Assembly (NCBI RefSeq): GCF_988243305.1 | Contig: NZ_OZ547136.1 | Strand: one strand, 5' to 3' | Length of the DNA: 64,000 bases | Shown here: positions 1 to 64,000 of the stretch, in pieces | How positions within the stretch are numbered: the first letter of the stretch is position 1 | Layout of the letters: each line of letters begins with the position of its first letter | The notes under the pieces: generated by a model | Database searches by the model: none | Seen by the model: the letters and a program-made list of their open reading frames with translations, nothing else | What the model was told of the DNA's origin: nothing | Translations under genes and position numbers: made by a program

Positions 1-109
1 CCTGAAGAAGAAAACCAACCCAGGTTACTCCGCAATTGGTCGTCTGAAAGGCCTGGCCGAAGTTCGCGGTGTCGAACTGGCGATCCAGCGCGCTTTCTTT
101 AGCCGTTAA
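1..109 (+). CDS. uxuA: Mannonate dehydratase UxuA, C-terminal fragment (gene starts upstream of window)
   Basis: Frame starting at nt 2 translates to ...[35 protein letters not shown], stop at 107-109; sits directly upstream of uxuB as in the uxuAB operon. Recognised from memory. Confidence 0.8.
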
Positions 110-189
110 TATCCACCGGCATGGCTGCGCGCCGTGCCGGTTCCTTCTTCCTTGCCGTCACTCTCTGAAGACGGATTCTGGAGTTTACG

Positions 190-1650
190 ATGACTACTAT
201 TGTTGACAGCAATCTGCCGGTTGCCCGCCCGTCATGGGATCATTCTCGTCTGGAATCACGCATTGTGCATCTCGGTTGCGGGGCGTTTCACCGCGCGCAC
301 CAGGCGCTGTATACCCATCATCTGCTGGAAAGCACCGACAGCGACTGGGGTATCTGCGAAGTTAACCTGATGCCAGGTAACGACCGCGTGCTGATCGAAA
401 ACCTGAAAAAACAGCAACTGCTGTACACCGTGGCGGAAAAAGGCGCAGAAAGCACCGAGCTGAAAATTATCGGTTCGATGAAAGAAGCGCTGCATCCGGA
501 AATCGACGGCTGCGAAGGTATTCTCAACGCGATGGCGCGTCCGCAGACGGCGATTGTCTCCCTGACGGTCACAGAGAAAGGTTATTGTGCCGATGCGGCA
601 AGCGGTCAGTTGGATCTCAATAACCCGCTGATCAAGCACGATCTGGAAAACCCGACTGCGCCGAAGTCCGCGATTGGTTACATCGTCGAAGCCTTGCGTC
701 TGCGTCGTGAAAAAGGGCTGAAAGCGTTTACGGTGATGTCCTGCGACAACGTGCGTGAAAACGGTCATGTGGCGAAGGTCGCGGTTCTGGGGCTGGCTCA
801 GGCGCGTGATCCACAGCTGGCGGCATGGATTGAAGAGAACGTCACCTTCCCGTGCACCATGGTTGACCGCATCGTTCCGGCGGCGACGGCAGAAACCTTA
901 CAGGAAATTGCTGACCAGCTGGGTGTTTACGACCCATGCGCCATTGCCTGCGAACCGTTCCGTCAGTGGGTGATTGAAGATAACTTCGTTAATGGTCGTC
1001 CGGACTGGGATAAAGTGGGCGCACAGTTCGTTGCAGACGTTGTGCCGTTCGAAATGATGAAACTGCGTATGCTGAACGGCAGCCACTCTTTCCTGGCGTA
1101 CCTCGGTTACCTCGGCGGCTATGAAACCATTGCCGACACCATGACTAACCCGGATTATCGCAAAGCGGCCTTCGCCCTGATGATGCAGGAACAAGCGCCA
1201 ACGCTGTCGATGCCGGAAGGTACAGACCTGAACGCCTATGCGACGCTGCTGATCGAGCGTTTCAGTAACCCGTCTCTGCGTCACCGTACCTGGCAGATTG
1301 CGATGGACGGCAGCCAGAAGTTACCGCAGCGTCTGCTGGATCCGGTGCGTCTGCACCTGCAAAACGGCGGTAGCTGGCGTCACCTGGCGCTGGGCGTGGC
1401 TGGCTGGATGCGTTACACCCAGGGCGTGGATGAGCAGGGTAAAGCTATTGACGTGGTCGACCCGATGCTGGCGGAGTTCCAGAAGATCAACGCGCAGTAT
1501 CAGGGCGCAGACCGCGTGAAAGCGCTGCTGGGCCTGAGCGGTATCTTTGCCGATGATCTGCCGCAGAATGCCGACTTTGTTGGCGCGGTGACGGCGGCAT
1601 ATCAGCAGCTGTGCGAACGCGGTGCGCGCGAGTGTGTGGCTGCGCTGTAA
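190..1650 (+). CDS. uxuB: D-mannonate oxidoreductase (fructuronate reductase)
   Basis: 486-aa ORF; GGAG Shine-Dalgarno upstream of ATG; mannitol dehydrogenase-family N-terminus (HLGCGAFHRAHQA); operon position after uxuA and before uxuR. Confidence 0.92.
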   Translation: MTTIVDSNLPVARPSWDHSRLESRIVHLGCGAFHRAHQALYTHHLLESTDSDWGICEVNLMPGNDRVLIENLKKQQLLYTVAEKGAESTELKIIGSMKEALHPEIDGCEGILNAMARPQTAIVSLTVTEKGYCADAASGQLDLNNPLIKHDLENPTAPKSAIGYIVEALRLRREKGLKAFTVMSCDNVRENGHVAKVAVLGLAQARDPQLAAWIEENVTFPCTMVDRIVPAATAETLQEIADQLGVYDPCAIACEPFRQWVIEDNFVNGRPDWDKVGAQFVADVVPFEMMKLRMLNGSHSFLAYLGYLGGYETIADTMTNPDYRKAAFALMMQEQAPTLSMPEGTDLNAYATLLIERFSNPSLRHRTWQIAMDGSQKLPQRLLDPVRLHLQNGGSWRHLALGVAGWMRYTQGVDEQGKAIDVVDPMLAEFQKINAQYQGADRVKALLGLSGIFADDLPQNADFVGAVTAAYQQLCERGARECVAAL

Positions 1651-1674
1651 CTAACTGATTACCCTACAGACTTA

Positions 1675-1719
1675 CTGGTCAATCAAACGCATATTTGGTT
1701 GACCAGTTTTCGTTTTTTT
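1675..1719 (+). terminator. Putative rho-independent terminator downstream of uxuB
   Basis: Inverted repeat ctggtcaa...ttgaccag followed by a T-run (ttttcgttttttt). Confidence 0.5.
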
Positions 1720-1787
1720 GCCCACCTGTACGTGCCAACTTCCAGTGCTAATGGTATAGTTTGAGATTAACGGGTGCCGTAAAATTG

Positions 1788-1830
1788 CCCGTTGTAGGCC
1801 GGATAAGGCATTCACGCCGCATCCGGCAAA
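1788..1830. repeat. REP-like extragenic palindromic element
   Basis: gtaggccggataaggc...cgccgcatccggca motif, typical of E. coli REP sequences, in the uxuB-uxuR intergenic region. Confidence 0.55.
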
Positions 1831-1863
1831 ATTTGATTAACCGCACCTAACGGACACAACACC

Positions 1864-2637
1864 ATGAAATCTGCCACCTCTGCGCAAAGACCTTACCAGG
1901 AAGTCGGGGCGATGATCCGCGATCTGATCATAAAGACGCCGTACAATCCTGGCGAACGGCTGCCGCCGGAGCGTGAAATTGCAGAAATGCTTGATGTCAC
2001 GCGGACGGTGGTACGTGAAGCGCTGATCATGCTGGAGATCAAAGGGCTGGTGGAAGTGCGCCGGGGTGCCGGTATTTATGTTCTTGATAGCTCAGACAGC
2101 CAGAACACAGACAGTCCGGATGCCAACGTCTGCAATGATGCCGGTCCTTTTGAGCTGTTACAGGCGCGTCAGTTACTGGAAAGTAACATCGCGGAATTTG
2201 CCGCCCTGCAGGCTACCCGCGAAGATATCGTCAAAATGCGTCAGGCATTGCAACTGGAAGAGCGTGAGCTTGCTTCCAGCGCGCCGGGCAGCAGCGAAAG
2301 TGGTGACATGCAGTTCCATCTCGCCATTGCCGAAGCGACGCATAACAGCATGCTGGTGGAGCTATTCCGTCAGTCCTGGCAGTGGCGGGAAAACAATCCG
2401 ATGTGGATCCAGTTGCACAGCCATCTGGATGACAGCCTGTATCGCAAAGAGTGGTTGGGCGATCACAAACAGATCCTCGCCGCGTTAATCAAAAAAGATG
2501 CCCGTGCGGCGAAGCTGGCAATGTGGCAGCATCTGGAAAACGTTAAGCAACGTCTGCTGGAATTCTCGAACGTTGACGATATTTATTTTGACGGCTATCT
2601 GTTTGATTCATGGCCGTTGGATAAAGTCGACGCCTGA
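1864..2637 (+). CDS. uxuR: GntR-family transcriptional repressor of hexuronate utilisation
   Basis: 257-aa ORF with N-terminal GntR-type winged HTH and FadR-like C-terminal domain; position after uxuB. Confidence 0.92.
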   Translation: MKSATSAQRPYQEVGAMIRDLIIKTPYNPGERLPPEREIAEMLDVTRTVVREALIMLEIKGLVEVRRGAGIYVLDSSDSQNTDSPDANVCNDAGPFELLQARQLLESNIAEFAALQATREDIVKMRQALQLEERELASSAPGSSESGDMQFHLAIAEATHNSMLVELFRQSWQWRENNPMWIQLHSHLDDSLYRKEWLGDHKQILAALIKKDARAAKLAMWQHLENVKQRLLEFSNVDDIYFDGYLFDSWPLDKVDA

Positions 2638-2648
2638 CTGATTATGAT

Positions 2649-2680
2649 AAGCGCAAGGGTAAACGTTCCTTGCGCTTTCT
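2649..2680. terminator. Putative hairpin terminator between convergent uxuR and yjiC
   Basis: Inverted repeat aagcgcaagg...ccttgcgctt followed by tctt; lies between the stops of two convergent genes. Confidence 0.45.
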
Positions 2681-2777
2681 TAAATTAAGAAGTCGCAATG
2701 AGTATTACTTTGTAAATTGCAGGGTATTGTTTAAATATCTGTATAACCTGAATGTTAGTACTCATTCTTCTCAGTAG

Positions 2778-3608
2778 TCATTTACCAATATAATTCCATT
2801 CACCATTTTTTAATTCAAACAGTTCTGGAAGAGATGACGGTTGCAGAGTCATGCGTTTGAGTGGCGCATCTTCATCACCGGGGATAACTTTATATCCCAT
2901 TTTTGCATGGATCTCCGCGGTACCTGGATAGGCTTCTATACCAATTATTGGGTCATTTCCCATTCCAATATTAGCATTAAGTAATGCGGCAAGGGCGAAT
3001 CCGGAAGAATTTGCTACCCCGGTTACCGTCATTATCTGATCAATATAGATATCAATTCTTGGCTGCTCATTGGTCCATCTTTTTGCCTGAGAAGCTGGAA
3101 GGGTTGAAATATATCCTATCGTGGTTCCGGCATAACCAGGAACATTGCAACCAGGGCCTAATGTTATTTCATGAACTGTATAGTCCTCAACAGGATCGAA
3201 AGGGCTCTTCATAAATAAATTTAGCCGTAAACCTTCTGCTAACTCTGTGGCAGCATGCGCCTTTTTACATATACCACCATATATTTCGTCTAAAGCTGAG
3301 GTGATTTTCAAGTTTCGATAGAGCATACGCCCTGTTGTTGTAATACCATTGAATTCGCTGCATGTTTCTGTTACATAATTAAATGGCCAGGACTGTTTGC
3401 CAATATTAAGTTTTCTAATTTCGACAACGCTTTTTCCATCGTAATTATGGTTATTGCCACGAGTAAGAGGCAGAAGATAGATATTTTCCGTATCCATGCG
3501 TGCATATTCATATCGACGTGTTAACTCATTGTCGACTTTTGGGTGATGAAGGAAGTGATTATTTGTATTGAATTGGTTATTAGCGGCATTGCTTAATGGC
3601 ATAGACAT
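2778..3608 (-). CDS. yjiC: Uncharacterised protein YjiC
   Basis: 276-aa ORF in the conserved position between uxuR and iraD; AT-rich codon usage. Function unknown. Confidence 0.8.
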   Translation of the reverse strand: MSMPLSNAANNQFNTNNHFLHHPKVDNELTRRYEYARMDTENIYLLPLTRGNNHNYDGKSVVEIRKLNIGKQSWPFNYVTETCSEFNGITTTGRMLYRNLKITSALDEIYGGICKKAHAATELAEGLRLNLFMKSPFDPVEDYTVHEITLGPGCNVPGYAGTTIGYISTLPASQAKRWTNEQPRIDIYIDQIMTVTGVANSSGFALAALLNANIGMGNDPIIGIEAYPGTAEIHAKMGYKVIPGDEDAPLKRMTLQPSSLPELFELKNGEWNYIGK

Positions 3609-4280
3609 AATAGTTACCTTTTATGAGTATTTCAATGATGTTTAGAAAAATAGATAAATTTTTCTGTAGTAAAAAGAGAAGTAAACAAATGACATGCATG
3701 TTTCTGTTGTAGTGATATCAACTCTACACGGTGATATTAAAGGGTGGGAAACACTATAAAGTATCAAAAAACGCTCATTTAAAATTATTTGCATGCAATT
3801 TAAAAGCATATCTTATTACTAATTGGAATTTGATGTTGCTATATTGATGTCTATATTAATAATGCCTGTGAATGGTATTTTTGATGTATTTGATATGTTA
3901 TCAATTTATATTATTTACAAACTAATTGTTTCAAATAATACATGGCTGATTATGCGAAGATAAATAATTGCTTTCCGGGATTATGTAGCGACGGTGACAA
4001 GTATTTTCATCTACGTAACTATTCGGAATATTCAGAATATACTAGCAGTTTTTTTTTGAGTTTGATGATTTTTATCAAATCATGACTTTTTTCCTGAAAA
4101 GTCAGTAGATATTCATAGGCAAGTAAGGTTTTATACTTTGCTGACAGGATTCAGGCCTGTCTCAGACTGACATGGATGTAATGAACAAAAGGGAATGGCT
4201 ATGGAAAATGAGCATCAATACAGTGGTGCCCGGTGTTCAGGGCAAGCCGCATATGTTGCTAAACGTCAGGAGTGCGCAAA

Positions 4281-4673
4281 ATGATGCGCCAATCACTTCA
4301 GGCTGTTTTACCTGAAATTTCAGGCAATAAAACGTCATCGCTGCGTAAATCGGTATGCAGCGATCTCCTCACTCTTTTTAATTCTCCTCATTCGGCATTA
4401 CCGTCATTACTTGTTTCAGGCATGCCCGAGTGGCAAGTGCATAACCAGAGCGACAAACATCTTCAGAGCTGGTATTGCCGTCAGCTGCGTTCTGCACTGT
4501 TATTTCATGAGCCACGGATTGCGGCGTTGCAGGTCAATTTGAAAGAAGCGTACAGCCACACGCTGGCGATCAGCCTTGAGATAATGCTGTACCACGACGA
4601 TGAACCGCTAACGTTTGATCTGGTCTGGGATAATGGCGGTTGGCGTAGTGCGACGCTGGAGAATGTCAGCTAA
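4281..4673 (+). CDS. iraD: Anti-adaptor protein IraD (RpoS stabiliser)
   Basis: 130-aa product [17 protein letters not shown]...; start placed at ATG 4281 rather than the in-frame upstream GTG at 4272 used by the ORF track. Confidence 0.85.
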
Positions 4674-5577
4674 GCACAATCTCCAGCTCGCGCAGTTCAC
4701 GCCAGAAGCGTTCGGCAACGGGATTCATACGGGTGTTCATCCGGTATGCGTAGGCCTGAATCGGGATCACCAGTTCGTCCCGATTAAGCACAACGAGCTG
4801 CCCGCTGCGAATTTCTTGTTGGATGGCGTACTCCGGCAGCCAGGCAATCCCACAGCCGTCGAGGGCAACCTGCTTTAATAGCTCGCTCATCGAAGAGACA
4901 AAAAAGGTGCTGAAACTTAACTCGCTGTGGCGCGTCAGGGTGCGATTAATCAATCGCCCCATGTAGGAGTTGCGGCTGTAATTCAGTAACGGAAAGTGTG
5001 GCTGCGCGAGGTTAAACAGTGCTTCTCCGTGTTCGTCACTGGCGCAGACGGGGAATAATTGAGATTCAAATAAGCGAATGTGGTCAAACGGCGCTTCCAG
5101 CAAATCTTCGTCGTGAAAGGAAAAAATACAGTCACTTTGCCCTTCACGCAGTTTATCGACCGCTTCATCGACATCAATGGCTTCAATCGCCCAGGTAAAG
5201 AACGGCGGCATCTGGCTGATAATGGACGGTAACAGGCCGAGGGAAAGAGAGTGTGCAGCGGCTATCTTGATTTTACGTTGCGCGTAATCGCTGCCGCCAC
5301 GCAGCTCTGCCAGGTTGCTTTCTAACTGTTGCAACAGATGGCGGATCTGCGAATGGAAGATTTTCCCTTGTTCCGAGAGTTGCAGCGGCGTCACCTGGCG
5401 GTTAAACAATTCAACGCCAATCGCCTGTTCCAGTGCACGGATGCGGCGGCTGAATGCCGGTTGTGAGACGTTGCGACTGACTGCTGCCTGGGAAAAGTTG
5501 CGGCATTTTTCCAGGGTCAGAAAATCATAAAGCCATTTTGTTTCAATATTATGCAAAACCGCACCACAGTCATCCAT
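4666..5577 (-). CDS. hypT: LysR-family transcriptional regulator HypT (YjiE)
   Basis: 303-aa ORF with N-terminal LysR HTH ([23 protein letters not shown]) and LysR substrate-binding domain; convergent 8-nt overlap with iraD. Confidence 0.88.
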
Positions 5578-5641
5578 TACGTTTTACTCTGTCAGCCGCC
5601 CTTGCGGGCATTCTACGTCCATTCGGGCGGCTGACAACCGT

Positions 5642-6814
5642 TTAAGCCATTTCAAACGTTCCTTTCACGCAGGCTTTGCCGTCTTTGACCATCAGTTTGC
5701 CGCGAGCGTATACCTGCTCAATGCGCAATTCTGGCGTCATGACCAGTAAGTCTGCGTCATTGCCTGGCAGAATTTCGCCTTTCCCGCTCAGGTTAAGGAA
5801 ACCGGCTACGCTACTGGTGAGCGGGCGCAGGGCATCGCTGATACTGAAATCATAGTCTTTGACCAGCACCTGCACGGTTTCCAGCAACGTTTCAAAACCT
5901 GCAACACCGATATGGGTTAAATTCCCTTCGTCATCGAAGAACGGCTGGCTACCGTTGCCGTCGGAGCTGAGGGTGACGCGTGCCAGCGGAATACCGGCCT
6001 GAACGGCGCGGGCAATACCTTCGGCAGGGGCAACCGGTTCGTCAATGCTGCTGGTGATGTCGATAGTGCCGCCTTTGCGCGCGAACTCCAGCGCCTGCTC
6101 AAACAACGGTACGTTGCGGTTAACGTGGGTCGGCAGCAGCTTGCTGATCGGCACATCGCAGTTTTCCAGCAGGTCATAGACAGGCTGTAACGCCTTTTTA
6201 CTGTCGCCCATGTGGAACACGGTGACGCCAGGTTTACCGCCGAGCAAACCGCCAACGCGGGATTCTGCCGCCATATTAGCCAGGTGATAAACGTCCGGTG
6301 CGGCAGAACGGTGATCAGAGATGGCGCATTTCACGCCAATCACACGATCGATAATCGCCACGTCTTTTTCCACGGAACCCGTAATAGTGCGGGAAGGGAC
6401 ATGATAAGCGCCGGTCAGCATCCAGGCGCTGATGCCTTCTTCATTGAGCGCACGGGTCTTGGCGAGCAGGGATTCCGGGTGACGAGAGATAGAGTCAGTG
6501 CCGAGCAGACCAACCACTGACGTGACGCCCGCTTCCGTCAGACGACTTAACGCCACTTCCGGCGTGCGCGTCGTGGGACCTGCTTCACCGCCACCGCCAA
6601 TTAAATGAACGTGTTGATCAATAAAACCTGGGCAGAGGATCTGCCCGCTGAGATCGACAACCGTGCAGTCCGGTACAATATCAGAAGGGATATTACTGGC
6701 AACGGCGATAATTTTGCCGTTAGCGACGAGGACATCGCAAACTCCCCGATCTTCCGGCGCATACAAATGCGCTCCCTGCAGCAGGGTAAAACCGGCTGCG
6801 GTATAATCAATCAT
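5642..6814 (-). CDS. iadA: Isoaspartyl dipeptidase
   Basis: 390-aa amidohydrolase-fold protein (HVHLIGGGGEAG metal-binding motif); conserved position. Confidence 0.9.
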   Translation of the reverse strand: MIDYTAAGFTLLQGAHLYAPEDRGVCDVLVANGKIIAVASNIPSDIVPDCTVVDLSGQILCPGFIDQHVHLIGGGGEAGPTTRTPEVALSRLTEAGVTSVVGLLGTDSISRHPESLLAKTRALNEEGISAWMLTGAYHVPSRTITGSVEKDVAIIDRVIGVKCAISDHRSAAPDVYHLANMAAESRVGGLLGGKPGVTVFHMGDSKKALQPVYDLLENCDVPISKLLPTHVNRNVPLFEQALEFARKGGTIDITSSIDEPVAPAEGIARAVQAGIPLARVTLSSDGNGSQPFFDDEGNLTHIGVAGFETLLETVQVLVKDYDFSISDALRPLTSSVAGFLNLSGKGEILPGNDADLLVMTPELRIEQVYARGKLMVKDGKACVKGTFEMA

Positions 6815-6826
6815 GGTAACTCCTTG

Positions 6827-7288
6827 TTAAACAATAAGCTGCATAACCCAGATCGACAGCAATGCGTTAATCACGCAGACCGTAATGATATGCGGGTAAT
6901 ATTTGGCATTCACTTCGGCTGTCCCCAGGCAGCGACCGACATTTTGCACCGGGTTGCCCATTAAATACATCGCGGGCAGTAAAACGGTGACATCGTGACC
7001 GGTTAATGCGCCAGCGGTTGCCAGACTGGCGGCAACACCGACTGCGCCACCCATACTCATTAATGCGGCTAAAAGGACGGTTGCCGCTTCACCTGGCAAT
7101 CCCCACAGCGCCATTACCGGTTCACAGATATGCCCCACCCAGTCGAGCAGGCCGGTAATTTTCAGCGCCTGAATGATGACAAACGCCATCACCACGTTTG
7201 GTAGCAGGTTGGTGGTGGCGATAGTAAAGCCACGGCGCGCGCCATCGATAAACATATCCATGACGTTTTTGCGGACCTGAGTTGTCAT
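6827..7288 (-). CDS. yjiG: Inner-membrane protein YjiG (nucleoside-transporter/SpmB-like)
   Basis: 153-aa hydrophobic ORF; 4-nt overlap with yjiH start suggests a yjiH-yjiG operon. Confidence 0.85.
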   Translation of the reverse strand: MTTQVRKNVMDMFIDGARRGFTIATTNLLPNVVMAFVIIQALKITGLLDWVGHICEPVMALWGLPGEAATVLLAALMSMGGAVGVAASLATAGALTGHDVTVLLPAMYLMGNPVQNVGRCLGTAEVNAKYYPHIITVCVINALLSIWVMQLIV

Positions 7289-7980
7289 GCTTGCGCTCCT
7301 TGCGTTGGGTTGCGACGTTCTTCGAAGTTAAGCCAGACGCGCAAAATGTTGGCTCCGACAAATTTAAACACCAGGATGACTGCTAAAGGTACGATTACGG
7401 ACGTGCCCAGAAAGGCAAACACCGCGACGCCGGAAGAGAAGTAGTTGGTGATGATGGCGCTACCACTGGTTTGATATGCGGCGAAAATCACTTTATCGCG
7501 TTCGGTAATTTCACCTTCCTGCGCCAGCTCTTTGGTCATACCGGCGGCGGCATCAGTGTTTTGCAGGTTAGCGATCAGCGCCAGCGAGCAGATCCCTGGA
7601 ATACCCAACAACGGTTTTAGCACAGGTGTCATTAACTGCTGCGCGGCGCGTAATCCACCAAGACCATCGGTAATTGAAATAATCCCCAGAGAGAGAATGA
7701 CTGACGGTGCCAGCTCCAGCGCAAAGAGAAAGCCATCTTTAGCCCCCGCGCCACCCGCGCCGCGAAACGAGGTGGTGGCTCCGTTCGCACCAGGCAGTTG
7801 CCCAAACGATCCGTTCAGCACGGAAAAATCAAAAACGCGCCACCAACTGTCTGTCCCGGAAAAAACACCGGAAAAAAAGATTATGGTGAGAAAAAAAGCC
7901 AGATACCCTTTAATGCCCACTTTTTCTGTCGCCAGCTCCCCGGCTACAGCATCCCCTTGTTGTGTCATAACAATCCCCAT
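7285..7980 (-). CDS. yjiH: Inner-membrane protein YjiH
   Basis: 231-aa hydrophobic ORF upstream of and overlapping yjiG. Confidence 0.85.
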   Translation of the reverse strand: MGIVMTQQGDAVAGELATEKVGIKGYLAFFLTIIFFSGVFSGTDSWWRVFDFSVLNGSFGQLPGANGATTSFRGAGGAGAKDGFLFALELAPSVILSLGIISITDGLGGLRAAQQLMTPVLKPLLGIPGICSLALIANLQNTDAAAGMTKELAQEGEITERDKVIFAAYQTSGSAIITNYFSSGVAVFAFLGTSVIVPLAVILVFKFVGANILRVWLNFEERRNPTQGAQA

Positions 7981-8217
7981 TGTTTTTTTGTGTTTGTGTG
8001 TTGCTTGAGCCAGGAAAATTCCTGGAGCTGAAAAACCTTATCAGCCATGTGGGTATGGGGAAAATGCAAGTATGTTTCTGGCTATGCGTTTTTTGCATAG
8101 CGGAAAAATTACGCTGTGGGGAAAAGGTTCTGCGCAGGATTGAGTTGCAGTAAATTCATAAACCCAGTGACAATGACATCAGTAAATTAAAGCAGAAAAT
8201 CCAGGGACGAAAACGAG

Positions 8218-8802
8218 ATGGCAAAGTACAACGAAAAAGAGCTGGCGGATACGAGCAAGTTTTTAAGTTTTGTCCTCCGACACAAACCGGAGGCGATTGG
8301 TATCGTACTGGACCGTGAAGGATGGGCGGATATCGATAAGCTCATACTTTGTGCCCAAAAATCGGGCAAGCGGTTAACCCGTGCATTGCTGGATACCGTT
8401 GTCGCCACCAGCGATAAAAAGCGTTTTAGTTATTCCAGTGATGGTAGGTGCATTCGCGCGGTTCAGGGGCATTCGACTTCGCAGGTCGCCATTTCCTTTG
8501 CCGAAAAAACACCGCCACAGTTTCTTTACCACGGTACGGCAAGCCGTTTCCTTGACGAGATAAAAAAACAGGGGCTGATTGCAGGGGTGCGTCACTACGT
8601 ACATCTCTCTGCTGATGAAGCAACGGCACGCAAAGTGGGAGCAAGACACGGATCGCCGGTTATTTTAACCGTCAAAGCACAGGAAATGGCGAAACGAGGC
8701 CTCCCTTTCTGGCAAGCGGAAAACGGGGTCTGGCTGACATCAACGGTTGCTGTTGAGTTTCTTGAGTGGCCGTTCATGCCGGCTGGGGTACAAAAACAAT
8801 AA
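8218..8802 (+). CDS. kptA: RNA 2'-phosphotransferase (Tpt1 family)
   Basis: 194-aa [31 protein letters not shown]...; Tpt1/KptA family recognised from memory. Confidence 0.85.
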
Positions 8803-8827
8803 ATTCAATATATTGCAGGGGTTATAT

Positions 8828-8858
8828 AGGCCTGATAAGCGCAGCGCATCAGGTAATG
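8828..8858. repeat. REP-like extragenic palindromic element
   Basis: aggcctgataagcgcagcgcatcaggtaatg immediately downstream of kptA. Confidence 0.55.
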
Positions 8859-8922
8859 TAGCGTTTGTTATCAGTCGGAAAGGATACCCTCGCACAAGGG
8901 TATCCTTAATAACCTACTAAAA

Positions 8923-11900
8923 TTAAAGTGATTTACGGCAGGCGGTCAGTTGGGGGCTGGAATCAGCGTCGCTTCCAGTCATACCCGTTAGCATCTGCAC
9001 ATAGTAGTGCCGATTGTAATCATCAGATTCACTTGTCCAGTAAGCTCCTTGTGTAAATTGCGAATTACTGGAAAACGCTCCAACGTTCCCCCATTCACCA
9101 TACAGTGATCCCTGCGTGCGTTTGTTTTCGCCAGACGTCAAATGTGTGATGCCAGGAAGATTATATCCATCATTTTTAGCATGACAGAGCGCATTGGCAG
9201 CTAGCCAGATATTGGTATGATTTCCATTATTCACCCACCAGCCTTTCAGCTTAATTAAGGTCTGGTAGGTTGTACCTCCTTGTCGGGGAACAGCGCTTAT
9301 TGTGACTGACGTTTGATCGCCGATATTTGCGAAAGAAACCTTACCTGAAGCATCGACCGACACCCAACTCTGTGAACTTGAAAACATATAATCATCAACG
9401 GTTTTACCCGCTTCAAAGTTATCATTGTTGAGTGTGTAATACGCTCCTGCAAAACCTTCGCTCGGGAATTGAGCCGTGGAGAAGGTATGGTTGTTTGCAG
9501 TGACATGACCGGACATTTCTTTTATCGAGCGGATGAGATTCAGCGATACGCTTAAGTTTGCCTGATGAACCCCGTTCAGCATGGGAATGAGAGTCGCTGT
9601 TCCCTCTTTTCCGCCAGTGACAGTCACGGTGTACTCGCCATAATTTCTTTGGCTGTAATCAATATCGCTCAACTTGAGAAAGTTCACGAAGGGACCTGAC
9701 TGGACAAATTCCAGATGATCAGACGTCACTATCGGATTACCGTACTTGTCTTGCAATGTTAGCGTAAGTTTCGCGCTATGCTGGTAGTCAGCCATCAGAG
9801 TGCCAACGTCGGATTTCAATAATGACTTACTTTCATCCGCCGTGCTGGCAAGCAAGGTAATAGCTGCGGATTGGTTGGCTGTACCAGGAACTTGCACATT
9901 GACCGTTAAGGTTTCTGCCAATGTACTGGTTATTGTCGCCGTGACTTGCCCGGACTGATCGGTACGCGTAGTTGGAATATTAACTACCGGGCGACCTTTG
10001 GTGTCTAAGGCGTAACGAACATCGACACCTTCAACCGGGAATCCGTAATCATCTTCTACTCGTGACGTGACGGTGCTGCTATCGATGCCGTCGGCGGTTA
10101 TGGTGTCAGGAGAAGCCACGACGCTCACAACATGTGCCGTTTTAGCATCTGCCTTAACCGCAACCGTTACCTGGCTCTGAACGGGAACATCTTTGCCCAT
10201 TGTGGCCGTAACGGTATAGACATTCACTTTGTCACTGGTCAGCGTTACTTTGGCCTGACCATACTGGTCAGTAAGGACTTCCCCTGTATTGCTTAGCGTT
10301 GCACCTTCAGGCGTTACGCTAAAGGTGATAATTTGCCCAGGCATTAATTCATCCCGAGCATTTCTCACCGTTGCGGTCAGCGTAATACCTTCACTGTTAT
10401 GGACCGTGGTTTCTGGCTTCGATGATGTTAACTCGAGCTTGCCATTTGCCACATTCACGTCAACCTTACTACTACTGTTATTGTCCAGCGTTGCCGTCAC
10501 CTGATAAACCCCTGGCTGGGTGCTAATAAGGTTAACGTACGCGTAACCGTTATTATCGGTGTAAGCCGTATCGCCTATCGTAATGTGAGCTGTTGGCTGC
10601 GCACTTAATCTGACGCGTTGACCCGCTATTACATTGTTAAACGCGTCCTGGACGAGTATCCGTAGTGTGATGTTTTCGCCAACCGTTATCGTTTTTTCGG
10701 CTCCGGTTATACTTATTACCTTCGCCGAACTTTCATCCGGCAGCACTGATAAACTAAACGTTTTATTATCGGAGGGTTGCGCTTTCCGGCTCACCACGAC
10801 GTTATGTTGTCCGGCAATATTGCTGGTCATTGTTACCGTCGCCTGACCCAGCGTATTGGTGGTGACTTCTGTTCCACTTAGAGTGACATCGTTACTCTGG
10901 AAAGTGACCAGCTGGTCTTTAAGCGGATTTTGGTAAGCGTCCAGGATCGTTGCAGTCAGGGTACTCCCCGTACTGTTACCCGCAACAATGGTATTTAATG
11001 AGGCAGTCAGCGGCTGGAGCTGCGCGCTGTTTGTATCCCCAATAAAAGTGACTTGCTGATGAGCAACGGTATTATTTCTGGTCAGCGTCGCCGTAACTGT
11101 AAACTCACCCGCTTTTGTGCCACGCAATGTGACCACGGCATCGCCGTTTGCATCGGTGCGGGCGGTTTCACTACTTAGCGTGAAGTTCCCGGTCATAGAG
11201 GCTGGCAAGGTAAATTTCACATCCTCATCCGGCAACGGGTGTCCATAAACATCTTTCACACTGGCTGTCAGGATAACGGTATTTGTATTGTTAGCGATCG
11301 CACTGCCTGACCCGGCATTTAAGGTCATTACCGATTGTTCCCTGTTTGGGACCACGGTGATCGTGACCGACTGGTGAATATTTTTATCCGCCTCAAGCGA
11401 GGCATCGACGGAATAGCTACCAGCTTTTGAACTGGTCAGGTGCACTCGCACAATACCGGACTGGTCTGTTGTGGCGGACGTGTTGTCCAGTTGCGAGCCA
11501 CCAGGTGCCACAAAATTCACTTTCATATCTTTTAACGGGTTGTTATGAAAGTCTGTGACGGTGGCGGTCAGAGTACTGCCCTGGCTGTTGCCAGCAATAA
11601 TGGTATCTGGATCGGCAACCAGTTGTTTGAATTTTGGCGTACTCGAATCGCTAACGAATTTCGCAATTATCCGTTGTGAGAAACCATTTGGCAGCGTGGC
11701 ACTAATCGTATTTTCTTCCGCAACCTGACTTACCATGTTGATTGTGGCAACACCATATGCATCCGTATTTTGCTGCGGCGGTTCGACAAATTCAGCGCTT
11801 CCTTTTTCATTCTTAAAGGTGACCTGATGATTTGTCAGGGGATTATCACTCTCATCAGTGACGTTGATAGTGAGGGTATTAAATGTCTTTTTATCGGCGT

Positions 11901-24521: not shown

Positions 24522-25479
24522 ATGACAAACTTCACAACCAGCACGCCGCATGACGCATTATTTAAATCCTTTCTCACGCACCCTGACACCGCGCGGGATT
24601 TTATGGAGATCCACTTACCCAAAGATTTACGTGAACTGTGCGATCTCGACAGCTTAAAACTGGAATCCGCAAGCTTCGTCGATGAAAAATTGCGGGCGCT
24701 ACACTCCGATATTCTGTGGTCGGTAAAGACCCGTGAAGGTGATGGTTATATTTACGTAGTGATTGAACATCAGAGCCGCGAGGATATCCATATGGCCTTT
24801 CGCCTGATGCGATATTCCATGGCGGTGATGCAGCGCCATATCGAGCATGATAAACGCCGGCCGCTACCGCTGGTCATCCCGATGCTGTTTTATCACGGTA
24901 GCCGTAGTCCTTATCCCTGGTCTTTGTGCTGGCTGGACGAATTTGCCGACCCGACTACTGCACGGAAGCTTTATACTGCAGCGTTCCCGCTGGTGGATGT
25001 CACTGTCGTGCCGGACGACGAGATTGTGCAGCACCGCAAAGTCGCCCTGTTGGAGTTGATCCAAAAGCATATTCGCCAGCGCGATCTAATGGGACTTACT
25101 TGATCAACTGGCAGTATTACTGGTTACAGGGTGCGCTAATGACAGCCAGATAACCGCGCTGTTAAATTACATTTTACTGACTGGCGATGAAGCGCGTTTT
25201 AAAGAGTTTATCAGCGAACTAACCAGTCGAATGCCACAACAAAGGGAGCGAATAATGACGATTGCAGAGCGAATTCATAATGATGGATGGCTGTTGGGAA
25301 GGGAGAGGGGGAGGAAAGAAGGGAAAGTAGAAGGGGAACGGAGCCTCCTCCGATTGTTGTTGCAGAATGGGGCCGATCCTGAATGGATACAACGATATAC
25401 CGGACTTTCGGCAGAGCAAATGCAGGCATTAGATCAGCCCTTGCCTGAAAGCAAGCGTGATCCATGGATCGAGTACTAA
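24522..25479 (+). pseudogene. rpnD: Rpn-family recombination-promoting nuclease, frameshifted (equivalent of yjiP/yjiQ)
   Basis: N-terminal part in frame 24522..25103 ([29 protein letters not shown]...), C-terminal part continues in another frame to 25479 (...[37 protein letters not shown]...[11 protein letters not shown]...); frame change localised to about 25084-25103. Confidence 0.75.
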
Positions 25480-25578
25480 TCAGAGACGGATGACAAACGC
25501 AAAGCAGCCTGGTGCGCTACGCTTATCAAGTCTACATAACCCATTAAATATATTGAACTTTAAAGATTTTGTAGACCT

Positions 25579-25637
25579 GGTAAGGCGTTCACGCCGCATC
25601 CGGCATGAACGAAGCGCATTTTGCCTAAGCCATGCCG
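25579..25637. repeat. REP-like extragenic palindromic element
   Basis: ggcgttcacgccgcatccggca...gccatgccgg motif between rpnD and yjiR. Confidence 0.5.
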
Positions 25638-25721
25638 GAACGTGGCGATGTCGCTATAAAGATAAAACGAGTTACAGGCGATTCGTGAGAGTAAATCAGG
25701 GGGCTCGGCACTAATTCGAAT

Positions 25722-27134
25722 TTATTCCATTGCCCGATACACGGCCTCGCCAATTTGCTTCAGTGCTTCGCGATAGGTTTCGCTGAGCGGCAAAGCGCAG
25801 TTGATGCGCAGACAATTACGGTATTTGCCGGAAGCTGAGAAAATCGAGCCTGCCGCCACCTGGATTTTCATGCGGTACAGCTGCCGCGCGACGCAGACCA
25901 TATCGACCTGTTCAGGCAATTCTATCCACAGTAAAAATCCGCCTTTCGGGCGCGTAATACAGATTTCGCAGGGAAAATATTCCCGTATCCAGCAGGTATA
26001 AAGCGCCAAATTGCGCTGATAGATCTGCCGCATCCGCCGGATATGGCGATGATAGTGACCTTCCAGCACAAACGTTGCCGCCGCCATTTGCGTGGACGGT
26101 ACATTAAAGCTGCTGATGGCGTATTTCATATGCATCAGTTTATCGTGATAACGCCCCGGTGCGACCCAACCCACGCGCAGGCCAGGTGCAATACTTTTAC
26201 TGAATGAGCTGCACAACAGCACTCGCCCGTCGATATCCCAGGAATGAATGGTCCGCGGGCGCGGATACTCCGTTGCCAGTTCGCCGTAGACATCATCTTC
26301 AAAAATCACAATATCATGACGCTGAGCGAGAGAGAGAACGGCCCGTTTGCGCGCGTCCGGCATAATAAATCCCAGCGGATTATTACAGTTTGGCACCAGA
26401 ATGATGCCTTTAATCGGCCACTGTTCCAGCGCCAGTTCCAGCGCTTCAACGCTGATGCCTGTTTCTGGATCGGTTGGGATTTCAATCACTTTCACGCCCA
26501 TGCCACGCAGCATCTGCATCGAACCGTAATAACAGGGGGATTCGACCGCGACAATATCGCCCGGTTTACACACCGCCATTAACGCCAGCGACATCGAGTT
26601 ATGGCAGCCGCTGGTGATGATGATGTCATCGGCAGTGACCACCGAGCCGCTGTCGAGCATCAGGCGGGCAATCTGCTCTCGCAACACTCGCTGACCGGCT
26701 AACAAGTCATAACCGAGAACGGTTTGCAGATTATGCTGCACCACCCGGCTTAGCTCCCGCCACAGCGGTTTCAGGCTGGGCGTTTCGACATCCGGCGTGC
26801 TTTTACTTAACGGAACAATGGAACTGTCGCTATGCGCCTCCAGCATATCCAGCACCTGATCCCACTGGGTAATTTCCACCGGGCGCTGCACCGGACGCGT
26901 CATCGGCGGCACTGGCGGCTGGGCTTTACGTTGTGCGACAAAATAACCCGAACGCGGCTGTGGGGTGATGAGCTTCATCGTCTCCAGCGTCTGATACGCC
27001 TGCTGCACGGTGCTGATGCTGACGCCGTGCTCCTGACTTAAGCTGCGCACCGACGGCAATTTCTCCCCGTGACGATACAGCCCCTGCTCAATCCGCTCGG
27101 CAAGCAGAGTCGCCAGATGTTGATAACGCGTCAT
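25722..27134 (-). CDS. yjiR: MocR-type regulator (GntR HTH fused to PLP-dependent aminotransferase domain)
   Basis: 470-aa ORF; N-terminal GntR HTH (YRHGEKLPSVRSLSQEHGVSISTVQQAY), C-terminal class-I aminotransferase fold. Confidence 0.85.
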   Translation of the reverse strand: MTRYQHLATLLAERIEQGLYRHGEKLPSVRSLSQEHGVSISTVQQAYQTLETMKLITPQPRSGYFVAQRKAQPPVPPMTRPVQRPVEITQWDQVLDMLEAHSDSSIVPLSKSTPDVETPSLKPLWRELSRVVQHNLQTVLGYDLLAGQRVLREQIARLMLDSGSVVTADDIIITSGCHNSMSLALMAVCKPGDIVAVESPCYYGSMQMLRGMGVKVIEIPTDPETGISVEALELALEQWPIKGIILVPNCNNPLGFIMPDARKRAVLSLAQRHDIVIFEDDVYGELATEYPRPRTIHSWDIDGRVLLCSSFSKSIAPGLRVGWVAPGRYHDKLMHMKYAISSFNVPSTQMAAATFVLEGHYHRHIRRMRQIYQRNLALYTCWIREYFPCEICITRPKGGFLLWIELPEQVDMVCVARQLYRMKIQVAAGSIFSASGKYRNCLRINCALPLSETYREALKQIGEAVYRAME

Positions 27135-27310
27135 GCTGTATTCCTTATGTGGACCATACAGAGAGAAAAACCGGTACAGATGAGGCTAAAAAACCGGATG
27201 CAGATGCTGTTTTAACCTGTCTGTATGTTAAATAAAACTAATATTTGCATCTGTATTGTGAACTGCCAGAAGACGGATGATGAAGCCTCTGAAAGATGAG
27301 GAGGCAGCAG

Positions 27311-27475
27311 ATGGAATTTCACGAAAACAAAGCCAAAACGCCGTTTATCAGACTTGTGCAACTCTGGCAGGCGGTGAGGCGTTGGCGGCGGCAAATGCAG
27401 GCCCGGCGGGTGTTACAGCAGATGAGTGATGAGCGGTTGAGGGATATTGGGTTACGCAGGGAGGATGTGGAGTGA
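27311..27475 (+). CDS. yjiS: DUF1127 small protein YjiS
   Basis: 54-aa ORF MEFHENKAKTPFIRLVQLWQAVRRWRRQMQARRVLQQMSDERLRDIGLRREDVE with a GAGGAGG Shine-Dalgarno 8 nt upstream; below the 60-aa cut-off of the ORF track, found by reading the sequence. Confidence 0.7.
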   Translation: MEFHENKAKTPFIRLVQLWQAVRRWRRQMQARRVLQQMSDERLRDIGLRREDVE

Positions 27476-27550
27476 TAGAGGATGTTGAGAATAAATCAGG
27501 ATATTAACTTTTTATATGTACCCAGGAAGAAACCAGGGTACATATAGATA

Positions 27551-28264
27551 TTAGTTGAATTTAATATCAGCAATCAATTTTTTGATATAATCTTCTGGTT
27601 TCATCTTTGTTTTTTCTTTTATTTGCTGATAAGTTTCTTTCTTAATGTTGATTTCAATTGTTTTATTTTTATTGATAATGCACGCAATTGGTAATAGTAG
27701 CAATAATGTAATAATTATAATTATAAGAATTATTTTTGAATTTCCATGTGAGTCCGATTCCTTCATTTTTTGGAATATTCTTCTCATGACTGGATTAACT
27801 GCTGAAGAAAACATAATCATAATGATAAAAACAGCCAAAAAATCTAATGTATATTTTGCGTAGTAACTTTCAGTATTCATCTCAAAAAACAGCAACCACG
27901 CCAGAGCACAAAACAATGTCATGCCAAAACATATAAATGAAATAATAAAGCCAATTTGTTGCGTTCTTTTATCTAGTTCAGAGAGAAATTTCTCACCAAC
28001 TCTTTGACCTTTATAAGGTGAAATAAGTGTGTGGGCGGCATTGAAAAATACATTTGTGCAAATCAAAACAAAGAATATATTGATTGGCATAAATCCTATA
28101 AGTGTATAAAAGAAGAAGTCTTGTTGAAGATAGTACGGTAATTGATTATCAACTTCCATTAACAATGTAAATATAAAACCGAAAGAAACATAAAAAAACA
28201 AACCTTCTTCACGTAATTTTTTAATGTATTTTTTGAATTTAAAATCTTTAATCATCTTCAGCAT
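27551..28264 (-). CDS. Uncharacterised AT-rich multi-pass membrane protein immediately downstream of hsdR
   Basis: 237-aa ORF with four to five hydrophobic segments; very AT-rich codon usage unlike the core genes; same strand as the hsdMSR operon, 64 nt after the hsdR stop. Confidence 0.6.
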   Translation of the reverse strand: MLKMIKDFKFKKYIKKLREEGLFFYVSFGFIFTLLMEVDNQLPYYLQQDFFFYTLIGFMPINIFFVLICTNVFFNAAHTLISPYKGQRVGEKFLSELDKRTQQIGFIISFICFGMTLFCALAWLLFFEMNTESYYAKYTLDFLAVFIIMIMFSSAVNPVMRRIFQKMKESDSHGNSKIILIIIIITLLLLLPIACIINKNKTIEINIKKETYQQIKEKTKMKPEDYIKKLIADIKFN

Positions 28265-28328
28265 AGCTATTCCTAATTGTAAACAATATGGCCGGGGTAG
28301 AAAGTGCGACCCCGGCTATCAACGTGTT

Positions 28329-31300
28329 TTATGTTGGCAAAGCAATTTTCCCCGTGAGCATATCAAACATCAGATAAGCAAAGCCCTTTGCCCGAACTGG
28401 ATCGGATAAATATTGCAACATAAATTCTTGCCGAGCGTCATTACTGTCCATTACAGCATTATCAACTGCCTGGAGGAAATCACCAAGAATCGCTTGTTCT
28501 GGCGGATTGTTTTTAATTTGTGTCATAACATTTTCATTTTCAGTTATTTTGTTATACACCGAAAAAGCATTGCTGATCATATCTTTCTCGGTCAAATGGT
28601 CGCTAATGAATAATTCATTCATCCGAGAAAGCACCTGCGATAAAAATTCCTCTTTTTTATCTTTCGCTTTTGCCGTACCAATATCATTACTTGCATCCAG
28701 CGTATAGTCAGGCGTTTCTTCCTGTAAACGTAAATCTTGCTCATGGATTTTCGATAAACGATAGTGACTCATCTCTACATTACTGAGATCAATTTCATCC
28801 TCTTCCAGACGTTGCTCATGCAGCAGCGGACGCAGATGACGGGCAAACAGGCTTAGCTTTTCCAGATCTTTGTCATCGTATTCGACGATCTGCGACATAA
28901 ATTCGTAAAAGCGAACAAAGCTGCCGAGATCTTTTTTGAATATTTCCAGACGATCTTTTTCCTGCTTACAGGCTTTAAAACTGTTTTCCGCATTAGTGAT
29001 TAACACCGTATCGCCCGTTTTTTTGGTGCGCTCGAACATCTCTTTGGCGGTCAGATAAGCGTCTATCGCCATCAGATAACGCTTTTTCCAGCGTTCTACC
29101 GCCGGTTTGCATATATTACTGATCGCTGCATTCGATTTATTTTTGATGAAGAATGCCTCGCAGAACTGCTCGACTTCATGCCACTGAAAGATCTGCGTGG
29201 CGCGCAGTTTTTCAAACAGATCGAAAACCTGCTGCGGATCGCTGACATCGGTCAGTTCCGCCGTCTGGAAATAGGGCTGGAACGCGCCGAGGATCTCGTC
29301 CGGATCGTTATAAAAATCGAGAACAAAAGTGCCTGATTCCGCTTTGCCCGGATAGGTGCGATTCAGGCGGGAGAGCGTCTGCACGCACTCGACGCCGCCG
29401 AGGGCTTTATCCACGTACATCGCGCACAGTTTCGGCTGGTCAAAACCGGTCTGGAATTTATTGGCGACCAACATGACCTGATAATCATCGCTGTCGAAGG
29501 CTTTGCGCATATCCCGCCCTTTCAGGCCGGGGTTCATGTTTATTTCAGTAAATTTCTGGTTTAACAATGCCAGGCTGTTATGGTCGCCTTCCTGGAATTC
29601 AACTTCCCCGGAAAACGCCACCATCGCGCTGATTTTCTGGTAATTGTTCTCGCTAATGTATTTATCAAACGCCAGCTTGTAGCGTACAGCGGCTTTGCGT
29701 GAACTGGTGACCACCATCGCTTTAGCCTGGCCGCCAAGCAGGTGCATCACATGTTTGCGGAAGTGCTCCACAATCACCTTCACCTTCTGCGAGATATTGT
29801 GGTCGTGCAGTGTCACCCACTGGTTGAGCTTAATCTTCGCCCGTTTGCTATCGACTTCGCGGTCTTTGTCTTCCAGCTTTTGCAGCAACTGATACGCCAC
29901 TTTGTAGTTGGTGTAGTTTTTCAGCACGTCGAGGATAAAGCCTTCTTCGATTGCCTGGCGCATGGAGTAGACGTGGAAGGCCTCAGGTTTATTGGTTTTT
30001 GACGCCGGTTCATCGGGACGTGGACGGCGACCAAAAAGTTCGAGGGTTTTGGATTTTGGCGTGGCGGTAAAGGCGTAGTAGTTCAGGTTACTGCTGCCTT
30101 TCCGGGCGGCAATGGTCGCATCCAGAATATCTTCTGACGACAGCACCACGTCATTATCCATTTCTTCGCTCATCAGCACTTCTTTAAGCTGACGGGCGGT
30201 GGAACCGCTCTGCGAGGAGTGCGCTTCGTCGGCAATCACCGCATATTTACGCTGCTTCAGGCTGACGCTGTTTTCGATTGCTTTCAGTACGAATGGGAAC
30301 GTCTGGATGGTGACAATAATGATCGGCTGCGAGTTTTCCAGCGCGCTGGCCAGCTTTTCCGATTTGGAGCCGTCGCCCTCTTTGTTATTGATGCGCCCGA
30401 CCACGCCGTCGGCGTGTTCGAACTGCCAGATGGTGTCCTGAAGCTGGTCGTCCAGCACCGTGCGGTCCGTCACCACGATAATGGAGTGGAACTGTTTTTC
30501 CCCGTTCACGTCGTACAGACGAGAAAGCTGGTGGGCGGTCCAGGCAATGGAGTTCGATTTACCGGAACCGGCGCTGTGCTGGATCAGGTATTTATGGCCG
30601 GTTCCTTCAATCGTCGCGGCCTCCAGCAGTTTGTTGACCACATCCCACTGATGATAACGCGGGAAAATCAGGCTCTCTTTCTTCGCTTTCAGCCCGTTCC
30701 ACTCCTCTTTTTCTTCAATATGCAAATGGACAAAACTGGCGAGGATTTTTAATAAGTTGTCCGGCAGCAGCACTTCATTCCACAGATAATCTGTGGCGTA
30801 GCGGTGGGTATCTTCGGGGATCTCGTTGCCTGCGCCGCCGTCTTTGGTGCCTTTGTTAAACGGCAGGAAGAAGGTGCTGTCACCCGCGAGTTTGGTGGTC
30901 ATAAAGACGTCATACTGGCTGACGGCAAAATGCACCAGCGCGCCGCGCTTAAAGGTCAGCAGCGGTTCCGGTTTATTGGTGGCGGGATCTTTCGGCAGGC
31001 GGGTCTTTTTGTACTGCGCAATGGCGTTCTGCACCGCCTGTTTGAATTCGGATTTCAGCTCCAGCGTGGCAATTGGCAGGCCGTTGATAAACAGCACCAG
31101 GTCGATGCGCCATTTTTTGGCTTTCACGCCCGTTTCTGCAAAGACGCTATTTGAGGCATACGGGCTGTAGACCAGTTCCGGCACGATACGGCAGATATTC
31201 TGCTGATAGCGCGCCAGCGTTTCCGGGTTGAGATTATGTTCCGGTTTAAACTGACACAGCGAAAAACGGGCATTGCGGATTTTCAGTCCGTGGCGAAGTA

Positions 31301-31592
31301 CGCCGAGCGTACCCCAGGTGCGCGACTGGATGTCGGTGGCGTTGCTGTCGGCTTTTTTTAACTGCGCAACCAGCGCGTCGAGGAAATGGCGCTCGGTGTC
31401 GTTGGGGTAAACGCGGGCGAATTTCTCCCACTCCTGTGGTTGGGTGATTTGTACAAAGAGCAGGGCGTCTTGTGCGTATAGCGCACGTTCACGATCGTAG
31501 CCGTCGCCTTTGCCGACAATCCAGCCTTTTGCTGCCATCTGCGCGATGATGTCGTTTTGTAGGTTGACCTCTTTTGCAATGTCGTTGCTCAT
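28329..31592 (-). CDS. hsdR: Type I restriction enzyme R subunit
   Basis: 1087-aa ORF; N-terminal PD-(D/E)xK-type nuclease region (IDLVLFINGLPIATLELK), SF2 helicase Walker A (HSAGSGKSNS) and DEAH box (IADEAHSS); start overlaps hsdS stop (ATGA). Confidence 0.88.
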   Translation of the reverse strand: MSNDIAKEVNLQNDIIAQMAAKGWIVGKGDGYDRERALYAQDALLFVQITQPQEWEKFARVYPNDTERHFLDALVAQLKKADSNATDIQSRTWGTLGVLRHGLKIRNARFSLCQFKPEHNLNPETLARYQQNICRIVPELVYSPYASNSVFAETGVKAKKWRIDLVLFINGLPIATLELKSEFKQAVQNAIAQYKKTRLPKDPATNKPEPLLTFKRGALVHFAVSQYDVFMTTKLAGDSTFFLPFNKGTKDGGAGNEIPEDTHRYATDYLWNEVLLPDNLLKILASFVHLHIEEKEEWNGLKAKKESLIFPRYHQWDVVNKLLEAATIEGTGHKYLIQHSAGSGKSNSIAWTAHQLSRLYDVNGEKQFHSIIVVTDRTVLDDQLQDTIWQFEHADGVVGRINNKEGDGSKSEKLASALENSQPIIIVTIQTFPFVLKAIENSVSLKQRKYAVIADEAHSSQSGSTARQLKEVLMSEEMDNDVVLSSEDILDATIAARKGSSNLNYYAFTATPKSKTLELFGRRPRPDEPASKTNKPEAFHVYSMRQAIEEGFILDVLKNYTNYKVAYQLLQKLEDKDREVDSKRAKIKLNQWVTLHDHNISQKVKVIVEHFRKHVMHLLGGQAKAMVVTSSRKAAVRYKLAFDKYISENNYQKISAMVAFSGEVEFQEGDHNSLALLNQKFTEINMNPGLKGRDMRKAFDSDDYQVMLVANKFQTGFDQPKLCAMYVDKALGGVECVQTLSRLNRTYPGKAESGTFVLDFYNDPDEILGAFQPYFQTAELTDVSDPQQVFDLFEKLRATQIFQWHEVEQFCEAFFIKNKSNAAISNICKPAVERWKKRYLMAIDAYLTAKEMFERTKKTGDTVLITNAENSFKACKQEKDRLEIFKKDLGSFVRFYEFMSQIVEYDDKDLEKLSLFARHLRPLLHEQRLEEDEIDLSNVEMSHYRLSKIHEQDLRLQEETPDYTLDASNDIGTAKAKDKKEEFLSQVLSRMNELFISDHLTEKDMISNAFSVYNKITENENVMTQIKNNPPEQAILGDFLQAVDNAVMDSNDARQEFMLQYLSDPVRAKGFAYLMFDMLTGKIALPT

Positions 31593-32992
31593 GCGCTGGC
31601 CTCCGTGGGTGTTTCTGCTTTGGGGATGGGGGCGGTCCAGTTGCGTAGGTCGATTTTTCCGGTGACGGCAGCGGAGATAAGGGCGGTGCGGCGTTCCTGG
31701 ATTAGCATTATTGCTTGATTGGTTTTAAATATTATGAGATCAATTTGTGCGCATTTTTCATTCAAGGCGTTGACGATTGATTGTGCTTCACCCAATGGGG
31801 GAAATATAAACTTGGTTGTTTTAAAGTCACCTAATGAAACTCTTTTTCTTGTTCCCTCAATACTAATGTTATTAATGGTTTGTCGCCCAAAATTTGAGTT
31901 CAATAGATATGCTATGAAATGTGCATTGAAGGTTTTTTTATTAACTCTTACTCTCATAACATCTTGCGTTATGACAGCATCTGGTTCATTTTTAGGATAA
32001 ACGCACGCTTCTCCTGGGGGATCTCCGACTTTTGAAAAAATCACATCATTTGAGGATAATTTACATATTTCAAGCTGTTGGGCTTTTTGATGAGTAACAT
32101 ATACAGTACTTTTTCTGTTATAACCTGTCGCTTTTATATCTCGAATGTATACGACAGGTACCCCTTCTTCTTTCAATTCACTTGCTAGTAAATCACTTCC
32201 AAATGGCCCATTTACGAAGCATCCTTTAGTTTCATCACCAGTATTGGCTAATTTACTCTTAAACCAGTGGGAGGGTGCTTCGCCTAATCCTGTTAAACCA
32301 GAATCTTTCATCGGCACATCAGGATTTAGCCCTTTGGTCACCGCATGGCTAATCACTGCCTGACGTTTTTCTTTAAGTAGTTCAATGAGTTGTTGTTGTT
32401 TCTCGATCAGGTCATCGATTTTTGCTGTTTCATGATCAAGGAAAAGTGCAATCTTAGAAGATTCATCATTACGAGGTTTTGGGCATTGTATATCGCCTAA
32501 AAGTTCAAGGTTTAAACCGTCTCGTAAATCACCGCCAGCCATGTTACGTATATTCTGATAATTAGAAATGAGCCACCAAAATATATAGCGAGATTGATTC
32601 TTTTTATACAATACAATGGCCGCCATGGATTGGTTACAAGTGGTATTAATACCAAGTTGTGCAACCATACCTTTGGTTTTTCCCTGCCCAGCTAAAGCGA
32701 CAACAAGTGCCCCTTTTGGTATCCACTTGGCACTACTATTTTCAAGTGCAGCGTTAGATATATATGTGGATGGCTCGACTATATAACCTTGATTTACTGC
32801 TCCAGAACTAATCCAGGGAACTGTACCATTCTCCCAATAATCAATAACATTTTTGGAGGGAGTTCCTCCTGCAAAAATATTGGATAGCCACCTCAGCTTA
32901 GTTTTTTTCCAGTTTAGTGGTAATTCATTACACCACTCCATCCCAGAATCCCTATACTCCGGATACGCCTGATATTTATTTAACCCCGCCAT
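31589..32992 (-). CDS. hsdS: Type I restriction-modification specificity subunit (two target-recognition domains)
   Basis: 467-aa ORF between hsdM and hsdR with overlapping stop/start codons on both sides; two-TRD architecture with central and C-terminal conserved helices, as expected for HsdS. Confidence 0.8.
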   Translation of the reverse strand: MAGLNKYQAYPEYRDSGMEWCNELPLNWKKTKLRWLSNIFAGGTPSKNVIDYWENGTVPWISSGAVNQGYIVEPSTYISNAALENSSAKWIPKGALVVALAGQGKTKGMVAQLGINTTCNQSMAAIVLYKKNQSRYIFWWLISNYQNIRNMAGGDLRDGLNLELLGDIQCPKPRNDESSKIALFLDHETAKIDDLIEKQQQLIELLKEKRQAVISHAVTKGLNPDVPMKDSGLTGLGEAPSHWFKSKLANTGDETKGCFVNGPFGSDLLASELKEEGVPVVYIRDIKATGYNRKSTVYVTHQKAQQLEICKLSSNDVIFSKVGDPPGEACVYPKNEPDAVITQDVMRVRVNKKTFNAHFIAYLLNSNFGRQTINNISIEGTRKRVSLGDFKTTKFIFPPLGEAQSIVNALNEKCAQIDLIIFKTNQAIMLIQERRTALISAAVTGKIDLRNWTAPIPKAETPTEASA

Positions 32993-35337
32993 CAGGAATG
33001 TACCTCCTGCAACAGTTTCATAATCTCAGCGCTTACCGCATCCAAATCAGCATCAATCTCCTCCAACGGTCGCGGCGGTGTATAAACATAAAAATGACGA
33101 TTAAACGGAATTTCATACCCCACAATCCCGATATCCCCATCTTTCGCATCGCGTTTATCGGCATTGATCCACGCATCCGCAACATGCGGCAATACTTCCG
33201 CTTTGAAGTAATCCTCGATCAACTCGTTGGTAGATACCGCCGGATTTAACGGCACATTCTCGTTATCACGCAGGTCGCCATCCGATTCAAACTCCACAAC
33301 CTTTCCGTGGTACTCAAACGCGCCGTACAGCGGTTGGGGCGCTTCTTTCAGAACCTTGCTGATTACCGGCTCGGCGTCCGGGTTTTTGCGGGTGATAGCA
33401 TCGATAAACTGCTTGTTCTCTTTCGCATCCAGCTTCACGCCTGCGGTTCTGAGCGCCTCTTTCAGCGTCAACTGGAACTGATTAAAGTCATTGCTAACAG
33501 TCTCTTTGCCACCCGCCAGCATCCTCATCGCTGCCTGAATACGCCGCGCTTTTTCCATTAACCCGCGCTGGGCCAGCCATAATTTGCTGTCGAGCAGATC
33601 TTTAATTTGCTTCTCTTTCAGCTCGCTAAAATCGGCTTTAAGAATGGCGCGGGCTTCACTTTCTACCGCTGTTAAGTCGCCGTAATTACCGTCCTGCCAC
33701 TGGAAAGCAAAGGCGTCATACAGTTGCGCCATCGGCGCGTTAAACGGCTTCGGCGCAAAGCGCAATGTGGCAATGGCGTCATCACTTATCTGAGCCGACA
33801 GGCGTAACGGGCGCTCAACGGTGATGCGACGATAGCCAAACTCGGTGCTGTGAAAGACTTTGCTGGCAAAGGTTTTTGCCGCCTCGGTTTTGGTTGTTGC
33901 GGGCTGGCGTCCCCGGCTGGATTTTTGTTCGGGTGCTTTCTCCAGGCCTAACGCCGCAAGCGTAGTGGTGGCAACGGGTTCGAAATCGCCAAACGTGCGG
34001 GTGATTAAACCAATATCCTCCTCCCCGAGAATATTACGTTTTGATCCCAGCGATTTACGCATCTTTCCGCACAGGTTGCTGCCGTCGATTAGCTGGACTT
34101 TACCTTTGCGTTCTGGCGCTTTTTTGTTAGACAGCACCCAAACATAGGTAGCGATACCGGTGTTGTAAAACATATCGGTGGGCAGGGCGATAATGCCTTC
34201 CAGCAAATCCGCTTCCAGAATGTAGCGGCGGATCTCGCTTTCACCGCTGCCTGCGCCGCCGGTGAATAACGGCGAACCATTAAGAATGATGCCGATCCGT
34301 CCGCCACCGCTTTTGGCATCGCGCATTTTGCTGATCAGATGCAGCAGAAACAGCAACGAACCGTCGGAGACTCGGGGCAGGCCGGGGCCAAAGCGACCAT
34401 CAGCACCTTTGAGTTTGTGCTCGTTGTTGATGTCGGTTTCTATCTTTTTCCAGTCCACGCCGAAAGGTGGATTAGAGAGCATGTAATCGAATTTTTCTGC
34501 GGGGAGCTGATCGTTGGAAAGGGTGTTGCCGAGTTTGATAAGGCTGACATCCTGGCCCTTAATCAGCATGTCGGCTTTGCAGATGGCGTAGGATTCCGGG
34601 TTTAACTCCTGACCAAACGCGCGCATCACGGCATTGGGGTTTTGTTTGTGGACGTACTCCATGCCGGAGGAGAGAAAGCCGCCGGTTCCCGCCGTTGGGT
34701 CGTAAATGGTGCGAATGATACCGTCTTTATTGAGTGCATCATCATCATCGAAAAACACCAGCGAGGTGGTCAGATTGACGATATCACGCGGGGTAAAGTG
34801 CTCCCCGGCGGTTTCGTTAGAACTCTCGGCAAAACGTCGGATCAGCTCCTCAAATACCAGCCCCATATCGTGGTTGGTGACGTGCTCCGGGTATAAATCT
34901 GCTTTAGCGAATATTTGCACCACTTTGAACAGTAAGTTTGCATCCGCCAGCTGTCCGACAAACTCGCTGAACTTGAAGTGTTCGAAAATTTCGCGGGCAT
35001 CCGAAGAGAACGACTGGATGTAGTTTTCCAGGTTGTCCTGTATGCCATTTTGCCCCATTTTGCTGAGATCCATCGCTGAGGCATTGAAGAACGTGAGGCC
35101 ATTAGTCGCCCGCAGGATCATTTTCTCCTGGGCTTCCTCCGGCAGTTTCATGGCTTTTACTTTTTGCGCCTCGGTAATGACCGCGTCTTTCGTTGTTTCG
35201 AGTACGCATTCCAGACGACGCAAAAGGGTAAAAGGAAGAATAATTCGTCCATATTGTGATTGTTTAAAATCGCCGCGTAACAGGTCGGCGACAGACCACA
35301 GGAAGGCTGCAATCTGGCTGAAATTAGTTGATGACAT
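32992..35337 (-). CDS. hsdM: Type I restriction-modification N6-adenine DNA methyltransferase subunit (long form)
   Basis: About 781 aa from the ATG at 35337 (AGGA 9-12 nt upstream; an in-frame ATG also exists at 35346); SAM-binding ([10 protein letters not shown]) and catalytic NPPF motifs; long C-terminal extension. Confidence 0.88.
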
Positions 35338-35621
35338 AAAAAGCATTCCTTGCCCTGAAAAAGAGGGGGATATTCAATGTGAAGTGAATGCTTTGTTATA
35401 TCAAACTATTGCTGTGATGATCAAAAACACGATCATTTTCAATACGTTATAAATATGAATTGGAAATATTAATTGTTCTAATGAATGCGTGTTGAGGTGT
35501 TTCTTAATATATTTTGATTTATCCTGGAATGGTATTTTTGCAGAAACAAAGACGCTAACTTTTATTTTTTATTCGCAGCATAATGACGCCGTTTGCCAGT
35601 GCAATTTGACAGGAGTCATTC

Positions 35622-37721
35622 ATGAAAGCCACCGAAGCCCGATTACTCGATTTTCTAAAACGCTCTCAGCAATTCGTTATTCCCATTTATCAGCGTACTT
35701 ATTCATGGTCAGAGGAACAGTGCCGCCAGCTCTGGGACGATGTAATACGTGCCGGGCAGCGTGATGATATCCCGGCGCATTTTATCGGCTCGGTGGTGTA
35801 TATCGAACAGGGCCTATATCAGGTTTCGGGGATCTCTCCCTTACTGGTGATTGACGGTCAGCAACGCCTGACAACGGCGATGTTATTGCTGGAAGCGTTG
35901 TCCAGACACCTTGGCGATGACGAGGTGATGGATGGTTTCTCCGCCATGAAATTACGAAACTATTATCTGCTCAATCCGTATGAATCGGGCGAGCGTGGAT
36001 TTAAGTTACTGCTTACGCAAACGGACAGAGAGAGCCTGCTGGCATTGATTAGACAAAAACCGCTGGCAGAAAATTGCTCTCTACGCGTGAAAGAGAATTT
36101 TGAGTTTTTCCATGAGCAAATAGGCAAACTCCACGGCAATTTCACCGCGTTATGTCAGGGCCTTTCCAAACTGCTGATTGTGGATGTCGCCTTGAATCGC
36201 GGTCAGGATAATCCGCAACTAATCTTTGAAAGCATGAACTCAACAGGAAAAGCGCTGAGTCAGGCGGATCTAGTACGCAACTATGTTCTGATGGGGCTGG
36301 AGCCAGAACATCAAAGCCAACTGTACGACGATTACTGGCGGCCCATGGAGCTGGCGTTTGGTCAGAAGGGATACACTGACTATTTCGACAGTTTTATGCG
36401 TAATTACCTGACGGTAAAAACAGGTGAGATTCCGCGAATTGGTGATGTCTATGAAGCCTTTAAACGCTATGCGCGAAAACCTGGCGTAATAGATAGCGGG
36501 ATGGAGGCGCTGGTTGCGGATATTCGTACCTATGCGGATTATTTTTGTGCGATGGCGCTGGATAGCGAAAAAGACAAAATATTAAAGATGGCGTTTCAGG
36601 ATCTACGTGAGCTGAAAGTCGATGCCGCCTGGCCGTTCCTGTTGGTGCTTTATCACGACTATAAACAGGGAATTCTTTCTGCCGCGGATTTTTTAAGTGC
36701 CACGCGTTTAATTGAGTCGTATATCTTCCGGCGCGCAGTCTGTGCCATTCCCACTAACTCATTTACTAAAACCTTCGCCACGTTTTACAAAGTGCTGGAT
36801 AAAGAGCGTTATCTGGAGAGCATTGCGGCACATTTGCTGGAACTGCCTTCCTACCGTCGTTTCCCGGATGATGATGAATTTCAACGTGAACTGAAAACTC
36901 GCGACCTCTACAACTTCCGTAATCGCAGCTATTGGCTACGTAGATTTGAAAACCACGATCGTAAAGAACGGGCCTATGTTGACACTTATACGATTGAACA
37001 TATCATGCCGCAGAACCCTAATTTATCGGCGAAGTGGCGCGATGACCTTGGTCCGGAATGGAAGCGAATCCATAAAAAGTGGCTCCATACGTTGGGTAAT
37101 TTAACGTTAACTGGCTATAACTCAAGCTACAGCGACCGTCCATTTGCGAAGAAGCGAGATATAAAAGGTGGCTTTAAGGAAAGTCCATTACGCCTGAACA
37201 CGGGGTTAGGGCAATGTGAAATATGGGATCGTGCAGCGATACAAAAGAGAGCGGAACGTCTGTCCGAGCTGGCAATAGACGTCTGGGCGATCCCCAAACT
37301 TTCGGAAGACGTGTTGGCTCGTTATCGCACCGTCGTTGAACGAGGAACGGGATATGTCCTTGCTGATTTCCCGCAACTTGAAGAAGGTACGCACATCCGC
37401 GTACTTTTTGACAGCCTTTCTGATGCCGTTATGACGCTGGACGCTGGGGTTACGCGAGAAATATTGAAGCTCTATGTTGCCTTCAAAGCGGAGACGAATT
37501 TTGTTGATGTGGTGCCGCAAAAAAGTCGCTTACGTTTATCACTAAATATGCCATTCCATGAACTGGTTGACCCAAAATGTATGGCTAAAGATGTCACAGA
37601 TATAGGCCGTTGGGGCAATGGCGATGTTGAAATAGGTTTCAGCGATCTTTCTGAGCTTCCTTATGTGATGGGATTAATTCGTCAGGCATTTGAAAAGCAG
37701 ATGGATAACGCGATGGTTTAA
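35622..37721 (+). CDS. GmrSD-like DUF262/DUF1524 protein (putative modification-dependent Type IV restriction endonuclease, BrxU/SspE-like)
   Basis: 699-aa ORF; N-terminal DUF262/ParB-like NTPase motifs (IPIYQRTYSW...VIDGQQRLTT); central His-Me/HNH-like DUF1524 region (YTIEHIMPQNPN...W...HTLGNLTL); AGGAG Shine-Dalgarno; divergent from hsdM. Confidence 0.8.
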   Translation: MKATEARLLDFLKRSQQFVIPIYQRTYSWSEEQCRQLWDDVIRAGQRDDIPAHFIGSVVYIEQGLYQVSGISPLLVIDGQQRLTTAMLLLEALSRHLGDDEVMDGFSAMKLRNYYLLNPYESGERGFKLLLTQTDRESLLALIRQKPLAENCSLRVKENFEFFHEQIGKLHGNFTALCQGLSKLLIVDVALNRGQDNPQLIFESMNSTGKALSQADLVRNYVLMGLEPEHQSQLYDDYWRPMELAFGQKGYTDYFDSFMRNYLTVKTGEIPRIGDVYEAFKRYARKPGVIDSGMEALVADIRTYADYFCAMALDSEKDKILKMAFQDLRELKVDAAWPFLLVLYHDYKQGILSAADFLSATRLIESYIFRRAVCAIPTNSFTKTFATFYKVLDKERYLESIAAHLLELPSYRRFPDDDEFQRELKTRDLYNFRNRSYWLRRFENHDRKERAYVDTYTIEHIMPQNPNLSAKWRDDLGPEWKRIHKKWLHTLGNLTLTGYNSSYSDRPFAKKRDIKGGFKESPLRLNTGLGQCEIWDRAAIQKRAERLSELAIDVWAIPKLSEDVLARYRTVVERGTGYVLADFPQLEEGTHIRVLFDSLSDAVMTLDAGVTREILKLYVAFKAETNFVDVVPQKSRLRLSLNMPFHELVDPKCMAKDVTDIGRWGNGDVEIGFSDLSELPYVMGLIRQAFEKQMDNAMV

Positions 37722-37764
37722 TATGGAATAATATCCTCTTTACCATGCAATCAAGGATCCTCTA

Positions 37765-38499
37765 ATGACAACCAAACTACTGGACCTGAGCTGGAATGCA
37801 AATGCCATCCCGGCGATGCAAATTGTCGGTACGCGCGCGGCCTTGTTTACCTTCAAAACGCATATGGCAGGGTTTGTCTGGGATGCCGCGCAACTGGAAA
37901 ATAACCCCTATACCTTTGTTGAAGTTAAAACGCTGCTCGATGGCGTCACCGTTGGCGGGCATAAGGTCAGTGATACTGAGCAGGTGTTGAACCTGGCAGA
38001 TAGCGCAAAAAAACTGATTGAACTTGTGCAATCCGGGCGTTTCGATCTTGATAAGAAAACGTTCACGTTGCTTAACGGCATTATTGCGCGTAATGAGGCG
38101 CTGGAGTGGGGCGTTTTTCGCGGCGAAGGTGATGAGTTACATTACAATGCGCGCGTTCACCTCGGCGAGTTGGGCACCCATTTCCCACCAGCCACAGAAG
38201 CAGGTGCACCTGAACTGAATCGAATATTCGCCGCAGGTGTGGCACAAATAAAAGAGATGCCACCGTTCGAAGGGGCGCTGGCAATGTTTTTATTTGGTGC
38301 TTATTTTCAGTTTTTCTTTGATGGCAACAAGCGTACCAGTCGCCATATGATGAACGGCTGGTTAATGCGCCACGGTTACAATCCCATTAGTGTACCCGCA
38401 GCTCGTGCGCTGGAGTTCAACAGCAAAATGGTGCGCTTTTATCACAGCAAAGATGCCAGTGAAATGATGGCATTTTTGGTGGATTGCTATCAGGTTTGA
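37765..38499 (+). CDS. Fic/Doc-like protein with non-canonical active-site motif (Q-x-F-x-DGNKR)
   Basis: 244-aa ORF; segment AMFLFGAYFQFFFDGNKRTSRHMMNGWLMRHGYNPISV matches the Fic/Doc core (HxFx(D/E)GN(G/K)RxxR ... LL.RHGY.P) except that His is replaced (Gln/Phe); starts 44 nt after the GmrSD-like gene with AAGGA Shine-Dalgarno. Confidence 0.6.
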   Translation: MTTKLLDLSWNANAIPAMQIVGTRAALFTFKTHMAGFVWDAAQLENNPYTFVEVKTLLDGVTVGGHKVSDTEQVLNLADSAKKLIELVQSGRFDLDKKTFTLLNGIIARNEALEWGVFRGEGDELHYNARVHLGELGTHFPPATEAGAPELNRIFAAGVAQIKEMPPFEGALAMFLFGAYFQFFFDGNKRTSRHMMNGWLMRHGYNPISVPAARALEFNSKMVRFYHSKDASEMMAFLVDCYQV

Positions 38500-38637
38500 A
38501 TAAGTGCTGGATGGTGTCCCAATGCTGCCATCCAGCCCCTTCATATCAACTTCCCTATCTTTTCCTAAAACGTGATGCTATTTCCAACATTCGAATCATC
38601 AGTGCACGAAAAGCAGATCGTAAAGAGAGGAATCGCT

Positions 38638-38940
38638 ATGAGCATGGTTAAACATAAACGAGGGACCTCCTCTACACTCGATGTGCAGCATGAGGCCGAA
38701 TTGAAGGCGCTGGCGAATAAATTCGACGAAGAGATTGATTACAGCGATATCCCACCTTCCAGCGATGAGCAATGGTCTAACGCAGAACGCGGTAAGTTTT
38801 ATCGGCCATTGAAAACCCAGGCTTCGGTGCGTATTGATGCTGATGTGATGGAATGGCTGAAGCGACCTGGTAAAGGCTATCAAACTCGCCTGAACGCAAT
38901 TTTACGTGAAGCGATGCTGCGCGATCAGAACAAAAAATAA
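38638..38940 (+). CDS. BrnA-like (COG3514) ribbon-helix-helix antitoxin-family protein
   Basis: 100-aa product from the ATG at 38638 (AGAGAGG Shine-Dalgarno); C-terminal RIDADVMEWLKRPGKGYQTRLNAILREAM resembles the BrnA antitoxin signature; no BrnT-like (DUF497) partner ORF adjacent. Confidence 0.65.
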   Translation: MSMVKHKRGTSSTLDVQHEAELKALANKFDEEIDYSDIPPSSDEQWSNAERGKFYRPLKTQASVRIDADVMEWLKRPGKGYQTRLNAILREAMLRDQNKK

Positions 38941-38973
38941 TTCAGGCCGCCACATGGCGGCCATCATCCAAAA

Positions 38974-39930
38974 TTACTTCCTCAACCCCGCAAACGCCGC
39001 CCGAATCTCATCCTCCGGCAGCTGAATCCCGATAAACACCATCGTGCTATGCGGTTTTTCATCGCCCCACGGCCTGTCCCAGTCGGCGCTGTAGAGGCGC
39101 TGGACGCCCTGGAACAGCAGGCGGTTAGGTTCGCCGTCAATCCACAGCATCCCTTTGTAACGCAGCAGTTTATCTGCCGATTCCAGCAGCAGGTTTTCCA
39201 TCACGCGGGAAACTTCGCTGATATCTACCGGGTAATCCAGTTCCACCACAATCGACGAAATATCGTTTTGTTTATCCGCGATAAAGTGGAAACGCGGTTT
39301 GGTGCTGACGACGTTTTCTTCCAGCATAAAACCGTTGGTGTTGAACAACAGGCCCAGGTCGATGTCGCCGTGGGTGACGGTGTAGACCGGCGCGCGGGCG
39401 TTGATGCGTGCCAGACGTTCACGCAGTTTCTCTGCTTCGCCTGCGACGTCGGTTTTAGTCAGCAGAATACGGTCGGCGTAGCCAACCTGGGACTGGGCGA
39501 TGGTGAACTGGTTCATCTGCTCATCGGCATGTACCGCATCCACCAGCGCAATCACGCCGTCCAGCAGGTAGCGCTGGCATAAAATCTCATGGGAGAAAAA
39601 GGTCTGAATAATCGGGCCAGGATCGGCCATGCCGGTGCATTCAATGACCAGACGGTCGAACTGAATATTGCCCTTGTCGAGATTGTCCAGCAGGTCGAGT
39701 AGCGCGTCCTCCAGCTCGTTGGAGCGCGAACAGCAGATGCAGCCGTTGGTCAGCGTTTTGATCTGCGTGGCGCGGTCGCCAATCAGTTGATCATCAACGG
39801 AGACTTCGCCGAATTCGTTTTCAATCACGGCAATCTTGTAGCCGTGTTGTTCGTTAAGAATATGGCGCAGCAGGGTAGTTTTGCCCGCGCCTAAAAAACC
39901 GGTGAGTAGGGTCACTGCAATCGGGTTCAT
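38974..39930 (-). CDS. yjiA: CobW/P47K-family GTPase YjiA
   Basis: 318-aa product from MNPIAVTLLTGFLGAGKTTLL (P-loop); GGAGAG Shine-Dalgarno; the track ORF start is an upstream in-frame extension. Confidence 0.88.
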   Translation of the reverse strand: MNPIAVTLLTGFLGAGKTTLLRHILNEQHGYKIAVIENEFGEVSVDDQLIGDRATQIKTLTNGCICCSRSNELEDALLDLLDNLDKGNIQFDRLVIECTGMADPGPIIQTFFSHEILCQRYLLDGVIALVDAVHADEQMNQFTIAQSQVGYADRILLTKTDVAGEAEKLRERLARINARAPVYTVTHGDIDLGLLFNTNGFMLEENVVSTKPRFHFIADKQNDISSIVVELDYPVDISEVSRVMENLLLESADKLLRYKGMLWIDGEPNRLLFQGVQRLYSADWDRPWGDEKPHSTMVFIGIQLPEDEIRAAFAGLRK

Positions 39931-39940
39931 GCTCTCTCCA

Positions 39941-40144
39941 TTAACAACAGCGCATACCGCCTTTACCATCGCCGCCGTAGCGCGCGTTCTGGCGTTCGCG
40001 GAAGAATTCTTCATAGCTCATGTACGGCTTGTCGGGATGGTTGGTCTTCATATGCTCGACGTAGTTGTCGTAGTCTGGAATGCCAATCAACATCTTCGCC
40101 GCCTGGCCGAGATATTTTTTTGCCTGTCCTAAGTTACCAAACAT
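39941..40144 (-). CDS. yjiX: Small protein YjiX (CstA-associated, DUF466)
   Basis: 67-aa ORF immediately downstream of btsT, ending in a cysteine-rich tail (GGMRCC). Confidence 0.85.
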
Positions 40145-40193
40145 AGTTCACTCTGATAAGAACAAAGCCCCGCCGAAGCGGGGCTAAACACGG

Positions 40194-42344
40194 TTAGTGG
40201 TGCGAAGAGATCTTCACGCCGCCTTCCGGGATTGGAACGTACGGTGTTTCTTTGTCAGTACGTTTGTCGCTGTTACGCACCGCAAGCCAGGTTTTGAAAC
40301 CATAGAAGATGATGCTGTACACCACGATCAGGAACAGAATACTCAGACCTGCGTTGGTGTAGTTATTCACAACGATGTGGTTCATGTTGGCAATCTGCTG
40401 CGCCGTCAGGTCAGTACCGTTAGCAATCTTCTCTTTGTACTGGCTTGCCATGTAGAAGAAGCCTTCCATCTGCGGGTTGGTACTGAACAGTTTCAGGCCC
40501 AGCGCCCAGGTGGTGCAGATAAGCAGCCATACAGCCGGAACAACAGTTACCCAGATGTATTGGGTGCGCTTCATCTTAATCAGCACAACGGTACCCAGTA
40601 CCAGCGCCACGGCGGCCAGCATCTGGTTGGAGATACCGAACAGCGGCCACAGGCTCTTAACGCCGCCCAGCGGATCGACCACGCCCTGATACAGCAGGTA
40701 GCCCCACAGACCCACACAGCCCGCAGTACCGATGATACCAGCAACCAGAGAGTCGGTTTTTTTCAGGAACGGGATGAAGTTACCCAGCAGGTCTTGCAGC
40801 ATAAAGCGGCCAGAACGGGTACCCGCATCCAGCGCGGTCAGGATGAACAGGGCTTCGAACAGAATACCGAAGTGATACCAGAAGCCCATGTCAGCCATCG
40901 GCAGTACTTTGTGGAACACGTGAGCGATACCTACCGCCAGCGTTGGCGCACCACCTGCACGGTTCAGGACAGAAGGCTCACCAATGTCTTTCGCGGTTTG
41001 CAGGATCTGCTCTGGCGAAATCACGAAGCCCCAGGAGCTGACGGTCGCTGCCGCGTGTGCGGTAACGTCTTTCAGCTGCGCCATGATGATCGGCGCGTTC
41101 TCGCCACCCATTTCATGCAGGTTAGGCATGGTGATGCCAAGGCCAGCAGGCGGGGTATTCATCGCGAAGTAAAGACCCGGTTCGATGATGGACGCAGCAA
41201 CCAGCGCCATAATCGCCACGAAGGACTCCATCAGCATTGCGCCGTAGCCAATGAAACGCGCGTCGGTTTCATTAGCCAGCAGTTTCGGTGTCGTACCGGA
41301 AGAGATCAGTGCGTGGAAGCCAGATACCGCACCACAGGCGATGGTGATGAACAGGAACGGGAACAGAGCGCCTTTCCACAGCGGGCCAGTACCGTCAATG
41401 TACTGGGTCATCGCAGGCATTTTCAGTTCCGGGTTCAGCACCACGATACCCAGCGCCAGGCCGACGATAACGCCGATTTTCAGGAAGGTTGCCAGATAGT
41501 CGCGCGGTGCGAGGATCAGCCACACTGGCAGCAGTGCGGAAACAAACGCATAGCCAATCAGCGCGAAGGTAATGGTGGTGTCTTTAAAGGTCAGTGCCGG
41601 ACCCCAGTACGGATCGTGAGCAATCACGCCACCGAAGTAGATAGAGGCAACCAGCAGCACGATACCAATGACAGAGACTTCACCCACACGCCCCGGACGG
41701 ATAAAGCGCATGTAGATACCCATAAACAGCGCAATCGGTACGGTTGAGCAAACGGTGAAGACACCCCACGGACTTTCGGCCAGGGCTTTAACCACAATCA
41801 GCGCCAGGACGGCGAGGATGATGATCATGATTAAGAAACAGCCAAACAGCGCGATAGTCCCCGGTACTGGTCCCATCTCTTCTTTGATCATCTCACCGAG
41901 AGATGCGCCGTTACGGCGAGAGGAGATAAACAGCACCATAAAGTCCTGTACCGCACCGGCCAGCACGACCCCCGCCAGCAGCCACAGCGTGCCAGGCAGG
42001 TAGCCCATCTGCGCGGCGAGAACCGGACCCACCAGCGGACCAGCACCGGCGATAGCGGCGAAGTGGTGACCAAACAACACGTAACGGTTGGTCGGAACAT
42101 AGTTCAGACCGTCGTTGTTAATAACCGCAGGCGTCGCTCGCGTGGGGTCGAGTTTCATTACCTTCTGGGCGATGTACAGACTGTAGTAGCGATAAGCCAC
42201 CAGATACACCGACACAGAGGCGACCACGATCCACAGGGCACTGACGTGCTCCCCCCGACGTAATGCAACTACCGCGAGGCAGAATGCACCGATGATTCCG
42301 AGAATCACCCAGGGTATGTGCTTGAATAGTTTTTTCGTATCCAT
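40194..42344 (-). CDS. btsT: Pyruvate/H+ symporter BtsT (CstA family)
   Basis: 716-aa product from MDTKKLFKHIPWVILGIIGAF...; CstA-family polytopic transporter; start set at the internal ATG 42344. Confidence 0.9.
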   Translation of the reverse strand: MDTKKLFKHIPWVILGIIGAFCLAVVALRRGEHVSALWIVVASVSVYLVAYRYYSLYIAQKVMKLDPTRATPAVINNDGLNYVPTNRYVLFGHHFAAIAGAGPLVGPVLAAQMGYLPGTLWLLAGVVLAGAVQDFMVLFISSRRNGASLGEMIKEEMGPVPGTIALFGCFLIMIIILAVLALIVVKALAESPWGVFTVCSTVPIALFMGIYMRFIRPGRVGEVSVIGIVLLVASIYFGGVIAHDPYWGPALTFKDTTITFALIGYAFVSALLPVWLILAPRDYLATFLKIGVIVGLALGIVVLNPELKMPAMTQYIDGTGPLWKGALFPFLFITIACGAVSGFHALISSGTTPKLLANETDARFIGYGAMLMESFVAIMALVAASIIEPGLYFAMNTPPAGLGITMPNLHEMGGENAPIIMAQLKDVTAHAAATVSSWGFVISPEQILQTAKDIGEPSVLNRAGGAPTLAVGIAHVFHKVLPMADMGFWYHFGILFEALFILTALDAGTRSGRFMLQDLLGNFIPFLKKTDSLVAGIIGTAGCVGLWGYLLYQGVVDPLGGVKSLWPLFGISNQMLAAVALVLGTVVLIKMKRTQYIWVTVVPAVWLLICTTWALGLKLFSTNPQMEGFFYMASQYKEKIANGTDLTAQQIANMNHIVVNNYTNAGLSILFLIVVYSIIFYGFKTWLAVRNSDKRTDKETPYVPIPEGGVKISSHH

Positions 42345-42736
42345 AGTAAAACCTGGCATTTTACTCGTCGTCTTTTGGCTTACAGGTGCGGCAGCTGCGT
42401 TCGTTCACCCCTGTCACTTACTGTTGTAAGCTCCCGGGGATTCACTCACTTGCTGCCTTCCTGCAAACCAAAATCCATAGAGTAATTTGTTAATCATAGG
42501 CCGAAGCCGTTCTAGGTTTGCGTTGCGTTTGAGGAGGTAAATTGACCGCTATCCTGCAGTGATGTTGCCAGAGATACGCGCGCGTAAAGTAAGGTAAATA
42601 ACTGAGTGGTTATTTTAGGGATGTAAGCGGTCAGGAATGGCGGTGAGCGGTTGGGCAAGAATTATTCATCGGGTGGATATGTGATTGAGATCACAATAAA
42701 AATGCCCCTTCGACGAATGCGTGAAGGGGCTGGAGC

Positions 42737-43249
42737 TTAAATCGCAGCTTCCATTTCCAGCATCACCGGATGGAAACGGCGTTTAAAGTAGATAAGTCCG
42801 TGACCTTCTGCACTGAGGATGATGTTTTTAATCTCCACCAGATACACCAGATGTGTGCCAATTGCCTGCACATCGCGGATCTCACCTTCAAGACTGGCCA
42901 GCGAACCTTTTAGCACCGGCTGCGCCAGCGGACCTTTTTGCCAGCATGAGAGGCTAAAACGCTCTTCCATCGCCATGCCTGTCATGCCCGCGAAGTGGCG
43001 TGCCATCAGTTCCTGCTCATGGTTGAGGACGTTGACGCACAACTTGCCGTTGCCCTGAAAAACCGGGTTCATCGCACTGTTGGCGTTAATGCACACCATC
43101 AGCGACGGTGGTGTATCCGTGACCGAGCAGACAGCCGTTGCCGTAATCCCGCATTGTCCGGCGTCGCCCTCGGTGGTGATAATATTTACCGCTGCCGACA
43201 GGCTGGCCATTGCGTCACGAAAGCGCAGGCGTTGTTCATCTAATTGCAT
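42737..43249 (-). CDS. hpaC: 4-hydroxyphenylacetate 3-monooxygenase, flavin reductase component
   Basis: 170-aa flavin-reductase-fold ORF immediately downstream of hpaB. Confidence 0.9.
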   Translation of the reverse strand: MQLDEQRLRFRDAMASLSAAVNIITTEGDAGQCGITATAVCSVTDTPPSLMVCINANSAMNPVFQGNGKLCVNVLNHEQELMARHFAGMTGMAMEERFSLSCWQKGPLAQPVLKGSLASLEGEIRDVQAIGTHLVYLVEIKNIILSAEGHGLIYFKRRFHPVMLEMEAAI

Positions 43250-43266
43250 CTTAACCTCCTGCTGCG

Positions 43267-44829
43267 TTATTTCAGCAGCTTATCCAGCATGTTGATATCG
43301 TCGTTGTTGTGCAGGTGCGGCACAGTCCAGCCGTTCTGGTCGTATTCCGACAGGCAGCGATCAACCATCGCCATCATCTTGTCCATATTGCCGGAGCTTT
43401 GTGCCTGGCGCAGACACTGCAGGCGAATCTCATCCTGGCTACCGGAGTAGTTGATTTCATACAGTTCGTGACGACCACCAAATTCGCTGCCAATAGCATC
43501 CCACATCAGTTTGAGGATCTTGATGCGCTGGACGTGATCCATACCGTTCGAACCGCGCACATACTTCGCCAGATACTGGTCGATCTGCGGATTGTTCAGG
43601 TCACGGGCACTGGAAGGGAGATAGATCAGGCCACTGGTAACGTTGCGTTCGATAATGTTTTTGATCTTCGCGTAGGCCATTGGTGCCAGTACGCGATAGG
43701 TTTGCAGTGCGGCATGATCCGGTAAATAAGCCCCGTTGACCCACGGCGTCGCTTCTGAACACATCGAGTCACTCAATGCCCAGAAGGTGTTGCGCCACGC
43801 CACCACTTCACCGAGATCGGCCTGCACACCACGGAACTCCAGGGTGCCGGTACATTCGAGTGATTTTTTCAGCAGTGCCGTAATGAAGTCGAGTTTCACT
43901 GCCAGGCGCACACAGGCTTGCAGCGGATACATACGGGCGAAACCGCCTTCCATCGTCCAGCGACGGCAGCGATCAAAATCGCGGTAGATCAGCACGTTTT
44001 CCCATGGGATCAGCACGTTATCCATCACCAGAATCGCATCGTTCTCATCGAAGCGGCTGGAGAGCGGGTAGTCGTACGGCGAGCCGGTAGCACCCGCGAC
44101 CATCTCATAAGAGGCGCGGGAGATTAATTTCACGCCATCGGCATCCATTGGCGCAACGAACATCAGTGCGAAGTCCGGGTTTTCGCCCATCACTTGTGCC
44201 GAGCCGAAGCCAATCATGTTGTAGTGAGTCAGCGCCGAGTTGGTGGCAACCACTTTCGCACCGCTGACGATAATCCCGGCGTCAATCTCTTTTTCCAGCT
44301 TGATGTAAACGTCTTTCACTTTATCGGTCGGCAAATGACGATCAATCGGTGGGTTAACAATCGCGTGGTTAAAGTAGAGGCCAGTTTCCTGAATACGGGT
44401 GTACCAGTTACGGGCGTTCTGCTCGAACTGACCGTAAAAGCCCGGATTCGCGCCCAGTGCGCAACCGAAAGCAGCCTTGTAGTCTGGGGTACGGCCCATC
44501 CAGCCATAGCTCAGGCGTGACCACTCAGCGATGGCGTCGCGTTGCTGGCGCAGGTCGTCGGCACTTTTCGCCACGCGGAAGAATTTATGGGTATAGCCGC
44601 CGCTGCCGGTGTCGGTGTTCCAACACAGAGAGTCCTGCATCTCCGGTTTGTGCAGCGCGTCGTACAGTTGGGCAACAGACGCTGCCGCATTACGAAATGC
44701 CGGATGAGTGGTGACGTCTTTCACTCGCTCGCCATAGATATAGATCTCGCGACCATCCTGCAGGCTTTTCAGATACTCTTCCCCGGTGAACGGACGTTGG
44801 GTACTGGCGCGGAAATCTTCTGGTTTCAT
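43267..44829 (-). CDS. hpaB: 4-hydroxyphenylacetate 3-monooxygenase, oxygenase component
   Basis: 520-aa ORF recognised as HpaB (FADH2-dependent two-component monooxygenase large subunit). Confidence 0.92.
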   Translation of the reverse strand: MKPEDFRASTQRPFTGEEYLKSLQDGREIYIYGERVKDVTTHPAFRNAAASVAQLYDALHKPEMQDSLCWNTDTGSGGYTHKFFRVAKSADDLRQQRDAIAEWSRLSYGWMGRTPDYKAAFGCALGANPGFYGQFEQNARNWYTRIQETGLYFNHAIVNPPIDRHLPTDKVKDVYIKLEKEIDAGIIVSGAKVVATNSALTHYNMIGFGSAQVMGENPDFALMFVAPMDADGVKLISRASYEMVAGATGSPYDYPLSSRFDENDAILVMDNVLIPWENVLIYRDFDRCRRWTMEGGFARMYPLQACVRLAVKLDFITALLKKSLECTGTLEFRGVQADLGEVVAWRNTFWALSDSMCSEATPWVNGAYLPDHAALQTYRVLAPMAYAKIKNIIERNVTSGLIYLPSSARDLNNPQIDQYLAKYVRGSNGMDHVQRIKILKLMWDAIGSEFGGRHELYEINYSGSQDEIRLQCLRQAQSSGNMDKMMAMVDRCLSEYDQNGWTVPHLHNNDDINMLDKLLK

Positions 44830-45055
44830 GTCGACCTCTACAGTATTAATCGGAATACGATTGTTAATTTTGTGTGTTGTTTTTGTTATTCAATTGAATC
44901 GTTGAACGCGGTTGTCGGGAAGAGACGTTTCAGGCGAACGTTGGTACTTTTCGCCAGCAAGGTGGAGTTAAATAGTAAACTGCGATCGTGATCAACTTAC
45001 AGTAAGGCAAATCATAATATTCCCCGCTAACAAGGGCTAACGGGGACGGAATTGT

Positions 45056-45994
45056 TTATGGGGCGAATGGAATGGTAATCGTCATATTTTCATGACCAAC
45101 GACGATAGGGCCTGAATAGTTTTTCTGTGCTTCTTGCTTCCATGTTTCATCCGGAACGGTGATTGGTACCAGGTGGCTAAGGATGAGTTTTTTCACTTTT
45201 GCTTCATTGGCAATTTTGCCTACATCCTCAATAGTCGTATGGTGAGAAGCAATGGCTTTTGCCAGTGTTTTACCATTGCCAATACTGTCTGCCAGCTTAG
45301 CGACGGAGGGCTCATGTACGGCCTCATGCACAAGTATATCAGCGCCTTCTGAGAAAGTTGCCAGTGGGGGAAAGTACGAGGTATCTCCTGAGAAGACAAT
45401 TCGCTTGCCTTGTGTGTCGAAGCGATAAGCAAAAGCCTCACCGTCAGGGAAAGGAGAATGAGGAACCTTTAATGCAGTCACGGTCACGGTATCATCTTTA
45501 TAAACTACGCCTTCACCAACATCTTGAGCTGTAACGAGCTTGCGAGGATCGGGTTTTCCTTCTTCTTCCATACGCAGTGTGATGTCCCGATCGAAGACCT
45601 GCCAACTGGCAGCGGTCATGGCTCGGGTACCTGGCGGACCGAACACATGAATATTTTTGTCCTGCAGACCGCTAGCCCATGCATTCATTAAGACTGAGGG
45701 ATAGTCCAGAATATGATCACTGTGTAAATGGGTGAGTAAAATATTATCAATCTGGCGCAGTGGAATATTATTTTTTACCAGTTGTAAGCTGGCCCCGTAA
45801 CCAGCATCAATTAACCATGTTTTATTGCCAATAATAAGTGCCGTTGCCATCGGCAAACGGTCAGCTTTTAATAAAGAAGGGCCACCTTTCGTTCCAAGTA
45901 GTACAATTTTCATTTCTTGCAGTTCGGAGGCGTAGGTGAATGCCACTGGCGCAATCAGGCACGCCACAAATAGTGAGCGTAAAGATATTTTCAT
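45056..45994 (-). CDS. Metallo-beta-lactamase-fold hydrolase with signal peptide (function unknown)
   Basis: 312-aa product from MKISLRSLFVACLIAPVAFTYA (signal-peptide-like); HxHxDH motif (THLHSDH); lies between hpaA and hpaB. Confidence 0.75.
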   Translation of the reverse strand: MKISLRSLFVACLIAPVAFTYASELQEMKIVLLGTKGGPSLLKADRLPMATALIIGNKTWLIDAGYGASLQLVKNNIPLRQIDNILLTHLHSDHILDYPSVLMNAWASGLQDKNIHVFGPPGTRAMTAASWQVFDRDITLRMEEEGKPDPRKLVTAQDVGEGVVYKDDTVTVTALKVPHSPFPDGEAFAYRFDTQGKRIVFSGDTSYFPPLATFSEGADILVHEAVHEPSVAKLADSIGNGKTLAKAIASHHTTIEDVGKIANEAKVKKLILSHLVPITVPDETWKQEAQKNYSGPIVVGHENMTITIPFAP

Positions 45995-46020
45995 GTCGAG
46001 TCTCTCAGGTTGATAAATGG

Positions 46021-46914
46021 TCAGCGACCACGGAATTGTGTTGGTGAGCAACCCATCATTCGGTTGAAAAAACGGGCGAAATAGGCGGGATCTTTGTAGC
46101 CAAGATCAAGGGCAATCTGGTTGATGCTTTGCTCGCTATAGAGCAGAAGCCGTCTGGCTTCCCGGCTCATTCGTTCGAAAATCAATCTCTTCGGCGATTG
46201 ATTGGCAAAACGTCGGCATAGCTCGGTAAGCCGTGATTCACTCATACCGAGCATTGCTGCATATTCAGGGACCATTAAATGTTGGCGATAATTTTCGTCA
46301 ATCAGCCGATTAAACTTCTGGAATAAACACATCTCGCCGCGCACGCTGCATGTTGAAATATCATTTGGTGGTGCTTCACGCAGTAGGATTGTAAAAATAC
46401 TTTGCGCCAGTGATTGCAATAGAATTTCCCGTCCTGGCTTATTTTGTTGAAACTCCAGGGATATTATCGGCCAATAATGATTTAATGCCGCCAGTGTATG
46501 TTCCATTCCCTCCAGCGACAGACAGATACCTTGTAGCATTGCGGCATCTCCACTACCAGGCCAGAGCTTTTCTACCAGGGGCCAAATTAACTCCTGACGT
46601 ACGGTCAGAACATGCCCGTCGCTATCAGGCTCAGTAAAGAAAGTATGTGGCACCGATGGTGGTGTTAGTACAAAAAGCGGTGCGCGCACAGAATAGAAGT
46701 GCTCATCCAGCTGTAAAGTAATGCGTCCAGTGACCAGATAATGGAGTTGAAAATATCTATCGTGCCAGTGAGGGCGCATATCGCGTCCAAAGAAATTCGC
46801 TAACCTGGCAAATGTTTCATAATGCACATCTTCACCAGCGTAGCGGGCATCATATTCCCGGACCAAATCAATATTTTCATAACCATGTTCAAAGATAGCT
46901 TCACTGGACATCAT
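46021..46914 (-). CDS. hpaA: AraC/XylS-family activator of hpaBC
   Basis: 297-aa ORF with N-terminal cupin-like sensor and C-terminal AraC-type HTH (QIALDLGYKDPAYFARFFNRMMGCSPTQFR). Confidence 0.85.
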   Translation of the reverse strand: MMSSEAIFEHGYENIDLVREYDARYAGEDVHYETFARLANFFGRDMRPHWHDRYFQLHYLVTGRITLQLDEHFYSVRAPLFVLTPPSVPHTFFTEPDSDGHVLTVRQELIWPLVEKLWPGSGDAAMLQGICLSLEGMEHTLAALNHYWPIISLEFQQNKPGREILLQSLAQSIFTILLREAPPNDISTCSVRGEMCLFQKFNRLIDENYRQHLMVPEYAAMLGMSESRLTELCRRFANQSPKRLIFERMSREARRLLLYSEQSINQIALDLGYKDPAYFARFFNRMMGCSPTQFRGR

Positions 46915-46920
46915 GACTCC

Positions 46921-48288
46921 TTATTGCGGTTTTGGTGCGATAAGTTCAGATGAAAGAGAGTGTTCCCGACTCCCCATAGGAATTCGGGTCATGACTAACG
47001 CGCCCAGTACCAGTAATCCTGCTACAAACCACAAACCTGAGCTAAAACTGCCGGTTGCATCTTTCAAAATACCGATAAGTAATGGACTGACTGCTGAACC
47101 TACATTACCGACAGCATTGATGACAGCCATCGCAACGGCACGCGATTGCAAGCTTATTACTTGATCCGGTGTCGTCCAAAAGATAGCCATTGCGGTAAAT
47201 GATCCCATTGAGGCCATAATGATGCCGCTCAGTTGAATGAGGCTGTGATCAGTCGCAGAAGCGAGTAACCATCCGGCAGCGGCAAACAGGTAGGGAAGAA
47301 TCGTATGCTTTTTGCGTTCTTTAAGACGGTCGGAACGACGACTCCACCAGATCATGCCAAAAATTGTGCAGAATTGGGGGATGGCCGCCAGCAAACCAAT
47401 CATGATGTTGCTACTGCCAGTATTGAAACTCTGTAGGATTTGCGGCGTCCAGATATTAATCGCACTCAGAGTATTGGTCAGGCAAAAATAAGCAAGTGTA
47501 TATAGCATGATGGCTGGGGTCAGGACTTCACGTAAGGTTGAGCGTGGAACAGATGCATGGGCAAATGCACTCTCTTGTTCACGGAGAATCATCGTTTTTA
47601 AAGCCTGTTTTTCGTTTTCATCAAGCCAGGTCGCCTGGTCTGGTGTATCGTTGAGATAAAACCAGGTGACGACACCAAGAATGACCGATGGCAGACCTTC
47701 CAGCAAAAAGAGCCATTGCCAGCCTTTTAGATTCCACAGTCCATCCAAGGCCAGAATGTAGCCTGAAAGGATCGATCCCAGCATCATAGTGACTGGCATC
47801 GCTATCATAAATAAGGCATTGGCTCTGGCCCGATGATATGCCGGGAACCACCAGGTCAGATAAACCAAAATACCAGGTAAAAAACCCGCCTCAGCAATAC
47901 CAACCAGCATACGCAGTAGATAGAGTGTTTCGGGGCTTGTTGCAAACATTGTGCAGGTGGAAGCAACTCCCCAGACCACCATGATCCCAGCGATCCATCG
48001 ACGAGCGCCAATTTTCGCTAACATCATATTACTGGGGATCCCGCACATGACGTACGTGACATAAAAGAGTGTCGCGGCGAGGCCAAACATTGTGGACGTC
48101 AGGCCAAGATCCTTGCCCATTGTCAGTCCGGCAAATCCTATATTGATGCGATCAAGAAACGAAAAAACAAACAGAATAAAAAGAAAAATGATTAGGCGAC
48201 GAAATAATTTATTAATGACACGATGTTCAATTTCAACAGTTTTATTATCTTTATATTGCAGGGTAGAGGTCGTCATGATGCGCTCCAC
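46921..48288 (-). CDS. hpaX: 4-hydroxyphenylacetate MFS permease
   Basis: 455-aa 12-TM MFS transporter in the expected position of the hpa cluster. Confidence 0.85.
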   Translation of the reverse strand: MERIMTTSTLQYKDNKTVEIEHRVINKLFRRLIIFLFILFVFSFLDRINIGFAGLTMGKDLGLTSTMFGLAATLFYVTYVMCGIPSNMMLAKIGARRWIAGIMVVWGVASTCTMFATSPETLYLLRMLVGIAEAGFLPGILVYLTWWFPAYHRARANALFMIAMPVTMMLGSILSGYILALDGLWNLKGWQWLFLLEGLPSVILGVVTWFYLNDTPDQATWLDENEKQALKTMILREQESAFAHASVPRSTLREVLTPAIMLYTLAYFCLTNTLSAINIWTPQILQSFNTGSSNIMIGLLAAIPQFCTIFGMIWWSRRSDRLKERKKHTILPYLFAAAGWLLASATDHSLIQLSGIIMASMGSFTAMAIFWTTPDQVISLQSRAVAMAVINAVGNVGSAVSPLLIGILKDATGSFSSGLWFVAGLLVLGALVMTRIPMGSREHSLSSELIAPKPQ

Positions 48289-48297
48289 ATCGTACGT

Positions 48298-49101
48298 TTA
48301 GTAGACAGAGTTGTTGTTTTGCTTCGCCATCGAAATAGAAGAACTATTACCAAACCGTGCTGCCAGCGCTTCGGCGGCGCGGGCGAGCAGGGTGGTGTCA
48401 ACGCCGACGGCGACAAATAGCGCGCCCAGTTCCAGGTAGTGTTTTGCCAGTTGCTCATTGGCGATCAGGATACCCGGCGCCTTACCCGCTTCGCGGATCT
48501 GCACGATCGCCTGCTCAATCGCGGCCTGCACTTCCGGGTGTTGCGGATTACCGGCATAACCCATATCGGCGCTCAGATCCGCCGGGCCGATAAACACGCC
48601 GTCGACGCCTTCCACGTCCAGAATCTGCGGTAAGTTCTTCATTGCCTCACGCGTTTCGATCTGCACCAGTACGCACATTTGATCGTTGGCTTTTTGCAGG
48701 TAATCCGGAATACGGTTCCAGCGCGAGGCGCGTGCCAGCGCACTGCCCACACCGCGAATACCGGCGGGGGGATAACGGGTGGCGCGTACCGCTTCACGGG
48801 CTTCGTCGGCGTTTTGTACCATCGGCACCAGTAAGGTTTGTGTGCCGACGTCCAGCAGTTGTTTGATTTGCACCGGATCGTTCCACGATGGGCGTATCAC
48901 CGGCTGGCTGGGGTAGGGCGCAATCGCCTGTAGCTGGGTGAGCACGGTTTGCACGTTATTCGGCGCGTGCTCACCGTCGATCAATAACCAGTCGAATCCT
49001 GCTCCGGCCAGTAACTCTGCGCTGTAGCTGCTACTCAGCCCCAGCCATAATCCGATCTGCGGGCGGCCTGCTTTCAGCGCCGCTTTAAAACTGTTTTCCA
49101 T
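48298..49101 (-). CDS. hpaI: 2,4-dihydroxyhept-2-ene-1,7-dioate aldolase
   Basis: 267-aa product from the ATG at 49101 ([21 protein letters not shown]..., GGAGAG Shine-Dalgarno); HpcH/HpaI aldolase family. Confidence 0.85.
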
Positions 49102-49111
49102 CGTTCTCTCC

Positions 49112-49915
49112 TTAAACAAAGCGGCAGCTAATGGAGCCCATGTTGCCGTAATCGACGTGGAAGGTGTCGCCCTTACGCGCCGGAACCGGGCGGGTGAACG
49201 AACCGCCGAGAATGATTTGCCCGGCTTCCAGTTGTACGTCATACGGTGCGAGTTTGTTCGCCAGCCAGGCTACGCCGTTTGCCGGATGATTCAGCACACC
49301 AGCGGCGACGCCGGTTTCTTCAATCACGCCATTGCGATACATCAGGGCGGAGATCCAGCGCAGATCCAACTCATCGGGCTTAATGGGACGACCGCCGAGG
49401 ATCACCCCGGCGTTGGCGGCGTTATCGGAAATGGTGTCGAACACTTTGCGCGGGCGCTGGGTTTCCGGATCGATGTTGTGGCAGCGAGCGTCGATCAGCT
49501 CCAGCGCCGGGATCACATAATCCGTGGCGTTGTAGACGTCGAACAGCGTGCAGTTTGGTCCACGCAGCGGTTTTGCCAGCACGAAAGCCAGCTCCACTTC
49601 AATGCGCGGCACGATAAAGCGATCGGTCGGGATATCGCTGCCATCGTGGAAGAACATGTCATCCAGCAGGGCACCGTAATCCGGTTCGCTGATTTGCGAG
49701 CTGGCCTGCATCGCTTTCGAGGTCAGGCCGATTTTGTGGCCTTTCAGCGTACGGCCTTCGGCAATTTTCAGGCGGACCCATTCGCGCTGCACCGCGTAAG
49801 CGTCTTCGATGGTGATCTCCGGGTAATCCAGCGAGATCGCGCGGATCTGTTCGCGCTGTTTTTCTGCCTGATCCAGACGCTGGGCGATCAGGGTGTGGGT
49901 GTGTTTATCGAACAT
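49112..49915 (-). CDS. hpaH: 2-oxo-hept-3-ene-1,7-dioate hydratase
   Basis: 267-aa product from [14 protein letters not shown]...; hydratase/decarboxylase family; the track ORF start 49933 is an in-frame upstream extension. Confidence 0.85.
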
Positions 49916-49982
49916 GGCGATATCCTGTGGCATTGCCGGATGCGGCTGCGCCTTATCATCCGGCCTGGAAGCTGGTACAAAT

Positions 49983-50363
49983 TTATTTAAACAACGCGTG
50001 TACGTTGTTCTGTTTGAAATTCAACGTCGGGTGCAGCTCTGCAATCTCAAATGAAAGCGCCAGGTAACGGCTCTCCATCAGTGAGGCGAAGTGCGTTTTA
50101 ATCAGATCAAACAGCATTTCGCCTACTTCCTGACGGCTTTCCAGACTGCGCCCGCTGCCGATTTTTAGCGTCATATGCACAAAGGCGTAATCGTGCTTGC
50201 CATCAGCCATTTGCCAGGTATCGATCCAGTGCGCCCGGCTACGTATTCCCCCAAGCGGAAAAATCCCCGTCGCCGCCAGTGCAGTGTTAACACTGGCAAA
50301 CAGCTCAGGTAAGCGGGCTTCTTGACGAATATTTTCAGTACATTCCACGATAAAGTGCGGCAT
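49983..50363 (-). CDS. hpaF: 5-carboxymethyl-2-hydroxymuconate isomerase
   Basis: 126-aa [15 protein letters not shown]...; CHM isomerase family. Confidence 0.85.
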
Positions 50364-50372
50364 GGTGGTTCC

Positions 50373-51224
50373 TTACGCGGGAAGCGGGAAAACAGCGTTA
50401 ACCTGACCGGTGCCAGAGCTTGGGAACAGCTCGGTGATAAACTCTACCTTGCCGTCGTATTTATCCCAGCCGAGCATCCCCAGCAGCATCACCGTGTCGT
50501 GCATATTGCCTTCGCCGTAGCAGTAGTCAGCGTACTCCGGCAGCATATTGCAGAACTCTTTGAACTGGCCTTCGCGCCACAACTTCACCACGCGCTCGTC
50601 CATCTGGCGGTCGAACTCGCGGGTGTAGCTGTTCATCCCTTCTTCCGCACGCTGATCGTCAATAAAGCGGTGCGATAATGAACCGCTGGCAAGGACCGCC
50701 ACGGTGCCGTCGTACTGTTCGATCGCTTTCAGAATCGCTTCGCCCAGCTTGCGGCTGTCGGCAAAATCATGAACGGTACAGAATGCGGAGATGGAGACCA
50801 CTTTGAAGTGCTTGTCTTCATTCATGTAGCGCATTGGCACCAGCGTGCCGTATTCCAGTTTCAGGCTGGGAATGTTGTGCGCTTTTGCCCGCACGCCGAG
50901 CTTTAAGGCTTCATCGGCAATTAGCTGCCCCAACTCCGGGTTGCCCTCGTAGTTGTAGGTCATGTCACGAATAAAATGCGGCAGCTCGTTACTGGTGTAG
51001 ACGCCTTCAAAATGGTCTGCACAGTTGATGTGATAAGCACTGTTGACCAGCCAGTGAGTATCGAAAACGATAATGGTATCGACGCCCATTTCCCGGCAAC
51101 GCTTGCTGATCTCTTTATGCCCGTCGATCGCGCCCTGGCGGCAACCGTGGTTTTTCCCTGGCAGTTCAGAGAGATACATCGACGGTACGTGCGTGATCTT
51201 GGCGGCTAACGCTAACTTACCCAT
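50373..51224 (-). CDS. hpaD: 3,4-dihydroxyphenylacetate (homoprotocatechuate) 2,3-dioxygenase
   Basis: 283-aa extradiol dioxygenase (LigB-type) ORF in the hpa meta-cleavage operon. Confidence 0.88.
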   Translation of the reverse strand: MGKLALAAKITHVPSMYLSELPGKNHGCRQGAIDGHKEISKRCREMGVDTIIVFDTHWLVNSAYHINCADHFEGVYTSNELPHFIRDMTYNYEGNPELGQLIADEALKLGVRAKAHNIPSLKLEYGTLVPMRYMNEDKHFKVVSISAFCTVHDFADSRKLGEAILKAIEQYDGTVAVLASGSLSHRFIDDQRAEEGMNSYTREFDRQMDERVVKLWREGQFKEFCNMLPEYADYCYGEGNMHDTVMLLGMLGWDKYDGKVEFITELFPSSGTGQVNAVFPLPA

Positions 51225-51225
51225 A

Positions 51226-52692
51226 TCAGACTCCCCATTTCGGAATTGGATGGTCGCCCATGGAAATGCAGACGTTCTTCATTTCCGCGAACACTTCGAA
51301 GCTGTACTCACCGCCTTCACGCCCGGTGCCGGAGGCTTTTACGCCGCCAAATGGCTGGCGCAGGTCACGCACGTTCTGGGTGTTGACGAACACCATGCCA
51401 GCTTCAATGCCACGCGCCAGGCGTAACACTTTGCTGACATCCTGTGTCCAGATGTACGACGCGAGGCCGTACTCCACGTCGTTTGCCAGACGTAAGCCTT
51501 CGGCTTCGTCTTTAAACGGCAGCAGGCAGGCGACCGGCCCGAAAATCTCTTCCTGGGCGACTCGCATACGGTTATCAACGTCTGCCAGCACGGTTGGGCG
51601 CAGGAAGTTGCCGCCTTTCAGGTGCGCAGGCAGGTCGGACGGTTTATCCGGACCGCCCGCCAGCAGGGTTGCGCCTTCTTCAATGCCGAGACGAATATAG
51701 CCGGAGACTTTTTCCCAGTGTTGCTGGCTGATAAGCGCCCCAACCTGGGTATTCGGATCGTTCGGATCGCCCACGCGCAGACGGTTGGCGCGTTCGGCAA
51801 AGCGTTTAACGAATTCCGGGTAGATGCTTTGCTGAATAAAGATGCGCGAACCGGCGGTGCAGCGCTCGCCGTTGATCGAGAAGATGGTGAACAGGGCAGC
51901 GTCCAGCGCGCGTTCAATATCGGCATCTTCAAAAATCAGCACCGGCGATTTACCGCCCAGTTCCATGGAGTATTTTTTCAGCCCGGCGTTTTTCATGATG
52001 TTGCGCCCGGTGGCCGTACCGCCGGTGAACGACACGGCACGTACGTCATGATGACGAACCAGCGCATCGCCTGCGGTTGCGCCGTAGCCCTGTACCACGT
52101 TCAGCACGCCCGCCGGAATACCGGCTTCCAGCGCCAGCTCACCCAGGCGGTCAGCGGTCAGCGGGGAGAGTTCCGACATTTTCAACACCGCGGTATTGCC
52201 CAGCGCCAGACACGGCGCGACCTTCCATGTGGCGGTCATAAACGGCACGTTCCACGGCGATACCAGCGCACAAACGCCTACCGGTTGCACCAGCGTGTAG
52301 TTGAGCATCTTGTCGTCAACCGGATAGGTCTTGCCGTTCATCTGCTGGCAGACTTCCGCGAAAAATTCAAAGTTGTGAGAAGCGCGTGGGATCAATACAT
52401 TTTTGGTCTGATGGATCGGCAGGCCCGTGTCCGCGGTTTCCATCGCGGCGATCTCAGGCACGTTCTGGTCGATCAGATCGCCCAGACGGCGCATCAGGCG
52501 CGCACGCTCTTTCATCGGCAGATTGGCCCATTTCGGGAACGCCTCTTTCGCTGCCGCTACCGCCTGATTGATCTCCGCTTCACCGCCGGAGGCCACATCT
52601 GCCAGCACTTCACCCGTTGCCGGATTGGTGGTCTGGAAGTAGTCGTTACCTGCAACATTTTTGCCGTTGATCCAATGATTTACTTTTTTCAT
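51226..52692 (-). CDS. hpaE: 5-carboxymethyl-2-hydroxymuconate semialdehyde dehydrogenase
   Basis: 488-aa NAD-dependent aldehyde dehydrogenase ORF (ELGGKSP, catalytic Cys context GERCTAGSR). Confidence 0.9.
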   Translation of the reverse strand: MKKVNHWINGKNVAGNDYFQTTNPATGEVLADVASGGEAEINQAVAAAKEAFPKWANLPMKERARLMRRLGDLIDQNVPEIAAMETADTGLPIHQTKNVLIPRASHNFEFFAEVCQQMNGKTYPVDDKMLNYTLVQPVGVCALVSPWNVPFMTATWKVAPCLALGNTAVLKMSELSPLTADRLGELALEAGIPAGVLNVVQGYGATAGDALVRHHDVRAVSFTGGTATGRNIMKNAGLKKYSMELGGKSPVLIFEDADIERALDAALFTIFSINGERCTAGSRIFIQQSIYPEFVKRFAERANRLRVGDPNDPNTQVGALISQQHWEKVSGYIRLGIEEGATLLAGGPDKPSDLPAHLKGGNFLRPTVLADVDNRMRVAQEEIFGPVACLLPFKDEAEGLRLANDVEYGLASYIWTQDVSKVLRLARGIEAGMVFVNTQNVRDLRQPFGGVKASGTGREGGEYSFEVFAEMKNVCISMGDHPIPKWGV

Positions 52693-53978
52693 TTCGCTGT
52701 TTCCTCACTCACAATTCGGTTCACCAGGCGGCCCACGCCTTCTACTTCCACCACTACTTCATCGCCAGGCACCACGTCAGATAAGCCTTTTGGTGTGCCG
52801 GTGGCGATCATGTCGCCCGGATTCAGGGTCATAAATTCGCTTAAGTAGGCGATCAGGAAGGGCACGCTGAAGATCAGATCGGCGGTGGTGCCTTGCTGGC
52901 GTAACTCGCCGTTGACGAAGGTGCGAAGGGTCAGATTATGCGGGGCCGGGATCGCCTCTTTCGGCACGATGGTTGAAAGCATCGGCGTCAGTCCGTCGCG
53001 GCTTTTTACCCGCAGGTTAGGGCGGTAGTAGTTTTCCAGATAGTCGCGAATGGCGTAGTCGTTACACACGGTGTAGCCCGCGACATAATCCATGGCATCG
53101 GCTTCGCTGACGTTACGCGCCTGCTTGCCAATAACTACCACCAGCTCCGCTTCGTAGTGCATGTATTCAATATTGTTCGGGCGCACGGAGGTCTGGTTAT
53201 CGCCAGTGAGGGTATTCGGCGCTTTCAGGAACACCAGCGGTTCTTCCGGTGGCTTAAATTCCAGTTCGCTGGCGTGGTCGGCGTAGTTCAGGCCGAGGGC
53301 AAACAGCGTGCCGTGCGGGTGTGGCTGCGTTGGGAAGCTCTTGCGCGTGGTCACTTCACGTTCGTCCACTACCGGATTTTCCAGTGGCGGGAAACCTTCT
53401 GCGAGAACACGCACGCGATCGCCTGGCTGTATTTCCACGCGCGCCTGTGGCGTGCCGAGCAGAATGGCATCGCCTGGATTCAGCGTGGCAAATTCGCTCA
53501 GGGCGCTCAGCAACTGTGCGGCGTTACGTTGTAAATCGGCGGTATTCCAGTGATCGGCAGGACGCCCGTTGATCTCGGTATAGATAGTCAGATTATCGAC
53601 ATTGCTGAGAGCCACGGTTTCGCCAATGGGGCAGAATCCATCACGACATTTTGCTTTGATTGCCGGGCGGTAAAAGCTCTCTTCCGGCAGGCTGACGTCG
53701 TTAGCCAGCGCATATCCGGCGATGTACTCTGCCGCATCTTCTTCACGTACTTTCGTCGCCGTTTTCCCCACCATCAACGCAACAGTCGCACCGCTCAGTA
53801 CCTTTTCACCCTGTGGAAAGGGAATCCGTTCACCGCAACCAATCACCGTATTGCGCGGTTTAATAAACCAGACCGCAGTTTTAGGCGGGGTTTTGTAGGG
53901 GGATTGCTGGAACGCTTCCTGCCATGCATCAAGCTGGCTGCGATGGTTCAACGCTACGGCGAAGATAGTGCCTTTCAT
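52689..53978 (-). CDS. hpaG: Bifunctional OPET decarboxylase / HHDD isomerase (tandem FAH-fold domains)
   Basis: 429-aa product from MKGTIFAVALNH...; two fumarylacetoacetate-hydrolase-like halves; 4-nt overlap with hpaE start. Confidence 0.88.
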   Translation of the reverse strand: MKGTIFAVALNHRSQLDAWQEAFQQSPYKTPPKTAVWFIKPRNTVIGCGERIPFPQGEKVLSGATVALMVGKTATKVREEDAAEYIAGYALANDVSLPEESFYRPAIKAKCRDGFCPIGETVALSNVDNLTIYTEINGRPADHWNTADLQRNAAQLLSALSEFATLNPGDAILLGTPQARVEIQPGDRVRVLAEGFPPLENPVVDEREVTTRKSFPTQPHPHGTLFALGLNYADHASELEFKPPEEPLVFLKAPNTLTGDNQTSVRPNNIEYMHYEAELVVVIGKQARNVSEADAMDYVAGYTVCNDYAIRDYLENYYRPNLRVKSRDGLTPMLSTIVPKEAIPAPHNLTLRTFVNGELRQQGTTADLIFSVPFLIAYLSEFMTLNPGDMIATGTPKGLSDVVPGDEVVVEVEGVGRLVNRIVSEETAK

Positions 53979-54249
53979 TACCACTCCTCGGATTCGATCA
54001 TCTTAATCATTAATATGTTAATGATTACTTTTATTCCCGATTGCGTAGTTTGGCAAAAGTAAGTGATGTAAATGTGATCTAATTAACAAACTATTTACAT
54101 TTGCAGGTAATAAAATACTAAATATCAGTAAGTTAATAAAGTATGCTCAATTTTGATAAAATGAGGAATTGCGGGGATAGCTCAGTCCCGGTAACGTGAT
54201 GATTAACTGTTTCTATATTAATGATTTTGAATTTTTCAGGGGAAAGATA

Positions 54250-54696
54250 ATGCACGACTCACTAACCATTGCGTTGCTCCAGGCGCGAGAAGCGGCGATG
54301 AGTTATTTTCGCCCAATCGTTAAACGGCATAATTTGACTGAGCAACAGTGGCGCATCGTGCGTATTCTGGCGGAAAGCCCATCAATGGATTTTCACGATC
54401 TGGCGTATCGCGCCTGCATTTTGCGCCCAAGCCTGACCGGGATCCTCACGCGGATGGAACGCGACGGTTTAGTGTTGCGATTAAAGCCGATCAATGATCA
54501 GCGGAAGCTCTATATCTCGCTGACCAAAGAGGGGCAGGCGCTGTATAACCGCGCTCAGACACAGATTGAAGAGGCCTATCGGCAGATTGAAGCTCAGTTT
54601 ACTGCCGAGAAAATGCAACAGTTAACCCATCTGTTAGAGGAATTTATTGCTCTGGGTAATTCCCGACAAGAAGACATCCCGGGCGATAATGAATAA
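54250..54696 (+). CDS. hpaR: MarR-family repressor of the hpa meta operon
   Basis: 148-aa product from the ATG at 54250 (MHDSLTIALLQAREAAMSYFRPI...); MarR winged helix; divergent from hpaG. Confidence 0.85.
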   Translation: MHDSLTIALLQAREAAMSYFRPIVKRHNLTEQQWRIVRILAESPSMDFHDLAYRACILRPSLTGILTRMERDGLVLRLKPINDQRKLYISLTKEGQALYNRAQTQIEEAYRQIEAQFTAEKMQQLTHLLEEFIALGNSRQEDIPGDNE

Positions 54697-54757
54697 CTTT
54701 TTAATATCTGATAACCAGCGCCTGGTTTTTCCATGGATGGCGGGTTACACCTTTTCA

Positions 54758-54784
54758 TAAAGTTTTTCCTTTCCAGGCCGAAAA
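54758..54784 (+). promoter_or_regulatory. Sigma-28 (FliA) class-III flagellar promoter upstream of tsr
   Basis: TAAAGTTT - 11 nt - GCCGAAAA matches the sigma-28 consensus TAAAGTTT-N11-GCCGATAA, about 30 nt upstream of the tsr ATG. Confidence 0.55.
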
Positions 54785-54814
54785 TCTTGCATCGGTCCAC
54801 AGGAAAGAGAAACC

Positions 54815-56479
54815 ATGTTAAAACGTATCAAAATTGTGACCAGCTTACTGCTGGTTTTGGCCGTTTTTGGCCTTTTACAACTGACATCAGGCGGTCTGTT
54901 CTTTAATGCCTTAAAGAATGACAAAGAAAATTTCACTGTTTTACAAACCATTCGCCAGCAGCAATCCACGCTGAATGGCAGCTGGGTCGCGTTGTTGCAG
55001 ACGCGTAACACCCTCAACCGCGCGGGTATCCGCTACATGATGGATCAGAATAATATTGGTAGCGGTTCAACCGTTGCTGAGCTGATGCAGAGTGCCAGTA
55101 TTTCGCTGAAACAGGCGGAAAAAAACTGGGCGGATTACGAAGCGTTGCCGCGTGACCCGCATCAGAGCACCGCCGCAGCGGCAGAGATCAAACGTAATTA
55201 CGATATTTATCACAATGCGCTGGCGGAGCTGATCCAACTGTTAGGTGCAGGCAAAATCAACGAGTTCTTTGATCAGCCAACCCAGGGATATCAGGACGGT
55301 TTCGAGAAGCAGTATGTGGCTTACATGGAGCAAAACGATCGGCTCTATGATATCGCCGTCAGCGATAATAATGCCTCCTACAGCCAGGCGATGTGGATCC
55401 TGGTGGGCGTGATGATCGTCGTACTGGCAGTCATCTTCGCCGTCTGGTTCGGTATTAAAGCCTCGTTGGTAGCGCCAATGAATCGCCTGATTGACAGCAT
55501 TCGTCATATTGCAGGCGGCGATCTGGTGAAACCGATTGAGGTGGATGGCTCTAATGAGATGGGGCAACTGGCAGAGAGTTTGCGCCATATGCAGGGAGAG
55601 CTGATGCGAACCGTCGGTGATGTGCGCAACGGGGCCAATGCCATCTATAGCGGTGCCAGCGAAATCGCCACCGGCAATAACGATCTCTCTTCGCGCACCG
55701 AGCAACAGGCCGCTTCGCTGGAAGAGACGGCAGCCAGCATGGAGCAACTGACCGCAACGGTGAAACAGAACGCCGAGAATGCGCGTCAGGCCAGCCATCT
55801 GGCGTTAAGTGCTTCTGAAACGGCGCAACGCGGCGGCAAAGTGGTGGATAACGTAGTACAGACCATGCGCGATATCTCCACCAGTTCGCAGAAAATCGCC
55901 GATATTATCAGCGTAATTGACGGCATTGCCTTCCAGACCAATATTCTGGCTTTGAACGCGGCGGTTGAGGCTGCGCGTGCGGGTGAGCAAGGGCGCGGTT
56001 TTGCGGTGGTCGCGGGAGAAGTGCGTAATCTGGCCCAGCGCAGCGCCCAGGCGGCTCGTGAAATTAAAAGCCTGATTGAAGACTCGGTGGGGAAAGTGGA
56101 TGTTGGCTCTACGCTGGTCGAAAGCGCCGGGGAAACAATGGCGGAGATTGTCAGTGCCGTGACCCGCGTGACGGACATTATGGGCGAAATTGCTTCTGCT
56201 TCTGATGAGCAGAGCCGTGGTATCGATCAGGTTGGATTAGCGGTTGCTGAGATGGACCGGGTAACTCAACAGAACGCCGCGCTGGTGGAAGAATCTGCCG
56301 CCGCCGCTGCCGCGCTGGAAGAGCAGGCCAGTCGCCTGACCGAAGCTGTGGCAGTGTTCCGGATTCAGCAACAGCAGCAACAGCAGCGTGAAACATCGGC
56401 TGTAGTAAAAACCGTGACGCCAGCTACGCCGCGTAAAATGGCCGTGGCAGATAGCGGCGAGAACTGGGAAACGTTTTAA
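54815..56479 (+). CDS. tsr: Methyl-accepting chemotaxis protein I (serine chemoreceptor)
   Basis: 554-aa ORF; periplasmic ligand domain, HAMP, highly conserved MCP signalling domain and C-terminal NWETF pentapeptide. Confidence 0.93.
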
Positions 56480-56486
56480 TCGCCAT

Positions 56487-56520
56487 AAAAATGCCCGATA
56501 AGCAAAATGTTATCGGGCAT
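56487..56520 (-). terminator. Hairpin between convergent tsr and lgoT, probable lgoT terminator
   Basis: Perfect 10-bp inverted repeat atgcccgata...tatcgggcat with a T-run on the minus strand. Confidence 0.4.
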
Positions 56521-56527
56521 AGGGAGT

Positions 56528-57889
56528 TTAATCTTTACGCGGGTCGTTGATCGGCTGACGAACCAGGAAGATGTACGCCAGTGCCCCCGCTGCGGTGACG
56601 CAACCGCAGATGATTAGTGCCAGACGGAATGAGTGGGTGGTATCAACAATAAAACCAGTAATGATCGGCGCGAAAGAGGCGCAGATGAAGCTGGCAAAGT
56701 TCTGGATACTGCCCACCGACGCCGTCATGCGAGAAGCAACTGCGACGTGGATCAAGCCCCAGCAGGATGTTCCGGCAAAGTGAATACAAAACAGTGCCAT
56801 GCCAATCAGCAGAACCGCTGTCATGGATGTTGTCGCTTGCGGTACGACCAGCGTAAAGGCGGCAGAACAGAACATCCCGGCAATAATGCAGATCTTACGG
56901 CTTTTAATCGGAGCCATTCCCCCTTTGACCAGCCAGTCGGTAACGTAACCGTTGACCAGCATCCCGGCAGCCCCAAACAGGAAAGGGATAGCCGCCATCA
57001 ATCCTGTGCTTTTTAAATCCAGGTTATAGGCTGTTTGCAGGTAACCAGGAAGCCAGGCCAGATACAGCCACGCAGTGTAGTTGATGCCACTGAATCCGAG
57101 CATCATTCCCCACATTGTGCGGTTACGGAACAGGCTGCGCCATTCGGCAAAACTGAGCGGATCTCGGCGGGCATTGACGCTACCTGCATTGAGATAAGCT
57201 TGTTCAACGGCAGTCAGTTCTACGTGCTCGCGGTTGCGATAGAGCATATACCAGCCGATGGCGAGAAAAATCCCCAGTACACCAATGGTAATAAACATCC
57301 CGCGCCAGCCCATCACCAGCATCATCGCCGCCAGAATCGGTGGGCTTACGGCAACGCCAATGGTAGAAGCTGCGTTGAAGAAGCCCATCGGGCGTCCGCG
57401 CTCTTTGATGTTGAACCAGTCGTTAATGACTTTTACACCGCATGGGTTCATCGGCGCTTCACCAATCCCCATACCGATACGCACCAACACGAACTGCGTA
57501 AAGCTGTGCACCATGCCAGACATGGCCTGGAACAGTGACCAGAAGAACATCCCCAGTCCCAGCATCAGGCGTGGGCCTTTACGATCCAATAGTGGGCCGC
57601 AAGGAAGTTGCGCAATCCCGTAAGCGAGTGAAAACACGGAGAGCAAAGCGCCGATTTCGGTGGCACTTAATCCCAATTCTTCACGAATCGTTAAATTTGC
57701 TACCGACAGCGAACTGCGGTCGAGATAATTGATTACCGCCGCAAAAAATAATAACAACATGGCGGTGGTTTGAATGCGTTTAATTCGGGTACTGCGTTGA
57801 ACTAATCCATCTGGTGGCACGGGAATATCTGCCGACGAAGATGGAGTAAATGAAGAACGCGGATCGAGGGTGATATTTTCTTTTTCCAC
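56528..57889 (-). CDS. lgoT: L-galactonate MFS transporter (YjjL)
   Basis: 453-aa MFS transporter ORF in the conserved position. Confidence 0.88.
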   Translation of the reverse strand: MEKENITLDPRSSFTPSSSADIPVPPDGLVQRSTRIKRIQTTAMLLLFFAAVINYLDRSSLSVANLTIREELGLSATEIGALLSVFSLAYGIAQLPCGPLLDRKGPRLMLGLGMFFWSLFQAMSGMVHSFTQFVLVRIGMGIGEAPMNPCGVKVINDWFNIKERGRPMGFFNAASTIGVAVSPPILAAMMLVMGWRGMFITIGVLGIFLAIGWYMLYRNREHVELTAVEQAYLNAGSVNARRDPLSFAEWRSLFRNRTMWGMMLGFSGINYTAWLYLAWLPGYLQTAYNLDLKSTGLMAAIPFLFGAAGMLVNGYVTDWLVKGGMAPIKSRKICIIAGMFCSAAFTLVVPQATTSMTAVLLIGMALFCIHFAGTSCWGLIHVAVASRMTASVGSIQNFASFICASFAPIITGFIVDTTHSFRLALIICGCVTAAGALAYIFLVRQPINDPRKD

Positions 57890-58103
57890 GCCGGACTCCT
57901 GTATTTATAATTTTAATTGTTTACGTAATTGTGCATTACGCAAGGTTGACATTAACGGCAGGTTAAAGTTTTAGGACTTTACTACCGCTCACAAAAACAT
58001 TTTTAGTCGACTGATTGTGAGCATAGGTAAGCGGGAATTTCCCGGTATTTATCTTTTGATAAAACCGTGCACCCGCTAATAGTTTGCTGTTTTTAATCCG
58101 TAC

Positions 58104-59018
58104 TTAATGAGCATAACGCGTGTTCTCATTAATGGATCGAATCATTGATTGTTTAGCTGAATTCAAATGGTTACGGAGCGCAAGGGTGGCATCAAGGTCA
58201 CTGCGGCAAATCAGAGCGCTGAGAATGGTCATATGCTCATCGACGGCAATGATATTGCGCTGTTTAAGATCGCTTTCGTCCCATTGATAGTGAAAATGAA
58301 AGATGACTGAGATGATCTCAAGCGATTGATCAAAAAAGATATTGTCGGCAGCTGAAAGCAGTAAGGAGTGAAAATCTCTGTCAAGTTGCGAGAACATGCG
58401 AAAGCTATTGCCGATGTTGTCACGCAGTAGCCGATGACGTTCGAGCATGGTTTTCGCCTGCAGCCAGCGGGGATCATGATCAGGCAGGTTGAGAAAGTGC
58501 TGAAGTGAATGAGTTTCGAGCATTTCGCGTAGCTCAAACAGCTGCTCAGCGTAGGATTGATCGAATTGCTTCATGCTCCACTGGCCGCGCTTTTCGCTTT
58601 GAATAAGATTATAACGGCCGAATTTTAAAAGATATTCTCTTACTACAACCGGGCTGACACCCGCGGCCCGAGCCAGTTGCAGTTCAGAAAAAGTTTCCCC
58701 AGGGCGTAACTGACGCTGGTTTATCATCGTGAAAAAAGCCTGCTCAAACACTTTGTTTTGTTCACTCATTGAAGCGGTAGTACAGGCGAAACCGTCATCA
58801 TGGTCAGGTTTACGCGCAATAACATAGTCGTTTCCAACCTGCGTTAAGACGCCGCATTCGCGTAAGTGGCTGAGAATATGACGCACTGTAGTGCGGCTGA
58901 TGTTGTACATTTCCGCCAACGCACTTTGCGATGGAAGTGGGGAAGGGATATGACCCCGCGCCATATCATCAATGACCTGGTTAATCACATTGTGGCGTAA
59001 ATTTTGTGAACGACTCAT
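58104..59018 (-). CDS. lgoR: GntR-family regulator of L-galactonate utilisation (YjjM)
   Basis: 304-aa ORF with N-terminal winged HTH; divergent from lgoD. Confidence 0.88.
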   Translation of the reverse strand: MSRSQNLRHNVINQVIDDMARGHIPSPLPSQSALAEMYNISRTTVRHILSHLRECGVLTQVGNDYVIARKPDHDDGFACTTASMSEQNKVFEQAFFTMINQRQLRPGETFSELQLARAAGVSPVVVREYLLKFGRYNLIQSEKRGQWSMKQFDQSYAEQLFELREMLETHSLQHFLNLPDHDPRWLQAKTMLERHRLLRDNIGNSFRMFSQLDRDFHSLLLSAADNIFFDQSLEIISVIFHFHYQWDESDLKQRNIIAVDEHMTILSALICRSDLDATLALRNHLNSAKQSMIRSINENTRYAH

Positions 59019-59156
59019 ATTTTCCTCCTTGTGAGTCCATTAAAACCCGATTTAAAACATTTTTATGCGTGTGTTTTCACAAAACAGATTTTCCGTTCCG
59101 CTGCCATTTTTCATTTTCATTGATATCTAAGGCAACAAAAAATGGAGAGCCGAATC

Positions 59157-60179
59157 ATGTCTACGATGAATGTTTTAATTTGCCAGCAGCCGAAAGAATT
59201 AGTCTGGAAACAACGCGAGATACCTATTCCGGGTGACAATGAAGCATTAATAAAAATTAAGTCTGTCGGGATTTGCGGTACCGATATTCATGCCTGGGGT
59301 GGAAATCAACCATTTTTTAGTTATCCACGGGTTTTAGGCCATGAAATATGTGGGGAGATTGTTGGGCTGGGTAAAAATATTGCAAATCTTAAAAATGGAC
59401 AGCAAGTAGCGGTGATCCCTTATGTTGCCTGTCAGCAATGCCCGGCGTGTAAAAGCGGGCGTACCAATTGCTGTGAAAAAATTTCAGTCATTGGCGTGCA
59501 TCAGGATGGCGGTTTTAGTGAGTATTTGAGCGTGCCGGTGGCGAACATTTTGCCCGCAGACGGTATTGACCCGCAGGCGGCAGCATTGATTGAACCTTTC
59601 GCTATTAGCGCTCATGCGGTGCGTCGCGCAGCCATGGCTCCCGGCGAGCAGGTGCTGGTGGTCGGGGCGGGGCCAATCGGTCTGGGCGCGGCGGCAATCG
59701 CTAAAGCCGATGGCGCACAGGTAGTGGTGGCGGATACCAGTCCGGCGCGCCGTGAACATGTGGCAACGCGTCTGGAGTTGCCCGTGCTGGACCCGTCAGC
59801 CGAAGATTTTGACGCGCAGCTGCGGGCGCAGTTTGGTGGTTCGCTGGCGCAGAAAGTGATCGACGCGACAGGTAATCAACATGCGATGAATAACACCGTG
59901 AATCTGATTCGTCACGGCGGCACGGTGGTATTTGTCGGTCTGTTTAAAGGTGAGTTGCAGTTCTCCGATCCAGAATTCCATAAAAAAGAAACGACGATGA
60001 TGGGTAGCCGCAACGCCACGCCGGAAGATTTCGCTAAAGTCGGTCGACTGATGGCGGAAGGGAAAATCACTGCCGACATGATGTTAACCCATCGCTACCC
60101 GTTCGCCACGCTGGCAGAAACCTACGAGCGTGATGTGATTAACAATCGTGAGTTGATTAAGGGTGTAATTACTTTCTGA
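59157..60179 (+). CDS. lgoD: L-galactonate 5-dehydrogenase (Zn-dependent alcohol dehydrogenase family; YjjN)
   Basis: 340-aa product from MSTMNVLICQQPKEL... (GGAGAG Shine-Dalgarno); MDR-family Zn-ADH motifs (GHE, CxxCxxC, GxGxxG). Confidence 0.88.
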   Translation: MSTMNVLICQQPKELVWKQREIPIPGDNEALIKIKSVGICGTDIHAWGGNQPFFSYPRVLGHEICGEIVGLGKNIANLKNGQQVAVIPYVACQQCPACKSGRTNCCEKISVIGVHQDGGFSEYLSVPVANILPADGIDPQAAALIEPFAISAHAVRRAAMAPGEQVLVVGAGPIGLGAAAIAKADGAQVVVADTSPARREHVATRLELPVLDPSAEDFDAQLRAQFGGSLAQKVIDATGNQHAMNNTVNLIRHGGTVVFVGLFKGELQFSDPEFHKKETTMMGSRNATPEDFAKVGRLMAEGKITADMMLTHRYPFATLAETYERDVINNRELIKGVITF

Positions 60180-60206
60180 TAAGGCGAGATTATTAAAGTT
60201 GCCATG

Positions 60207-60241
60207 CAGCGTCCGGGGAAGTGTTGGGCGCTGTTTTTTTT
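60207..60241 (+). terminator. Putative rho-independent terminator downstream of lgoD
   Basis: Imperfect GC-rich hairpin cagcgtccgggg...gggcgctg followed by an 8-nt T-run. Confidence 0.5.
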
Positions 60242-60261
60242 GTTTCTTAATAGTGTGTTGT

Positions 60262-60306
60262 AAGCCGGAGAAGGCGTGTAGGTCGCACCTTATGCGACCT
60301 ACACAT
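60262..60306. repeat. REP-like palindrome between lgoD and opgB
   Basis: gtgtaggtcgcaccttatgcgacctacac perfect palindrome embedded in a REP-like context. Confidence 0.45.
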
Positions 60307-60316
60307 CAGTCAGGAA

Positions 60317-62608
60317 TTAACCTTCACGTTCTACCACTTTAATTTCCACCATGCCGATCCCGAGCTTACGCGGCGAGTGTCCGAGGATATTCCCTTCGTT
60401 GGTTGAGACAGGTTCCGGCGGCACAATTACCAGCGTGTCGGCATCGGTTGGGTTATCGAAATGCAGCGTGGTGGTGGTCACTTCATTGCCCAGCACAAGA
60501 GTTTGTTCTTCATTGCCTACGCGTACCGGAATAGGACGGCTGGCGTTATTGCCGTATGCTTTGGCGGTAATCACCAGGTCAAATTTCTTCGGCAGCGGAT
60601 GCTTGTACTCGATTTTTACTTCGTCGCCCAGTTGCGCGTTGGACCAGCGGCCCCACGACTCCGGACGGGAAATCCCGCTAAACTGTTTCACCTCTTCTGG
60701 CGCACCGGCGACGTTAAAGATGAAACTGTCGGCTTTGTAGCGAATATCGTTATCAACAATCTTCAGCGTATCGACATTGCCTTTGTAACGCGCCATGTCG
60801 ATGACCGTATCTTTAAATGCCGTTTTGCCCTTCCATGTTGTTTTATCAACATGCTGGACAATTTGCTGACCGCCAAGCTGCCCTTGCGAGACACACCAGT
60901 CGGTGGAAAGTGCCAGTTCCGGAGCCCAGAGTTGTGCCATCTTATAGCAACGGTCAACCCAGACGAAATTGTCGCGTGGAGCGAAATCGGCCAGCTGGAA
61001 ACGCAGCGGTGCTGAGTATTCACTTTCCGGCAGCGGTTCTACGCGCTTGTCTGAAACCCGCAACAGCAGCGGCAAACGGAAATGGCTACCCGAGAAGGCA
61101 ATCATGTTTTTCTGCTGGTCGATGGTGAACTCTTTCATCTCTTTAGGGAATTTCCACAGGCGGATGATATCCGGCTTCCACGCCAATGTTTTCTCTTTGA
61201 TATTGAGGAAGATTTCCGACATCGACTGCCCGGATAAACTGCTACGACCAAGTCCGAGATAGTTATCGCCACCGAGAATGTCCAGCACCGTCGCGCCGTT
61301 ATCCATCGTGTTACGCTTCACTGCCAGCGTCTCTTGCTGCGGCTTGTCGCCACGGATGACAAAAAACAGGTTATTGCGATCCTGCTTATTAAGGTATTTC
61401 CACGCCGTGTTGTTCATCGCTAAATGGTCAGAAGAGACGACGATAACAGTATCTTTAAACCACGGTGACGCTTTGATTTTGTTGATAAACGTCGCGATAT
61501 TCTCCTGGCTGCAACTTACCGCGCTGAATGACTGATTCGGCTTACCGTCAAAATCATATTTTTTGCGGTTACAGGTACGCGAGATAAAACCATCCGGGTG
61601 ATGGGTATCGACTGTCAGGGTAAACAGTGAGAATCGCTGACCTGAGCGGGAAAGCTCTTCAAACTTTTTCCACGCTTCATCGAGAACGGTATCGTCGTAG
61701 AATCCCCAGTCGTTGCGATAGTGCGGGTCGGCCACCACGCTTTTCAGCTCTTCTGAGCCGTATAAGTGGTCGAAGCCATGCGACTTCAGGAACACATCTT
61801 TACCGGCAAAACGCAGATTCGCGCCCTGCACGAAATAGTTCTGATAACCCGAGTTTTTCAGGATATCGCCCAGACAGATGTTCTGCGGGAAGAAGCTGGA
61901 GACAGAAGCGGAGGCGTTGCCTTCAAAGGGGGCAAAAAGCGGAATGCCACACTGAGAAGCCACCATGCCCGCAATCGTGTAATCTGTTCCCGGCAGCTGC
62001 TGCGTGTGGCTGAAATCCAGGCCTTCATTTTTCAACGCGCCCAGTTCAGGCGTGAGATCCGGGAAAGCCTCGTTATCAAAATAGGTCCGCTCGAGACTTT
62101 CGCCGTAGATATAAACCAGGTTGAGTTTCGGGTCAGGGATAGTTTTCGACGGCTCTTTATAATAAGCCGCAAAGTCCGGGTCGCCGTCGCGTGACTGGGA
62201 TTTCACCAGTTCCGTTATCTGACGAAATGCCGGGCTGGCATCCACTGAGCCCAGCGCCAGTAAGAGTGCCAGCAGGCTGTAACCAAAATGGTGCGGATGA
62301 TGGCGACGACGGCGCAGGATCCAGCCCAGCGCACCGAACACCGCTGTCAGCCCCAGCACAATGCCGATACCCGGAAGAATGTATTTGCTGACGCCAGCAC
62401 CGGTCAGGCTGTTGGTTAAGGTATAGAGAACCGCGTCGTTAATACCATCGCCTGTAAAATAGTCGCTGGCAAACAGGGTGATATTTAAAACGACAAATAG
62501 CCCCAGCACCGTTAACGTGGCTGCAAACCACCAGGTGTTACGTCCCGCTTTCCATGCGTAAATCAGCACAGAGGCGAGAAAAAGGGCGAAAGAGAGTAGT
62601 TCTGACAA
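60317..62608 (-). CDS. opgB: Phosphoglycerol transferase I (osmoregulated periplasmic glucan biosynthesis)
   Basis: 763-aa ORF; N-terminal TM segments plus sulfatase-like periplasmic domain. Confidence 0.9.
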
Positions 62609-62861
62609 CGGGCGATCCTCACTAAACCGGGCCGTTTAGCCAACGTTTAAGCTTTTTGAGAAGCACAATGTAATGGCGTCGCCATATTGCTGCAATTCTA
62701 GTGTCAAAAAAATGCGATGTTGTTAGGAATTAGTTTATAAACAGACTTTTTTGATTACGGTCGCTTCCCGTGTAACAGGGGGAAAACCGTCCAGGAGCAG
62801 GGAAAAGGGCAGGAGAGAGCCGCGTCAGCCGGGTAACAGCTAAAACGCGGCGTTTCGCGGT

Positions 62862-63359
62862 TCAGGAAATGAAGTTCAGCCCCTGCTTTAACACCAGATC
62901 GCAGGCTTTGGTTTTCACCTTTTCTGCCAGCGGAGTCGTTCCGATATTATCCAGATTGAGTTGCTGACCATCTTTAGTTTTCAGCAAACCCTGAATGCCA
63001 TCCAGATAGTTGGTGTCTTCTTTTTGCTCTTCACTGTTCAGGCCCAGTTTTTCCAGTACCTGATTCTTGATGTTTTCGGCATCGGTTACCGAAGCCAGCT
63101 TTTGCTTCGCGCAGTATTGCAGAATGCCTGCGGCGTTGTTCATGTTATCTGCGCTTAAGGCCTGGTTCCCGCTGCTAAGCAAGTTAGTTAATGACGCGAG
63201 CGACCAACCGCCTTCCTGTGTCGTGCTGTTTTGGTTGCCAAGTTCGCTGGCGGCGCTGGAGAGCGCATCTTTCCAGGACGCAGCATGCACCCCGGTGGAA
63301 ATTAATGCGCTGGCGGCAATGGCACAGCACAGAAGATGTTTAACAGTTTTCATCATCAT
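62862..63359 (-). CDS. yjjA: Uncharacterised secreted protein YjjA
   Basis: 165-aa ORF with N-terminal signal peptide (MMMKTVKHLLCCAIAASALISTGVHA); conserved position upstream of dnaC. Confidence 0.8.
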   Translation of the reverse strand: MMMKTVKHLLCCAIAASALISTGVHAASWKDALSSAASELGNQNSTTQEGGWSLASLTNLLSSGNQALSADNMNNAAGILQYCAKQKLASVTDAENIKNQVLEKLGLNSEEQKEDTNYLDGIQGLLKTKDGQQLNLDNIGTTPLAEKVKTKACDLVLKQGLNFIS

Positions 63360-63404
63360 TACTCAAGGTGGAATTGTGTCGCAGTATACCGCCAGAAACG
63401 GAGA

Positions 63405-64000: not shown

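Follow-up and report, generated by a model that had tools for sequence, protein, structure and literature searches.

Intragenic toxin-antitoxin systems of the RpnL/RpnS type, which are also anti-phage systems, have been described for RpnA, RpnB, RpnC and RpnP2 (Zhong 2023, PNAS, PMC10400941). RpnS is the cognate antitoxin and blocks RpnL by binding via the C-terminal helix that the two proteins share. Specificity is set by how many four-residue repeats this helix contains; their number varies between strains, and the repeats start 8-20 residues past the internal Met (Zhong 2023, PMC10400941). All five K-12 rpn genes, the amber-broken rpnD included, possess an internal transcription and translation start, and all five RpnS proteins were detected in K-12, where long forms were detected only for RpnB, RpnC and RpnE (Zhong 2023, PMC10400941). 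Some loci encode RpnS as a separate gene, and rpn genes are enriched near defence genes (Zhong 2023, PMC10400941). On the side of the nuclease, mutation of D11, D63, E82, Q84 and R94 in RpnA abolished or altered activity, the PDDEI motif is identical across all K-12 Rpn proteins, and RpnD without its last 45 residues has much reduced activity (Kingston 2017, PMC5350276). YjiP, the product of rpnD, is complete in most E. coli, and the K-12 copy carries a point mutation that leads to a premature stop (Kingston 2015, PMC4498929). The gene rpnD encodes a PD-(D/E)XK 'recombination-promoting nuclease'; on current understanding, this nuclease acts as the toxin in a gene-within-a-gene toxin-antitoxin and anti-phage system.

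We analyzed a stretch of DNA of 64,000 nucleotides (hereafter the window), in which positions 24522-25479 on the plus strand hold the rpnD (yjiP) orthologue, flanked by mdtM and yjiR. The locus resembles the RpnL/RpnS systems (Zhong 2023) in its PD-(D/E)XK long protein, its internal Shine-Dalgarno sequence and ATG, which have the Glu-to-Met spacing of the validated RpnA_S start and lie where the 7TH0 match predicts, four-residue repeats 11 residues after the internal Met, and a defence island alongside. It differs in that the toxin frame is broken, which leaves at most the antitoxin half. We hold it very likely that this rpnD carries a heritable one-base insertion that would leave the long nuclease (RpnD_L) non-functional or strongly impaired, while the internal small ORF (RpnD_S) would still be expressed as an orphan antitoxin. 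The case is one of known biology, an ordinary pseudogene at the level of strains, and public records already list its products as pairs of 'hypothetical proteins'. Annotation of the lineage would be better served by a frameshifted rpnD pseudogene plus a separate intact RpnD_S ORF than by two such 'hypothetical proteins'.

Identity of the gene and its two reading frames

To place the gene among known alleles, we searched the 5,426 complete RefSeq E. coli genomes with a 1.2-kb query and found the rpnD locus in 4,245 of them, at 90-99.7% identity. In the matched genomes rpnD is always annotated as 'Rpn family recombination-promoting nuclease/putative transposase', and the order mdtM-rpnD-yjiR is invariant; the window has the same order. 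Because of this synteny with mdtM and yjiR and the high nucleotide identity to annotated alleles, the gene in the window is identified as the rpnD (yjiP) orthologue. It is a member of the Rpn/YhgA-like nuclease family by descent, but a pseudogene for the long product. The closest allele is that of E. coli NY1601, in which rpnD is intact (957 nt, 318 aa, WP_021564836.1). The gene sits at the edge of the immigration control region. Among annotation resources for defence systems, PADLOC includes no Rpn model.

The features of the broken gene are as follows.

24522..25479, plus strand: rpnD (yjiP) orthologue with the frameshift, 958 nt long (intact alleles: 957 nt)
24522..25103, plus strand: N-terminal ORF of 193 aa with an ATG start, ending ...RDLMGLT and the stop TGA at 25101-25103
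25099, plus strand: lesion, one inserted C, with codon 193 onward shifted (alignments against intact alleles)
25101..25103, plus strand: premature TGA resulting from the frameshift (sequence and ORF translation)
25090..25479, plus strand: C-terminal part of rpnD in the +1 frame, with TAA at 25477-25479; RpnA model positions 191-291

The preliminary description of this DNA, made from the letters and their ORFs, had reported an Rpn/YhgA-like gene at the rpnD locus, with N- and C-terminal parts in different frames and the break at 25084-25103. The family assignment agrees with the synteny and with PF04754 (Transposase_31/YhgA-like), which matches the N-terminal ORF over profile positions 1-184 of 203 (E=1.4e-83, 279.9 bits, cut-off 21); the gene also matches TIGR01784 (127.9 bits, cut-off 52.1). 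The two frames are recovered by the ORFs themselves and by two further comparisons. In the RpnA model of NCBIfam (NF007361, 292 positions), positions 3-191 align with the N-terminal ORF and positions 191-291 with the +1-frame segment (E=5e-20). Because these alignments abut without loss or overlap, the two pieces are adjoining halves of a single Rpn protein, and no part of it is lost between them. Likewise, in a tblastn comparison of the 318-aa NY1601 protein with the window, one frame yields residues 1-192 with 100% identity and the other yields residues 192-318 with 99.2%. Judged by these alignments, the split of one Rpn gene into two frames is far beyond chance. As the N-terminal ORF ends at 25103 and the +1 frame is open from 25090, the change of frame falls within 25090-25100, inside the interval given earlier.

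The inserted C at position 25099

Alignment to intact alleles and to K-12 rpnD, the latter a comparison that the preliminary description had proposed, pins the indel to exactly one extra C at 25099. The window reads GGACTTA[C]TTGATC where NY1601 reads GGACTTATTGATC, and the extra C occupies alignment column 578. It is the only difference between the window and NY1601 across the whole of rpnD, and it does not stand in a homopolymer (TTA[C]TTG). The two alleles share the locus, 100% nucleotide identity barring this one base, the catalytic residues and the repeat number; they differ in that NY1601 has no extra C, whereas the long product in the window is cut at residue 193. Because the rest of the gene is unchanged, with zero secondary decay, the mutation is, by this measure, recent. 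Even so, it already occurs with several flanking haplotypes and in hundreds of public assemblies.

Public records outside the complete genomes contain the allele many times. The exact 193-aa product with its frameshift-specific Thr193 is recorded on 299 contigs (NCBI, ENA, Logan), and a position index of a public protein collection places it in 422 blocks. All four loci that were read (L006-L009) carry the extra C. Three of these (L007-L009) contain GGACTTACTTGATC, and their flanks differ from those of the window by 0.08%, 0.8% and 1.3%. Apart from the C, positions 24418-25511 are identical in the window, in these three loci and in NY1601, and the intergenic flanks of rpnD hold six differences per side, in differing combinations among haplotypes. 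Because the flanks vary around an identical tract, the allele must occur on no fewer than two or three recombinant backgrounds. Together with its flanks, 24418-25511 forms a short recombination mosaic around rpnD, beside the variable restriction island.

Complete and representative genomes gave a different picture. The 61-mer spanning the insertion occurs in 0 of the 5,426 complete RefSeq E. coli genomes, and the insertion motif has zero matches in species-representative genomes. A search for the lineage of the window in the complete RefSeq E. coli genomes returned a best match of 98.5% over 20 kb. Since no complete RefSeq genome has the allele, the lineage is represented only by draft, metagenome or other records. 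A metagenome scan found a single contig, OAQU01000003.1, which matches the window at 100% identity along 8.1 kb; we did not count it as independent support because it is probably from the same source or clone.

These observations bear on two other accounts of the break. One is that the extra C is a sequencing or assembly miscall and that the strain truly has an intact 318-aa rpnD, as might be supposed from a gene that is otherwise identical to an intact allele and from the absence of the C in all complete RefSeq genomes. Against a miscall, independent sources give the same frameshift product on 299 contigs and in 422 blocks, and the flanking haplotypes differ among the loci that were read; the TTA[C]TTG context offers no homopolymer. 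Among the genes shared with NY1601, the window also holds no further frameshifted one. In tblastn, the remaining NY1601 genes with a counterpart in the window gave single full-length matches with no change of frame, and rpnD alone was split, so this is not an error-prone assembly. (NY1601 was dropped as a near-isogenic reference for counting errors, its identity outside rpnD being 98.7%, and gene integrity in tblastn was used instead.) We give the miscall hardly any credence: the +C at 25099 is, on these comparisons, a real and heritable mutation, and an error is very unlikely. The earlier view that the break is inherited and not an error is thus upheld by the recurrence of the product, by the C in all four loci and by the otherwise intact genes of the window.

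The other account is that the lesion is the same as that of K-12 yjiP/yjiQ, through a shared ancestral inactivation. Both genomes do have a broken rpnD at the same locus, with a broken long product and an open 3' small ORF, and RefSeq lists the K-12 gene among its pseudogenes, noting an 'internal stop'. Alignment refutes the shared origin. The K-12 gene has CAG>TAG at codon 104 and lacks the indel at codon 193, whereas the window has CAG at codon 104 and the extra C at 193. Moreover, the two alleles are only about 92% identical, the K-12 allele has 12 fewer residues (three repeats) in the variable region, and the K-12 lesion was reported as a point mutation (Kingston 2015, PMC4498929). An exact 61-mer of that lesion is found in 338 complete genomes. 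The inactivations in the window and in K-12 are independent, and we attach practically no probability to a common origin. The preliminary description had drawn a parallel with K-12. It was right that the K-12 gene is a pseudogene, but the independent change at codon 104 lends no support to inheritance; since the lesions are independent and the allele nearest to the window, that of NY1601, is intact, the parallel is worthless as evidence on that point. The lesion in the window should not be equated with that of K-12.

Fate of the long and the small product

The N-terminal ORF retains the following sites, all at RpnA numbering.

24552-24554 (D11), 24708-24710 (D63), 24765-24767 (E82), 24771-24773 (Q84) and 24801-24803 (R94), plus strand: codons of the PD-(D/E)XK core (translation)
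25011..25025, plus strand: PDDEI motif, residues 164-168 (translation)

All the catalytic residues defined in RpnA, together with PDDEI, are therefore present in the 193-aa ORF. About 125 residues are missing, made up of the final 18 positions of PF04754 and the complete variable C-terminal tail, which carries the dimerisation and RpnS-binding helix. The +C at codon 193 brings a stop three bases later, and the cell would then make only the 193-aa fragment. Because about 125 residues are lost, while RpnD lacking only 45 is already much weaker, the long nuclease RpnD_L is probably non-functional or strongly impaired. If so, this copy of rpnD would no longer provide nuclease-based defence or toxicity. 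The 'inactivation' of the preliminary description accordingly needs narrowing: it applies to the long product, while the small ORF RpnD_S (25255-25479) is untouched.

Two ways in which nuclease activity might persist have to be weighed. Ribosomes could restore some full-length RpnD_L (I193T or I193L), as a low-dose toxin, by leaky or programmed +1 frameshifting at CUU-ACU-UGA, where one U would be skipped at the in-frame stop. The stop lies three bases past the insertion, a shift at ACU/U-GAU would rejoin the native frame at the cost of one substitution, and a weak Shine-Dalgarno-like GGGA stands 3 nt upstream of ACU. The frameshift site of prfB, CUU-UGA-C, is loosely resembled by the ACU-UGA of the window with its upstream GGGA. 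Compared with a programmed site of the prfB type, however, ACU re-pairs poorly on CUU, the Shine-Dalgarno-like complementarity is limited to the 4 nt of GGGA, and RNA folding around the shift site gave no local structure (z=+0.43). The site is also newly mutated and not conserved; the ancestral allele and most others, being intact, are unshifted. We regard such a rescue as quite improbable.

The 193-aa fragment might instead be an active nuclease that works with a separately encoded RpnD_S, much like the separate rpnS genes reported at some loci (Zhong 2023, PMC10400941). The retention of every catalytic residue and of PDDEI is compatible with such a split system, and the +C allele is common. 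Published RpnL proteins, however, keep their own C-terminal domain for the binding of RpnS. A fragment that lacks this domain would escape regulation and, if active, should be toxic. The much weaker activity of RpnD after the loss of a mere 45 residues also speaks against an active fragment, and with zero further changes in the gene there has been no time to adapt. A functional split system is therefore improbable, and a non-functional or strongly impaired RpnD_L remains the preferred reading.

The small ORF lies wholly downstream of the lesion, with these features.

25255..25479, plus strand: RpnD_S, intact small ORF of 74 aa, putative intragenic antitoxin, within an 82-aa ORF
25243..25248, plus strand: Shine-Dalgarno sequence AGGGAG, 6 nt upstream of the ATG at 25255
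25139..25168, plus strand: candidate internal promoter ATGACA-18 nt-TAAATT, with TG; its consensus match is at chance level for the region
25288..25335, plus strand: region of four-amino-acid repeats, hypervariable between alleles (allele alignments)

The exact 74-aa RpnD_S product is called as a gene of its own on 436 contigs. The matches that would relate it to the RpnS domain, which has three helices and is HTH-like, are weak but fall in the right place: it matches positions 221-271 of TIGR01784 (E=1e-4), its residues 17-60 match residues 5-48 of the RpnA_S crystal structure 7TH0 (E=0.01), and a precomputed match to PF27070 (HTH_Rpn_C) is likewise weak. A Pfam scan of the 74-aa protein gave no significant match. 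The spacing from Glu to Met is three residues (E242 to M245), the same as from E241 to M244 in RpnA, the residues mutated by Zhong 2023. Taking the offset of the 7TH0 match and allowing for the extra 12-residue repeats, M245 would stand opposite the first residue of RpnA_S.

The repeats begin 11 residues after M245, and the window has their longest form. Intact rpnD alleles are 306, 310, 314 or 318 aa long, and their lengths vary in steps of 12 nt at 25288-25335; this variation is the repeat-number polymorphism published by Zhong 2023. Residues 26-44 of RpnD_S (window 25330-25385) contain a motif that resembles the ankyrin-repeat consensus. Matches to designed ankyrin proteins in the PDB outranked the true match to RpnA_S and were set aside as spurious artefacts of this short motif.

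As RpnS is detected in K-12 despite the amber-broken rpnD, RpnD_S is probably still made from the window allele, as an orphan antitoxin. The gene carries zero substitutions, and there is no selection signal on RpnD_S.

Other rpnD alleles and the neighbourhood of the locus

Of ten rpnD alleles sampled, four are disrupted, each differently.

Window allele: +C at 25099, codon 193; 422 collection blocks
K-12 allele: CAG>TAG at codon 104; 338 complete genomes (exact 61-mer)
E1624 and CP027328.1 allele: 125-nt ERIC-like insertion after rpnD nt 450; 735 collection blocks
O157:H7 F8492 allele: 25-nt tandem duplication at codon about 254, with the RpnD_S start codon duplicated

In E1624 (L012 324-1393) and at L016-L018 (890-1971), the 125-nt ERIC-like element (…GTGAATCCCCAGGAGCTTACAAAAGTAAGTGACTGGGGTGA…) is inserted at a point that corresponds to about 24971 in the window, and the insertion is identical in CP027328.1. 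Its 156-aa C-terminal product is the one found in the 735 collection blocks, which makes this disrupted allele even commoner than that of the window. In O157:H7 F8492 (L010 323-1280), a 25-nt tandem duplication, CGATTGCAGAGCGAATTCATAATGA, puts rpnD out of frame at a point that corresponds to about 25255-25290 of the window. The duplication copies the start codon of RpnD_S and its first 8 codons, and the second copy opens a complete RpnD_S ORF. The related allele of O55:H7 CB9615 has no duplication and is intact, with 310 aa. A 67-mer count of the O157:H7 duplication was discarded because both halves match unduplicated genomes.

The O157:H7 and E1624/CP027328.1 alleles are thus, like that of the window, independent knock-outs of RpnD_L with an uninterrupted RpnD_S ORF, but they arose by other mechanisms and elsewhere in the gene, at codon about 254 in the first and nt 450 in the second, the lesion of the window being at codon 193. 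At least three further independent rpnD lesions circulate in E. coli besides that of the window, and the RpnD_S ORF is uninterrupted in all four disrupted alleles. The gene seems to lose its toxin half repeatedly, with the antitoxin ORF persisting. A rather unlikely interpretation, which we nevertheless mention, is that the recurrent knock-out of RpnD_L with RpnD_S left open reflects selection to shed a toxic nuclease and keep an orphan antitoxin. Were this true, orphan RpnD_S could neutralise incoming RpnD_L alleles of equal repeat number, or have a function of its own. The pattern across the species bears on two alternatives: chromosomal Rpn systems may decay as other toxin-antitoxin modules do, or orphan RpnS proteins may be retained for some purpose.

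Around the gene, the rpnD-yjiR intergenic region (25480-25721) contains REP-type palindromic elements, and six haplotype SNPs cluster there. An Rfam search returned nothing inside rpnD and only sub-threshold REP-type matches downstream (ES036 at 25528-25570 on the minus strand, 26 bits; naRNA4 at 25574-25610, 22 bits).

Downstream of yjiR and yjiS, the immigration-control region of the window (27475-38974) differs from that of NY1601. It holds a type I restriction-modification system on the minus strand (R 28329-31592, S 31589-32992, M 32992-35346), the proteins of which are 21-28% identical to those of NY1601, a 699-aa GmrSD or type IV-like gene at 35622-37721, and unassigned ORFs (27551-28264 and 37765-38499). 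A counterpart of mrr was not found in this region of the window. The restriction genes near rpnD agree with the reported enrichment of rpn genes near defence genes.

Farther along, in the btsT-tsr interval, a 12-kb block (42650-54754) that is missing in NY1601 contains a 4-hydroxyphenylacetate (hpa) catabolic cluster. It encodes an HpaB/HpaC-like oxygenase and reductase, a LigB-type dioxygenase, an aldehyde dehydrogenase, an HpcH/HpaI aldolase, an AraC regulator and an MFS transporter, and is an ordinary accessory cluster.

Follow-up and report, generated by a model that had tools for sequence, protein, structure and literature searches.

Our analysis of the window, a 64,000-nt stretch of DNA (contig NZ_OZ547136.1, assembly GCF_988243305.1), identifies the short open reading frame at positions 27311–27475 as yjiS, an annotated and experimentally studied gene at the boundary of a published restriction island; the gene itself is already known. 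The reading that we regard as likely overall, combining the analysis of the window with published work on orthologues, is that this chromosomal yjiS, paired with yjiR at the edge of the island, encodes a DUF1127 kinase modulator that would brake the Pho regulon. The gene anchors, at a fixed position, the left side of a hypervariable restriction locus with a long history of study, and a link to PhoR signalling has recently been reported. It also provides a calibration point, being a functional 54-codon gene whose longest frame falls one codon short of a 60-aa cut-off and which was nevertheless recognised from raw sequence. Three observations are of modest value for work on YjiS and YjiR, namely the strict pairing of yjiR with yjiS, the invariant operator-like boxes between them, and the loss of the pair in about one-third of E. 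coli genomes; none of the three opens a new kind of system.

The yjiS coding sequence lies on the plus strand and comprises 54 codons, from an ATG at 27311, followed by a TGA stop codon at 27473–27475. Its 54-aa translation is MEFHENKAKTPFIRLVQLWQAVRRWRRQMQARRVLQQMSDERLRDIGLRREDVE, in which residues 18–54 form the DUF1127 domain and residues 45–48 the DIGL motif. A Shine-Dalgarno sequence, GAGGAGG (27298–27304, plus strand), is separated from the ATG by a 6-nt spacer; in Citrobacter and Klebsiella the corresponding sequence reads GAGGAGG or GGGGAGG, and a 49-sequence consensus contains it as well. An upstream in-frame ATG (27296–27298, plus strand) gives a mechanical ORF of 59 aa but is probably not the start. 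We rejected the 59-aa form because its ATG overlaps the Shine-Dalgarno sequence, is closed off in K-12 by an in-frame TAG that separates it from the real yjiS ATG, and is absent in Citrobacter. The N-terminal sequence MEFHEN is invariant among YjiS orthologues and backs the start at 27311. Since even the longest form of the frame, from the ATG at 27296, measures 59 aa, the gene was missed by the 60-aa ORF cut-off. A 60-aa antisense ORF (27212–27394, minus strand) was likewise rejected, because the minus-strand frames hold stop codons in most orthologues. The surrounding 3 kb is overlapped by 48 ORFs of 20 aa or more, so that a short ORF is by itself little evidence.

The product is identical to the RefSeq YjiS protein WP_000394274.1 (strains M7424 and O157:H7 PA20), and 49 of its 54 residues (91%) are identical to those of K-12 YjiS (b4341, NP_418761.1). 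In particular, the K-12 protein, also of 54 aa, differs from the present allele by K7R, T10A, R14G, A31T, and R44K. The K-12 locus has the same arrangement, with yjiR, a 176-nt spacer, yjiS, and the Immigration Control Region in that order, and has an equal Shine-Dalgarno sequence and equal boxes in the spacer. The identity with M7424 is local only, the window as a whole matching that strain at 98.6% with indels. In thousands of E. coli genomes the gene is annotated as "yjiS: DUF1127 domain-containing protein". Pfam model PF06568 (DUF1127) matches residues 18–54 over model positions 1–37 of 37, with 46.6 bits against a cut-off of 23.3 and an E-value of 2.8e-12. Within the DIGL motif, G47 is invariant, and D45 and L48 are conserved at 90% or more. 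Arginine accounts for 11 of the 54 residues (20%), and the net charge is about +5; the mean arginine content of the DUF1127 family is 14% (PMC12501420). An earlier note on this DNA, made from the sequence alone, had proposed a 54-aa yjiS frame, arginine-rich and DUF1127-like, with a strong GAGGAGG and invisible to a 60-aa ORF track; each of these points is borne out by the coordinates, the conservation of the Shine-Dalgarno sequence across genera, the 59-aa limit of the frame, the Pfam match, and the comparison with annotated YjiS proteins.

An AlphaFold2 model of YjiS built from 30 orthologues has a mean pLDDT of 79.8 and consists of a long helix (residues 10–37) followed by two short helices (residues 40–46 and 50–53). 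Residues 1–9 are modelled with low confidence, and the hydrophobic moment peaks at only 0.43 (residues 8–25). Searches for relatives of solved structure found none by sequence (best match, Spire, E 0.24) and none by Foldseek, and no DUF1127 structure exists, as stated in PMC12501420. NCBIfam holds no model for YjiS. A scan of positions 26800–28000 with Rfam returned only sub-threshold archaeal snoRNA chance matches, at 15–18 bits against gathering thresholds of 45–54.

The functional model is borrowed from orthologues, of which the K-12 protein is 91% identical and the Salmonella protein more distant; the present allele is known from its sequence alone. Remme et al. 2025 describe YjiS as the sole DUF1127 protein in E. 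coli and report its binding to PhoR both from a bacterial two-hybrid assay, in one fusion orientation only, and from Far-Western blots with purified proteins (PMC12501420). In an E. coli yjiS mutant the pstS transcript level is raised and phosphate uptake is faster; an Agrobacterium DUF1127 triple mutant is complemented by E. coli YjiS (PMC12501420). The binding to PhoR, together with the raised pstS transcript and the faster phosphate uptake in the absence of yjiS, points to YjiS as a brake on the Pho regulon. In an AlphaFold3-derived hypothesis for Agrobacterium, the basic protein would dock on PhoR at its acidic cytoplasmic linker and thereby allow a PhoU-dependent phosphatase switch (PMC12501420). 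By extension, E. coli YjiS would be peripheral on the cytoplasmic face of the inner membrane and would bind sensor histidine kinases, PhoR in E. coli; its positively charged long helix (residues 10–37) may dock on the acidic cytoplasmic linker of PhoR and favour the phosphatase state. Several points weigh against this overall reading: the present allele differs from K-12 YjiS at five residues; the PhoR interaction comes from one paper; the docking site is an AlphaFold3-based hypothesis from Agrobacterium; the infection phenotype in Salmonella survives single substitutions of each arginine or DIGL residue (PMC11707872); a full-length copy is present in only 3736 of 5426 complete E. coli genomes; and, as regards regulation, a promoter scan yielded no consensus σ70 promoter.

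Comparison with other small proteins places YjiS among candidate modulators of sensor kinases. The Salmonella Typhimurium orthologue, studied by Venturini et al. 2025, is likewise a DUF1127 protein of 54 aa with 11 arginines and a DIGL motif; it has been seen by western blot, fractionates as a peripheral inner-membrane protein that can be released with salt and may attach through an N-terminal amphipathic helix, and is a candidate sensor-kinase modulator (PMC11707872). It differs in its reported partner, SsrA/B of SPI-2, which is absent from E. coli, and in its phenotypes, which concern macrophage escape and flagellar expression (PMC11707872). The Agrobacterium tumefaciens proteins SDP1-3 share the Pfam DUF1127 domain with YjiS, bind PhoR, and repress pst expression, but their reported similarity to YjiS is about 24%, they occur in several copies, and they contain little beyond the domain (PMC12501420). 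YjiS, in contrast, is single-copy and has an extra conserved N-terminal segment, comprising MEFHEN and a hydrophobic stretch. MgrB and SafA, which modulate PhoQ, resemble YjiS in being small proteins that bind a histidine kinase and shift its output. They are unrelated to YjiS in sequence, are membrane-inserted, and act on the periplasmic domain of the kinase, whereas YjiS has no transmembrane segment and, in the case of the Salmonella orthologue, can be extracted with salt (PMC11707872).

Two other readings of YjiS activity have to be weighed against specific modulation of PhoR. The stronger of them, which we nonetheless consider rather unlikely, is that YjiS works promiscuously at the inner membrane, as a polycationic adaptor that modulates several kinases or membrane complexes and has no privileged partner, PhoR being one among them. 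Salmonella YjiS does pull down many inner-membrane proteins, including SsrA and PspA, and single substitutions of arginine or DIGL residues leave its infection phenotype in place, so that individual residues are dispensable, which suggests a role of charge over a specific interface (PMC11707872); moonlighting has also been raised by the authors of the E. coli study (PMC12501420). However, MEFHEN at the N-terminus and a block L-x-x-M-S-D-E-x-L-x-D-x-G-L are near-invariant across genera, which argues for a specific interface beyond charge, and two distant species show the same Pho phenotype (PMC12501420).

The second of these readings, that YjiS is mainly an RNA-binding protein that uses its arginine-rich helix to bind mRNAs or sRNAs, alters their processing or stability, and affects Pho output indirectly, appears distinctly improbable. 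Its model is Rhodobacter sphaeroides CcaF1, which shares its domain with YjiS, a protein with 20% arginine, and which is reported to bind RNA and to affect sRNA maturation (PMC8034643). CcaF1 moreover complements the phosphate phenotype of Agrobacterium, which implies that one protein can show both activities (PMC12501420). Against this, no associated transcripts were evident when Salmonella YjiS was pulled down (PMC11707872), and E. coli YjiS binds purified PhoR directly (PMC12501420). The genetic context differs as well: CcaF1, a protein of 71 aa, is reported to be co-transcribed with four sRNAs (PMC8034643), whereas yjiS is followed by none, no Rfam family reaching its threshold in the region scanned and the downstream DNA being strain-variable cargo on the opposite strand. 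We retain kinase modulation, with PhoR as the E. coli partner, as the preferred reading.

Upstream of yjiS lies yjiR (25722–27134, minus strand), which encodes a MocR-type regulator comprising a GntR winged helix-turn-helix domain together with an aminotransferase-fold domain. The nearest NCBIfam model for YjiR is PdxR, with a score below the cut-off; YjiR is still listed among the E. coli transcription factors of unknown function, and yjiR is known as an accessory gene in E. coli. The two genes are divergent and separated by a 176-nt intergenic region (27135–27310), to which both promoters and an array of boxes are assigned. The pairing is strict: within a sample of loci selected by YjiS sequence patterns, yjiR is divergent from yjiS in 53 of the 53 that include upstream DNA, with spacers of 171–178 nt, and the yjiR orthologues beside yjiS have 63–99% identity, or 45% in the case of the decayed Citrobacter koseri copy. 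Joint decay of yjiR and yjiS in C. koseri and their joint loss by deletion in E. coli support the coupling of the two genes.

An alignment of 49 spacers reveals block-wise conservation from Escherichia to Pantoea and Erwinia, with invariant blocks around ATCTGTAT at a fixed distance from yjiS. Specifically, a direct repeat, (G/A)TCTGTAT-N22-ATCTGTAT (27219–27256, plus strand), comprises boxes at 27219–27226 and 27249–27256, spaced 30 bp start to start; three boxes in reverse orientation (27156–27205, minus strand) are located at 27156–27163, 27175–27182, and, in a weaker form, 27198–27205; and a further box (27134–27141, plus strand) abuts the start of yjiR. The layout of ATCTGTAT boxes in the spacer is thus <- <- (<-) -> ->. 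The hexamer CTGTAT occurs four times in the 176-nt spacer (about 0.07 expected) versus 27 times in the 64 kb counted on both strands. The spaced pair TCTGTAT-N23-TCTGTAT occurs once in the window and in 0 of 100 shuffles; 62 of 68 loci contain it, once each and in every case upstream of yjiS. The array probably represents the operator of the MocR-type regulator YjiR, since MocR operators consist of repeats, direct or inverted, that share a TGT core and helical spacing, <- <- -> -> being among their layouts (PMC5320631).

The proposed yjiS σ70 promoter (27212–27238, plus strand), TTAACC-15-TAAAAC (TAAAAG in K-12), lies within an invariant block and is overlapped and bracketed by the plus-strand box pair. 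An RNA polymerase gSELEX signal has been mapped in the yjiR-yjiS spacer, and the TTAACC-15-TAAAAG pattern was assigned on that basis (PMC3946193). A scan of 27000–27700 for consensus promoters and terminators returned nothing, so that the assignment of the yjiS promoter follows the published gSELEX pattern only. With the boxes overlapping the promoter, transcription of yjiS would be set by YjiR.

The target of interest on the regulatory side is COG5457, which we take to be the COG of YjiS and DUF1127. A YjiR regulog in Enterobacteriales with COG5457 as its target was predicted in 2016 (PMC5320631 supplement); the regulatory link between yjiR and yjiS is therefore a prior computational prediction and no new finding, and we dropped any claim of novelty for the operator link. 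The two halves of a possible pathway have been published separately, the regulog from YjiR to COG5457 in 2016 and the binding of YjiS to PhoR in 2025, and our literature search found no paper joining DUF1127 and MocR. We tentatively suggest, at odds that we would place somewhat below even, that YjiS may be the dedicated single-gene output of a PLP-dependent YjiR, such that an amino compound sensed by YjiR would switch yjiS on or off by way of the box array and thereby retune PhoR and possibly other kinases. If true, this would constitute a one-gene regulon coupling amino-compound or PLP status to phosphate signalling.

Downstream of yjiS, the conserved sequence ends abruptly. In 23 of 25 matches sampled evenly down the ranking of 3739 matching E. 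coli genomes, the match to our query ends at query base 340, corresponding to window position 27475, the last base of the yjiS stop codon. At least five different, unrelated cargos begin at the equivalent of position 27476, directly after the stop codon, among E. coli strains: the bases that follow are TAGAGGATG... in this window, GGGGTATGTTCG... in O157:H7, GGGGGGATATAG... in K-12, and CCAGGAAAATTCCCC... in strain MINF_1D. G+C content falls from 0.54 to 0.31 across the junction. The variable cargo of the Immigration Control Region extends here from 27476, the first base after the yjiS stop codon, to about 38973, up to yjiA (38974 onwards), and that region has been defined as lying between yjiS and yjiA (PMC3874165, PMC2481252, PMC3874153). 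The earlier note's placement of yjiS at the left boundary of a defence island thus agrees both with the published definition and with the end of the match at 27475. The cargo is made up of a 237-aa ORF, the type I genes hsdR, hsdS, and hsdM, GmrSD, a Fic gene, and a BrnA-like gene, and PADLOC confirmed the type I restriction-modification system and GmrSD. The K-12 cargo differs, comprising yjiT, yjiV, mcrBC, symE, hsdSMR, and mrr in place of the 237-aa ORF, another type I system, GmrSD, Fic, and BrnA. The left end of the present cargo type is found in 114 of 5426 complete E. coli genomes.

In Citrobacter and Klebsiella, yjiR-yjiS is followed by genes for a MarR regulator, an RND-type membrane-fusion protein, and a DUF2955 protein (locus positions 6314–8906 and 6330–8922, respectively), and in Citrobacter this MarR/efflux operon is followed by yjiA, yjiX, and btsT. 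The slot after yjiS therefore holds non-defence cargo outside E. coli. A functional membership of yjiS in the defence island, say by regulating or assisting the neighbouring restriction systems, is very improbable and already close to refuted: although yjiS directly adjoins the island in every E. coli strain examined, the pair is conserved in genera that have the MarR/efflux operon and no restriction genes downstream, the same yjiS stands beside at least five unrelated cargos, its G+C content is core-genome-like against 0.31 at the start of the island, and the published YjiS phenotypes concern phosphate and virulence. On the preferred reading of yjiS as a chromosomal kinase modulator, the gene would lie outside the defence island proper, and its conserved sequence would serve only as the left framework flank for cassette exchange.

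Several features of the cargo were noted in passing. The 237-aa ORF (27551–28264, minus strand), between yjiS and hsdR, has about 31% G+C and encodes a predicted multi-pass membrane protein, with no Pfam match above threshold and no PADLOC or NCBIfam match; it is present in 114 E. coli genomes, always beside the present type I hsdR, and its product may be an accessory protein, so far uncharacterised, that serves the restriction system. A 13-bp hairpin (27511–27548) lies between the convergent stop codons of yjiS and the 237-aa ORF and belongs to the island, not to the conserved flank. Its 96-nt context has a minimum free energy of −24.5 kcal/mol (z −4.67). The hairpin is a candidate bidirectional terminator; having no U-tract, it was not called by the terminator scan. 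The GmrSD-like protein (35622–37721, plus strand, 699 aa) matches the PADLOC models Orf5 and HEC-06 over residues 1–557, and a separate C-terminal part (about residues 590–695) matches PDC-S18 candidates, which suggests a fused extra domain. A Fic-family gene followed by a BrnA-antitoxin-like ORF occupies 37765–38940 (plus strand), and no BrnT is annotated alongside in the related strain M7424.

To survey yjiS across species, we scanned one genome per bacterial species with the patterns MEFHEN.. and LQQMSDE.., which limit the sample to YjiS of that type, and obtained 55 yjiS loci. The loci are distributed over about 13 enterobacterial genera altogether: Escherichia, Citrobacter, Klebsiella, Raoultella, Kluyvera, Superficieibacter, Shimwellia, Pseudescherichia, Yokenella, Enterobacter, Pantoea, Erwinia, and Tatumella. 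Salmonella YjiS was not among the loci recovered by these patterns. An ATG-started yjiS frame of 53–63 aa is intact in 54 of the 55 loci, and the annotated frame is the only one open throughout seven compared sequences. Between E. coli and Citrobacter, dN/dS is about 0.08, with 26 of 48 differences at third codon positions. Among 46 distinct yjiS coding sequences, fixed residues use up to six synonymous codons (six each for L43, R49, and R50). Conservation of the frame in related genomes, on which the earlier note had staked its claim, is therefore clear. The DUF1127 match, the RefSeq annotation, the intact frames, and the free synonymous variation together identify yjiS as a real gene and not a chance ORF; judged by these comparisons, it is a protein-coding gene under purifying selection, translated from the ATG at 27311 behind a strong Shine-Dalgarno sequence. 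The contrary reading, that a short ORF such as this is a chance untranslated frame conserved on account of a non-coding element, is already refuted by the third-position bias, the low dN/dS, the lack of any other frame open in all orthologues, the free synonymous codon variation at fixed residues, and the significant Pfam match, as well as by the detection of the Salmonella orthologue on western blots (PMC11707872) and the purification of active E. coli YjiS (PMC12501420).

In Citrobacter koseri NCTC10786 (locus positions 1900–3666), a frameshift interrupts yjiS after residue 19, and yjiR is split into several ORFs. Metagenome bins labelled Collinsella sp. and Bacillota bacterium contain a yjiS with 98% identity to the E. 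coli gene, and a contig labelled Chryseobacterium sp. 18061 contains a Citrobacter-like yjiR-yjiS pair; these three records probably reflect contamination or mislabelling in public data.

Within E. coli, a megablast search with the region found matches in 3739 of 5426 complete genomes, and a blastn search with the yjiS coding sequence found at least 80% of the gene in 3736 of the 5426; about 420 genomes have the 3′ part only (nt 73–163), and 1267 have no match. Some 31% of the complete E. coli genomes thus have no intact copy of yjiS, which indicates that its function is dispensable. A recurrent deletion, as in strains PAR (locus positions 4785–5093) and 98228 (locus positions 6786–7093), has taken out yjiR along with 72 nt at the 5′ end of yjiS, so that the 3′ remnant sits immediately behind rpnD, a nuclease gene of the Rpn family; the remnant is the form present in about 420 genomes. 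The E. coli alleles fall into at least two classes, which are distinguished by the central basic stretch (residues 22–31, window positions 27374–27403) and read RRWRRQMQ versus R[ST]WWLKKQ. Synonymous divergence of yjiS within the species is unusually high, with a dS of 0.18 between the window and K-12. Together, the allele classes and the high dS would fit recombination tracts, arising from cassette exchange, that end inside yjiS.

Follow-up and report, generated by a model that had tools for sequence, protein, structure and literature searches.

Among the defence islands of Escherichia coli and Salmonella, the Immigration Control Region (ICR) is the classic case and has been studied intensively. 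Non-hsd genes are known from Type I restriction-modification (R-M) loci: the EcoprrI hsd locus encodes the anticodon nuclease PrrC, and Type I loci of Campylobacter contain rlo genes. T4 Imm and lambda RexB are small membrane proteins of phage exclusion and abortive infection. In the ICR of Salmonella enterica, STM4522 is annotated as a 'putative inner membrane protein'; a full-text literature search for STM4522 returned nothing, and the papers examined on the ICR and the yjiS/hsdR region never mention the open reading frame (ORF) described here. A review of 9,040 ICR loci, which covers Type I, Type IV and toxin-antitoxin content, does not mention the ORF either (PMC12707154). According to this review, the island harbours Type IA, IB or ID systems, accompanied by Mrr, McrBC or GmrSD and by brnAT, symE and rpn modules (PMC12707154).

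The window, i.e. the whole 64,000-nt stretch of DNA that was analysed, contains such an ICR as a variable defence island between yjiA and yjiN, and the ORF is located directly behind its hsdR gene. In common with PrrC and the rlo genes, the ORF is a non-hsd gene that adjoins hsd in the same orientation and in a defence context. However, searches of Pfam, NCBIfam and PADLOC revealed no homology to these genes, the ORF product is a membrane protein and not a soluble nuclease or ATPase, and, unlike this comparison set, the ORF is not bound to a single hsd family. The ORF product resembles T4 Imm and lambda RexB as a small polytopic inner-membrane protein which is accessory, fast-evolving and found in a defence context, but homology to any PADLOC or PHROG model is absent and the ORF was not found on phages or plasmids.

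The closest described relative is STM4522, which shows full-length homology to the ORF with 37% identity over 230 aligned positions (tblastn E 4e-26, 93% coverage). Both share the length class, the helix pattern, a C-terminal tail motif and AT-richness (28.6% GC in STM4522), while the transmembrane body is highly diverged. Their position is alike as well, convergent with yjiS at the ICR edge and co-oriented with the Type I genes. In Salmonella, however, STM4522 follows symE after an hsdR-M-S operon annotated as EcoKI-like, whereas the ORF directly follows the hsdR of an hsdM-S-R operon and symE is absent. Judged by its sequence, the ORF product is a member of the STM4522-like enterobacterial inner-membrane proteins, a family without a Pfam entry.

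The sequence is already present in databases as a hypothetical protein. Three points are new: the ORF can be connected to STM4522, its position follows a rule that holds across Type I families, and a frozen tail, which is predicted to be ribbon-helix-helix (RHH)-like, is combined with a fast-evolving body. Should the protein serve envelope defence or exclusion, or connect Type I systems to the membrane, it would be a new component of a textbook locus. Without such a role it would be one more conserved hypothetical membrane protein, a status above which the present evidence lifts it little. Carriers among complete E. coli genomes include strains SaT040 and Ecol_AZ159, which we take to belong to ST131 and hence to major clinical lineages; in Salmonella enterica the family is carried widely.

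An AT-rich gene at the edge of the ICR

The ORF, annotated by RefSeq as 'hypothetical protein' (WP_270703182.1 / WP_000916450.1 in near-identical E. coli loci), lies 64 nt downstream of the hsdR stop codon on the same strand (Table 1). The neighbouring genes are, in order, yjiR, the convergent yjiS, the ORF, hsdR, hsdS, hsdM, a GmrSD-type Type IV enzyme, a Fic-family gene and yjiA-btsT; BrnA is listed additionally by the RefSeq annotation of near-identical E. coli loci. Coordinates, a GC content of 27.2% and five hydrophobic segments bear out the sequence-only reading, which had described a 237-aa multi-pass, AT-rich ORF co-oriented with hsdR. Its placement of the ORF inside a defence island is likewise confirmed, since the order yjiS-ORF-hsdR-hsdS-hsdM-GmrSD-Fic-BrnA-yjiA is that of an E. 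coli ICR.

Table 1. Positions in the window of the ORF, its parts and the genes and signals discussed in the text.
Feature	Position	Strand	Remarks
Inverse-autotransporter adhesin gene	8923..14163	minus	yjiJ side of the window
Pentapeptide-repeat protein gene	16722..18884	minus	yjiJ side of the window
Rpn-family gene	24522..25103	plus	193 aa
yjiS (DUF1127)	27311..27475	plus	convergent neighbour of the ORF; same adjacency in Salmonella (STM4521)
13-bp imperfect palindrome	27514..27545		between the convergent ORF and yjiS stops; region fold, -19.6 kcal/mol
ORF (AT-rich inner-membrane protein gene)	27551..28264	minus	237 aa; ATG start, TAA stop
C-terminal tail, residues 198–237	27554..27673	minus	conserved and charged, NKNKTIEINIKKETYQQIKEKTKMKPEDYIKKLIADIKFN; predicted beta-alpha-alpha (RHH-like dimer module)
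Membrane body, residues 1–197	27674..28264	minus	basic N-terminal helix and about five transmembrane helices, fast-evolving; from hydropathy, AF2 and allele comparison
Shine-Dalgarno-like AGGAA	28270..28274	minus	read from the sequence; AGGA core ends 6 nt before the ORF ATG
G+C-rich hairpin	28291..28316	minus	GCCGGGGT-N10-ACCCCGGC followed by CAUAUUGUUU; RNA fold of the 64-nt hsdR-ORF spacer, -20.6 kcal/mol
hsdR 3' end	28329..29000	minus	about 700 nt
hsdR	28329..31592	minus	1087 aa, directly upstream of the ORF; TIGR00348 and PADLOC REase_I matches
hsdS	31589..32992	minus	467 aa; NCBIfam/PADLOC profile searches
hsdM	32992..35346	minus	784 aa; NCBIfam/PADLOC profile searches
GmrSD-type Type IV enzyme gene	35622..37721	plus	699 aa
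Fic-family gene	37765..38499	plus	next after the GmrSD-type gene

The computed GC3 of the ORF is 27.3%, and its overall GC content compares with 50.1% in hsdR, 51.3% in hsdM, 40.1% in hsdS and 49.7% in the entire window. Isoleucine (33), phenylalanine (27), leucine (25) and lysine (25) are the most frequent residues and make up 110 of the 237 positions. At this base composition, the probability of 237 codons without a stop is 7e-10, and in 2000 shuffled sequences the longest ORF was 58 aa on average and never exceeded 134 aa. Selection was assessed by pairwise comparison of seven intact Escherichia alleles (from E. coli, E. fergusonii and another Escherichia). The ORF displays dN/dS values of 0.17–0.39 at a dS of 0.05–0.24, compared to 0.06–0.09 at a dS of 0.09–0.28 for the adjacent hsdR, i.e. 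its dN/dS is 3–5 times higher. The ORF is therefore under purifying selection, though more relaxed than hsdR, and, given the similar dS, is inherited with hsdR as a block. Based on the ORF statistics and on these dN/dS values it can be concluded that the ORF is a genuine protein-coding gene and not a chance open frame.

The non-synonymous differences among the Escherichia alleles fall almost entirely within residues 1–197, whereas the tail (residues 198–237) shows 0–1 non-synonymous versus 0–5 synonymous differences per pair. Two of nine inspected Escherichia alleles are frameshifted, both in E. coli (strains A20 and KE50), indicating that the ORF is dispensable. In A20 hsdS is broken too, whereas the annotation of KE50 shows an intact hsdR and, as far as it is visible, an intact hsdS. 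Between E. coli and Salmonella, identity amounts to 92% for yjiA, 90% for yjiN and 56% for yjiS, but only 37% for the membrane protein, so that, at the sequence level, its transmembrane body ranks among the fastest-diverging parts of the region. Moreover, the value for yjiS marks the convergent pair of yjiS and membrane gene as a local patch of fast divergence.

The hairpin in the hsdR-ORF spacer is terminator-like with a weak U tract. Two E. coli alleles (L014 and L016) retain it, but in E. fergusonii (L010) it has degraded. Hairpins are also found between symE and the membrane gene in Salmonella and Pseudocitrobacter, the one in Salmonella being followed by a U-rich stretch. A scan for consensus promoters and terminators detected none on the strand of the ORF and did not call the spacer hairpin. 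As read from the sequence, these hairpins suggest a partial insulation of the ORF from the upstream operon. The palindrome between the ORF and yjiS lacks a proper U tract on both strands and is conserved in E. fergusonii.

Homologues and their association with Type I systems

When 1.84 billion representative proteins were searched exhaustively by phmmer, 10 relatives of the ORF product were found (E 2e-38 to 2e-19 for P0010, P0011 and P0013), and two indexed searches of 5.8 billion proteins yielded 8 and 17. All named sequence relatives belong to the Enterobacterales (Escherichia, Salmonella, Pseudocitrobacter, Enterobacter and Pantoea). When the full-length model of the ORF product was compared to AFDB50 by Foldseek, significant matches were restricted to uncharacterised relatives, from Salmonella, Citrobacter farmeri, Serratia rubidaea and Pseudomonas prosekii. 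Length and helix pattern are retained by homologues down to 25% identity, and intact copies of 215–248 aa occur across genera at 25–40% identity. The exact protein of the window is recorded on 323 contigs, and the ORF is present in 114 of 5426 complete E. coli genomes (2%). A search of species-representative genomes located a homologue at only 2 loci, because the gene is accessory. Its Salmonella counterpart is widespread, as shown by sequence clusters of 772 and 1398 members and by 2626 index blocks.

Searches of Pfam, NCBIfam, PADLOC, PHROGs and PDB sequences gave no meaningful match, in agreement with the sequence-only reading, by which a family could not be assigned. The profile and structure-based searches that it had proposed thus led to no characterised family or fold but exclusively to uncharacterised relatives. 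In PADLOC-DB v2, 0 families matched the ORF at E<=0.01 and no Abi-family match was seen; PHROGs returned chance-level matches only, and a PDB sequence-profile search returned nothing. The Pfam matches to MscS_TM (i-Evalue 5e-4) and DUF898 (7e-4) were rejected as identities, as they cover hydrophobic helices only and lack fold support; the NCBIfam match to MAG0110 (3e-3) is far below the family cutoff. A Type I toxin or a holin was rejected in view of size and architecture (237 aa, five helices). A CPBP/Abi protease was discarded, since its motif is not seen among the invariant residues Tyr25, Lys85, Leu97, Gln103, Gly114, Cys119, Tyr135 and Pro192.

All members examined, from four genera, have a GC content of 26–34% and a GC3 of 23–35% in hosts of 52–57% GC and loci of 52–58% GC. 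Since every member is AT-rich at the same chromosomal position, the composition is an old family trait at this site and not a mark of recent import. The search of plasmids revealed no copy of the ORF, and the search of a phage collection no true phage copy, its single match being a Salmonella chromosome contig filed there. The foreign origin that the composition had suggested in the sequence-only reading is weakened accordingly.

In complete E. coli genomes the association with the Type I system is tight. The ORF and this hsdR allele (95–99% identity) are found in 114 genomes each, the yjiS-ORF-hsdR junction is contiguous in 114 genomes, and the ORF always adjoins this hsdR allele. An hsdR of 79% identity is present in 2 E. 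coli genomes, of which one was inspected (L003; strain GDSC2227PM, NZ_CP135595.1, 4676..14913). There, a pair of AAA ATPase and McrC-family genes (McrBC-like genes) comes after a full hsdMSR set in a tRNA-Ile-linked island, and the ORF is absent. Presence of this hsdMSR family is consequently not sufficient for presence of the ORF. In E. fergusonii and another Escherichia an ORF homologue is also found behind hsdR.

The gene order in Salmonella (Infantis) is mrr-hsdR-hsdM-hsdS-symE-STM4522-yjiS, a layout which is also observed at two further loci (L024 and L026) and in Pseudocitrobacter faecalis (L006). A third arrangement, mrr-hsdM-hsdS-hsdR-ORF with a 32-nt spacer, was detected in an enterobacterium (L011/L012). 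In four genera, the homologue closes a run of co-oriented genes that comprises a Type I system and in some cases symE, and in the R-M-linked cases it follows the upstream gene (hsdR or symE) at a distance of 32–73 nt, always in the same orientation. The HsdR proteins of these three ICR contexts are only 23–25% identical to each other. Furthermore, divergence of the membrane protein does not track that of the partner hsd genes: between Salmonella and Pseudocitrobacter, HsdR is 92% and SymE 75% identical while the membrane proteins share 35% identity, and the homologue next to the third hsd family reaches 46% identity with the Salmonella membrane protein.

The most distant members (23–29% identical) form an Enterobacter/Pantoea clade, in which the gene lies between an AI-2E transporter gene and mmuP-mmuM. 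The neighbours are ordinary metabolic and transport genes (AI-2E transporter, GFA, mmuP-mmuM), and R-M genes were absent near the clade members at the loci inspected. In S. enterica subsp. diarizonae CCUG 30040T (L015, 9520..10700), an ICR without hsd contains an AraC-type regulator and an RhtB-type exporter in place of the hsd genes; symE is intact, and the membrane gene behind it is broken by many stops and frameshifts. A seemingly hsd-less Salmonella locus with an intact gene (L025) was discarded, as the gap is a run of N.

With the exception of the Enterobacter/Pantoea clade, the position at the yjiS-side edge of the ICR behind hsd or symE is shared by the window, Salmonella, Pseudocitrobacter and L011. 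The ORF is thus a gene of this edge that follows Type I systems in general, independently of the Type I family. The independence is evident from the low identity of the HsdR proteins, from the mismatch between HsdR (92%) and the membrane protein (35%), from the 79%-identical copy without the ORF and from the distant clade without R-M genes. Attachment to this particular Type I family, as considered in the sequence-only reading, is not supported in view of the same 79%-identical hsdMSR copy and of homologues behind three unrelated families. The co-occurrence therefore holds within E. coli, but beyond this species the link to this hsd family breaks.

Protein architecture and candidate roles

Hydrophobic segments are located at approximately residues 21–37, 53–75, 104–127, 142–158 and 178–197, between a basic N-terminus and a charged tail of 40 residues. 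An AF2 model, calculated with a 10-row alignment (mean pLDDT 74.7), places helices at residues 2–38, 44–58, 60–80, 87–126, 134–169 and 174–196, matching the hydrophobic segments, and continues with an extended stretch (197–208) and two short helices (209–219 and 223–233). The distribution of lysine and arginine in 11 family members of all clades shows a basic N-terminal tail, basic loops 2–3 and 4–5, and an acidic loop 1–2. In the Enterobacter/Pantoea clade the K/R balance of 21 versus 8 favours an N-in topology with five transmembrane helices and the C-terminus outside; in the ICR clade the tail flank beside the fifth helix is lysine-rich and the balance is nearly even. Applied to five helices, the positive-inside rule predicts a cytoplasmic N-terminus and a periplasmic tail. 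A periplasmic tail, if true, would argue for a dimerisation module and not for a DNA-binding role.

The tail is the best-conserved part of the family, with a motif of roughly T-I-x-I-D-K-E-x-Y-x-x-I-x-E-K-T-x-M-K-P-E-x-Y-I. The family pattern T-x-I-x-I-D/K-K-E-x-Y-x-x-I...K-P-E-x-Y-I is present in the ORF product, and among 10–11 members Pro223 and Glu224 are invariant and Tyr226 is nearly so. Since the tail looks like a strand-helix-helix unit, two copies connected by a linker were modelled with an 11-row alignment. In both copies, the model contains a strand (3–11) and two helices (12–22 and 26–36) with a pLDDT of 85–91. Structure comparison listed TraY (6.1), AvtR (5.5), WYL1 (5.0) and a permuted single-chain Arc (4.9), followed by VirC2, ORF56, a CopG-family antitoxin and the omega repressor. 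The matches to TraY, AvtR and single-chain Arc, which carry two RHH units in one chain, align over 74–80 residues. Foldseek also ranked TraY and AvtR first, without significance. By sequence profile, RHH families were absent at E<=10 in Pfam, and the PDB profile search returned no RHH chain. From the model, the tail is predicted to form an RHH-type dimer. It differs from F-plasmid TraY, AvtR and single-chain Arc in lacking sequence-profile similarity to them, and in its fusion to a five-helix membrane domain that would position it in the periplasm. To our knowledge, no characterised protein combines a polytopic membrane domain with such a tail.

In the best overall explanation, put forward tentatively, at slightly less than an even chance, the ORF would encode a dimeric membrane protein that functions autonomously and resides in the ICR. 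The ORF product has a basic N-terminus, about five transmembrane helices and the conserved tail with its predicted beta-alpha-alpha fold, and the gene is an old inhabitant of the yjiS-side edge that has stayed AT-rich, whichever Type I system is present. That the protein is an autonomous module, neither part of the restriction enzyme nor obligatorily dependent on it, insulated in part from hsdR by the terminator-like hairpin and homodimeric via paired RHH-type tails, is somewhat more likely than not. Considerably more doubtful is a further step, according to which the N-terminus is inside and the tail periplasmic, and the diverging membrane body meets a changing envelope partner. A fast-diverging body facing such a partner would imply a role in exclusion, defence or toxicity at the level of the envelope, alongside restriction and not acting through it. 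The defence role as such would rest on association, namely on position, accessory distribution and fast divergence. Several observations count against this explanation: the nearly even K/R balance of the ICR clade makes the topology uncertain, the frameshifted E. coli alleles show the gene to be dispensable, co-orientation and the spacing of 32–73 nt make co-transcription or a functional link conceivable, and the decay of the gene in S. diarizonae, where hsd is lost, fits a dependence on hsd, albeit in a single case.

The last two observations would suit an accessory factor or abortive-infection effector that works together with the Type I system, as envisaged in the sequence-only reading. Such a protein would share a transcript with hsd and, upon failure or inhibition of restriction, would depolarise the membrane or make it permeable. 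It could account for the constant last position close behind hsdR or symE in four genera, for the exclusive pairing with one hsd allele in the 114 E. coli genomes, for the decayed copy in the sole hsd-less island seen and for a membrane body that diverges as fast as arms-race genes would. It is nevertheless improbable, given that the gene does not track the hsd family, has distant relatives without R-M genes nearby, matches no PADLOC or Abi family, is separated from hsdR or symE by a terminator-like hairpin and is frameshifted beside an intact hsdR in strain KE50; the linkage within E. coli may reflect simple co-inheritance, as dS is similar to that of hsdR. A resident without any defence role, i.e. 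an envelope or stress protein that flanks the variable region by chance and is mostly silenced owing to its AT-richness, would agree with the ordinary metabolic and transport genes around the Enterobacter/Pantoea relatives, with the very wide distribution in Salmonella and with the absence of a defence-model match. This is rather unlikely in view of the accessory status in E. coli, the low identity to the Salmonella counterpart compared to the flanking core genes yjiA and yjiN, and the recurrent position behind Type I systems. Frameshifts in A20 and KE50, the heavily degraded S. diarizonae copy and the dN/dS elevated over hsdR could alternatively mark a decaying remnant without present function. 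This is barely credible, since dN/dS is well below 1, the tail is nearly free of non-synonymous change while synonymous changes accumulate, intact copies persist in several genera, and an ORF of 237 codons would not last by chance at 27% GC.

The tail itself raises the alternative of a membrane-anchored RHH DNA-binding protein with a cytoplasmic tail, either a one-component regulator or a tether for DNA or restriction complexes at the inner membrane. The modelled resemblance to TraY, AvtR, Arc, CopG-type antitoxins and omega would be in line with this, as would the net charge of +5 of the E. coli tail, its lysine-rich flank after the fifth helix, and a strand that alternates polar and hydrophobic residues, which is a trait of RHH recognition strands. 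However, with five helices and a cytoplasmic N-terminus the tail would lie on the outside, its charge in Enterobacter/Pantoea and other clades is neutral to acidic, profile matches to RHH families are absent and the strand residues are not conserved between clades; this alternative is regarded as very unlikely. An extension of the favoured autonomous dimeric membrane protein would be that the STM4522 family is an unrecognised ICR module, a homodimeric inner-membrane protein with an RHH-type tail that engages DNA or phage on their arrival at the envelope. It might block or sense DNA entry, tether DNA or Type I complexes, or serve as a membrane effector once restriction is overcome. This would explain the retention behind Type I systems of any family or behind SymE, the arms-race evolution of the body and the frozen tail, yet it is regarded as a long shot.

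Other genes of the island and the window

The HsdM of the window exceeds by about 250 aa the HsdM proteins (529–539 aa) of the two further Type I families that were observed in ICRs. The Type I system is probably of Type ID, based on the frequencies of GmrSD (12%) and Type ID (12%) in Table 3 of PMC12707154. At its 3' end, hsdR has a GC content of 0.35–0.39 compared to 0.50–0.55 in the rest of the gene, and HsdR residues 1003–1082 match the PADLOC candidate PDC-S15 at 1e-6. The GmrSD-type enzyme carries a C-terminal extension matching PDC-S18 / DUF5655. In related E. coli loci, a BrnA antitoxin is annotated after the Fic-family gene; BrnT was not called.

An Rfam scan of the entire window returned no match. 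The product of the Rpn-family gene matches positions 1–191 of a 308-position RpnA-type profile and appears truncated relative to the 314–321-aa copies of other strains. On the yjiJ side, the window encodes a 1746-aa inverse-autotransporter adhesin, which is IatC-like, and a 720-aa pentapeptide-repeat protein, the gene of which is AT-rich with a GC content of 0.32–0.40.

Follow-up and report, generated by a model that had tools for sequence, protein, structure and literature searches.

The window analysed here is a 64,000-nucleotide stretch of contig NZ_OZ547136.1 (assembly GCF_988243305.1), and its minus strand carries three complete open reading frames in the order hsdM-hsdS-hsdR, all of full length when compared with their orthologues; all gene and protein features described below lie on this strand. 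The hsdM gene (32992..35337), recognized from its ORF and by Pfam and PADLOC, encodes 781 amino acids, hsdS (31589..32992) encodes 467 amino acids with two Pfam Methylase_S stretches and a PADLOC Specificity_I match (2.2e-116), and hsdR (28329..31592) encodes 1087 amino acids with the Pfam domains HSDR_N, SWI2_SNF2, ResIII and a T1R_D3-like domain. Separate HsdM, HsdS and HsdR subunits, as found by Pfam, NCBIfam and PADLOC and in the RefSeq annotation of near-identical loci, identify a Type I restriction-modification (R-M) system. Its flanks are yjiR/yjiS on one side and gmrSD-fic-brnA-yjiA on the other, which places the operon in the Escherichia coli immigration control region, where K-12 has mcrBC-hsdSMR-mrr at the same place. 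The yjiS-yjiA flanks show that this is indeed the hotspot of EcoKI, as the original prediction had it. A neighbouring gene in the window, rpn, is frameshifted.

The stop codon of hsdM and the start codon of hsdS have one base in common (tcc-TGATG-gcg), with GGAGG 8 nt upstream, and those of hsdS and hsdR are joined in ATGA (within gcgc-ATGA-gc), also with GGAGG upstream. The gene order, both overlaps, an HsdM of about 780 amino acids and an HsdR of 1087 amino acids had been predicted, and all were found in the ORFs. With hsdM/hsdS of EcoKI as the precedent, the overlaps suggest that translation of S is coupled to that of M, and translation of R to that of S. Two ATG codons could begin hsdM. 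The ORF from the first, at 35346 (32992..35346), would encode 784 amino acids, and its Shine-Dalgarno spacing is unusable, since AAGGA at 35351-35347 abuts this codon. The same AAGGA is 9 nt upstream of the ATG at 35337. Because of this spacing, and because RefSeq annotates the 781-amino-acid form in near-identical E. coli, we prefer the start at 35337, in agreement with the earlier choice.

The AT-rich intergenic region between the divergent hsdM and gmrSD (35338..35621, GC 0.445-0.474) is the presumed site of the operon promoter, and a simple consensus scan of it gave no sigma-70 match upstream of hsdM. A weak promoter-like site was found by consensus scan within hsdS (31830-31803), about 210 nt ahead of hsdR, and hsdR could conceivably have a separate promoter there; promoter-like sites were fewer than expected from shuffles (7 versus 13.3). 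No phase-variation repeats, shufflon-type inverted repeats or known RNAs were found between 24 and 40.5 kb of the window.

PADLOC profile MTase_I PDLC03029 matched residues 5-783 of the 784-amino-acid form of HsdM (E=8.5e-281). Pfam found HsdM_N (6.7e-27) and N6_Mtase (7.7e-58); the latter stops at residue 458 of 784, with no Pfam domain beyond. In the numbering of the 781-amino-acid form, the N-terminal domain of residues 9-143 (34909..35313; Pfam HsdM_N) is helical in the AlphaFold2 model, and the catalytic domain of residues 155-455 (33973..34875) was delimited by Pfam N6_Mtase, the EcoKI alignment and Foldseek. Within it are the SAM motif DPTAGTGGF at residues 213-221 (34675-34701) and motif IV, NPPF, at residues 289-292 (34462-34473), both invariant in 20 relatives. 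The first 460 residues of the model superposed on solved HsdM proteins of Type I systems (Foldseek E 1e-22 to 1e-12), and matches of the catalytic part were 7vs4, 3lkd, 3khk, 2y7c and 7bst. HsdM thus has the intact SAM and NPPF motifs of a gamma-class N6-adenine methyltransferase and a fold like that of solved HsdM proteins.

HsdR has the intact motifs of a PD-(D/E)xK nuclease and an SF2 motor: the nuclease motif D164..E178-x-K180 (31053-31109) and the helicase motifs GSGKS (30555-30578), DEAH (30213-30230), FTATP (30054-30071) and QTLSRLNR (29358-29381). These are invariant in five HsdR proteins down to 38% identity. The C-terminal region, residues 775-1087 (28332-29270), belongs to no Pfam family, and a search of the C-terminal 311 amino acids at E<=10 gave only noise. 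The NCBIfam scores of both hsdM and hsdR were under their curated cut-offs (TIGR00348 matched HsdR at 1.1e-52), which shows distance from the classical families and not loss of function.

An alignment of six HsdS proteins divided this subunit into an N-terminal conserved region (residues 1-28; 32909-32992), a first target recognition domain, TRD1 (29-169; 32486-32908), a central conserved region (170-243; 32264-32485), TRD2 (244-396; 31805-32263) and a C-terminal conserved region (397-467; 31592-31804). The two variable blocks between three conserved ones coincide with a drop in GC to 0.40-0.41 over both TRDs. In other E. coli strains this operon has had one TRD block or both replaced, with the conserved frame kept. 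These results agree with the expectation that specificity is set by the two TRDs of HsdS.

We compared this architecture in ten loci and in an E. coli genome collection. A match to the operon was found in 116 of 5,426 complete E. coli genomes, 114 of them with at least 80% covered at 95-99% DNA identity; it is therefore carried by about 2% of these genomes, where it is annotated as Type I R/S/M. Compared with E. coli strain M7424, the window differs by 25 nt and 2 amino acids in M, 6 nt and 2 amino acids in S, and 78 nt and 15 amino acids in R, and the changes are mostly synonymous. HsdM orthologues have 780-787 amino acids across the Enterobacterales, and among the best 120 matches, orthologues at least 80% identical come from Enterobacterales and Vibrio. 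Relatives of 644-799 amino acids, clustered at 50% identity, make up over 2,000 groups from several phyla that extend to Pseudomonas and Streptomyces, with others in Rheinheimera and a candidate-phylum genome. The M-S-R order was present in all eight loci with a visible hsdR, the window included, with HsdR proteins of 1005-1144 amino acids and the same domain make-up. PADLOC has a dedicated profile for this HsdM family, and several further long MTase_I profiles. The description of HsdM as unusually long consequently does not stand: the family is widespread and already annotated, with a PADLOC profile of its own. As a defence system, the operon is ordinary and widespread, and it has been annotated before.

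For the tail that follows the catalytic domain of HsdM, Pfam gave only noise at E<=10, a PDB sequence search was empty, and structure comparison found no relative among solved structures. A basic linker (residues 456-495; 33853..33972; pI 10.2) comes first, predicted to be disordered in both models (pLDDT 37-56). It is gapped in most distant sequences of the HsdM alignment (occupancy 0.25 and identity 0.08 across 12 distant relatives) and is specific to the enterobacterial/gammaproteobacterial branch. Residues 496-781 (32995..33852) are predicted with high confidence to form a folded module of about 285 amino acids with four parts: a beta element that bears the invariant motif FGYRR..ERPLR (33790-33852), a helical bundle that is variable (33394-33789), a conserved beta/alpha subdomain containing an 11-residue motif (33076-33393), and a terminal amphipathic helix of residues 755-781 (32995-33075). 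With occupancy and identity of 1.00 and 0.58 for the beta element and 0.99 and 0.44 for the terminal helix, against 0.99 and 0.52 for the catalytic domain, these two pieces are conserved like the catalytic domain. The helical bundle, the largest part, is poorly conserved and is shortened in members of 644-684 amino acids.

A C-terminal extension of 280 amino acids had been proposed. The folded module outside any Pfam family upholds the proposal, but the net excess over EcoKI HsdM is only about 210 amino acids, because EcoKI too has some 120 amino acids after the core; in a profile alignment, HsdM 151-452 lies opposite EcoKI HsdM 121-409 of 529, and the alignment stops at 452. A more fitting picture of the extension is a segment inserted after the catalytic domain and ahead of a conserved terminal helix.

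Taken together, these analyses make it very probable that the window holds an intact Type I R-M system, presumably active and expressed as a single unit, that belongs to a widespread long-HsdM family distinct from Types IA, IB and IC and is located in the immigration control region. By analogy with EcoKI and EcoR124I, transcription would begin upstream of hsdM, and the overlaps would then couple the translation of the three subunits. An M2S1 complex would methylate both adenines of a bipartite target that TRD1 and TRD2 determine, and R2M2S1, on meeting an unmethylated target, would translocate DNA with ATP hydrolysis and cut far from the site. The role of the C-terminal module is probably structural. 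Its terminal helix most probably lies against the coiled coil of HsdS, like the HsdM C-terminal tail in solved M2S1 complexes, while the beta element and beta/alpha subdomain probably form a family-specific scaffold, with the helical bundle and basic linker as variable spacers.

Perhaps the family already has a name. A distinct possibility, although not one that we favour, is that the system is a member of Type IE, whose prototype is KpnBI of Klebsiella pneumoniae. An orthologous operon of K. pneumoniae has M, S and R subunits of 786, 453 and 1082 amino acids with the same one-base and four-base overlaps, and its HsdM and HsdR are 82% and 84% identical to those of the window. The KpnBI study of Chin et al. 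in 2004 reportedly described an unusually long hsdM, a one-base overlap with hsdS and 25-33% identity to Types IA-ID, all of which would fit. However, the KpnBI hsdM is said to be 2631 bp long (876 amino acids) and not 2361 bp (786 amino acids), against 2346-2361 bp here, and this speaks against membership. Other long PADLOC MTase_I profiles (810-932 positions) match only the first 450 or so residues of our HsdM, and KpnBI could belong to one of those. No protein named KpnBI was present among the cluster members, whose source names are all generic.

The second question is whether the HsdM module is a separate functional domain, such as an HsdR docking or regulatory platform, a DNA clamp or an anti-restriction sensor, rather than a passive scaffold with an HsdS-binding helix. 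Its size, confident fold and lack of a relative among solved structures are consistent with such a role, as are the basic linker ahead of it, the conservation of parts of it as strong as that of the active-site domain, and its constant co-occurrence with a long HsdR whose C-terminal 310 or so amino acids also have no Pfam family. We nevertheless find it doubtful. No catalytic or ligand-binding motif was recognized in the module, the variability of the helical bundle and its shortening in the smaller members fit a spacer better than a sensor, and the lengths of HsdM and HsdR were uncorrelated in the few loci compared (654/1067, 682/1076, 758/1019, 781/1087 and 799/1005). It is rather unlikely that the conserved parts (beta element, beta/alpha subdomain and terminal helix) form a new functional domain that defines the family's way of working. 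Such a module might possibly be a platform for the likewise unannotated C-terminal region of HsdR, recruiting or gating it, and if this were true, an operon of hsdM-hsdS-hsdR order that lacks a separate hsdR promoter could delay restriction on entering a new host.

Assignment to Type ID (StySBLI, EcoR9I, KpnAI) seems quite unlikely. It is suggested by a 2025 review in which the immigration control region is reported with only IA, IB and, as the third family, ID (PMC12707154); GmrSD (12%) and brnAT are listed there too, and gmrSD and brnA adjoin our operon. In addition, S. xylosus operons of hsdMSR order group with StySBLI (PMC10030836). Indirectly against this, S. enterica subsp. enterica is absent from the best 120 HsdM matches (all at least 80% identical), although StySENI of S. 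Enteritidis shares its recognition sequence with StySBLI (PMC2490747), and the sole S. enterica entry among those 120 is a protein of subsp. salamae found in 3 contigs. The reviews on Type I families state neither how long the subunits of ID and IE are nor in which order their genes lie. The methylated adenines are 6 bp apart in Type ID and 7 bp apart in Type IE; the HsdS helices align with those of EcoKI gaplessly, and reading this spacing from their length was dropped as not transferable between families. Disrupted Type I systems are common (PMC3874165) and the adjacent rpn gene is frameshifted, but it is very improbable that the operon is in decay or reduced to a methylase, with restriction lost, given three full-length frames, intact catalytic motifs, mostly synonymous changes relative to M7424, and ongoing TRD exchange in the population, which implies selection for specificity, the sole setting where such exchange is expected.

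For the window itself an intact R-M system matters little, as it adds a further obstacle to incoming DNA in about 2% of the E. coli sequenced so far. More general is the observation that in a very common HsdM family the tail of about 285 residues is predicted with confidence to fold and is absent from domain libraries and solved structures. An hsdR that overlaps hsdS rather than being set apart also leads one to ask how the system delays restriction in an unmodified host.

[quoted passage not shown] The system resembles EcoKI in having three subunits with the same domain logic at the same yjiS-yjiA hotspot, and in an HsdS with two TRDs and coiled-coil conserved regions of equal length, both helices aligning without gaps. 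EcoKI also has an hsdM/hsdS overlap, for which coupling has been described (PMC3510504); the one-base overlap was rejected as a diagnostic of KpnBI, since these two EcoKI genes overlap as well. The features that set the operon apart from K-12 are its gene order and the overlap of hsdS with hsdR. However, EcoKI has the order hsdR-hsdM-hsdS, as the original prediction had stated, with 200 bp separating hsdR from the other two genes, an HsdM of 529 amino acids (about 530 had been given) with no counterpart of the C-terminal module, and an HsdR of 1170 amino acids. Identity to EcoKI is 28% over 260 amino acids for HsdM, 23% over 411 for HsdR and 21% for HsdS, so the anticipated difference in family from the Type IA system of K-12 holds. 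The Type IB system of CFT073, 99% identical to EcoAI (PMC2481252), occupies the same hotspot and also adjoins a GmrSD-type gene, but its order is R-M-S, its HsdM and HsdR have 489 and 810 amino acids, and identity is at most 25-31% (HsdM 25% over 306 amino acids, HsdR aligned over 81 residues only).

Closer in layout is EcoR124I of Type IC, a plasmid-borne system with the same hsdM-hsdS-hsdR order, an HsdR of similar size (1038 amino acids) and an HsdM of 520 amino acids. The hsdR of Type IC systems is transcribed from a promoter of its own, whereas the hsdR of the window overlaps hsdS. Matches to the EcoR124 M and R PDB chains were weak and partial (HsdM E 2.5e-25 over residues 153-460 only, HsdR E 8e-11 over 65 residues only), with Foldseek identities of 20-24%. 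Because all these identities are far below those within families, the sequences point to a family distinct from Types IA, IB and IC. The nearest solved structures for the N-terminal and catalytic domains are PacII M1M2S (PDB 7vru/7vs4) and the HsdM of S. thermophilus (3lkd), with phmmer E values of 2.9e-30 and 1.7e-26, Foldseek E 1e-22 and TM 0.65-0.73 on target; at about 470-500 residues and 21-24% identity, they have no counterpart of residues 496-754.

The Type I restriction-modification operon lies on the minus strand at 28329-35337 of the window, and its three open reading frames are real genes rather than chance ORFs. The hsdM ORF extends over 32992..35346 (784 residues from the first ATG), hsdS over 31589..32992 (467 residues) and hsdR over 28329..31592 (1087 residues). 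Reading of the sequence gives TGATG at the hsdM stop and hsdS start and ATGA at the hsdS stop and hsdR start, each with GGAGG upstream, and these ORFs and junctions bear out the hsdM-hsdS-hsdR order and the overlaps of the original prediction. AAGGA directly abuts the first hsdM ATG (35346); the second ATG (35337) is found 9 nt after AAGGA and is the RefSeq start in near-identical genomes, and HsdM is therefore 781 aa long, in agreement with the predicted sizes of about 780 aa for HsdM and 1087 aa for HsdR. Pfam places HsdM_N and N6_Mtase within the first 458 residues of HsdM and no domain after residue 458, two Methylase_S stretches in HsdS, and HSDR_N, SWI2_SNF2/ResIII and a T1R_D3-like domain in HsdR. 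Compared with E. coli strain M7424, hsdM has 25 nucleotide and 2 amino-acid differences, hsdS 6 and 2, and hsdR 78 and 15, and this comparison found no broken reading frame in any of the three genes. Judging from the sequence, there is no reason to think that the system is inactive.

Identity to EcoKI (Type IA) is 28% over 260 catalytic-domain residues for HsdM, 23% over 411 residues for HsdR and 21% for HsdS. The CFT073 system is 99% identical to EcoAI of Type IB (PMC2481252). It has the order R-M-S, with an HsdM of 489 aa and an HsdR of 810 aa; HsdM shares 25% identity with its counterpart there and the HsdR alignment covers 81 residues only. The EcoR124 (Type IC) chains in the PDB gave weak, partial matches, and the NCBIfam hsdM and hsdR models scored well under their cut-offs. 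M and R subunits usually share more than 70-90% identity within one family and 17-33% between families (PMC2481252; PMC10030836). Because the observed identities fall far under the within-family level, the system, by sequence comparison, is not IA, IB or IC, and the proposal of a family different from that of EcoKI holds for all three subunits.

For membership in Type ID the evidence points both ways. A review reports only IA, IB and ID systems at the immigration control region, plus GmrSD and brnAT (PMC12707154), which would agree with Type ID. Against it, the best 120 HsdM matches, all at least 80% identical, include none from S. enterica subsp. enterica, although S. Enteritidis has an isoschizomer of StySBLI, a Type ID system (PMC2490747). 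A Type IE (KpnBI) assignment would agree with the presence of an orthologous operon in K. pneumoniae, but the hsdM of KpnBI, reportedly unusually long, is said to have a length that does not fit the hsdM of this operon.

The operon encodes a Type I system that is ordinary and has been annotated before, and its family is widespread. Of 5,426 complete E. coli genomes, 116 have a match to the 7-kb operon; 114 of these matches cover at least 80% of it at 95-99% identity, all of them chromosomal, and their annotation names Type I subunits R, S and M. An HsdM that is identical after rounding occurs on 223 contigs, and among the best 120 HsdM matches there are orthologues of 780-787 aa with at least 80% identity in Salmonella salamae, Citrobacter, Klebsiella, Enterobacter, Serratia, Yersinia, Pantoea, Xenorhabdus and Vibrio. 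One PADLOC profile spans the whole of HsdM (E 8.5e-281). Several more of the PADLOC MTase_I profiles have 650-930 positions, so that a long HsdM is not exceptional and its description as unusually long overstates the case. When the C-terminal 326 residues alone were searched against 1.84 billion representatives, 2,353 clusters matched at E<=1e-3; the full-length members are HsdM proteins of 644-799 aa, and among their sources are a candidate-phylum genome and the genera Rheinheimera, Pseudomonas and Streptomyces. Three proteins (P0031, 1021 aa; P0124, 1148 aa; P0135, 1130 aa) carry a long HsdM and an HsdS part in one polypeptide; they represent natural fusions of M with S or else artefacts of a frameshift at the one-base overlap.

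The C-terminal tail of HsdM was divided into segments using a 20-sequence alignment, with occupancy and identity taken over 12 relatives of less than 60% identity. Residues 456-495 are a basic linker (pI 10.2) of the close branch only (occupancy 0.25, identity 0.08), followed by a beta element at 496-516 with invariant F500, G501, R509 and P510 (1.00 and 0.58), a variable helical bundle at 517-648 that is shorter in the members of 644-684 aa (0.65 and 0.15), a beta/alpha subdomain at 649-754 with D.dLRD.EnVPL, DAWI and a further motif of 11 residues (0.81 and 0.42), and a terminal helix at 755-781 (0.99 and 0.44). The AlphaFold2 model of the tail, made from a 102-sequence alignment, has a mean pLDDT of 90.9 with the linker alone disordered, and the full-length HsdM model has a pLDDT of 86.4. 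The profile alignment with EcoKI HsdM stops at residue 452, opposite EcoKI 409, and therefore the tail replaces the C-terminal region of about 120 residues of EcoKI HsdM. In solved M2S1 complexes, the HsdM C-terminal helices pack on the HsdS coiled coil; by analogy, we infer that the terminal helix may be the HsdS anchor and that the remainder of the tail would be a family-specific insertion. The C-terminal region of HsdR is as unannotated as this C-terminal module of HsdM. The last 80 HsdR residues (1003-1082; 28332-28574) match weakly the C-terminal end of PDC-S15, a PADLOC candidate defence family (E 1.1e-6).

The M-S-R architecture is a family trait. Every listed locus with a visible hsdR has this order, and the HsdR there is 1005-1144 aa long with the same set of Pfam domains; a further two contigs stop short of hsdR and do not enter the tally. 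The K. pneumoniae locus has 1-base and 4-base overlaps identical to those of the window operon, the E. coli UTME-7 locus is on an integrase-bearing island and is followed by McrBC-like genes, and in the Pseudomonadaceae locus an inserted Schlafen/AlbA_2 gene separates hsdS from hsdR. The same order is found in two metagenome contigs with an HsdM of 654 aa, a forest-soil contig, Streptomyces and one further metagenome contig. The window HsdR shares 84-85% identity with the Klebsiella-type protein and 38-43% with distant HsdR, and the HsdR compared show no variation in their nuclease and motor motifs.

UTME-7 (NZ_CP169029.1, 2676-18498) has a second, Klebsiella-type copy of the family that is 78% identical in DNA to the window and lies away from the immigration control region; its M, S and R subunits have 786, 440 and 1082 aa. 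McrBC-like genes flank this copy on one side, and the other side has an integrase and the gene of a 1274-aa reverse transcriptase; the cassette therefore also travels on an integrative island. Distant family members carry additional genes or domains of defence type: a SLFN_AlbA_2/HATPase_c_4 gene in the hsdS to hsdR interval (L005, 12766-14409), a SLFN_AlbA_2 domain fused to HsdR (L018, 3397-6831) or an Abi_2 gene 3' of hsdM (L017, 9467-10396). In K. pneumoniae NUH66, an active "Type I-like" HsdM-HsdS pair, whose HsdM is MDH8382951.1, adjoins McrBC, and DefenseFinder detected no HsdR (PMC12456054, 2025). The Klebsiella member (L007) has M-S-R followed by McrBC, and standard models give its HsdR poor scores; the NUH66 pair may be this same system, its hsdR having escaped detection.

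Alignment of six HsdS gave conserved blocks at 1-28, 170-243 and 397-467 and variable blocks at 29-169 and 244-396. Both target-recognition domains (TRDs) are replaced in strain A37, whose TRD2 is also present in another compared variant, and the expectation of two TRDs is thus upheld. By coverage, the E. coli operon matches form classes of 100, 91, 85 and 82%, aligned in one, two or three pieces, the pattern that TRD replacement predicts. The GC content drops to 0.40 over hsdS.

Core genes of E. coli, at about 98% identity, are found on both flanks. The operon lies in the immigration control region, a variable defence island from yjiS to yjiA (PMC3874165; PMC12707154). The M7424 annotation of the same arrangement gives the order yjiR, yjiS, hypothetical protein, Type I R, S and M, GmrSD-domain, Fic-family, BrnA antitoxin and yjiA, and in K-12 these anchors enclose yjiT, yjiV, mcrCB, symE/symR, hsdS, hsdM, hsdR and mrr, as the claim of a shared hotspot required. 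Divergent from hsdM, across an AT-rich spacer of 285 bp, is the gene of a GmrSD-type Type IV restriction enzyme (35622-37721, plus strand; 699 aa; GmrSD_N, GmrSD_C) with an additional C-terminal DUF5655 domain; an IS4 element interrupts this gene in strain A37. A weak Fic-family protein of 244 aa (37765-38499, plus strand; Pfam score just under the cut-off) is followed 3' by a BrnA antitoxin gene (38572-38940, plus strand). BrnA looks orphaned or has another partner, because the gap between the two genes is too small for a BrnT toxin gene. Compared with M7424, an Rpn-family (rpnD-like) gene at 24522-25478 (plus strand) carries an inserted nucleotide at 25099 that shifts the frame after about 193 codons, and its K-12 copy is a pseudogene too. 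Searches within and around the operon for tandem repeats, shufflon-type inverted repeats and Rfam families yielded nothing.

The observation behind the original prediction is confirmed and its interpretation is supported. A consensus scan found no promoter upstream of hsdM and a weak candidate within hsdS (31830-31803), with fewer total sites than in shuffled sequence. The overlaps and Shine-Dalgarno sequences support a predicted translational coupling along the entire operon. In EcoKI, coupling of hsdM and hsdS is documented (PMC3510504). In the K-12 paradigm, however, hsdR is a separate unit, and its apparent coupling to hsdS here is the real difference from that arrangement.

Follow-up and report, generated by a model that had tools for sequence, protein, structure and literature searches.

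The DNA analyzed here, a window of 64,000 nucleotides, is E. coli chromosome, and the region of interest is the immigration control region, with yjiR/yjiS on one side and yjiA/yjiX/btsT on the other. Within it, an hsd operon and a gmrSD-like gene stand back to back around an AT-rich spacer:

28329-31592, minus strand: hsdR, with the expected Pfam domains
31589-32992, minus strand: hsdS, with the expected Pfam domains
32992-35337, minus strand: hsdM, with Pfam HsdM_N and N6_Mtase
35335-35337, minus strand: ATG start codon of hsdM
35338-35621: AT-rich spacer between the divergent hsdM and gmrSD-like genes, 284 bp, 32.7% G+C
35622-37721, plus strand: gmrSD-like gene, 699 aa, with Pfam GmrSD_N, GmrSD_C and DUF5655

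The hsd genes follow the order hsdM-hsdS-hsdR, and because the stop and start codons of neighbors overlap, they presumably form one operon driven from the spacer. In the other direction, a weak-Fic gene of 244 aa lies 43 nt past gmrSD and is followed by a brnT remnant, brnA, and yjiA. Both hsdM and gmrSD are the first genes of their divergent units, and no other upstream source of transcription is present in the ORF map or the RefSeq annotation.

A preliminary description of this DNA had reported an AT-rich spacer between divergent hsdM and GmrSD-like genes, and the Pfam matches, the ORF map, the RefSeq annotation and the G+C content (32.7% at positions 35338-35621 versus 49.7% window-wide) bear this out. 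Of the extent given there (35347-35621, 275 bp), the right end stands, but the left end shifts by 9 nt, giving the 284 bp from 35338 to 35621. Position 35347 is set by the longest ORF and is not the start of hsdM: RefSeq annotation of identical or near-identical loci places the start at the ATG at 35337, the N-termini of the HsdM homologues align there, all beginning at this codon (MSSTNF/MTSGNF), and the in-frame ATG upstream of it (35344-35346) is unused. An AT-rich intergenic spacer within a horizontally variable locus is expected and unremarkable in itself.

Several properties of the genes themselves deserve mention. HsdM has 781 aa, and its Pfam domains span only residues ~12 to 458, leaving a C-terminal region of ~320 aa without a Pfam match; against the TIGR00497 hsdM model, it scores 90.6 bits, far below the cut-off of 242.75. 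The protein is 81 to 85% identical in many Enterobacterales genera, a degree of conservation that is unusual among type I methyltransferases. The hsdS gene is markedly AT-rich (31-41% G+C), and its product varies in length (467, 427, and 429 aa) in strains with the same or nearly the same spacer (window 31589-32992, minus strand; L001 11463-12746; L003 8455-9744). Just downstream of hsdR lies a gene for a 237-aa hypothetical protein (27551-28264, minus strand) that has only sub-threshold matches to membrane-protein Pfam families; each of the three fully examined E. coli loci (L001, L002, and L003) has this gene annotated at the same position. Beginning 7 nt past the fic stop codon is a 9-bp G+C-rich hairpin (38506-38536; GCTGGATGG ... 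CCATCCAGC, with a 13-nt loop and no T-run), which may be the 3' end of a gmrSD-fic transcript.

Within the species, the spacer and the two genes that it separates always travel together. The whole spacer is present in 114 of the 5426 complete E. coli genomes, with identities of 93.7 to 100%. The first kilobase of hsdM (114/5426) and the first kilobase of gmrSD (114/5426) are equally frequent, and each of the three occurs as one chromosomal copy at a query coverage of at least 80%; the plasmid collection searched contained no copy of the spacer. The within-species linkage is therefore absolute, and the hsdM/gmrSD locus is one uncommon haplotype of this region in E. coli. Carrier strains include SA186 and EcPF15, the latter with intact genes and the spacer at 497622-497905 of NZ_CP054227.1. 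Strain N3 matches the window at 100% over the spacer (35247-35721 compared), but for the neighboring kilobase of hsdM (34338-35337) no complete E. coli genome exceeds 98.5% identity, which points to a mosaic produced by recombination inside hsdM. Where hsdM stays intact, the gmrSD-like gene has often been disrupted: by an IS4 insertion in N3, by a split of the gene in GF60/GF43, and by truncation in Z142-6 and A37. The copies compared include those at window 35622-37721, L001 15376-18913, L003 12374-14473, L028, L032, and L034 2184-2717; in L034, a deletion corresponding to window positions 35962-38976 leaves a 177-aa N-terminal stub of GmrSD (L034 2184-2717), and this stub and the end of yjiA overlap.

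Outside E. coli, the two modules are found apart. A GmrSD protein search across genomes returned seven loci, among which only a Pseudocitrobacter MAG (L004) has the hsdM / gmrSD-fic-yjiA layout. The gmrSD homologue of C. amalonaticus (77% amino-acid identity) directly adjoins yjiR with no hsd genes, that of K. spallanzanii lies in an unrelated context, also lacking hsd, and in both species DNA similarity to the window stops at the gmrSD ribosome-binding site. Conversely, HsdM that is 84 to 85% identical is encoded in hsdMSR loci lacking gmrSD in Salmonella, Citrobacter, Serratia, and Klebsiella. There, hsdMSR directly adjoins yjiA (S. enterica subsp. salamae), brnT-brnA-yjiA (Citrobacter), a MotA/OmpA pair (Serratia) or IS elements (Klebsiella), and in other taxa other neighbor genes, in every case with no gmrSD.

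The Citrobacter arrangement also suggests how the E. coli haplotype arose. When the Citrobacter and Salmonella loci were compared with the window by BLAST, homology was lost at 35340-35356 and regained at 38588 in the brnT remnant; compared with the arrangement in Citrobacter, the E. coli haplotype thus has the present spacer and gmrSD-fic in place of a 353-bp spacer and the first 224 nt of brnT. A search for flanking repeats or a target-site duplication around the gmrSD-fic insertion gave only a 9-nt inverted match. Intact brnT-brnA stands beside hsdM in Citrobacter and in one metagenomic relative, and in the window the last ~64 nt of brnT survive (~38588-38650) with brnA downstream. Because only this 3' remnant is left, the gmrSD-fic cassette appears to have taken the place of the 5' part of brnT, and brnA appears to be an orphan antitoxin gene. 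In Serratia marcescens (L015-L017, positions 1-3048), the hsdMSR family is divergent from a MotA/ExbB-like gene of 550 aa and an OmpA-like gene, followed by DUF8245. This MotA/ExbB-like and OmpA-like pair resembles ZorA/ZorB of Zorya systems; judged by sequence, the Serratia locus is another apparent case of an hsdMSR operon back to back with an unrelated defense module.

We compared the spacer across 14 distinct Escherichia-lineage alleles, drawn from eight complete-genome alleles, a DNA-pattern scan of metagenomes and one more distant relative (L034), whose HsdM is 95% identical. The alignment divides into three segments:

35338-35405, minus strand: hsdM-proximal block, with a candidate -10 and a leader of ~50 nt; 5 of 68 columns variable (7.4%, n = 14 alleles)
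35406-35550: fast-evolving center; 55 of 145 columns variable (37.9%, n = 14 alleles)
35551-35621, plus strand: gmrSD-proximal block, with a candidate promoter and a leader of ~30 nt; 10 of 71 columns variable (14.1%, n = 14 alleles)

Identity to L034 follows the same division, at 92.6% in the hsdM-proximal block, 69% in the center, and 91.5% in the gmrSD-proximal block. Over the first 300 nt of each gene, third codon positions differ from L034 by 13% in hsdM and 25% in gmrSD; at 31% difference, the center thus diverges as fast as these positions or faster, and the gene-proximal blocks of ~70 bp appear from this comparison to be constrained, above the neutral background. Part of the block conservation could reflect recombination mosaicism rather than selection. 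The Pseudocitrobacter spacer cannot be aligned to that of the window by BLAST, although the DNA identity is 93% for hsdM and 79% for gmrSD-fic, and a global alignment is only marginally above shuffles (z = 2.4). Conserved proximal blocks with a free center are the pattern expected of two separate promoter/leader blocks and not of a shared central operator.

Within the center, a hypervariable 10-nt patch (35410-35419) has at least three very different haplotypes in otherwise close E. coli alleles (TTGCTGTGATG, TCGTTGTGATG, and TCGTCAACACA-like). The versions found in GF4-3 and L058 resemble L034, which suggests short-patch recombination.

The spacer had also been proposed to hold both promoters. 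By position, this is very likely, and the proximal ~70 bp on each side are conserved, but no site from a consensus scan beats chance. A simple sigma-70 scan found zero sites inside the spacer, and the best scores of a position weight matrix (PWM) scan were 10.1 on the plus strand and 8.7 on the minus strand, versus a mean best score of 11.5 for shuffled spacers. Since nothing rises above chance, the promoter candidates that follow are put forward on conservation and position. On the hsdM side, these and the associated leader elements are as follows, the Shine-Dalgarno sequence being read from the DNA:

35419-35424, minus strand: candidate -35, TTGATC, 18 nt from the -10, containing GATC no. 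1
35395-35403, minus strand: candidate extended -10, TGaTATAAC (hexamer TATAAC, 35400-35395), invariant in 14/14 alleles
35340-35394, minus strand: possible leader helix, AAAGCAUUC / GAAUGCUUU, which would mask the hsdM Shine-Dalgarno sequence, in the Escherichia lineage only
35347-35351, minus strand: Shine-Dalgarno sequence AAGGA, 9 nt before the ATG

The candidate hsdM promoter has a PWM score of 8.3, below chance level. Its TATAAC aligns with TAAAAA, TAAGAT or TAACAT in five lineages (Citrobacter, L021, S. salamae, Pseudocitrobacter, and Scandinavium). The -35 is weakly constrained, varying among alleles as TTGATT, TTGATA, TTTATC, and TTTATT, and this variation would be tolerable because the promoter candidate has an extended -10. 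The predicted transcription start site lies near 35388, giving a leader of ~50 nt in which AAGGAA is kept upstream of hsdM in Pseudocitrobacter, S. salamae, and L021. The 9-bp leader helix has arms that are invariant in 14/14 alleles and a folding energy of -14.4 kcal/mol (z = -2.4), which is mildly significant, as 3 of 200 shuffles fold as well. A leader hairpin common to several genera was considered and rejected: covariation was seen by eye only, RNAalifold gave no consensus structure, and single folds were non-significant outside E. coli.

On the gmrSD side, the corresponding elements, with the Shine-Dalgarno sequence again as read, are:

35555-35560, plus strand: candidate -35-like CTAACT, matching 3 of 6 consensus positions, with an 18-nt T-rich spacer to the -10
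35579-35584, plus strand: candidate -10, CATAAT, invariant in 14/14 alleles
35611-35615, plus strand: Shine-Dalgarno sequence AGGAG, 6 nt before the ATG at 35622

The T-rich tract before CATAAT is likewise invariant among the 14 alleles, and CTAACT has counterparts in L034 (CTGACT) and K. spallanzanii (TTAACT). A -10-like hexamer is positioned 42 to 46 nt before the gmrSD ATG in Pseudocitrobacter (AATAAT) and in C. amalonaticus and K. spallanzanii (both TATTAT), despite upstream DNA that is otherwise unalignable in all three; at the Shine-Dalgarno sequence, AGGAGTCAT is common to the window and Pseudocitrobacter. The predicted start site is near 35591, with a leader of ~30 nt. With ~200 bp between the two predicted start sites, ~35388 and ~35591, the promoters are not expected to compete directly for RNA polymerase.

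These results do not support the further suggestion of the preliminary description, that the spacer could carry shared regulation of the two modules. The modules are apart in Citrobacter, Salmonella, Klebsiella, and Serratia, the center of the spacer diverges fast, and the candidate core promoters lie ~200 bp from each other; in addition, there is neither a controller gene nor a conserved operator. Searches of the neighboring genes with Pfam, PADLOC, and NCBIfam returned no controller, helix-turn-helix or repressor gene and no methyltransferase-repressor fusion. The palindrome ATGATC-N8-GATCAT was rejected as an operator, one of its arms being lost in several alleles. An integration host factor (IHF) core, WATCAANNNNTTR at 35399-35411, was likewise rejected (five matches in the window versus 3.2 expected; broken in the common allele). 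As hsdS alleles differ where the spacer is the same or nearly so, the spacer cannot be adapted to the site that the enzyme itself recognizes.

A tighter geometry would couple the modules after all. Divergent promoters could overlap face to face within ~32 bp (35393-35424), the plus-strand one made up of TTGTTA (35393-35398), 17 nt, and GATGAT (35416-35421) and the minus-strand one of TTGATC (35424-35419), 18 nt, and TATAAC (35400-35395). RNA polymerase binding to the same ~32 bp would be mutually exclusive, the gmrSD leader would be ~190 nt, and the modules would be reciprocally coupled as in CfrBI and Ecl18kI; competing divergent promoters are a known device of restriction-modification control (PMC12707154). 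The plus-strand site is the top PWM match of the region, its -35 overlaps the invariant hsdM -10, and positions 35417, 35420, and 35421 (A-11, A, and T-7) stay fixed within a hypervariable patch, the hexamer reading GATGAT, CACAAT or CAATAT. However, the score of 10.1 is below the shuffled mean best, and the Pseudocitrobacter spacer has no equivalent. The gmrSD homologues with unrelated upstream DNA also keep a -10-like hexamer ~43 nt before the ATG, and the gmrSD-proximal block is conserved, which would not be required of a mere leader. We consider the face-to-face arrangement unlikely.

Both modules might instead be kept low by H-NS, through xenogeneic silencing of the spacer and the AT-rich hsdS. 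The composition suits this, with 32.7% G+C in the spacer and 31 to 41% in hsdS against 50% in the window, as do the horizontal variability of the locus and the absence of strong consensus promoters. But the tract is short, and the high-affinity 10-mer TCGATAAATT has no match with two or fewer mismatches inside 35338-35621. Judged on composition, generic binding of H-NS to the AT-rich spacer is possible. Silencing of both modules seems to us doubtful, if more plausible than the face-to-face promoters, and it would be compatible with two separate promoters; any co-regulation would then come from generic repression by a nucleoid protein and not from a dedicated operator.

As the K-12 immigration control region has symE/symR near hsdS, the spacer here could, by analogy, also hide a small gene or small RNA. 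Two short ORFs of 23 and 25 aa do exist on the minus strand; however, they start with TTG or GTG, the 23-aa ORF lies wholly within the fast-evolving center, and the 25-aa ORF crosses the gmrSD promoter block in antisense and continues into the start of gmrSD, so that we found no credible conserved small ORF in the spacer. A search of 34800-36200 against Rfam 15 at a permissive threshold gave a best score of 21.9 bits versus a cut-off of 44.3 bits (E = 0.29), and a simple scan of the spacer found no terminator-like site. A hidden gene of this kind is extremely improbable.

One conserved element fits neither of the two proposed core promoters, as it lies outside both:

35431-35434: GATC no. 2, a Dam-type site in the block TTGAAAATGATC (minus strand), invariant in 14/14 alleles

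The flanking positions 35430 and 35435 vary among the 14 alleles. On the hsdM strand, the block reads ATAAAATGATC and is conserved across genera; the longest word common to the spacer and its Pseudocitrobacter counterpart, CGATCATTTT, includes this GATC. Measured from the hsdM ATG, TGATC lies 83 to 88 nt upstream in Pseudocitrobacter, S. salamae, Citrobacter, and L021, and at 86 and 98 in E. coli; in Scandinavium it is displaced to 71. The spacer thus holds one invariant GATC and a second that is variable in position or absent. Readings of the block as a CRP, FNR or Fur site, compared by eye only, gave no fit.

Control of hsdM by Dam or by a regulator could explain such a pattern, with ATAAAATGATC acting as an operator or methylation-sensitive promoter element that tunes hsdMSR transcription, for instance in response to the hemimethylation that follows replication or the entry of DNA. 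The invariant GATC between variable neighbors and the retention of the TGATC position in four other genus-level lineages point this way, as do a second GATC 32 to 35 bp further upstream in four lineages and an adjacent positioned 6-mer, ATAAAA, in 6 of 7 lineages versus a maximum of 4 in 500 shuffles; because the lineages are related, the shuffles overstate the significance of this sharing. The same block, however, can be read as a -35 that lies 17 nt from TAAAAA/TAACAT in Citrobacter, L021, and Scandinavium, or as the -10 (TAAAAT) of a second promoter. The block and TATAAC are held apart in E. coli by an insertion or duplication of 12 nt, so that there the block is not the -35 of the TATAAC promoter. 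Moreover, the GATC is lost in L036, the second GATC does not keep its position in E. coli or L034, and a site of the Lrp or OxyR type was not identified. We regard control of this kind as a long shot, less probable than face-to-face promoters. The specific version, in which GATC 35431-35434 within ATAAAATGATC is a methylation-sensitive or regulator-bound element coupling type I restriction-modification transcription to the Dam methylation state, such as that of hemimethylated DNA after replication or on entry into a new host, is slightly less probable again; if true, Dam-coupled hsdM would add to type I control a transcriptional layer that has not been described for EcoKI-type systems. The Dam switches of pap and agn43 likewise have GATC in an AT-rich regulatory spacer. 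Here too, GATC sites lie in such a spacer, and one of them is strictly conserved, in a GATCATTT/GATCTTTT context. Unlike those switches, the spacer lacks a conserved pair of GATC clusters, and neither Lrp nor OxyR sites were identified in it.

On balance, we favor the explanation that the spacer is the junction of two independent modules, each with its own weak promoter and leader and not coupled by a common operator. The hsdM-hsdS-hsdR operon and the gmrSD-fic cassette would be independently mobile modules that came to lie back to back in one haplotype, each gene bringing its own control block of ~70 bp with a weak sigma-70-type promoter, a short leader, and a Shine-Dalgarno sequence, while the ~145 bp between the blocks would be filler. 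The hsdMSR core would be the extended -10 TGaTATAAC with a loosely kept TTGATN 18 nt upstream, and the gmrSD(-fic) core would be CATAAT with the poor -35 CTAACT and a T-rich spacer. The two promoters would fire outward from points ~200 bp apart.

This explanation can be set against known systems. EcoKI (type IA) of K-12 occupies the same chromosomal locus, between yjiS/yjiR and yjiA/yjiX/btsT, and its promoters are weak and unremarkable; control of type I systems is mainly post-translational, via ClpXP or assembly (review PMC12707154). The present system differs in that EcoKI has separate promoters for hsdR and hsdMS, whereas here hsdM-hsdS-hsdR is presumably one operon driven from the spacer, and in that HsdM (781 aa, below the TIGR00497 cut-off) is unlike that of EcoKI. 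He et al. 2015 (PMC4437046, Fig. 8) pointed to GmrSD homologues that adjoin type I and Mrr systems within the immigration control region in E. coli, and a 2025 review (PMC12707154) mentions them too. The arrangement is the same in these published neighbors, a DUF262+DUF1524 gene replacing McrBC next to a type I system (PMC4437046, PMC12707154), but the published examples are other proteins, such as APECO1_2080 of 733 aa, whereas the protein here has 699 aa, a C-terminal DUF5655, and a downstream Fic gene. The spacer of the present GmrSD-type gene has not been described.

CfrBI, Ecl18kI/SsoII, and C-protein type II systems likewise have divergent restriction-related genes around a short spacer that holds both promoters. 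In contrast to these type II systems, the present locus has no controller or helix-turn-helix gene and no conserved palindrome, its best-supported candidate core elements are ~200 bp apart, and the spacer stays the same where the S subunit, and with it the target of methylation, varies.

Taken together, these results describe a spacer that is real but ordinary and chimeric and that most likely holds two separate weak promoters, and the locus departs in nothing from the EcoKI picture of weak promoters and post-translational control. The adjacent defense genes here appear to be neighbors by insertion history and not a co-regulated unit, which cautions against assuming shared control in every divergent spacer, and the candidate promoter coordinates together with the conserved GATC are concrete targets for work on hsd and GmrSD expression.

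Follow-up and report, generated by a model that had tools for sequence, protein, structure and literature searches.

In E. coli W and C, HpaX takes up 4- or 3-hydroxyphenylacetate (4-HPA or 3-HPA), HpaBC hydroxylates either compound to 3,4-dihydroxyphenylacetate, and HpaD, E, F, G, H and I carry this on to pyruvate and succinic semialdehyde; the meta operon is repressed by HpaR, and hpaBC is activated by HpaA. The cluster of E. coli W was reportedly described by Prieto, Diaz and Garcia in 1996, and the hpc/hpa genes of E. coli C and B are said to be identical. In Salmonella enterica, the locus adjoins cbpM/cbpA/scsABCD and has the order hpaCB-hpaR, then hpaGEDFHI-hpaX-hpaA, followed directly by a gene for an MBL-fold protein. 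That gene is common in Salmonella, judging from the 1719 member sequences of its 90%-identity cluster.

Here we compare these systems with a locus in a 64,000-nucleotide stretch of DNA (the window). The W/B/C-type cluster, represented by BL21 and a typical strain, has the same 11 genes as the window in the same order and orientation, at the same btsT-tsr insertion site. As in Salmonella, an MBL-fold gene directly follows hpaA (proteins 76 to 81% identical). Unlike the window, Salmonella has hpaBC on the opposite side of the cluster, so that its MBL-fold gene does not lie upstream of hpaBC, and its HpaA and HpaX are of the standard type (87 to 88% identical to those of ordinary E. coli), whereas those of the window are divergent. 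We propose, with a probability of about 0.8 for the explanation as a whole, that this is a rare mosaic hpa type: foreign genes have taken the place of the usual transporter and regulator genes, and a twelfth gene has joined the cluster.

An intact hpa cluster of 12 genes

The flanks and the genes outside the exchanged region are as follows.

40194-42344, minus strand: btsT (pyruvate/H+ symporter), left flank; ORF and mapped NZ_CP148331.1 annotation
42737-43249, minus: hpaC, flavin reductase component of 4-HPA 3-monooxygenase, 170 aa; NF012030, 385.6 bits against a cut-off of 315, full length
43267-44829, minus: hpaB, oxygenase component of 4-HPA 3-monooxygenase, 520 aa; TIGR02310, 1108.6 against 885
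49112-49915, minus: hpaH, hydratase; TIGR02312, 464.7 against 351.5
49983-50363, minus: hpaF, CHM isomerase; NF011605, 263.5 against 215
50373-51224, minus: hpaD, homoprotocatechuate 2,3-dioxygenase; TIGR02298, 549.9 against 316
51226-52692, minus: hpaE, CHMS dehydrogenase; TIGR02299, 739.3 against 638
52689-53978, minus: hpaG, bifunctional isomerase/decarboxylase; NF011750, 969.7 against 811
54250-54696, plus: hpaR, MarR-family repressor, divergent from hpaG; TIGR02337, 201.1 against 121.2
54815-56479, plus: tsr (serine chemoreceptor), right flank; ORF and mapped annotation

The interval 42737-54696, from the end of hpaC to the end of hpaR, is an intact chromosomal 4-hydroxyphenylacetate/homoprotocatechuate catabolic island at the btsT-tsr site. 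The initial annotation had described a complete, intact cluster there with hpaR divergent, and on all these points, coordinates included, it was right: the eleven named genes are uninterrupted ORFs whose lengths agree with those annotated by RefSeq in a genome that is 99.7% identical (NZ_CP148331.1), all 11 proteins pass their NCBIfam equivalog cut-offs at full length (HpaI over residues 3 to 250), and hpaR faces away from hpaG. Its description of tight or overlapping junctions fits most of the cluster (a 4-nt overlap of hpaG with hpaE, and gaps of 1 to 26 nt at the remaining tight junctions) but not hpaF-hpaH (67 nt) or hpaA-hpaB; the divergent hpaG/hpaR region measures 271 nt. The distance from hpaA to hpaB is 1191 nt, compared to 250 nt in BL21 and the typical strain. 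Within this gap lies a 939-nt MBL-fold gene that was missing from the original gene list, which brings the count for the interval from 11 genes to 12.

As had been claimed, the cluster belongs to the accessory gene content of E. coli: 2071 of 5426 complete genomes carry hpaB, and K-12-type genomes match the flanks only. Growth on 4-HPA is a reasonable inference from the predicted gene products, since the catabolic enzymes are 97 to 100% identical to the standard ones and even the divergent HpaA and HpaX score as equivalogs.

Mosaic structure of the cluster

Prime marks denote the divergent alleles of the block.

~44900-48349, strand not assigned: replaced low-GC block, 3.45 kb, located by blastn against standard clusters and by GC profile
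44830-45055, minus: hpaBC promoter region, from a promoter alignment and sequence reading
46021-46911, minus: hpaA', divergent allele of the AraC-family hpaBC activator, 296 aa; TIGR02297, 490.6 bits against 274.65
46921-48276, minus: hpaX', divergent allele of the 4-HPA permease (MFS), 451 aa (458 in the standard form); TIGR02332, 861.5 against 615.4
48298-49101, minus: hpaI, aldolase, 267 aa (262 in the standard form); TIGR02311, 433.8 against 368.8

The original description implied that the locus is equivalent to the published E. coli W/B cluster. Gene names, order and flanks would indeed suit a plain standard cluster with nothing more of note, as would the catabolic enzymes. Identity to the standard proteins is 98 to 100% for HpaB, C, D, E, F, G, H and R (99 to 100% for HpaC relative to other E. 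coli) and 97 to 98% for HpaI except at its C terminus. The comparison with BL21 and the typical strain nevertheless refutes such an identity, on gene content as well as on DNA and protein identity, and we give it almost no credence. DNA identity is 98% outside the block and only 66 to 69% within it, protein identity to the standard versions falls to 70% for HpaX and 58% for HpaA, and there is a twelfth gene. This form was found in just 48 of the 5426 genomes, or 48 of the 2071 that are hpa-positive; the MBL-fold gene is missing from about 98% of hpa-positive E. coli.

On the minus strand, the block comprises the 3′ end of hpaI, hpaX', hpaA', the MBL-fold gene and the upstream half of the hpaBC promoter. 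Its GC content is 0.46 to 0.49, compared to 0.53 to 0.59 elsewhere in the cluster, with sharp steps at both ends; GC3 is 0.41 to 0.47 for all three block genes and 0.57 to 0.72 for the other hpa genes. At the right edge, hpaI is chimeric, its final ~17 codons coming from the foreign block (breakpoint at ~48349, from blastn and comparison of C termini). At the left edge, refined by the promoter alignment, the ~70 nt adjoining the hpaB ATG (44830 to ~44899) are identical to standard E. coli, whereas ~44900 to 45055 are of the foreign type. The block ends carry no repeats, target-site duplications or mobile-element scar. We propose that homologous recombination brought the block in, with breakpoints in conserved hpa sequence, one in the 3′ end of hpaI and the other ~70 nt upstream of the hpaB ATG. 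In the 48 carriers, the block is at least 99% identical and always chromosomal, no plasmid copy having been found, and the MBL-fold gene is annotated as an intact CDS in every one.

Could hpaX'-hpaA'-MBL instead be ancestral in Escherichia and Salmonella, the common E. coli form being derived by loss of the MBL-fold gene and replacement of hpaXA? The Salmonella order, hpaA and then the MBL-fold gene, points that way, as does the greater closeness of the window's MBL-fold protein than of its HpaA to the Salmonella counterpart. Yet standard E. coli and Salmonella share 87% identity in HpaA and 88% in HpaX, normal for orthologues, while HpaA' is 58% identical to the E. coli and 60% to the Salmonella protein and HpaX' about 70% identical to both; the window alleles are thus an outgroup. 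The low GC3 of the block genes (0.56 to 0.67 in the standard E. coli and Salmonella counterparts), the sharp GC steps and the lack of any MBL remnant in the standard hpaA-hpaB spacer also speak against this ancestry, and we consider it quite unlikely. Acquisition of a foreign block fits better. A donor was not found; the nearest relatives of HpaA' are in a metagenomic lineage (84%) and in Pluralibacter gergoviae (80%), the former being closest for the hpaX'A' pair (84 to 88% amino acid identity). Both lack an MBL-fold gene between hpaA and hpaB, so the module can do without the hydrolase.

The exchange may also bear on regulation. A direct repeat with 21-bp spacing in the hpaBC promoter, GAAAAGTACC (44952-44943) and GAAACGTCTC (44931-44922), is kept in all four promoter versions aligned, and we infer that these are candidate HpaA half-sites. 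As read from the sequence, hpaX', hpaA' and the hydrolase gene are presumably cotranscribed; a scan for promoters and terminators turned up no more than chance would produce. Because hpaX' lies only 21 nt downstream of hpaI (124 to 175 nt in standard clusters), readthrough from the meta operon into hpaX'-hpaA'-MBL is possible.

A predicted secreted hydrolase linked to hpa genes

45056-45994, minus strand: MBL-fold (ElaC/AtsA-like) metallo-hydrolase, 312 aa, predicted secreted; PF12706, 3e-20

The gene starts 26 nt past the hpaA stop. The protein begins with MKISLRSLFVACLIAPVAFTYA, then SE, which resembles a signal peptide as far as sequence can tell, and an N-terminal signal of this type is conserved across the family. 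It matches no NCBIfam family at that family's cut-off. All metal ligands are kept: the HxHxDH motif, H179, D204, H252 and H274 are invariant in the family alignment. These, together with a dN of 0.155 relative to Salmonella (synonymous sites are saturated), are evidence for a functional gene. The arylsulfatase 8gyg is the top sequence, profile and structural match (AF2 model, pLDDT 88.9), aligning over the full length, with 24 to 26% identity; the value is 26 to 34% for the family as a whole. The structural scores of RNase Z, PNGM-1 and YhfI are close behind, so that on fold alone phosphodiesterase or other esterase chemistry is equally possible.

Public sources name relatives of the protein "ribonuclease BN" or "Ribonuclease Z", and its second-best NCBIfam matches are RNase Z models. 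However, every RNase Z equivalog stays far below its cut-off (127 against 252 and 126 against 293), the flexible-arm exosite (1y44 residues ~151 to 200) has no counterpart and the alignment splits there, and a signal sequence is incompatible with cytoplasmic tRNA processing. An identity as tRNase Z or RNase BN is effectively refuted, and its chances are negligible.

Relatives of the gene lie within or next to HPA/homoprotocatechuate catabolic genes in other bacteria. Salmonella has hpaH-I-X-A-MBL, Pseudomonas putida hpaG1G2EDF-MFS-HI-MBL, and four species of Alcanivorax and Alloalcanivorax have hpaA divided from G1G2EDFHI-MBL. In Cobetia, hpaE/F, an FAD hydroxylase, a TRAP transporter, the MBL-fold gene and a porin occur together. 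Stutzerimonas stutzeri has hpaR-hpaA-TRAP-MFS-MBL, directly upstream of a C2/C1-type 4-HPA 3-hydroxylase (748 bits for a cut-off of 650, and 548 for 340), which is no orthologue of HpaBC. Pseudomonas guariconensis has HpaR, an OprD-like ORF (assigned by sequence reading; it matches no family) and the MBL-fold gene. In Acinetobacter, an MFS gene neighbors the MBL-fold gene, which is followed by genes for a GMC oxidoreductase, an aldehyde dehydrogenase and a copper amine oxidase.

One could suppose that the gene is a passenger without a role in HPA catabolism: perhaps a periplasmic phosphodiesterase or nuclease of general function, or a cryptic enzyme of the beta-lactamase-like kind, such as PNGM-1, linked by chance in the donor. 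The fold class does take in phosphodiesterases (ZiPD, YhfI) and PNGM-1; many relatives at 40 to 46% identity (Bradyrhizobium, Roseomonas) and some Pseudomonas homologues are not hpa-linked, and most hpa clusters work without the gene. Still, at least seven genera have it adjoining HPA/HPC genes, and its place differs among them: it follows hpaA or hpaI, or precedes hpaBC or the non-orthologous hydroxylase. Four such positions are far above chance for a once-per-genome pathway, and PNGM-1 is just 20 to 23% identical. We therefore see chance linkage as the weaker account, although one with perhaps some claim, and lean toward an accessory enzyme of HPA/HPC catabolism. It probably acts in the periplasm to free HPA-type phenolics from conjugates: cleavage of such a masked compound would release HPA or homoprotocatechuate for uptake. 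The conjugates are possibly aryl sulfates; our suggestion that the bond is an aryl-sulfate ester, as in hydroxyphenylacetate sulfate or dihydroxyphenylacetate sulfate, is tentative, with other bonds more likely taken together. Both acid sulfates have been reported in seaweeds (PMC12432060) and in mammalian metabolomes. While the hpa cluster itself is known biology, we regard the variant and its hydrolase as a lead of moderate strength.

Relation to known arylsulfatases

ElaC-like MBL arylsulfohydrolases form SulfAtlas family S4, reported in Alphaproteobacteria and marine Gammaproteobacteria (PMC5066984); the 2016 SulfAtlas paper records S4 activity solely on an artificial substrate. The window hydrolase shares with S4 (AtsA of Pseudoalteromonas carrageenovora; 8gyg of P. 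atlantica) the fold, HxHxDH and further His/Asp ligands, and the taxonomic spread of its own family fits that described for S4. Given its low identity to the S4 arylsulfatase, it is at best a sister subfamily of S4.

A tyramine-regulated arylsulfatase, atsBA of Klebsiella and Salmonella, was reportedly described by Murooka and Harada as coregulated with tyramine oxidase; the titles of this work appear among the references of PMC8070173 and PMC5066984. The enzyme belongs to the formylglycine (S1) sulfatases, is encoded elsewhere and has a fold unrelated to that of the window hydrolase, and we know of no link between it and the MBL-fold gene. It does offer a precedent for enterobacterial coupling of arylsulfatase expression to the tyramine-to-4-HPA route.

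The hpa island of the window and its twelfth gene

The hpa cluster was placed between btsT and tsr in the initial annotation, and both the ORFs and the annotation bear this out, with btsT (yjiY) on the left flank and tsr on the right. It is also complete and intact, as had been claimed: the eleven genes (hpaR, hpaGEDFHI, hpaX, hpaA, and hpaBC) are uninterrupted ORFs in which no internal stops were found, and 11 of 11 Hpa proteins give full-length NCBIfam equivalog matches that exceed the cut-off. The tight or overlapping junctions described for these genes need correction at one point, since hpaA and hpaB lie 1191 nt apart, compared to 250 nt in BL21 (L003) and a typical strain (L002). A twelfth gene sits between them, encoding an MBL-fold metallo-hydrolase and starting 26 nt past the hpaA stop.

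Genes of the hpa island in the window (each hpa gene is an ORF with an NCBIfam equivalog match)
42737-43249, minus strand: hpaC
43267-44829, minus strand: hpaB
45056-45994, minus strand: MBL-fold metallo-hydrolase gene, an ORF in the hpaA-hpaB gap (939 nt, 312 aa)
46021-46911, minus strand: hpaA (the divergent allele hpaA')
46921-48276, minus strand: hpaX (the divergent allele hpaX')
48298-49101, minus strand: hpaI
49112-49915, minus strand: hpaH
49983-50363, minus strand: hpaF
50373-51224, minus strand: hpaD
51226-52692, minus strand: hpaE
52689-53978, minus strand: hpaG
54250-54696, plus strand: hpaR

Consistent with its description as an accessory island, hpaB is found in 2071 of 5426 complete E. 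coli genomes, and K-12-type genomes match the flanks only. The window island is a rare mosaic variant: a 13.5-kb query is covered to at least 80% in only 48 of the 5426 genomes, or 2.3% of those that are hpa positive, and about 2,000 other genomes cover 75% of it. The MBL gene of the 48 E. coli genomes is chromosomal in every case, at least 99% identical, and annotated as intact. Because the genome counts are equal for the full arrangement and for the MBL gene, hpaX'A' never occurs without the MBL gene in E. coli.

The btsT-tsr site itself looks like a hotspot at which metabolic islands alternate: some E. coli genomes carry a different one there, comprising a sodium:solute symporter, an N-acyl-D-amino-acid deacylase, an amino acid deaminase, and a MurR/RpiR regulator; in O157:H7 there is one hypothetical gene only. 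To the left of the hpa island, 11 kb (27476-38588) do not align to the otherwise closest genome, and at least 80% of this segment is covered in only 114 genomes. It is annotated in other E. coli genomes as type I restriction-modification R, M, and S subunits, a GmrSD-type endonuclease (ORF 35622-37721), and a Fic-family protein (ORF 37765-38499), and it is a variable defence region, of a type that we label "immigration control." Next to it, a BrnA-antitoxin-like ORF of 122 aa (38572-38940) stands without its BrnT toxin partner; the closest genome has both brnT and brnA, and the homology break at ~38589 falls at the expected place of brnT.

Divergence and composition of the replaced block

The equivalence with the E. 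coli W/B cluster implied by the initial annotation breaks down around hpaX and hpaA. In direct comparison with standard clusters (BL21 and the typical strain), nucleotide identity is 98% on either side and 66 to 69% between ~44950 and 48349. The divergent block, 3.45 kb in all, has its left edge at ~44900, where a four-way alignment of the sequence preceding hpaB puts it some 70 nt ahead of the ATG, and its right edge within the last ~17 codons of hpaI, leaving HpaI with a chimeric C terminus (267 aa versus 262). The HpaA of the window is 58% identical in amino acid sequence to that of standard E. coli and 60% to that of Salmonella, and HpaX is 70% and 71% identical, respectively, whereas standard E. 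coli and Salmonella share 87% (HpaA) and 88% (HpaX). GC content is 0.46 to 0.49 exactly within the block versus 0.53 to 0.59 outside. Low GC3 in the MBL gene (0.41), hpaA' (0.43), and hpaX' (0.47), compared to 0.57 to 0.72 in the other hpa genes, implies that these three share one history. Judged from its sequence, the block is foreign.

How did the block enter? No flanking repeats or duplications were found at its ends, and no plasmid copy was found, the best plasmid matches being 67 to 72% over hpaXA only; homologous recombination in conserved hpa sequence is therefore the simplest route. A search of HpaA relatives and plasmids yielded no donor. The closest HpaA relative (84%) belongs to a metagenomic lineage with the order hpaI-hpaX-hpaA, a 263-nt spacer, and hpaB, and the next (80%) to Pluralibacter gergoviae; both lack the MBL gene and have much higher GC3, which argues against either as the source. 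The standard hpaA-hpaB spacer was also searched for a trace of the MBL gene and holds none.

Since HpaA' (TIGR02297; 490.6 bits against a cut-off of 274.65) and HpaX' (TIGR02332; 861.5 against 615.4) still score as full-length equivalogs, they probably keep their roles as AraC-family hpaBC activator and permease. Only 21 nt separate hpaI from hpaX in the window, versus 124 to 175 nt in standard clusters, and with so short a spacer, read-through from the meta operon under HpaR control may extend into the transporter, regulator, and hydrolase genes. We infer that the part of the hpaBC promoter expected to bind the AraC-type activator travelled along with hpaA'. A direct GAAA(A/C)GT repeat with 21-bp spacing, GAAAAGTACC ... 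GAAACGTCTC (44952-44922), is conserved in all four aligned promoter versions and is a candidate HpaA site. Promoter and terminator scans gave no signal above chance, and no Rfam family was found in the whole window. One can envision the HpaA'/promoter pair as an alternative version that may differ in effector range, with possible use as a biosensor.

A putatively secreted MBL-fold protein and its gene neighbourhoods

The hydrolase has Lactamase_B_2 (PF12706) and Lactamase_B (PF00753) domains and reaches no NCBIfam cut-off. Its N terminus (MKISLRSLFVACLIAPVAFTYA, followed by SE) resembles, by eye, a Sec signal peptide, and similar hydrophobic leaders are present in each of the 20 relatives in the alignment. 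Across the 20 aligned sequences, H89, H91, D93, H94, H179, D204, H252, and H274 are invariant, comprising the HxHxDH motif and downstream His/Asp metal ligands; the AF2 model has a pLDDT of 88.9. With dN of 0.155 against Salmonella, the gene is evidently under purifying selection; synonymous sites are saturated in this comparison, so that only dN, and no dN/dS, is given.

Relatives are named tRNase Z or RNase BN (ElaC) in several public sources, a reading rejected here. RNase Z models score far under their equivalog cut-offs (127.3 versus 252, 125.7 versus 292.95, and 123.8 versus 363 bits), the alignment to 1y44 splits and skips residues ~151 to 200, the flexible arm (exosite) has no counterpart, and the signal-like N terminus, read by eye in the protein and its relatives, argues against a cytoplasmic location. 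Among solved structures, the best sequence match is 8gyg, an arylsulfatase of Pseudoalteromonas atlantica (1e-25), followed by B. subtilis RNase Z; the family profile scores 183 bits full length for 8gyg, 103 for PNGM-1, and 101 for RNase Z. We found no paper on the 8gyg structure. Identity to 8gyg is 24 to 26% for the window protein and 26 to 34% for the MBL family, low enough that the family can be no closer than a sister subfamily, to which the arylsulfatase chemistry is not confidently transferable. Nor is the extra gene the hpaY of Pseudomonas putida U, which encodes a second HpaR-type repressor rather than a hydrolase (PMC7180172).

The strongest evidence on function is provided by gene neighbourhoods, collected from contig look-ups and a one-genome-per-species scan (the best 80 of 439 genome hits).

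Neighbourhoods of MBL relatives
Salmonella enterica: hpaGEDFHI-hpaX-hpaA-MBL (protein cluster of 1719 members)
Pseudomonas putida: hpaG1G2EDF-MFS-hpaHI-MBL
Alcanivorax/Alloalcanivorax (four species): hpaA / hpaG1G2EDFHI-MBL
Cobetia crustatorum: hpaE/F, FAD hydroxylase, TRAP transporter, MBL, porin, aldehyde dehydrogenase
Stutzerimonas stutzeri KOS6: hpaR-hpaA-TRAP-MFS-MBL, then C2 oxygenase and C1 reductase of the Acinetobacter-type 4-HPA 3-hydroxylase (748 vs 650 and 548 vs 340 bits)
Pseudomonas guariconensis: HpaR, OprD-like ORF (no family match; read from sequence), MBL
Acinetobacter sp. P8-3-8: OprD porin, HpaR-like regulator, MFS, MBL, Aldedh-MaoC
Acinetobacter sp. ANC 3832: MFS / MBL, then GMC oxidoreductase, aldehyde dehydrogenase, and copper amine oxidase downstream

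In at least seven genera the MBL gene adjoins hydroxyphenylacetate (HPA) or homoprotocatechuate genes, and its position relative to them takes four different forms. As the pathway occurs once per genome, such recurrent adjacency would not arise by chance. A literature search for the MBL gene in hpa clusters returned nothing relevant; the association with HPA catabolism is conserved and is not described in the literature that could be searched. STM1109, which we take to be the Salmonella homologue, is listed only as "putative periplasmic protein."

More distant relatives (40 to 46% identity) are not hpa linked; that of Bradyrhizobium adjoins a TauE/SafE-family permease. In Achromobacter sp. Bel (L102, 2198-8079), a 40%-identical homologue lies between a formylglycine-type sulfatase and an HPPD/hydroxymandelate-synthase-like dioxygenase, thus bringing a classical sulfatase and an MBL enzyme together in an aromatic-acid context. 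The putative operon also holds an FMN-dependent dehydrogenase and a TctC binding protein, with a MarR regulator adjacent.

Several Salmonella-like contigs depart from the usual layout. On seven contigs, a 419-aa ORF (L088, 10001-11260; L089, 1412-2671) fuses an hpaE-like aldehyde dehydrogenase N terminus to the MBL hydrolase, and appears to be the product of a deletion taking out hpaE' through hpaA. On another (L084, 1-9700), the usual place of hpaA, directly upstream of the MBL gene, is taken by a Mu-like prophage (MuA transposase, MuB, Gam, Mor, GemA). About 1.4 kb with no called gene separates the Salmonella MBL gene from cbpM (L085, 5044-6465, with equivalents in L086 to L089).

A proposed role, and comparison with known systems

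We think it probable, at roughly 0.6, that the MBL hydrolase is an accessory enzyme of HPA catabolism. Counting against such a role, the nearest hpaX'A' lineages also lack the gene, and its absence from ~98% of hpa-positive E. coli means that it is dispensable. For a putatively secreted hydrolase whose gene precedes the hydroxylase and neighbours porin and transporter genes, the periplasmic unmasking of a conjugated phenolic is the best fit. We imagine that the enzyme would free such a compound in the periplasm, yielding free 4-HPA, 3-HPA, or homoprotocatechuate, which would then enter via HpaX. Its recurrence beside HPA and homoprotocatechuate genes makes the hydrolase a good candidate for a peripheral step still missing from the pathway, in which HPA-type phenolics would be freed from their conjugates.

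Among possible substrates, aryl sulfates lead, owing to the apparent relationship to 8gyg and to SulfAtlas family S4 and to the occurrence of suitable compounds in the habitats of these bacteria. The ElaC-like MBL arylsulfohydrolases make up S4, with activity recorded only on an artificial substrate as of 2016 (PMC5066984). Sulfates of both hydroxyphenylacetic acid and dihydroxyphenylacetic acid appear in mammalian metabolomes, and both have been annotated in seaweeds (PMC12432060). Still, we hold an aryl sulfatase to be less likely than not; the fold would suit a phosphodiesterase just as well. More tentative again is the specific form of the sulfatase proposal, a periplasmic S4-like aryl-sulfate esterase specialised for sulfated hydroxyphenylacetates (host phase II conjugates in the gut, sulfated phenolics of seaweeds in the sea), which would add a deconjugation step ahead of HpaX/HpaBC. 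If true, this would be an unrecognised step of the HPA catabolon, conserved from Salmonella and a minor E. coli lineage to Pseudomonas, Alcanivorax, and Cobetia, and ElaC-like MBL sulfatases would gain their first assigned physiological substrate. With an aryl sulfate as substrate, host or algal sulfated phenolics would be linked to bacterial aromatic catabolism.

The hpa cluster itself is textbook biology, and HpaBC is already in biotechnological use; the cluster of the window is a known system, correctly recognised and incompletely read in the initial annotation. This variant is set apart by the exchange of its regulator/transporter/promoter module and by an uncharacterised, putatively secreted hydrolase of the MBL fold. 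The exchange is a clean natural case of modular replacement inside an operon, in which regulator and transporter gave way in one piece, along with the upstream part of the promoter, to a version only 58 to 70% identical to the standard one. In S. stutzeri, the hydroxylase is non-orthologous to HpaBC, yet the MBL gene holds the same relative position as in the window.

Follow-up and report, generated by a model that had tools for sequence, protein, structure and literature searches.

In E. coli W, the activator gene hpaA sits directly 5ʹ of hpaBC across a 250-bp spacer with no gene between them, as the preliminary description of the present locus had stated, and a published PA-hpaA-PBC-hpaBC order is the same arrangement as that of E. 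coli W (PMC4468947). In the 64,000-nt window considered here (the whole stretch of DNA that was analyzed), an additional gene encoding a metallo-beta-lactamase (MBL)–fold hydrolase lies between hpaA and hpaB (Table 1), which raises the question of whether this gene belongs to the cluster and what its product might do there. The basic observations of the preliminary description are borne out: the 312-aa open reading frame is full length and identical to the gene of RefSeq entry WP_001305623.1 ("MBL fold metallo-hydrolase"), Sec-type signal peptide features are seen at the N-terminus of the predicted protein, THLHSDH occupies residues 88 to 94, and 226 bp precede hpaB.

Table 1. Features of the hpa region, with window coordinates.
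Feature	Position	Strand	Basis and remarks
W-type genes from the hpaB start (44829) onward	42737..44829	-	99.8-100% aa identity to E. coli W
Spacer from MBL stop to hpaB start, 226 bp; hpaBC promoter region	44830..45055	-	Alignment to E. coli W
Allelic cassette: hpaI 3ʹ end, hpaX, hpaA, MBL gene, distal PBC region	44953..48348	-	BLAST against E. coli W
11-bp hairpin followed by AAUAUUAUGAUUUG; candidate terminator of the hpa...X-A-MBL transcript	45022..45046	-	RNA folding
MBL-fold hydrolase gene, 312 aa	45056..45994	-	Open reading frame and translation; ATG at 45994, TAA stop
HLHSDH metal-binding motif (H89, H91, D93, H94)	45713..45730	-	Translation of the reading frame
Predicted Sec signal peptide, codons 1-22 (MKISLRSLFVACLIAPVAFTYA)	45929..45994	-	Sequence features; predicted cleavage after A22
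hpaA, AraC-family activator	46021..46914	-	NCBIfam TIGR02297 HpaA, 490 bits against a cut-off of 275
hpaX, MFS 4-HPA permease	46921..48288 (annotated start 48276)	-	Open reading frame and annotation
hpaG-E-D-F-H-I meta-cleavage genes	48298..53978	-	Positions annotated in the matching record, plus 35699; co-directional, 5ʹ of hpaX-hpaA-MBL

Genomic context and predicted transcript layout

The MBL gene lies on the same strand as the hpa genes and is separated from them by short gaps: 21 nt between hpaI and hpaX, 6 to 9 nt between hpaX and hpaA, and 26 nt from the end of hpaA to the MBL ATG. The spacing is operon-like, and MBL would probably come last in an hpaGEDFHI-hpaX-hpaA-MBL transcription unit. 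The candidate terminator begins 10 nt past the MBL stop codon and has a centroid energy of -17.7 kcal/mol (z = -2.96 against shuffled sequences). A strict promoter and terminator consensus scan of positions 44700 to 48500 gave no call above the shuffle background, this hairpin included. Within the spacer, the 70 bp proximal to hpaB match E. coli W exactly. Conservation is partial over the following ~55 bp (GAAAAGTACCA...GTCTCTTCCCG), and the remainder is unrelated.

A longer reading frame starting at TTG 46051 (331 aa, overlapping hpaA) was rejected because the predicted signal peptide begins at ATG 45994, a start on which RefSeq and the homologues concur.

Features of the encoded protein

Assignment to the MBL fold is secure. 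The protein matches the Pfam models Lactamase_B_2 (E=3e-20, 73 bits against a cut-off of 27) and Lactamase_B (46 bits against a cut-off of 22.7), and 5174 database relatives are found at E<=1e-10, a match strength far above chance. The top Foldseek matches of its AF2 model (pLDDT 90.2, pTM 0.87) are all MBL-fold proteins, which places it among the alpha-beta/beta-alpha sandwich proteins. The family signature reads LLGTKGGPS ... HLHSDH ... SHHT. In addition to HLHSDH, the further metal-ligand positions H179, D204, H252, and H274 are all present. In an alignment of 22 homologues, H89, H91, H94, H179, D204, H252, and H274 are invariant and D93 is nearly so, the one exception being a Salmonella sequence, P0007, with N. 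Inactivation of the Salmonella protein was dismissed because HLHSNH in P0007, which served as cluster representative, is a single-isolate variant, and HLHSDH is found in the 26 other full-length Salmonella members that were checked.

The N-terminus (MKISLRSLFVACLIAPVAFTYA|SELQ) combines basic residues, a hydrophobic core (maximum Kyte-Doolittle 10-residue mean of 2.78), and an A-x-A-like end. Gammaproteobacterial homologues have N-termini similar to that of the E. coli protein, those of Bradyrhizobium carry twin-arginine leaders, and those of the Roseomonas group have no signal peptide. Interpretation of Cys12 (FVAC) as a lipoprotein cysteine was discarded, as only 11 residues precede it, Phe occupies position -3, and the Cys position is inconsistent among homologues.

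A diverged allele in E. coli

The preliminary description left open whether the gene is an unremarked cluster member or an insertion; the former is supported and the latter is not. W-like sequence ends at a BLAST boundary at position 44952, beyond which lies a 3.4-kb block with a GC content of 46%, compared to 54% to 58% in the flanks. While the flanks are 96% to 98% identical to E. coli W, the block is either 67% to 69% identical at the nucleotide level or unmatched. A simple insertion between hpaA and hpaB was dropped because the diverged block takes in hpaX and hpaA as well: the HpaA it encodes shares 58% identity with the protein of E. coli W and likewise with that of Salmonella, and its HpaX is 70% to 71% identical to its W and Salmonella counterparts. 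By this comparison, the cassette is a diverged allele exchanged for the W-type segment, with no DNA added to a W-type cluster. Of 5426 complete E. coli genomes, 48 carry it instead of the W-type hpaX-hpaA segment, and about 2020 of 2071 hpa-positive E. coli are without the MBL gene. Since most E. coli, W included, grow on 4-HPA without it, the gene is dispensable for the core pathway.

Where present, the gene is well maintained. It is full length and 99% to 100% identical in all 48 complete E. coli genomes, and the differences in diverged strains comprise seven synonymous and two non-synonymous changes. Moreover, protein identity between lineages is higher for MBL (75% to 77%) than for HpaX (71%) or HpaA (57% to 58%). 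Intactness, synonymous excess, and between-lineage conservation all indicate purifying selection on the gene. Neighboring genes are broken in some carriers (an internal stop in hpaA of GDSC2227PM and a frameshift in hpaI of strain A30), with MBL intact in both. Copies in Shigella flexneri are truncated.

Recurrence alongside hydroxyphenyl catabolism

The linkage is conserved across diverged lineages, recurring in at least nine lineages of the Gamma-, Beta-, and Alphaproteobacteria. The hpa cluster of E. coli W has no extra gene between hpaA and hpaBC, and that of Salmonella has the order hpaX-hpaA-MBL; a third enterobacterial lineage has hpaI-hpaX-hpaA-MBL. The gene is last in the hpa meta-cleavage operon of Alcanivorax (hpaG1G2EDFHI-MBL) and in that of Pseudomonas putida (OprD-hpaG1G2EDF-MFS-HI-MBL). 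In Salinisphaera and Cobetia, it adjoins hpa-like genes and a gene for a 625-aa phenol-hydroxylase-like enzyme. In S. stutzeri (Stutzerimonas), hpaA-like, TRAP, MFS, and MBL genes are followed by an acyl-CoA-dehydrogenase-fold oxygenase and a flavin reductase, a pair that constitutes a different 4-HPA hydroxylase.

Other partner pathways are also represented. Roseomonas and related MAGs have the order TctC-hmgA-MBL-FAD monooxygenase-DUF2783, in which stops and starts overlap and MBL overlaps both of its neighbors; here, the gene lies between homogentisate dioxygenase and a 3-HPA-hydroxylase-like pair. Achromobacter has FMN dehydrogenase-TctC-MBL-HPPD, and Acinetobacter has MBL-GMC oxidoreductase-aldehyde dehydrogenase-LuxR-copper amine oxidase. 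Porins or periplasmic binding proteins (OprD, DctP, and TctC) are often encoded next to family members. What the linked pathways have in common is the phenolic ring; the side chain and the ring-cleavage route vary. Because the linkage holds across lineages with differing layouts, MBL appears to be a recurrent accessory gene of hydroxyphenylacetate catabolism, and a functional link to that catabolism is highly probable.

No aromatic-catabolism neighbors were found within 8 kb of the homologues in P. guariconensis, P. sagittaria, Providencia, Photobacterium, and Cupriavidus, and no sulfur-related gene is linked to MBL in hpa-type contexts. In Bradyrhizobium, the MBL gene neighbors TauE/SafE, one vertically inherited arrangement that is weakly informative on a sulfur link.

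A literature search combining hpaX, hpaA, hpaI, or hpaH with beta-lactamase, and one for WP_001305623, returned no paper connecting the MBL gene with hpa. Salmonella STM1109, which we take from gene order to be the MBL orthologue, is listed merely as a "putative periplasmic protein." The preliminary description had asked whether reference clusters show the gene in the same place with an established role: the identical placement is found in other clusters, and an established role is not.

Relationship to characterized families

Profile searching, proposed earlier as a means to subclassify the fold, places the S4 arylsulfatases above RNase Z and PNGM-1. The family profile matches the P. atlantica S4 arylsulfatase (8GYG) over its full length with 180 bits (4e-52), compared to 103 bits for PNGM-1 and 101 bits for RNase Z. 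Likewise, 8GYG is the best Foldseek match of the model (TM 0.82-0.84). By these profile and structural comparisons, the MBL family is closer to S4 arylsulfatases than to other characterized MBL branches. Like the MBL protein, the S4 enzymes (AtsA of Pseudoalteromonas carrageenovora, P28607; Paraglaciecola T6c, 8GYG) are ~300 to 330 aa in length and belong to the ElaC/AtsA branch, and 8GYG shares the LGT.GGP, HLH.DH, GDT, and HH.T motifs. A His-His doublet is common to MBL (SHHT) and 8GYG (THHLT), whereas RNase Z has Y-H at this site. However, the Lys of LLGTKGGPS, invariant in the MBL family, is Met in 8GYG, and the Paraglaciecola gene sits among polysaccharide sulfatases, unlike the hpa-linked gene. 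A Sphingomonas S4 member lies in a TonB receptor-S4-FAD monooxygenase-MFS-cupin cluster; this aromatic-catabolism setting indicates that S4 relatives, too, have been recruited into such clusters. To our knowledge, S4 arylsulfatases are known from artificial substrates alone, and we know of no enzyme activity for any member of the MBL family; no paper describing structure 8GYG was found in the literature searched. Membership in S4 has been defined by at least 30% identity to AtsA together with HxHxDH, and the MBL family is not among the S4 taxa given (PMC5066984). The MBL protein has HxHxDH but misses the 30% level, its 26% identity over 290 residues being to the P. atlantica enzyme 8GYG and not to AtsA (P28607).

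Among the functions put forward in the preliminary description, RNase-Z-like hydrolysis has not stood, and aryl-ester hydrolysis, most likely of sulfate esters, stands as the best-supported guess, with lactone hydrolysis a less likely possibility. The tRNase Z/ElaC/ZiPD enzymes (B. subtilis 1Y44, E. coli 2CBN) share with MBL the fold branch, the metal-ligand set, and the HEA- and HST-like motifs (E=9e-20, TM 0.73-0.84). However, alignment to 1Y44 reveals no counterpart in MBL of RNase Z residues 151 to 200, the flexible tRNA-binding arm of ~50 residues, and the two best NCBIfam RNase Z models score 127 and 126 bits against cut-offs of 252 and 293. A tRNase Z identity was therefore rejected on the missing exosite arm, the predicted export signal, and the subthreshold scores, and to judge from these features, RNase-Z-type tRNA processing by the protein is excluded. 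GntH (the MBL hydrolase of the guanitoxin cluster, NF041257; 129 bits, cut-off 333), PhnP, Apyc1, AidB, and UlaG were likewise rejected because all of their models fall far under cut-off. PNGM-1 (6J4N), a B3-like beta-lactamase of metagenomic origin that also acts as a tRNase Z, resembles MBL in its full-length fold match (TM ~0.77, normalized to the query) and HxHxDH site; it is 372 aa in length and has no known tie to aromatic catabolism, whereas the hpa-linked protein has 312 aa.

Two further systems offer analogies of function or position. An exported hydrolase, penicillin G acylase, is encoded near hpa in E. coli W and RM9245 by pac. Prieto et al. (1996) reportedly suggested that pac supplies these pathways by scavenging phenylacetyl and 4-hydroxyphenylacetyl derivatives. 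The analogy is functional alone: the acylase is an Ntn hydrolase with a fold unrelated to that of MBL, and it cuts amides and esters on the carboxyl side. The pac gene is absent from the 64,000-nt window, where restriction and defense genes occupy its place. In Acinetobacter, the MBL-GMC oxidoreductase-aldehyde dehydrogenase order mirrors, by position only, a series running from sulfatase through alcohol dehydrogenase to aldehyde dehydrogenase, as in the betC-betB-betA operon, which encodes choline-O-sulfatase and the choline and betaine-aldehyde dehydrogenases. BetC, unlike MBL, is a formylglycine (S1) sulfatase.

Proposed function and its alternatives

The gene is predicted to encode an active, exported (presumably periplasmic) binuclear-metal hydrolase that is accessory to the hpa cluster. 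As the last gene of the hpa transcription unit, it would be expressed when the cluster is induced by 4-HPA or homoprotocatechuate, its transcript ending at the hairpin just 5ʹ of the hpaBC promoter. In the periplasm, the enzyme would hydrolyze a conjugated, non-metabolizable hydroxyphenyl compound. Once freed, the phenolic acid could enter through HpaX, act on the sensor HpaA, and serve as a substrate for hydroxylation by HpaBC. The likeliest bond to be cut is an aryl sulfate ester, such as that of 4-sulfooxyphenylacetate, DOPAC sulfate, or tyramine or dopamine O-sulfate. This reading as a whole is given a probability of roughly 0.5. Its component claims differ in strength: a deconjugating or pre-processing role has slightly better than even odds, and a sulfate ester as the specific substrate is a tentative suggestion well short of that. 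Because the Roseomonas-group proteins have no signal peptide, a strictly periplasmic role prior to uptake cannot hold for the family as a whole.

A broader proposal, which must be considered doubtful, is that the MBL proteins form a new family of sulfatases with S4 as its sister, and that enteric and environmental Proteobacteria employ them to desulfate phenolic conjugates (4-HPA sulfate, DOPAC sulfate, and tyramine or dopamine O-sulfate) for entry into the Hpa or homogentisate pathways. The Salmonella orthologue that follows hpaA would then be the tyramine-oxidase-linked arylsulfatase. Arylsulfatase synthesis is reportedly derepressed through tyramine oxidase (Murooka & Harada 1981; ref 36 in PMC8070173). 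In Salmonella, tyramine would be converted to 4-HPA, which would induce the hpa cluster and the MBL gene with it.

The same accessory role might instead be carried out with other chemistry, although the odds are against this: the enzyme could cleave phosphodiesters or aryl phosphate esters, cleave carboxyl esters, or act as a lactonase (for instance, on benzofuranone-type lactones of 2-hydroxyphenylacetate or homogentisate). Family members retain ElaC-type HEA and HST-like motifs, which are characteristic of phosphodiesterases, and the best-matching NCBIfam models (RNase Z, GntH, and cyclic-nucleotide phosphodiesterase) all score below cut-off. Either ester is chemically plausible, since a sulfate monoester and a phosphate diester are isosteric. 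However, the family profile scores ~80 bits higher with the S4 arylsulfatase than with any phosphodiesterase with a solved structure, and we know of no natural aryl phosphodiesters of hydroxyphenyl acids. The MBL superfamily includes many lactonases, and some contexts of the gene are homogentisate-type, but an ortho lactone cannot form from homoprotocatechuate-pathway substrates; carboxyl-ester cleavage, in turn, leaves unexplained why the gene is also linked to genes for tyramine and hydroxyphenylpyruvate, compounds that differ in side chain.

It is unlikely that MBL is a neighbor by history alone, travelling with hpaX-hpaA while performing a job unrelated to hpa, such as weak beta-lactamase activity of the PNGM-1 kind, nuclease or phosphodiesterase activity in the periplasm, or detoxification. 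Its dispensability in most hpa-positive E. coli, the homologues without aromatic neighbors, the structural likeness to PNGM-1, and a periplasmic site that would suit a beta-lactamase are consistent with this, but identity to PNGM-1 is only ~22%, and the Roseomonas gene overlaps both operon neighbors. Furthermore, one inherited arrangement cannot account for a linkage that recurs so widely with varying positions and partner pathways (homoprotocatechuate, homogentisate, and amine oxidase). It is very unlikely that the gene has no function in its E. coli host and rides, silent or decaying, on a cassette acquired by horizontal transfer. The foreign GC content, the broken hpaA and hpaI of some carriers, and the truncated Shigella copies would fit such a passenger; against it stand full-length reading frames in every complete E. 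coli genome with the cassette, intact catalytic ligands and predicted signal peptide, mostly synonymous differences between strains, and preservation of MBL even where hpaA or hpaI is broken.

Significance

As an example of aromatic catabolism, the hpa cluster of E. coli W has textbook status, and its parts (HpaBC and the HpaA/PBC sensor) are widely used in engineering; the searchable literature holds no mention of a conserved extra gene in it. The E. coli allele shows that a module of regulator, transporter, and accessory gene can be swapped as a single block inside an otherwise conserved catabolic cluster. If the MBL protein does release hydroxyphenyl acids or amines from sulfate or other conjugates, hydroxyphenylacetate catabolism would gain a further entry step, and a poorly understood branch of MBL-fold arylsulfatases would gain a physiological substrate class. 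Such a role would also give Salmonella and some E. coli a route to host-conjugated phenolics in the gut.

Structure and integrity of the locus

The gene between hpaA and hpaB (WP_001305623.1), which RefSeq labels simply as "MBL fold metallo-hydrolase," encodes a protein whose N-terminus is MKISLRSLFVACLIAPVAFTYA/SELQ and whose residues 88–94 are THLHSDH. Every sequence statement in the preliminary description, including the intact ORF, this motif, and the 226-bp spacer to hpaB, proved correct. The preceding genes are closely spaced, with gaps of 21 nt between hpaI and hpaX (174 nt in E. coli W), 6–9 nt between hpaX and hpaA, and 26 nt between hpaA and the MBL gene. A hairpin (−17.7 kcal/mol, z = −2.96) begins 10 nt past the MBL stop codon and is followed by a U-rich stretch.

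Features of the hpa region in the window, with BLAST identity to E. coli W for the three segments
Feature	Position	Strand	Remark
hpaR		+	opposite to hpaG-E-D-F-H-I
hpaG-E-D-F-H-I		−	first in gene order, before hpaX
hpaX	46921–48288	−	
hpaA	46021–46914	−	
MBL gene	45056–45994	−	312 aa; start ATG at 45994, stop TAA
hpaB	43267–44829	−	followed by hpaC, then btsT
HpaF-coding region	49983–50363		
Region upstream of yjiA	28329–38940		
Segment	38974–44952		98.3% identity
Segment	44953–48348		67–69% identity or unmatched
Segment	48349–54691		96.1% identity

The window is E. coli chromosomal DNA, and its stretch 44700–46300 is 100% identical to strain Z1323HEC0462. Among 5426 complete E. coli genomes, hpaB-proximal sequence occurs in 2071 and the MBL gene in 48; in all 48 carriers, several of which are resequenced copies of one strain, the gene lies on the chromosome as one full-length copy with 99.0–100% identity. 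In three diverged carriers, 1–7 synonymous changes separate the gene from the window copy, and all three have the same two nonsynonymous ones, L25P and N114T. The MBL gene is intact both in GDSC2227PM, where hpaA is annotated with an internal stop (contig L096, 3966–4856), and in A30, where hpaI is annotated as frameshifted (L097, 6243–6939). Shigella flexneri carries N-terminally truncated or partial forms of the E. coli allele (147–255 aa; P0150–P0158, including AAN45792 and AAP19570), which fits a locus in decay.

Replacement of the transporter-regulator module

In the W and RM9245 clusters, hpaA lies immediately 5ʹ of hpaBC with a 250-bp spacer, in the gene order that the preliminary description gave; the published PA-hpaA-PBC arrangement (PBC being the hpaBC promoter) matches W (PMC4468947). 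That description regarded the MBL gene as either an unremarked cluster member or an insertion. Simple insertion does not hold, since the diverged block also spans hpaX and hpaA: it consists of the hpaI 3ʹ end, hpaX, hpaA, the MBL gene, and, of the hpaBC promoter region, the distal half. In the window, HpaA shares 58% identity with its counterparts in both W and Salmonella, which are 87% identical to each other, and HpaX is 70%–71% identical to those of W and Salmonella. The GC content of the block is 46%, compared with 54%–58% in the flanking hpa genes and 52%–54% in hpaX-hpaA of W. On these comparisons, the transporter-regulator module of the window has undergone allelic replacement: its place is taken by a copy from a lower-GC donor, and the MBL gene is part of that copy.

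Elsewhere in the meta operon, HpaF has 84% protein identity to W HpaF, whereas the neighboring HpaH has 100%, and the hpaF-hpaH spacer is shorter than in W, which suggests a second, smaller recombination patch at hpaF. Upstream of yjiA lie genes for a type I restriction-modification system (subunits R, M, and S) and a GmrSD-domain endonuclease, along with one of the Fic family; W and RM9245 have yjiS and penicillin G acylase at this site, and Z1323HEC0462 has a different methyltransferase/endonuclease pair with BrnT/BrnA. The site is a hypervariable defense island directly adjoining the hpa cluster.

The 70 bp nearest hpaB are the same in the window and W, and in the roughly 55 bp beyond, the alignment retains blocks, among them GAAAAGTACCA and GTCTCTTCCCG; these may be the HpaA operator. 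The motif AAAAGTACC, a possible HpaA operator half-site, has a single copy upstream of hpaBC in the window (44878–44952) and two in the hpaA-hpaB spacer of W (contig L002, 9101–9117), one at the spacer's hpaA end and the other some 100 bp short of hpaB.

Protein family and export

The MBL protein matches Lactamase_B_2 and Lactamase_B in Pfam and falls far under the cut-off of all NCBIfam models (GntH, 129 versus 333; RNase Z, 127 versus 252). Across 22 relatives of 40%–77% identity, LLGTKGGP, H89, H91, H94, H179, D204, E224, H252, and H274 are invariant, and D93 nearly so. A confident AlphaFold model (pLDDT 90, pTM 0.87) has as its top PDB match 8GYG (TM 0.82–0.84), titled "a novel arylsulfatase from Pseudoalteromonas atlantica," followed by Bacillus subtilis RNase Z, PNGM-1, YhfI, and BA1088. 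The single sequence matches 8GYG at 1e-25 and RNase Z at 9e-20, and the family profile sets them clearly apart, with 180 bits (4e-52) over the full length for 8GYG against 103 for PNGM-1 and 101 for RNase Z. SulfAtlas S4, to which 8GYG belongs, was founded on AtsA of P. carrageenovora with a threshold of at least 30% identity to AtsA; it forms a small clade beside RNase Z with only artificial aryl sulfate substrates known (PMC5066984). Because the E. coli protein is only 26% identical to 8GYG, against the 30% AtsA criterion, and a search with 8GYG as query brings up proteins of Paraglaciecola, Alteromonas, Sphingomonas, and Blastomonas and none of the MBL protein's family, the latter is an S4-like sister family that lies outside S4 itself. 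Of the functions earlier entertained, RNase Z–type tRNA processing is ruled out, and the protein is not a tRNase Z: the alignment with 1Y44 skips RNase Z residues 151–200, the tRNA-binding arm, and the protein has an export signal.

Leaders are of the Sec type in gammaproteobacterial members and of the twin-arginine type in those from Bradyrhizobium (MIDRRNALKLALGSAA...AQ); proteins of the Roseomonas type have no leader and start a few residues ahead of LLGTKGGP. Most of the family is thus predicted to be periplasmic, though not all. Salmonella alleles P0139–P0148 (307 aa) lack five residues of the signal-peptide hydrophobic core (MMKKSVAMLAQSHLAIAAG), and variant P0007, from one isolate, has HLHSNH instead of HLHSDH.

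Genomic company of the family

The most informative result is the company that the gene keeps. A one-genome-per-species scan returned 486 relatives, of which the best 80 were examined, with extra contigs from exact-protein look-ups. The layout given in the preliminary description, with no additional gene beside hpaA, holds for W and RM9245 but not for Salmonella (hpaG...I-hpaX-hpaA-MBL, 13-nt gap, MBL 76%–81% identical; hpaC-hpaB-hpaR on one strand, then divergent hpaG) or a metagenomic enterobacterial contig of 59% GC (hpaI-hpaX-hpaA-MBL). Four Alcanivorax species have a divergent hpaA-like AraC regulator, then hpaG1-G2-E-D-F-H-I-MBL; Pseudomonas putida has OprD-hpaG1-G2-E-D-F-MFS-H-I-MBL; and in Salinisphaera and Cobetia, MBL follows hpa-like genes, a 625-aa phenol-hydroxylase-like flavoprotein, and a TRAP transporter. 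S. stutzeri KOS6 parallels the window in placing MBL just upstream of a hydroxylase: an hpaA-like regulator, TRAP, MFS, and MBL precede an oxygenase of the acyl-CoA-dehydrogenase fold and a flavin reductase of 313 aa, a pair that resembles the Acinetobacter C2/C1 4-HPA 3-hydroxylase.

More than 10 loci of Roseomonas and related MAGs read TctC-homogentisate 1,2-dioxygenase-MBL-FAD monooxygenase-DUF2783, each stop codon overlapping a start codon; the monooxygenase pair resembles the 3-HPA 6-hydroxylase MhaAB. Achromobacter has FMN-dependent dehydrogenase-TctC-MBL-HPPD-like dioxygenase, and Acinetobacter ANC 3832 has MBL-GMC oxidoreductase-aldehyde dehydrogenase-LuxR-copper amine oxidase. At Bradyrhizobium-type loci (for example, L021 7083–7859, and about 29 more), MBL always comes after a gene for an anion exporter of the TauE/SafE family, with pheS-pheT upstream of both; at several loci, no aromatic genes were found nearby. 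The linkage thus extends across two different routes of ring cleavage as well as the feeder steps from amines and keto acids, a pattern that cannot be inheritance of one single arrangement. What the partner pathways have in common is a hydroxyphenyl substrate.

Seven Salmonella contigs carry a 419-aa ORF fusing the N-terminal part of HpaE, an aldehyde dehydrogenase, to MBL (L092 10001–11260; L093 1412–2671), hpaD through hpaA being lost by deletion. In Salmonella contig L086 (1–9700), a Mu-like prophage (transposase, MuB, Gam, Mor, GemA, Kil) directly upstream of MBL occupies the usual hpaX-hpaA place.

Proposed role

From the short gaps and the post-stop hairpin, we infer that the MBL gene would be the distal gene of an hpa...X-A-MBL transcript ending before PBC; given that position, it would be induced along with the pathway. 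A hydrolase that is exported cannot act on intermediates in the cytoplasm, and in other taxa the gene often has porins and periplasmic binding proteins as neighbors. The simplest role would be hydrolysis of a conjugate, yielding a free phenolic compound for transport, sensing, and ortho-hydroxylation, the last of which requires a free phenol. Deconjugation after uptake would fit the cytoplasmic Roseomonas form beside its TctC receptor. Because of the S4 affinity, an aryl sulfate ester is the leading candidate bond; phosphodiester, carboxyl ester, and lactone are possible alternatives. A Sphingomonas S4 gene sits in a TonB receptor-S4-FAD monooxygenase-MFS-cupin cluster, which shows a comparable recruitment of the sister family.

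The preliminary interpretation is partly supported: the gene belongs to the hpa cluster as a previously unremarked accessory member and is neither an insertion nor an RNase Z. The literature searched nowhere links an MBL gene to hpa clusters, and none is mentioned in a 2025 study completing the 4-HPA pathway of Acinetobacter; the linkage to hydroxyphenylacetate catabolism is robust and apparently unreported. The gene represents a family of S4-like MBL hydrolases associated with hydroxyphenylacetate catabolism, and in E. coli it arrives by a module swap.
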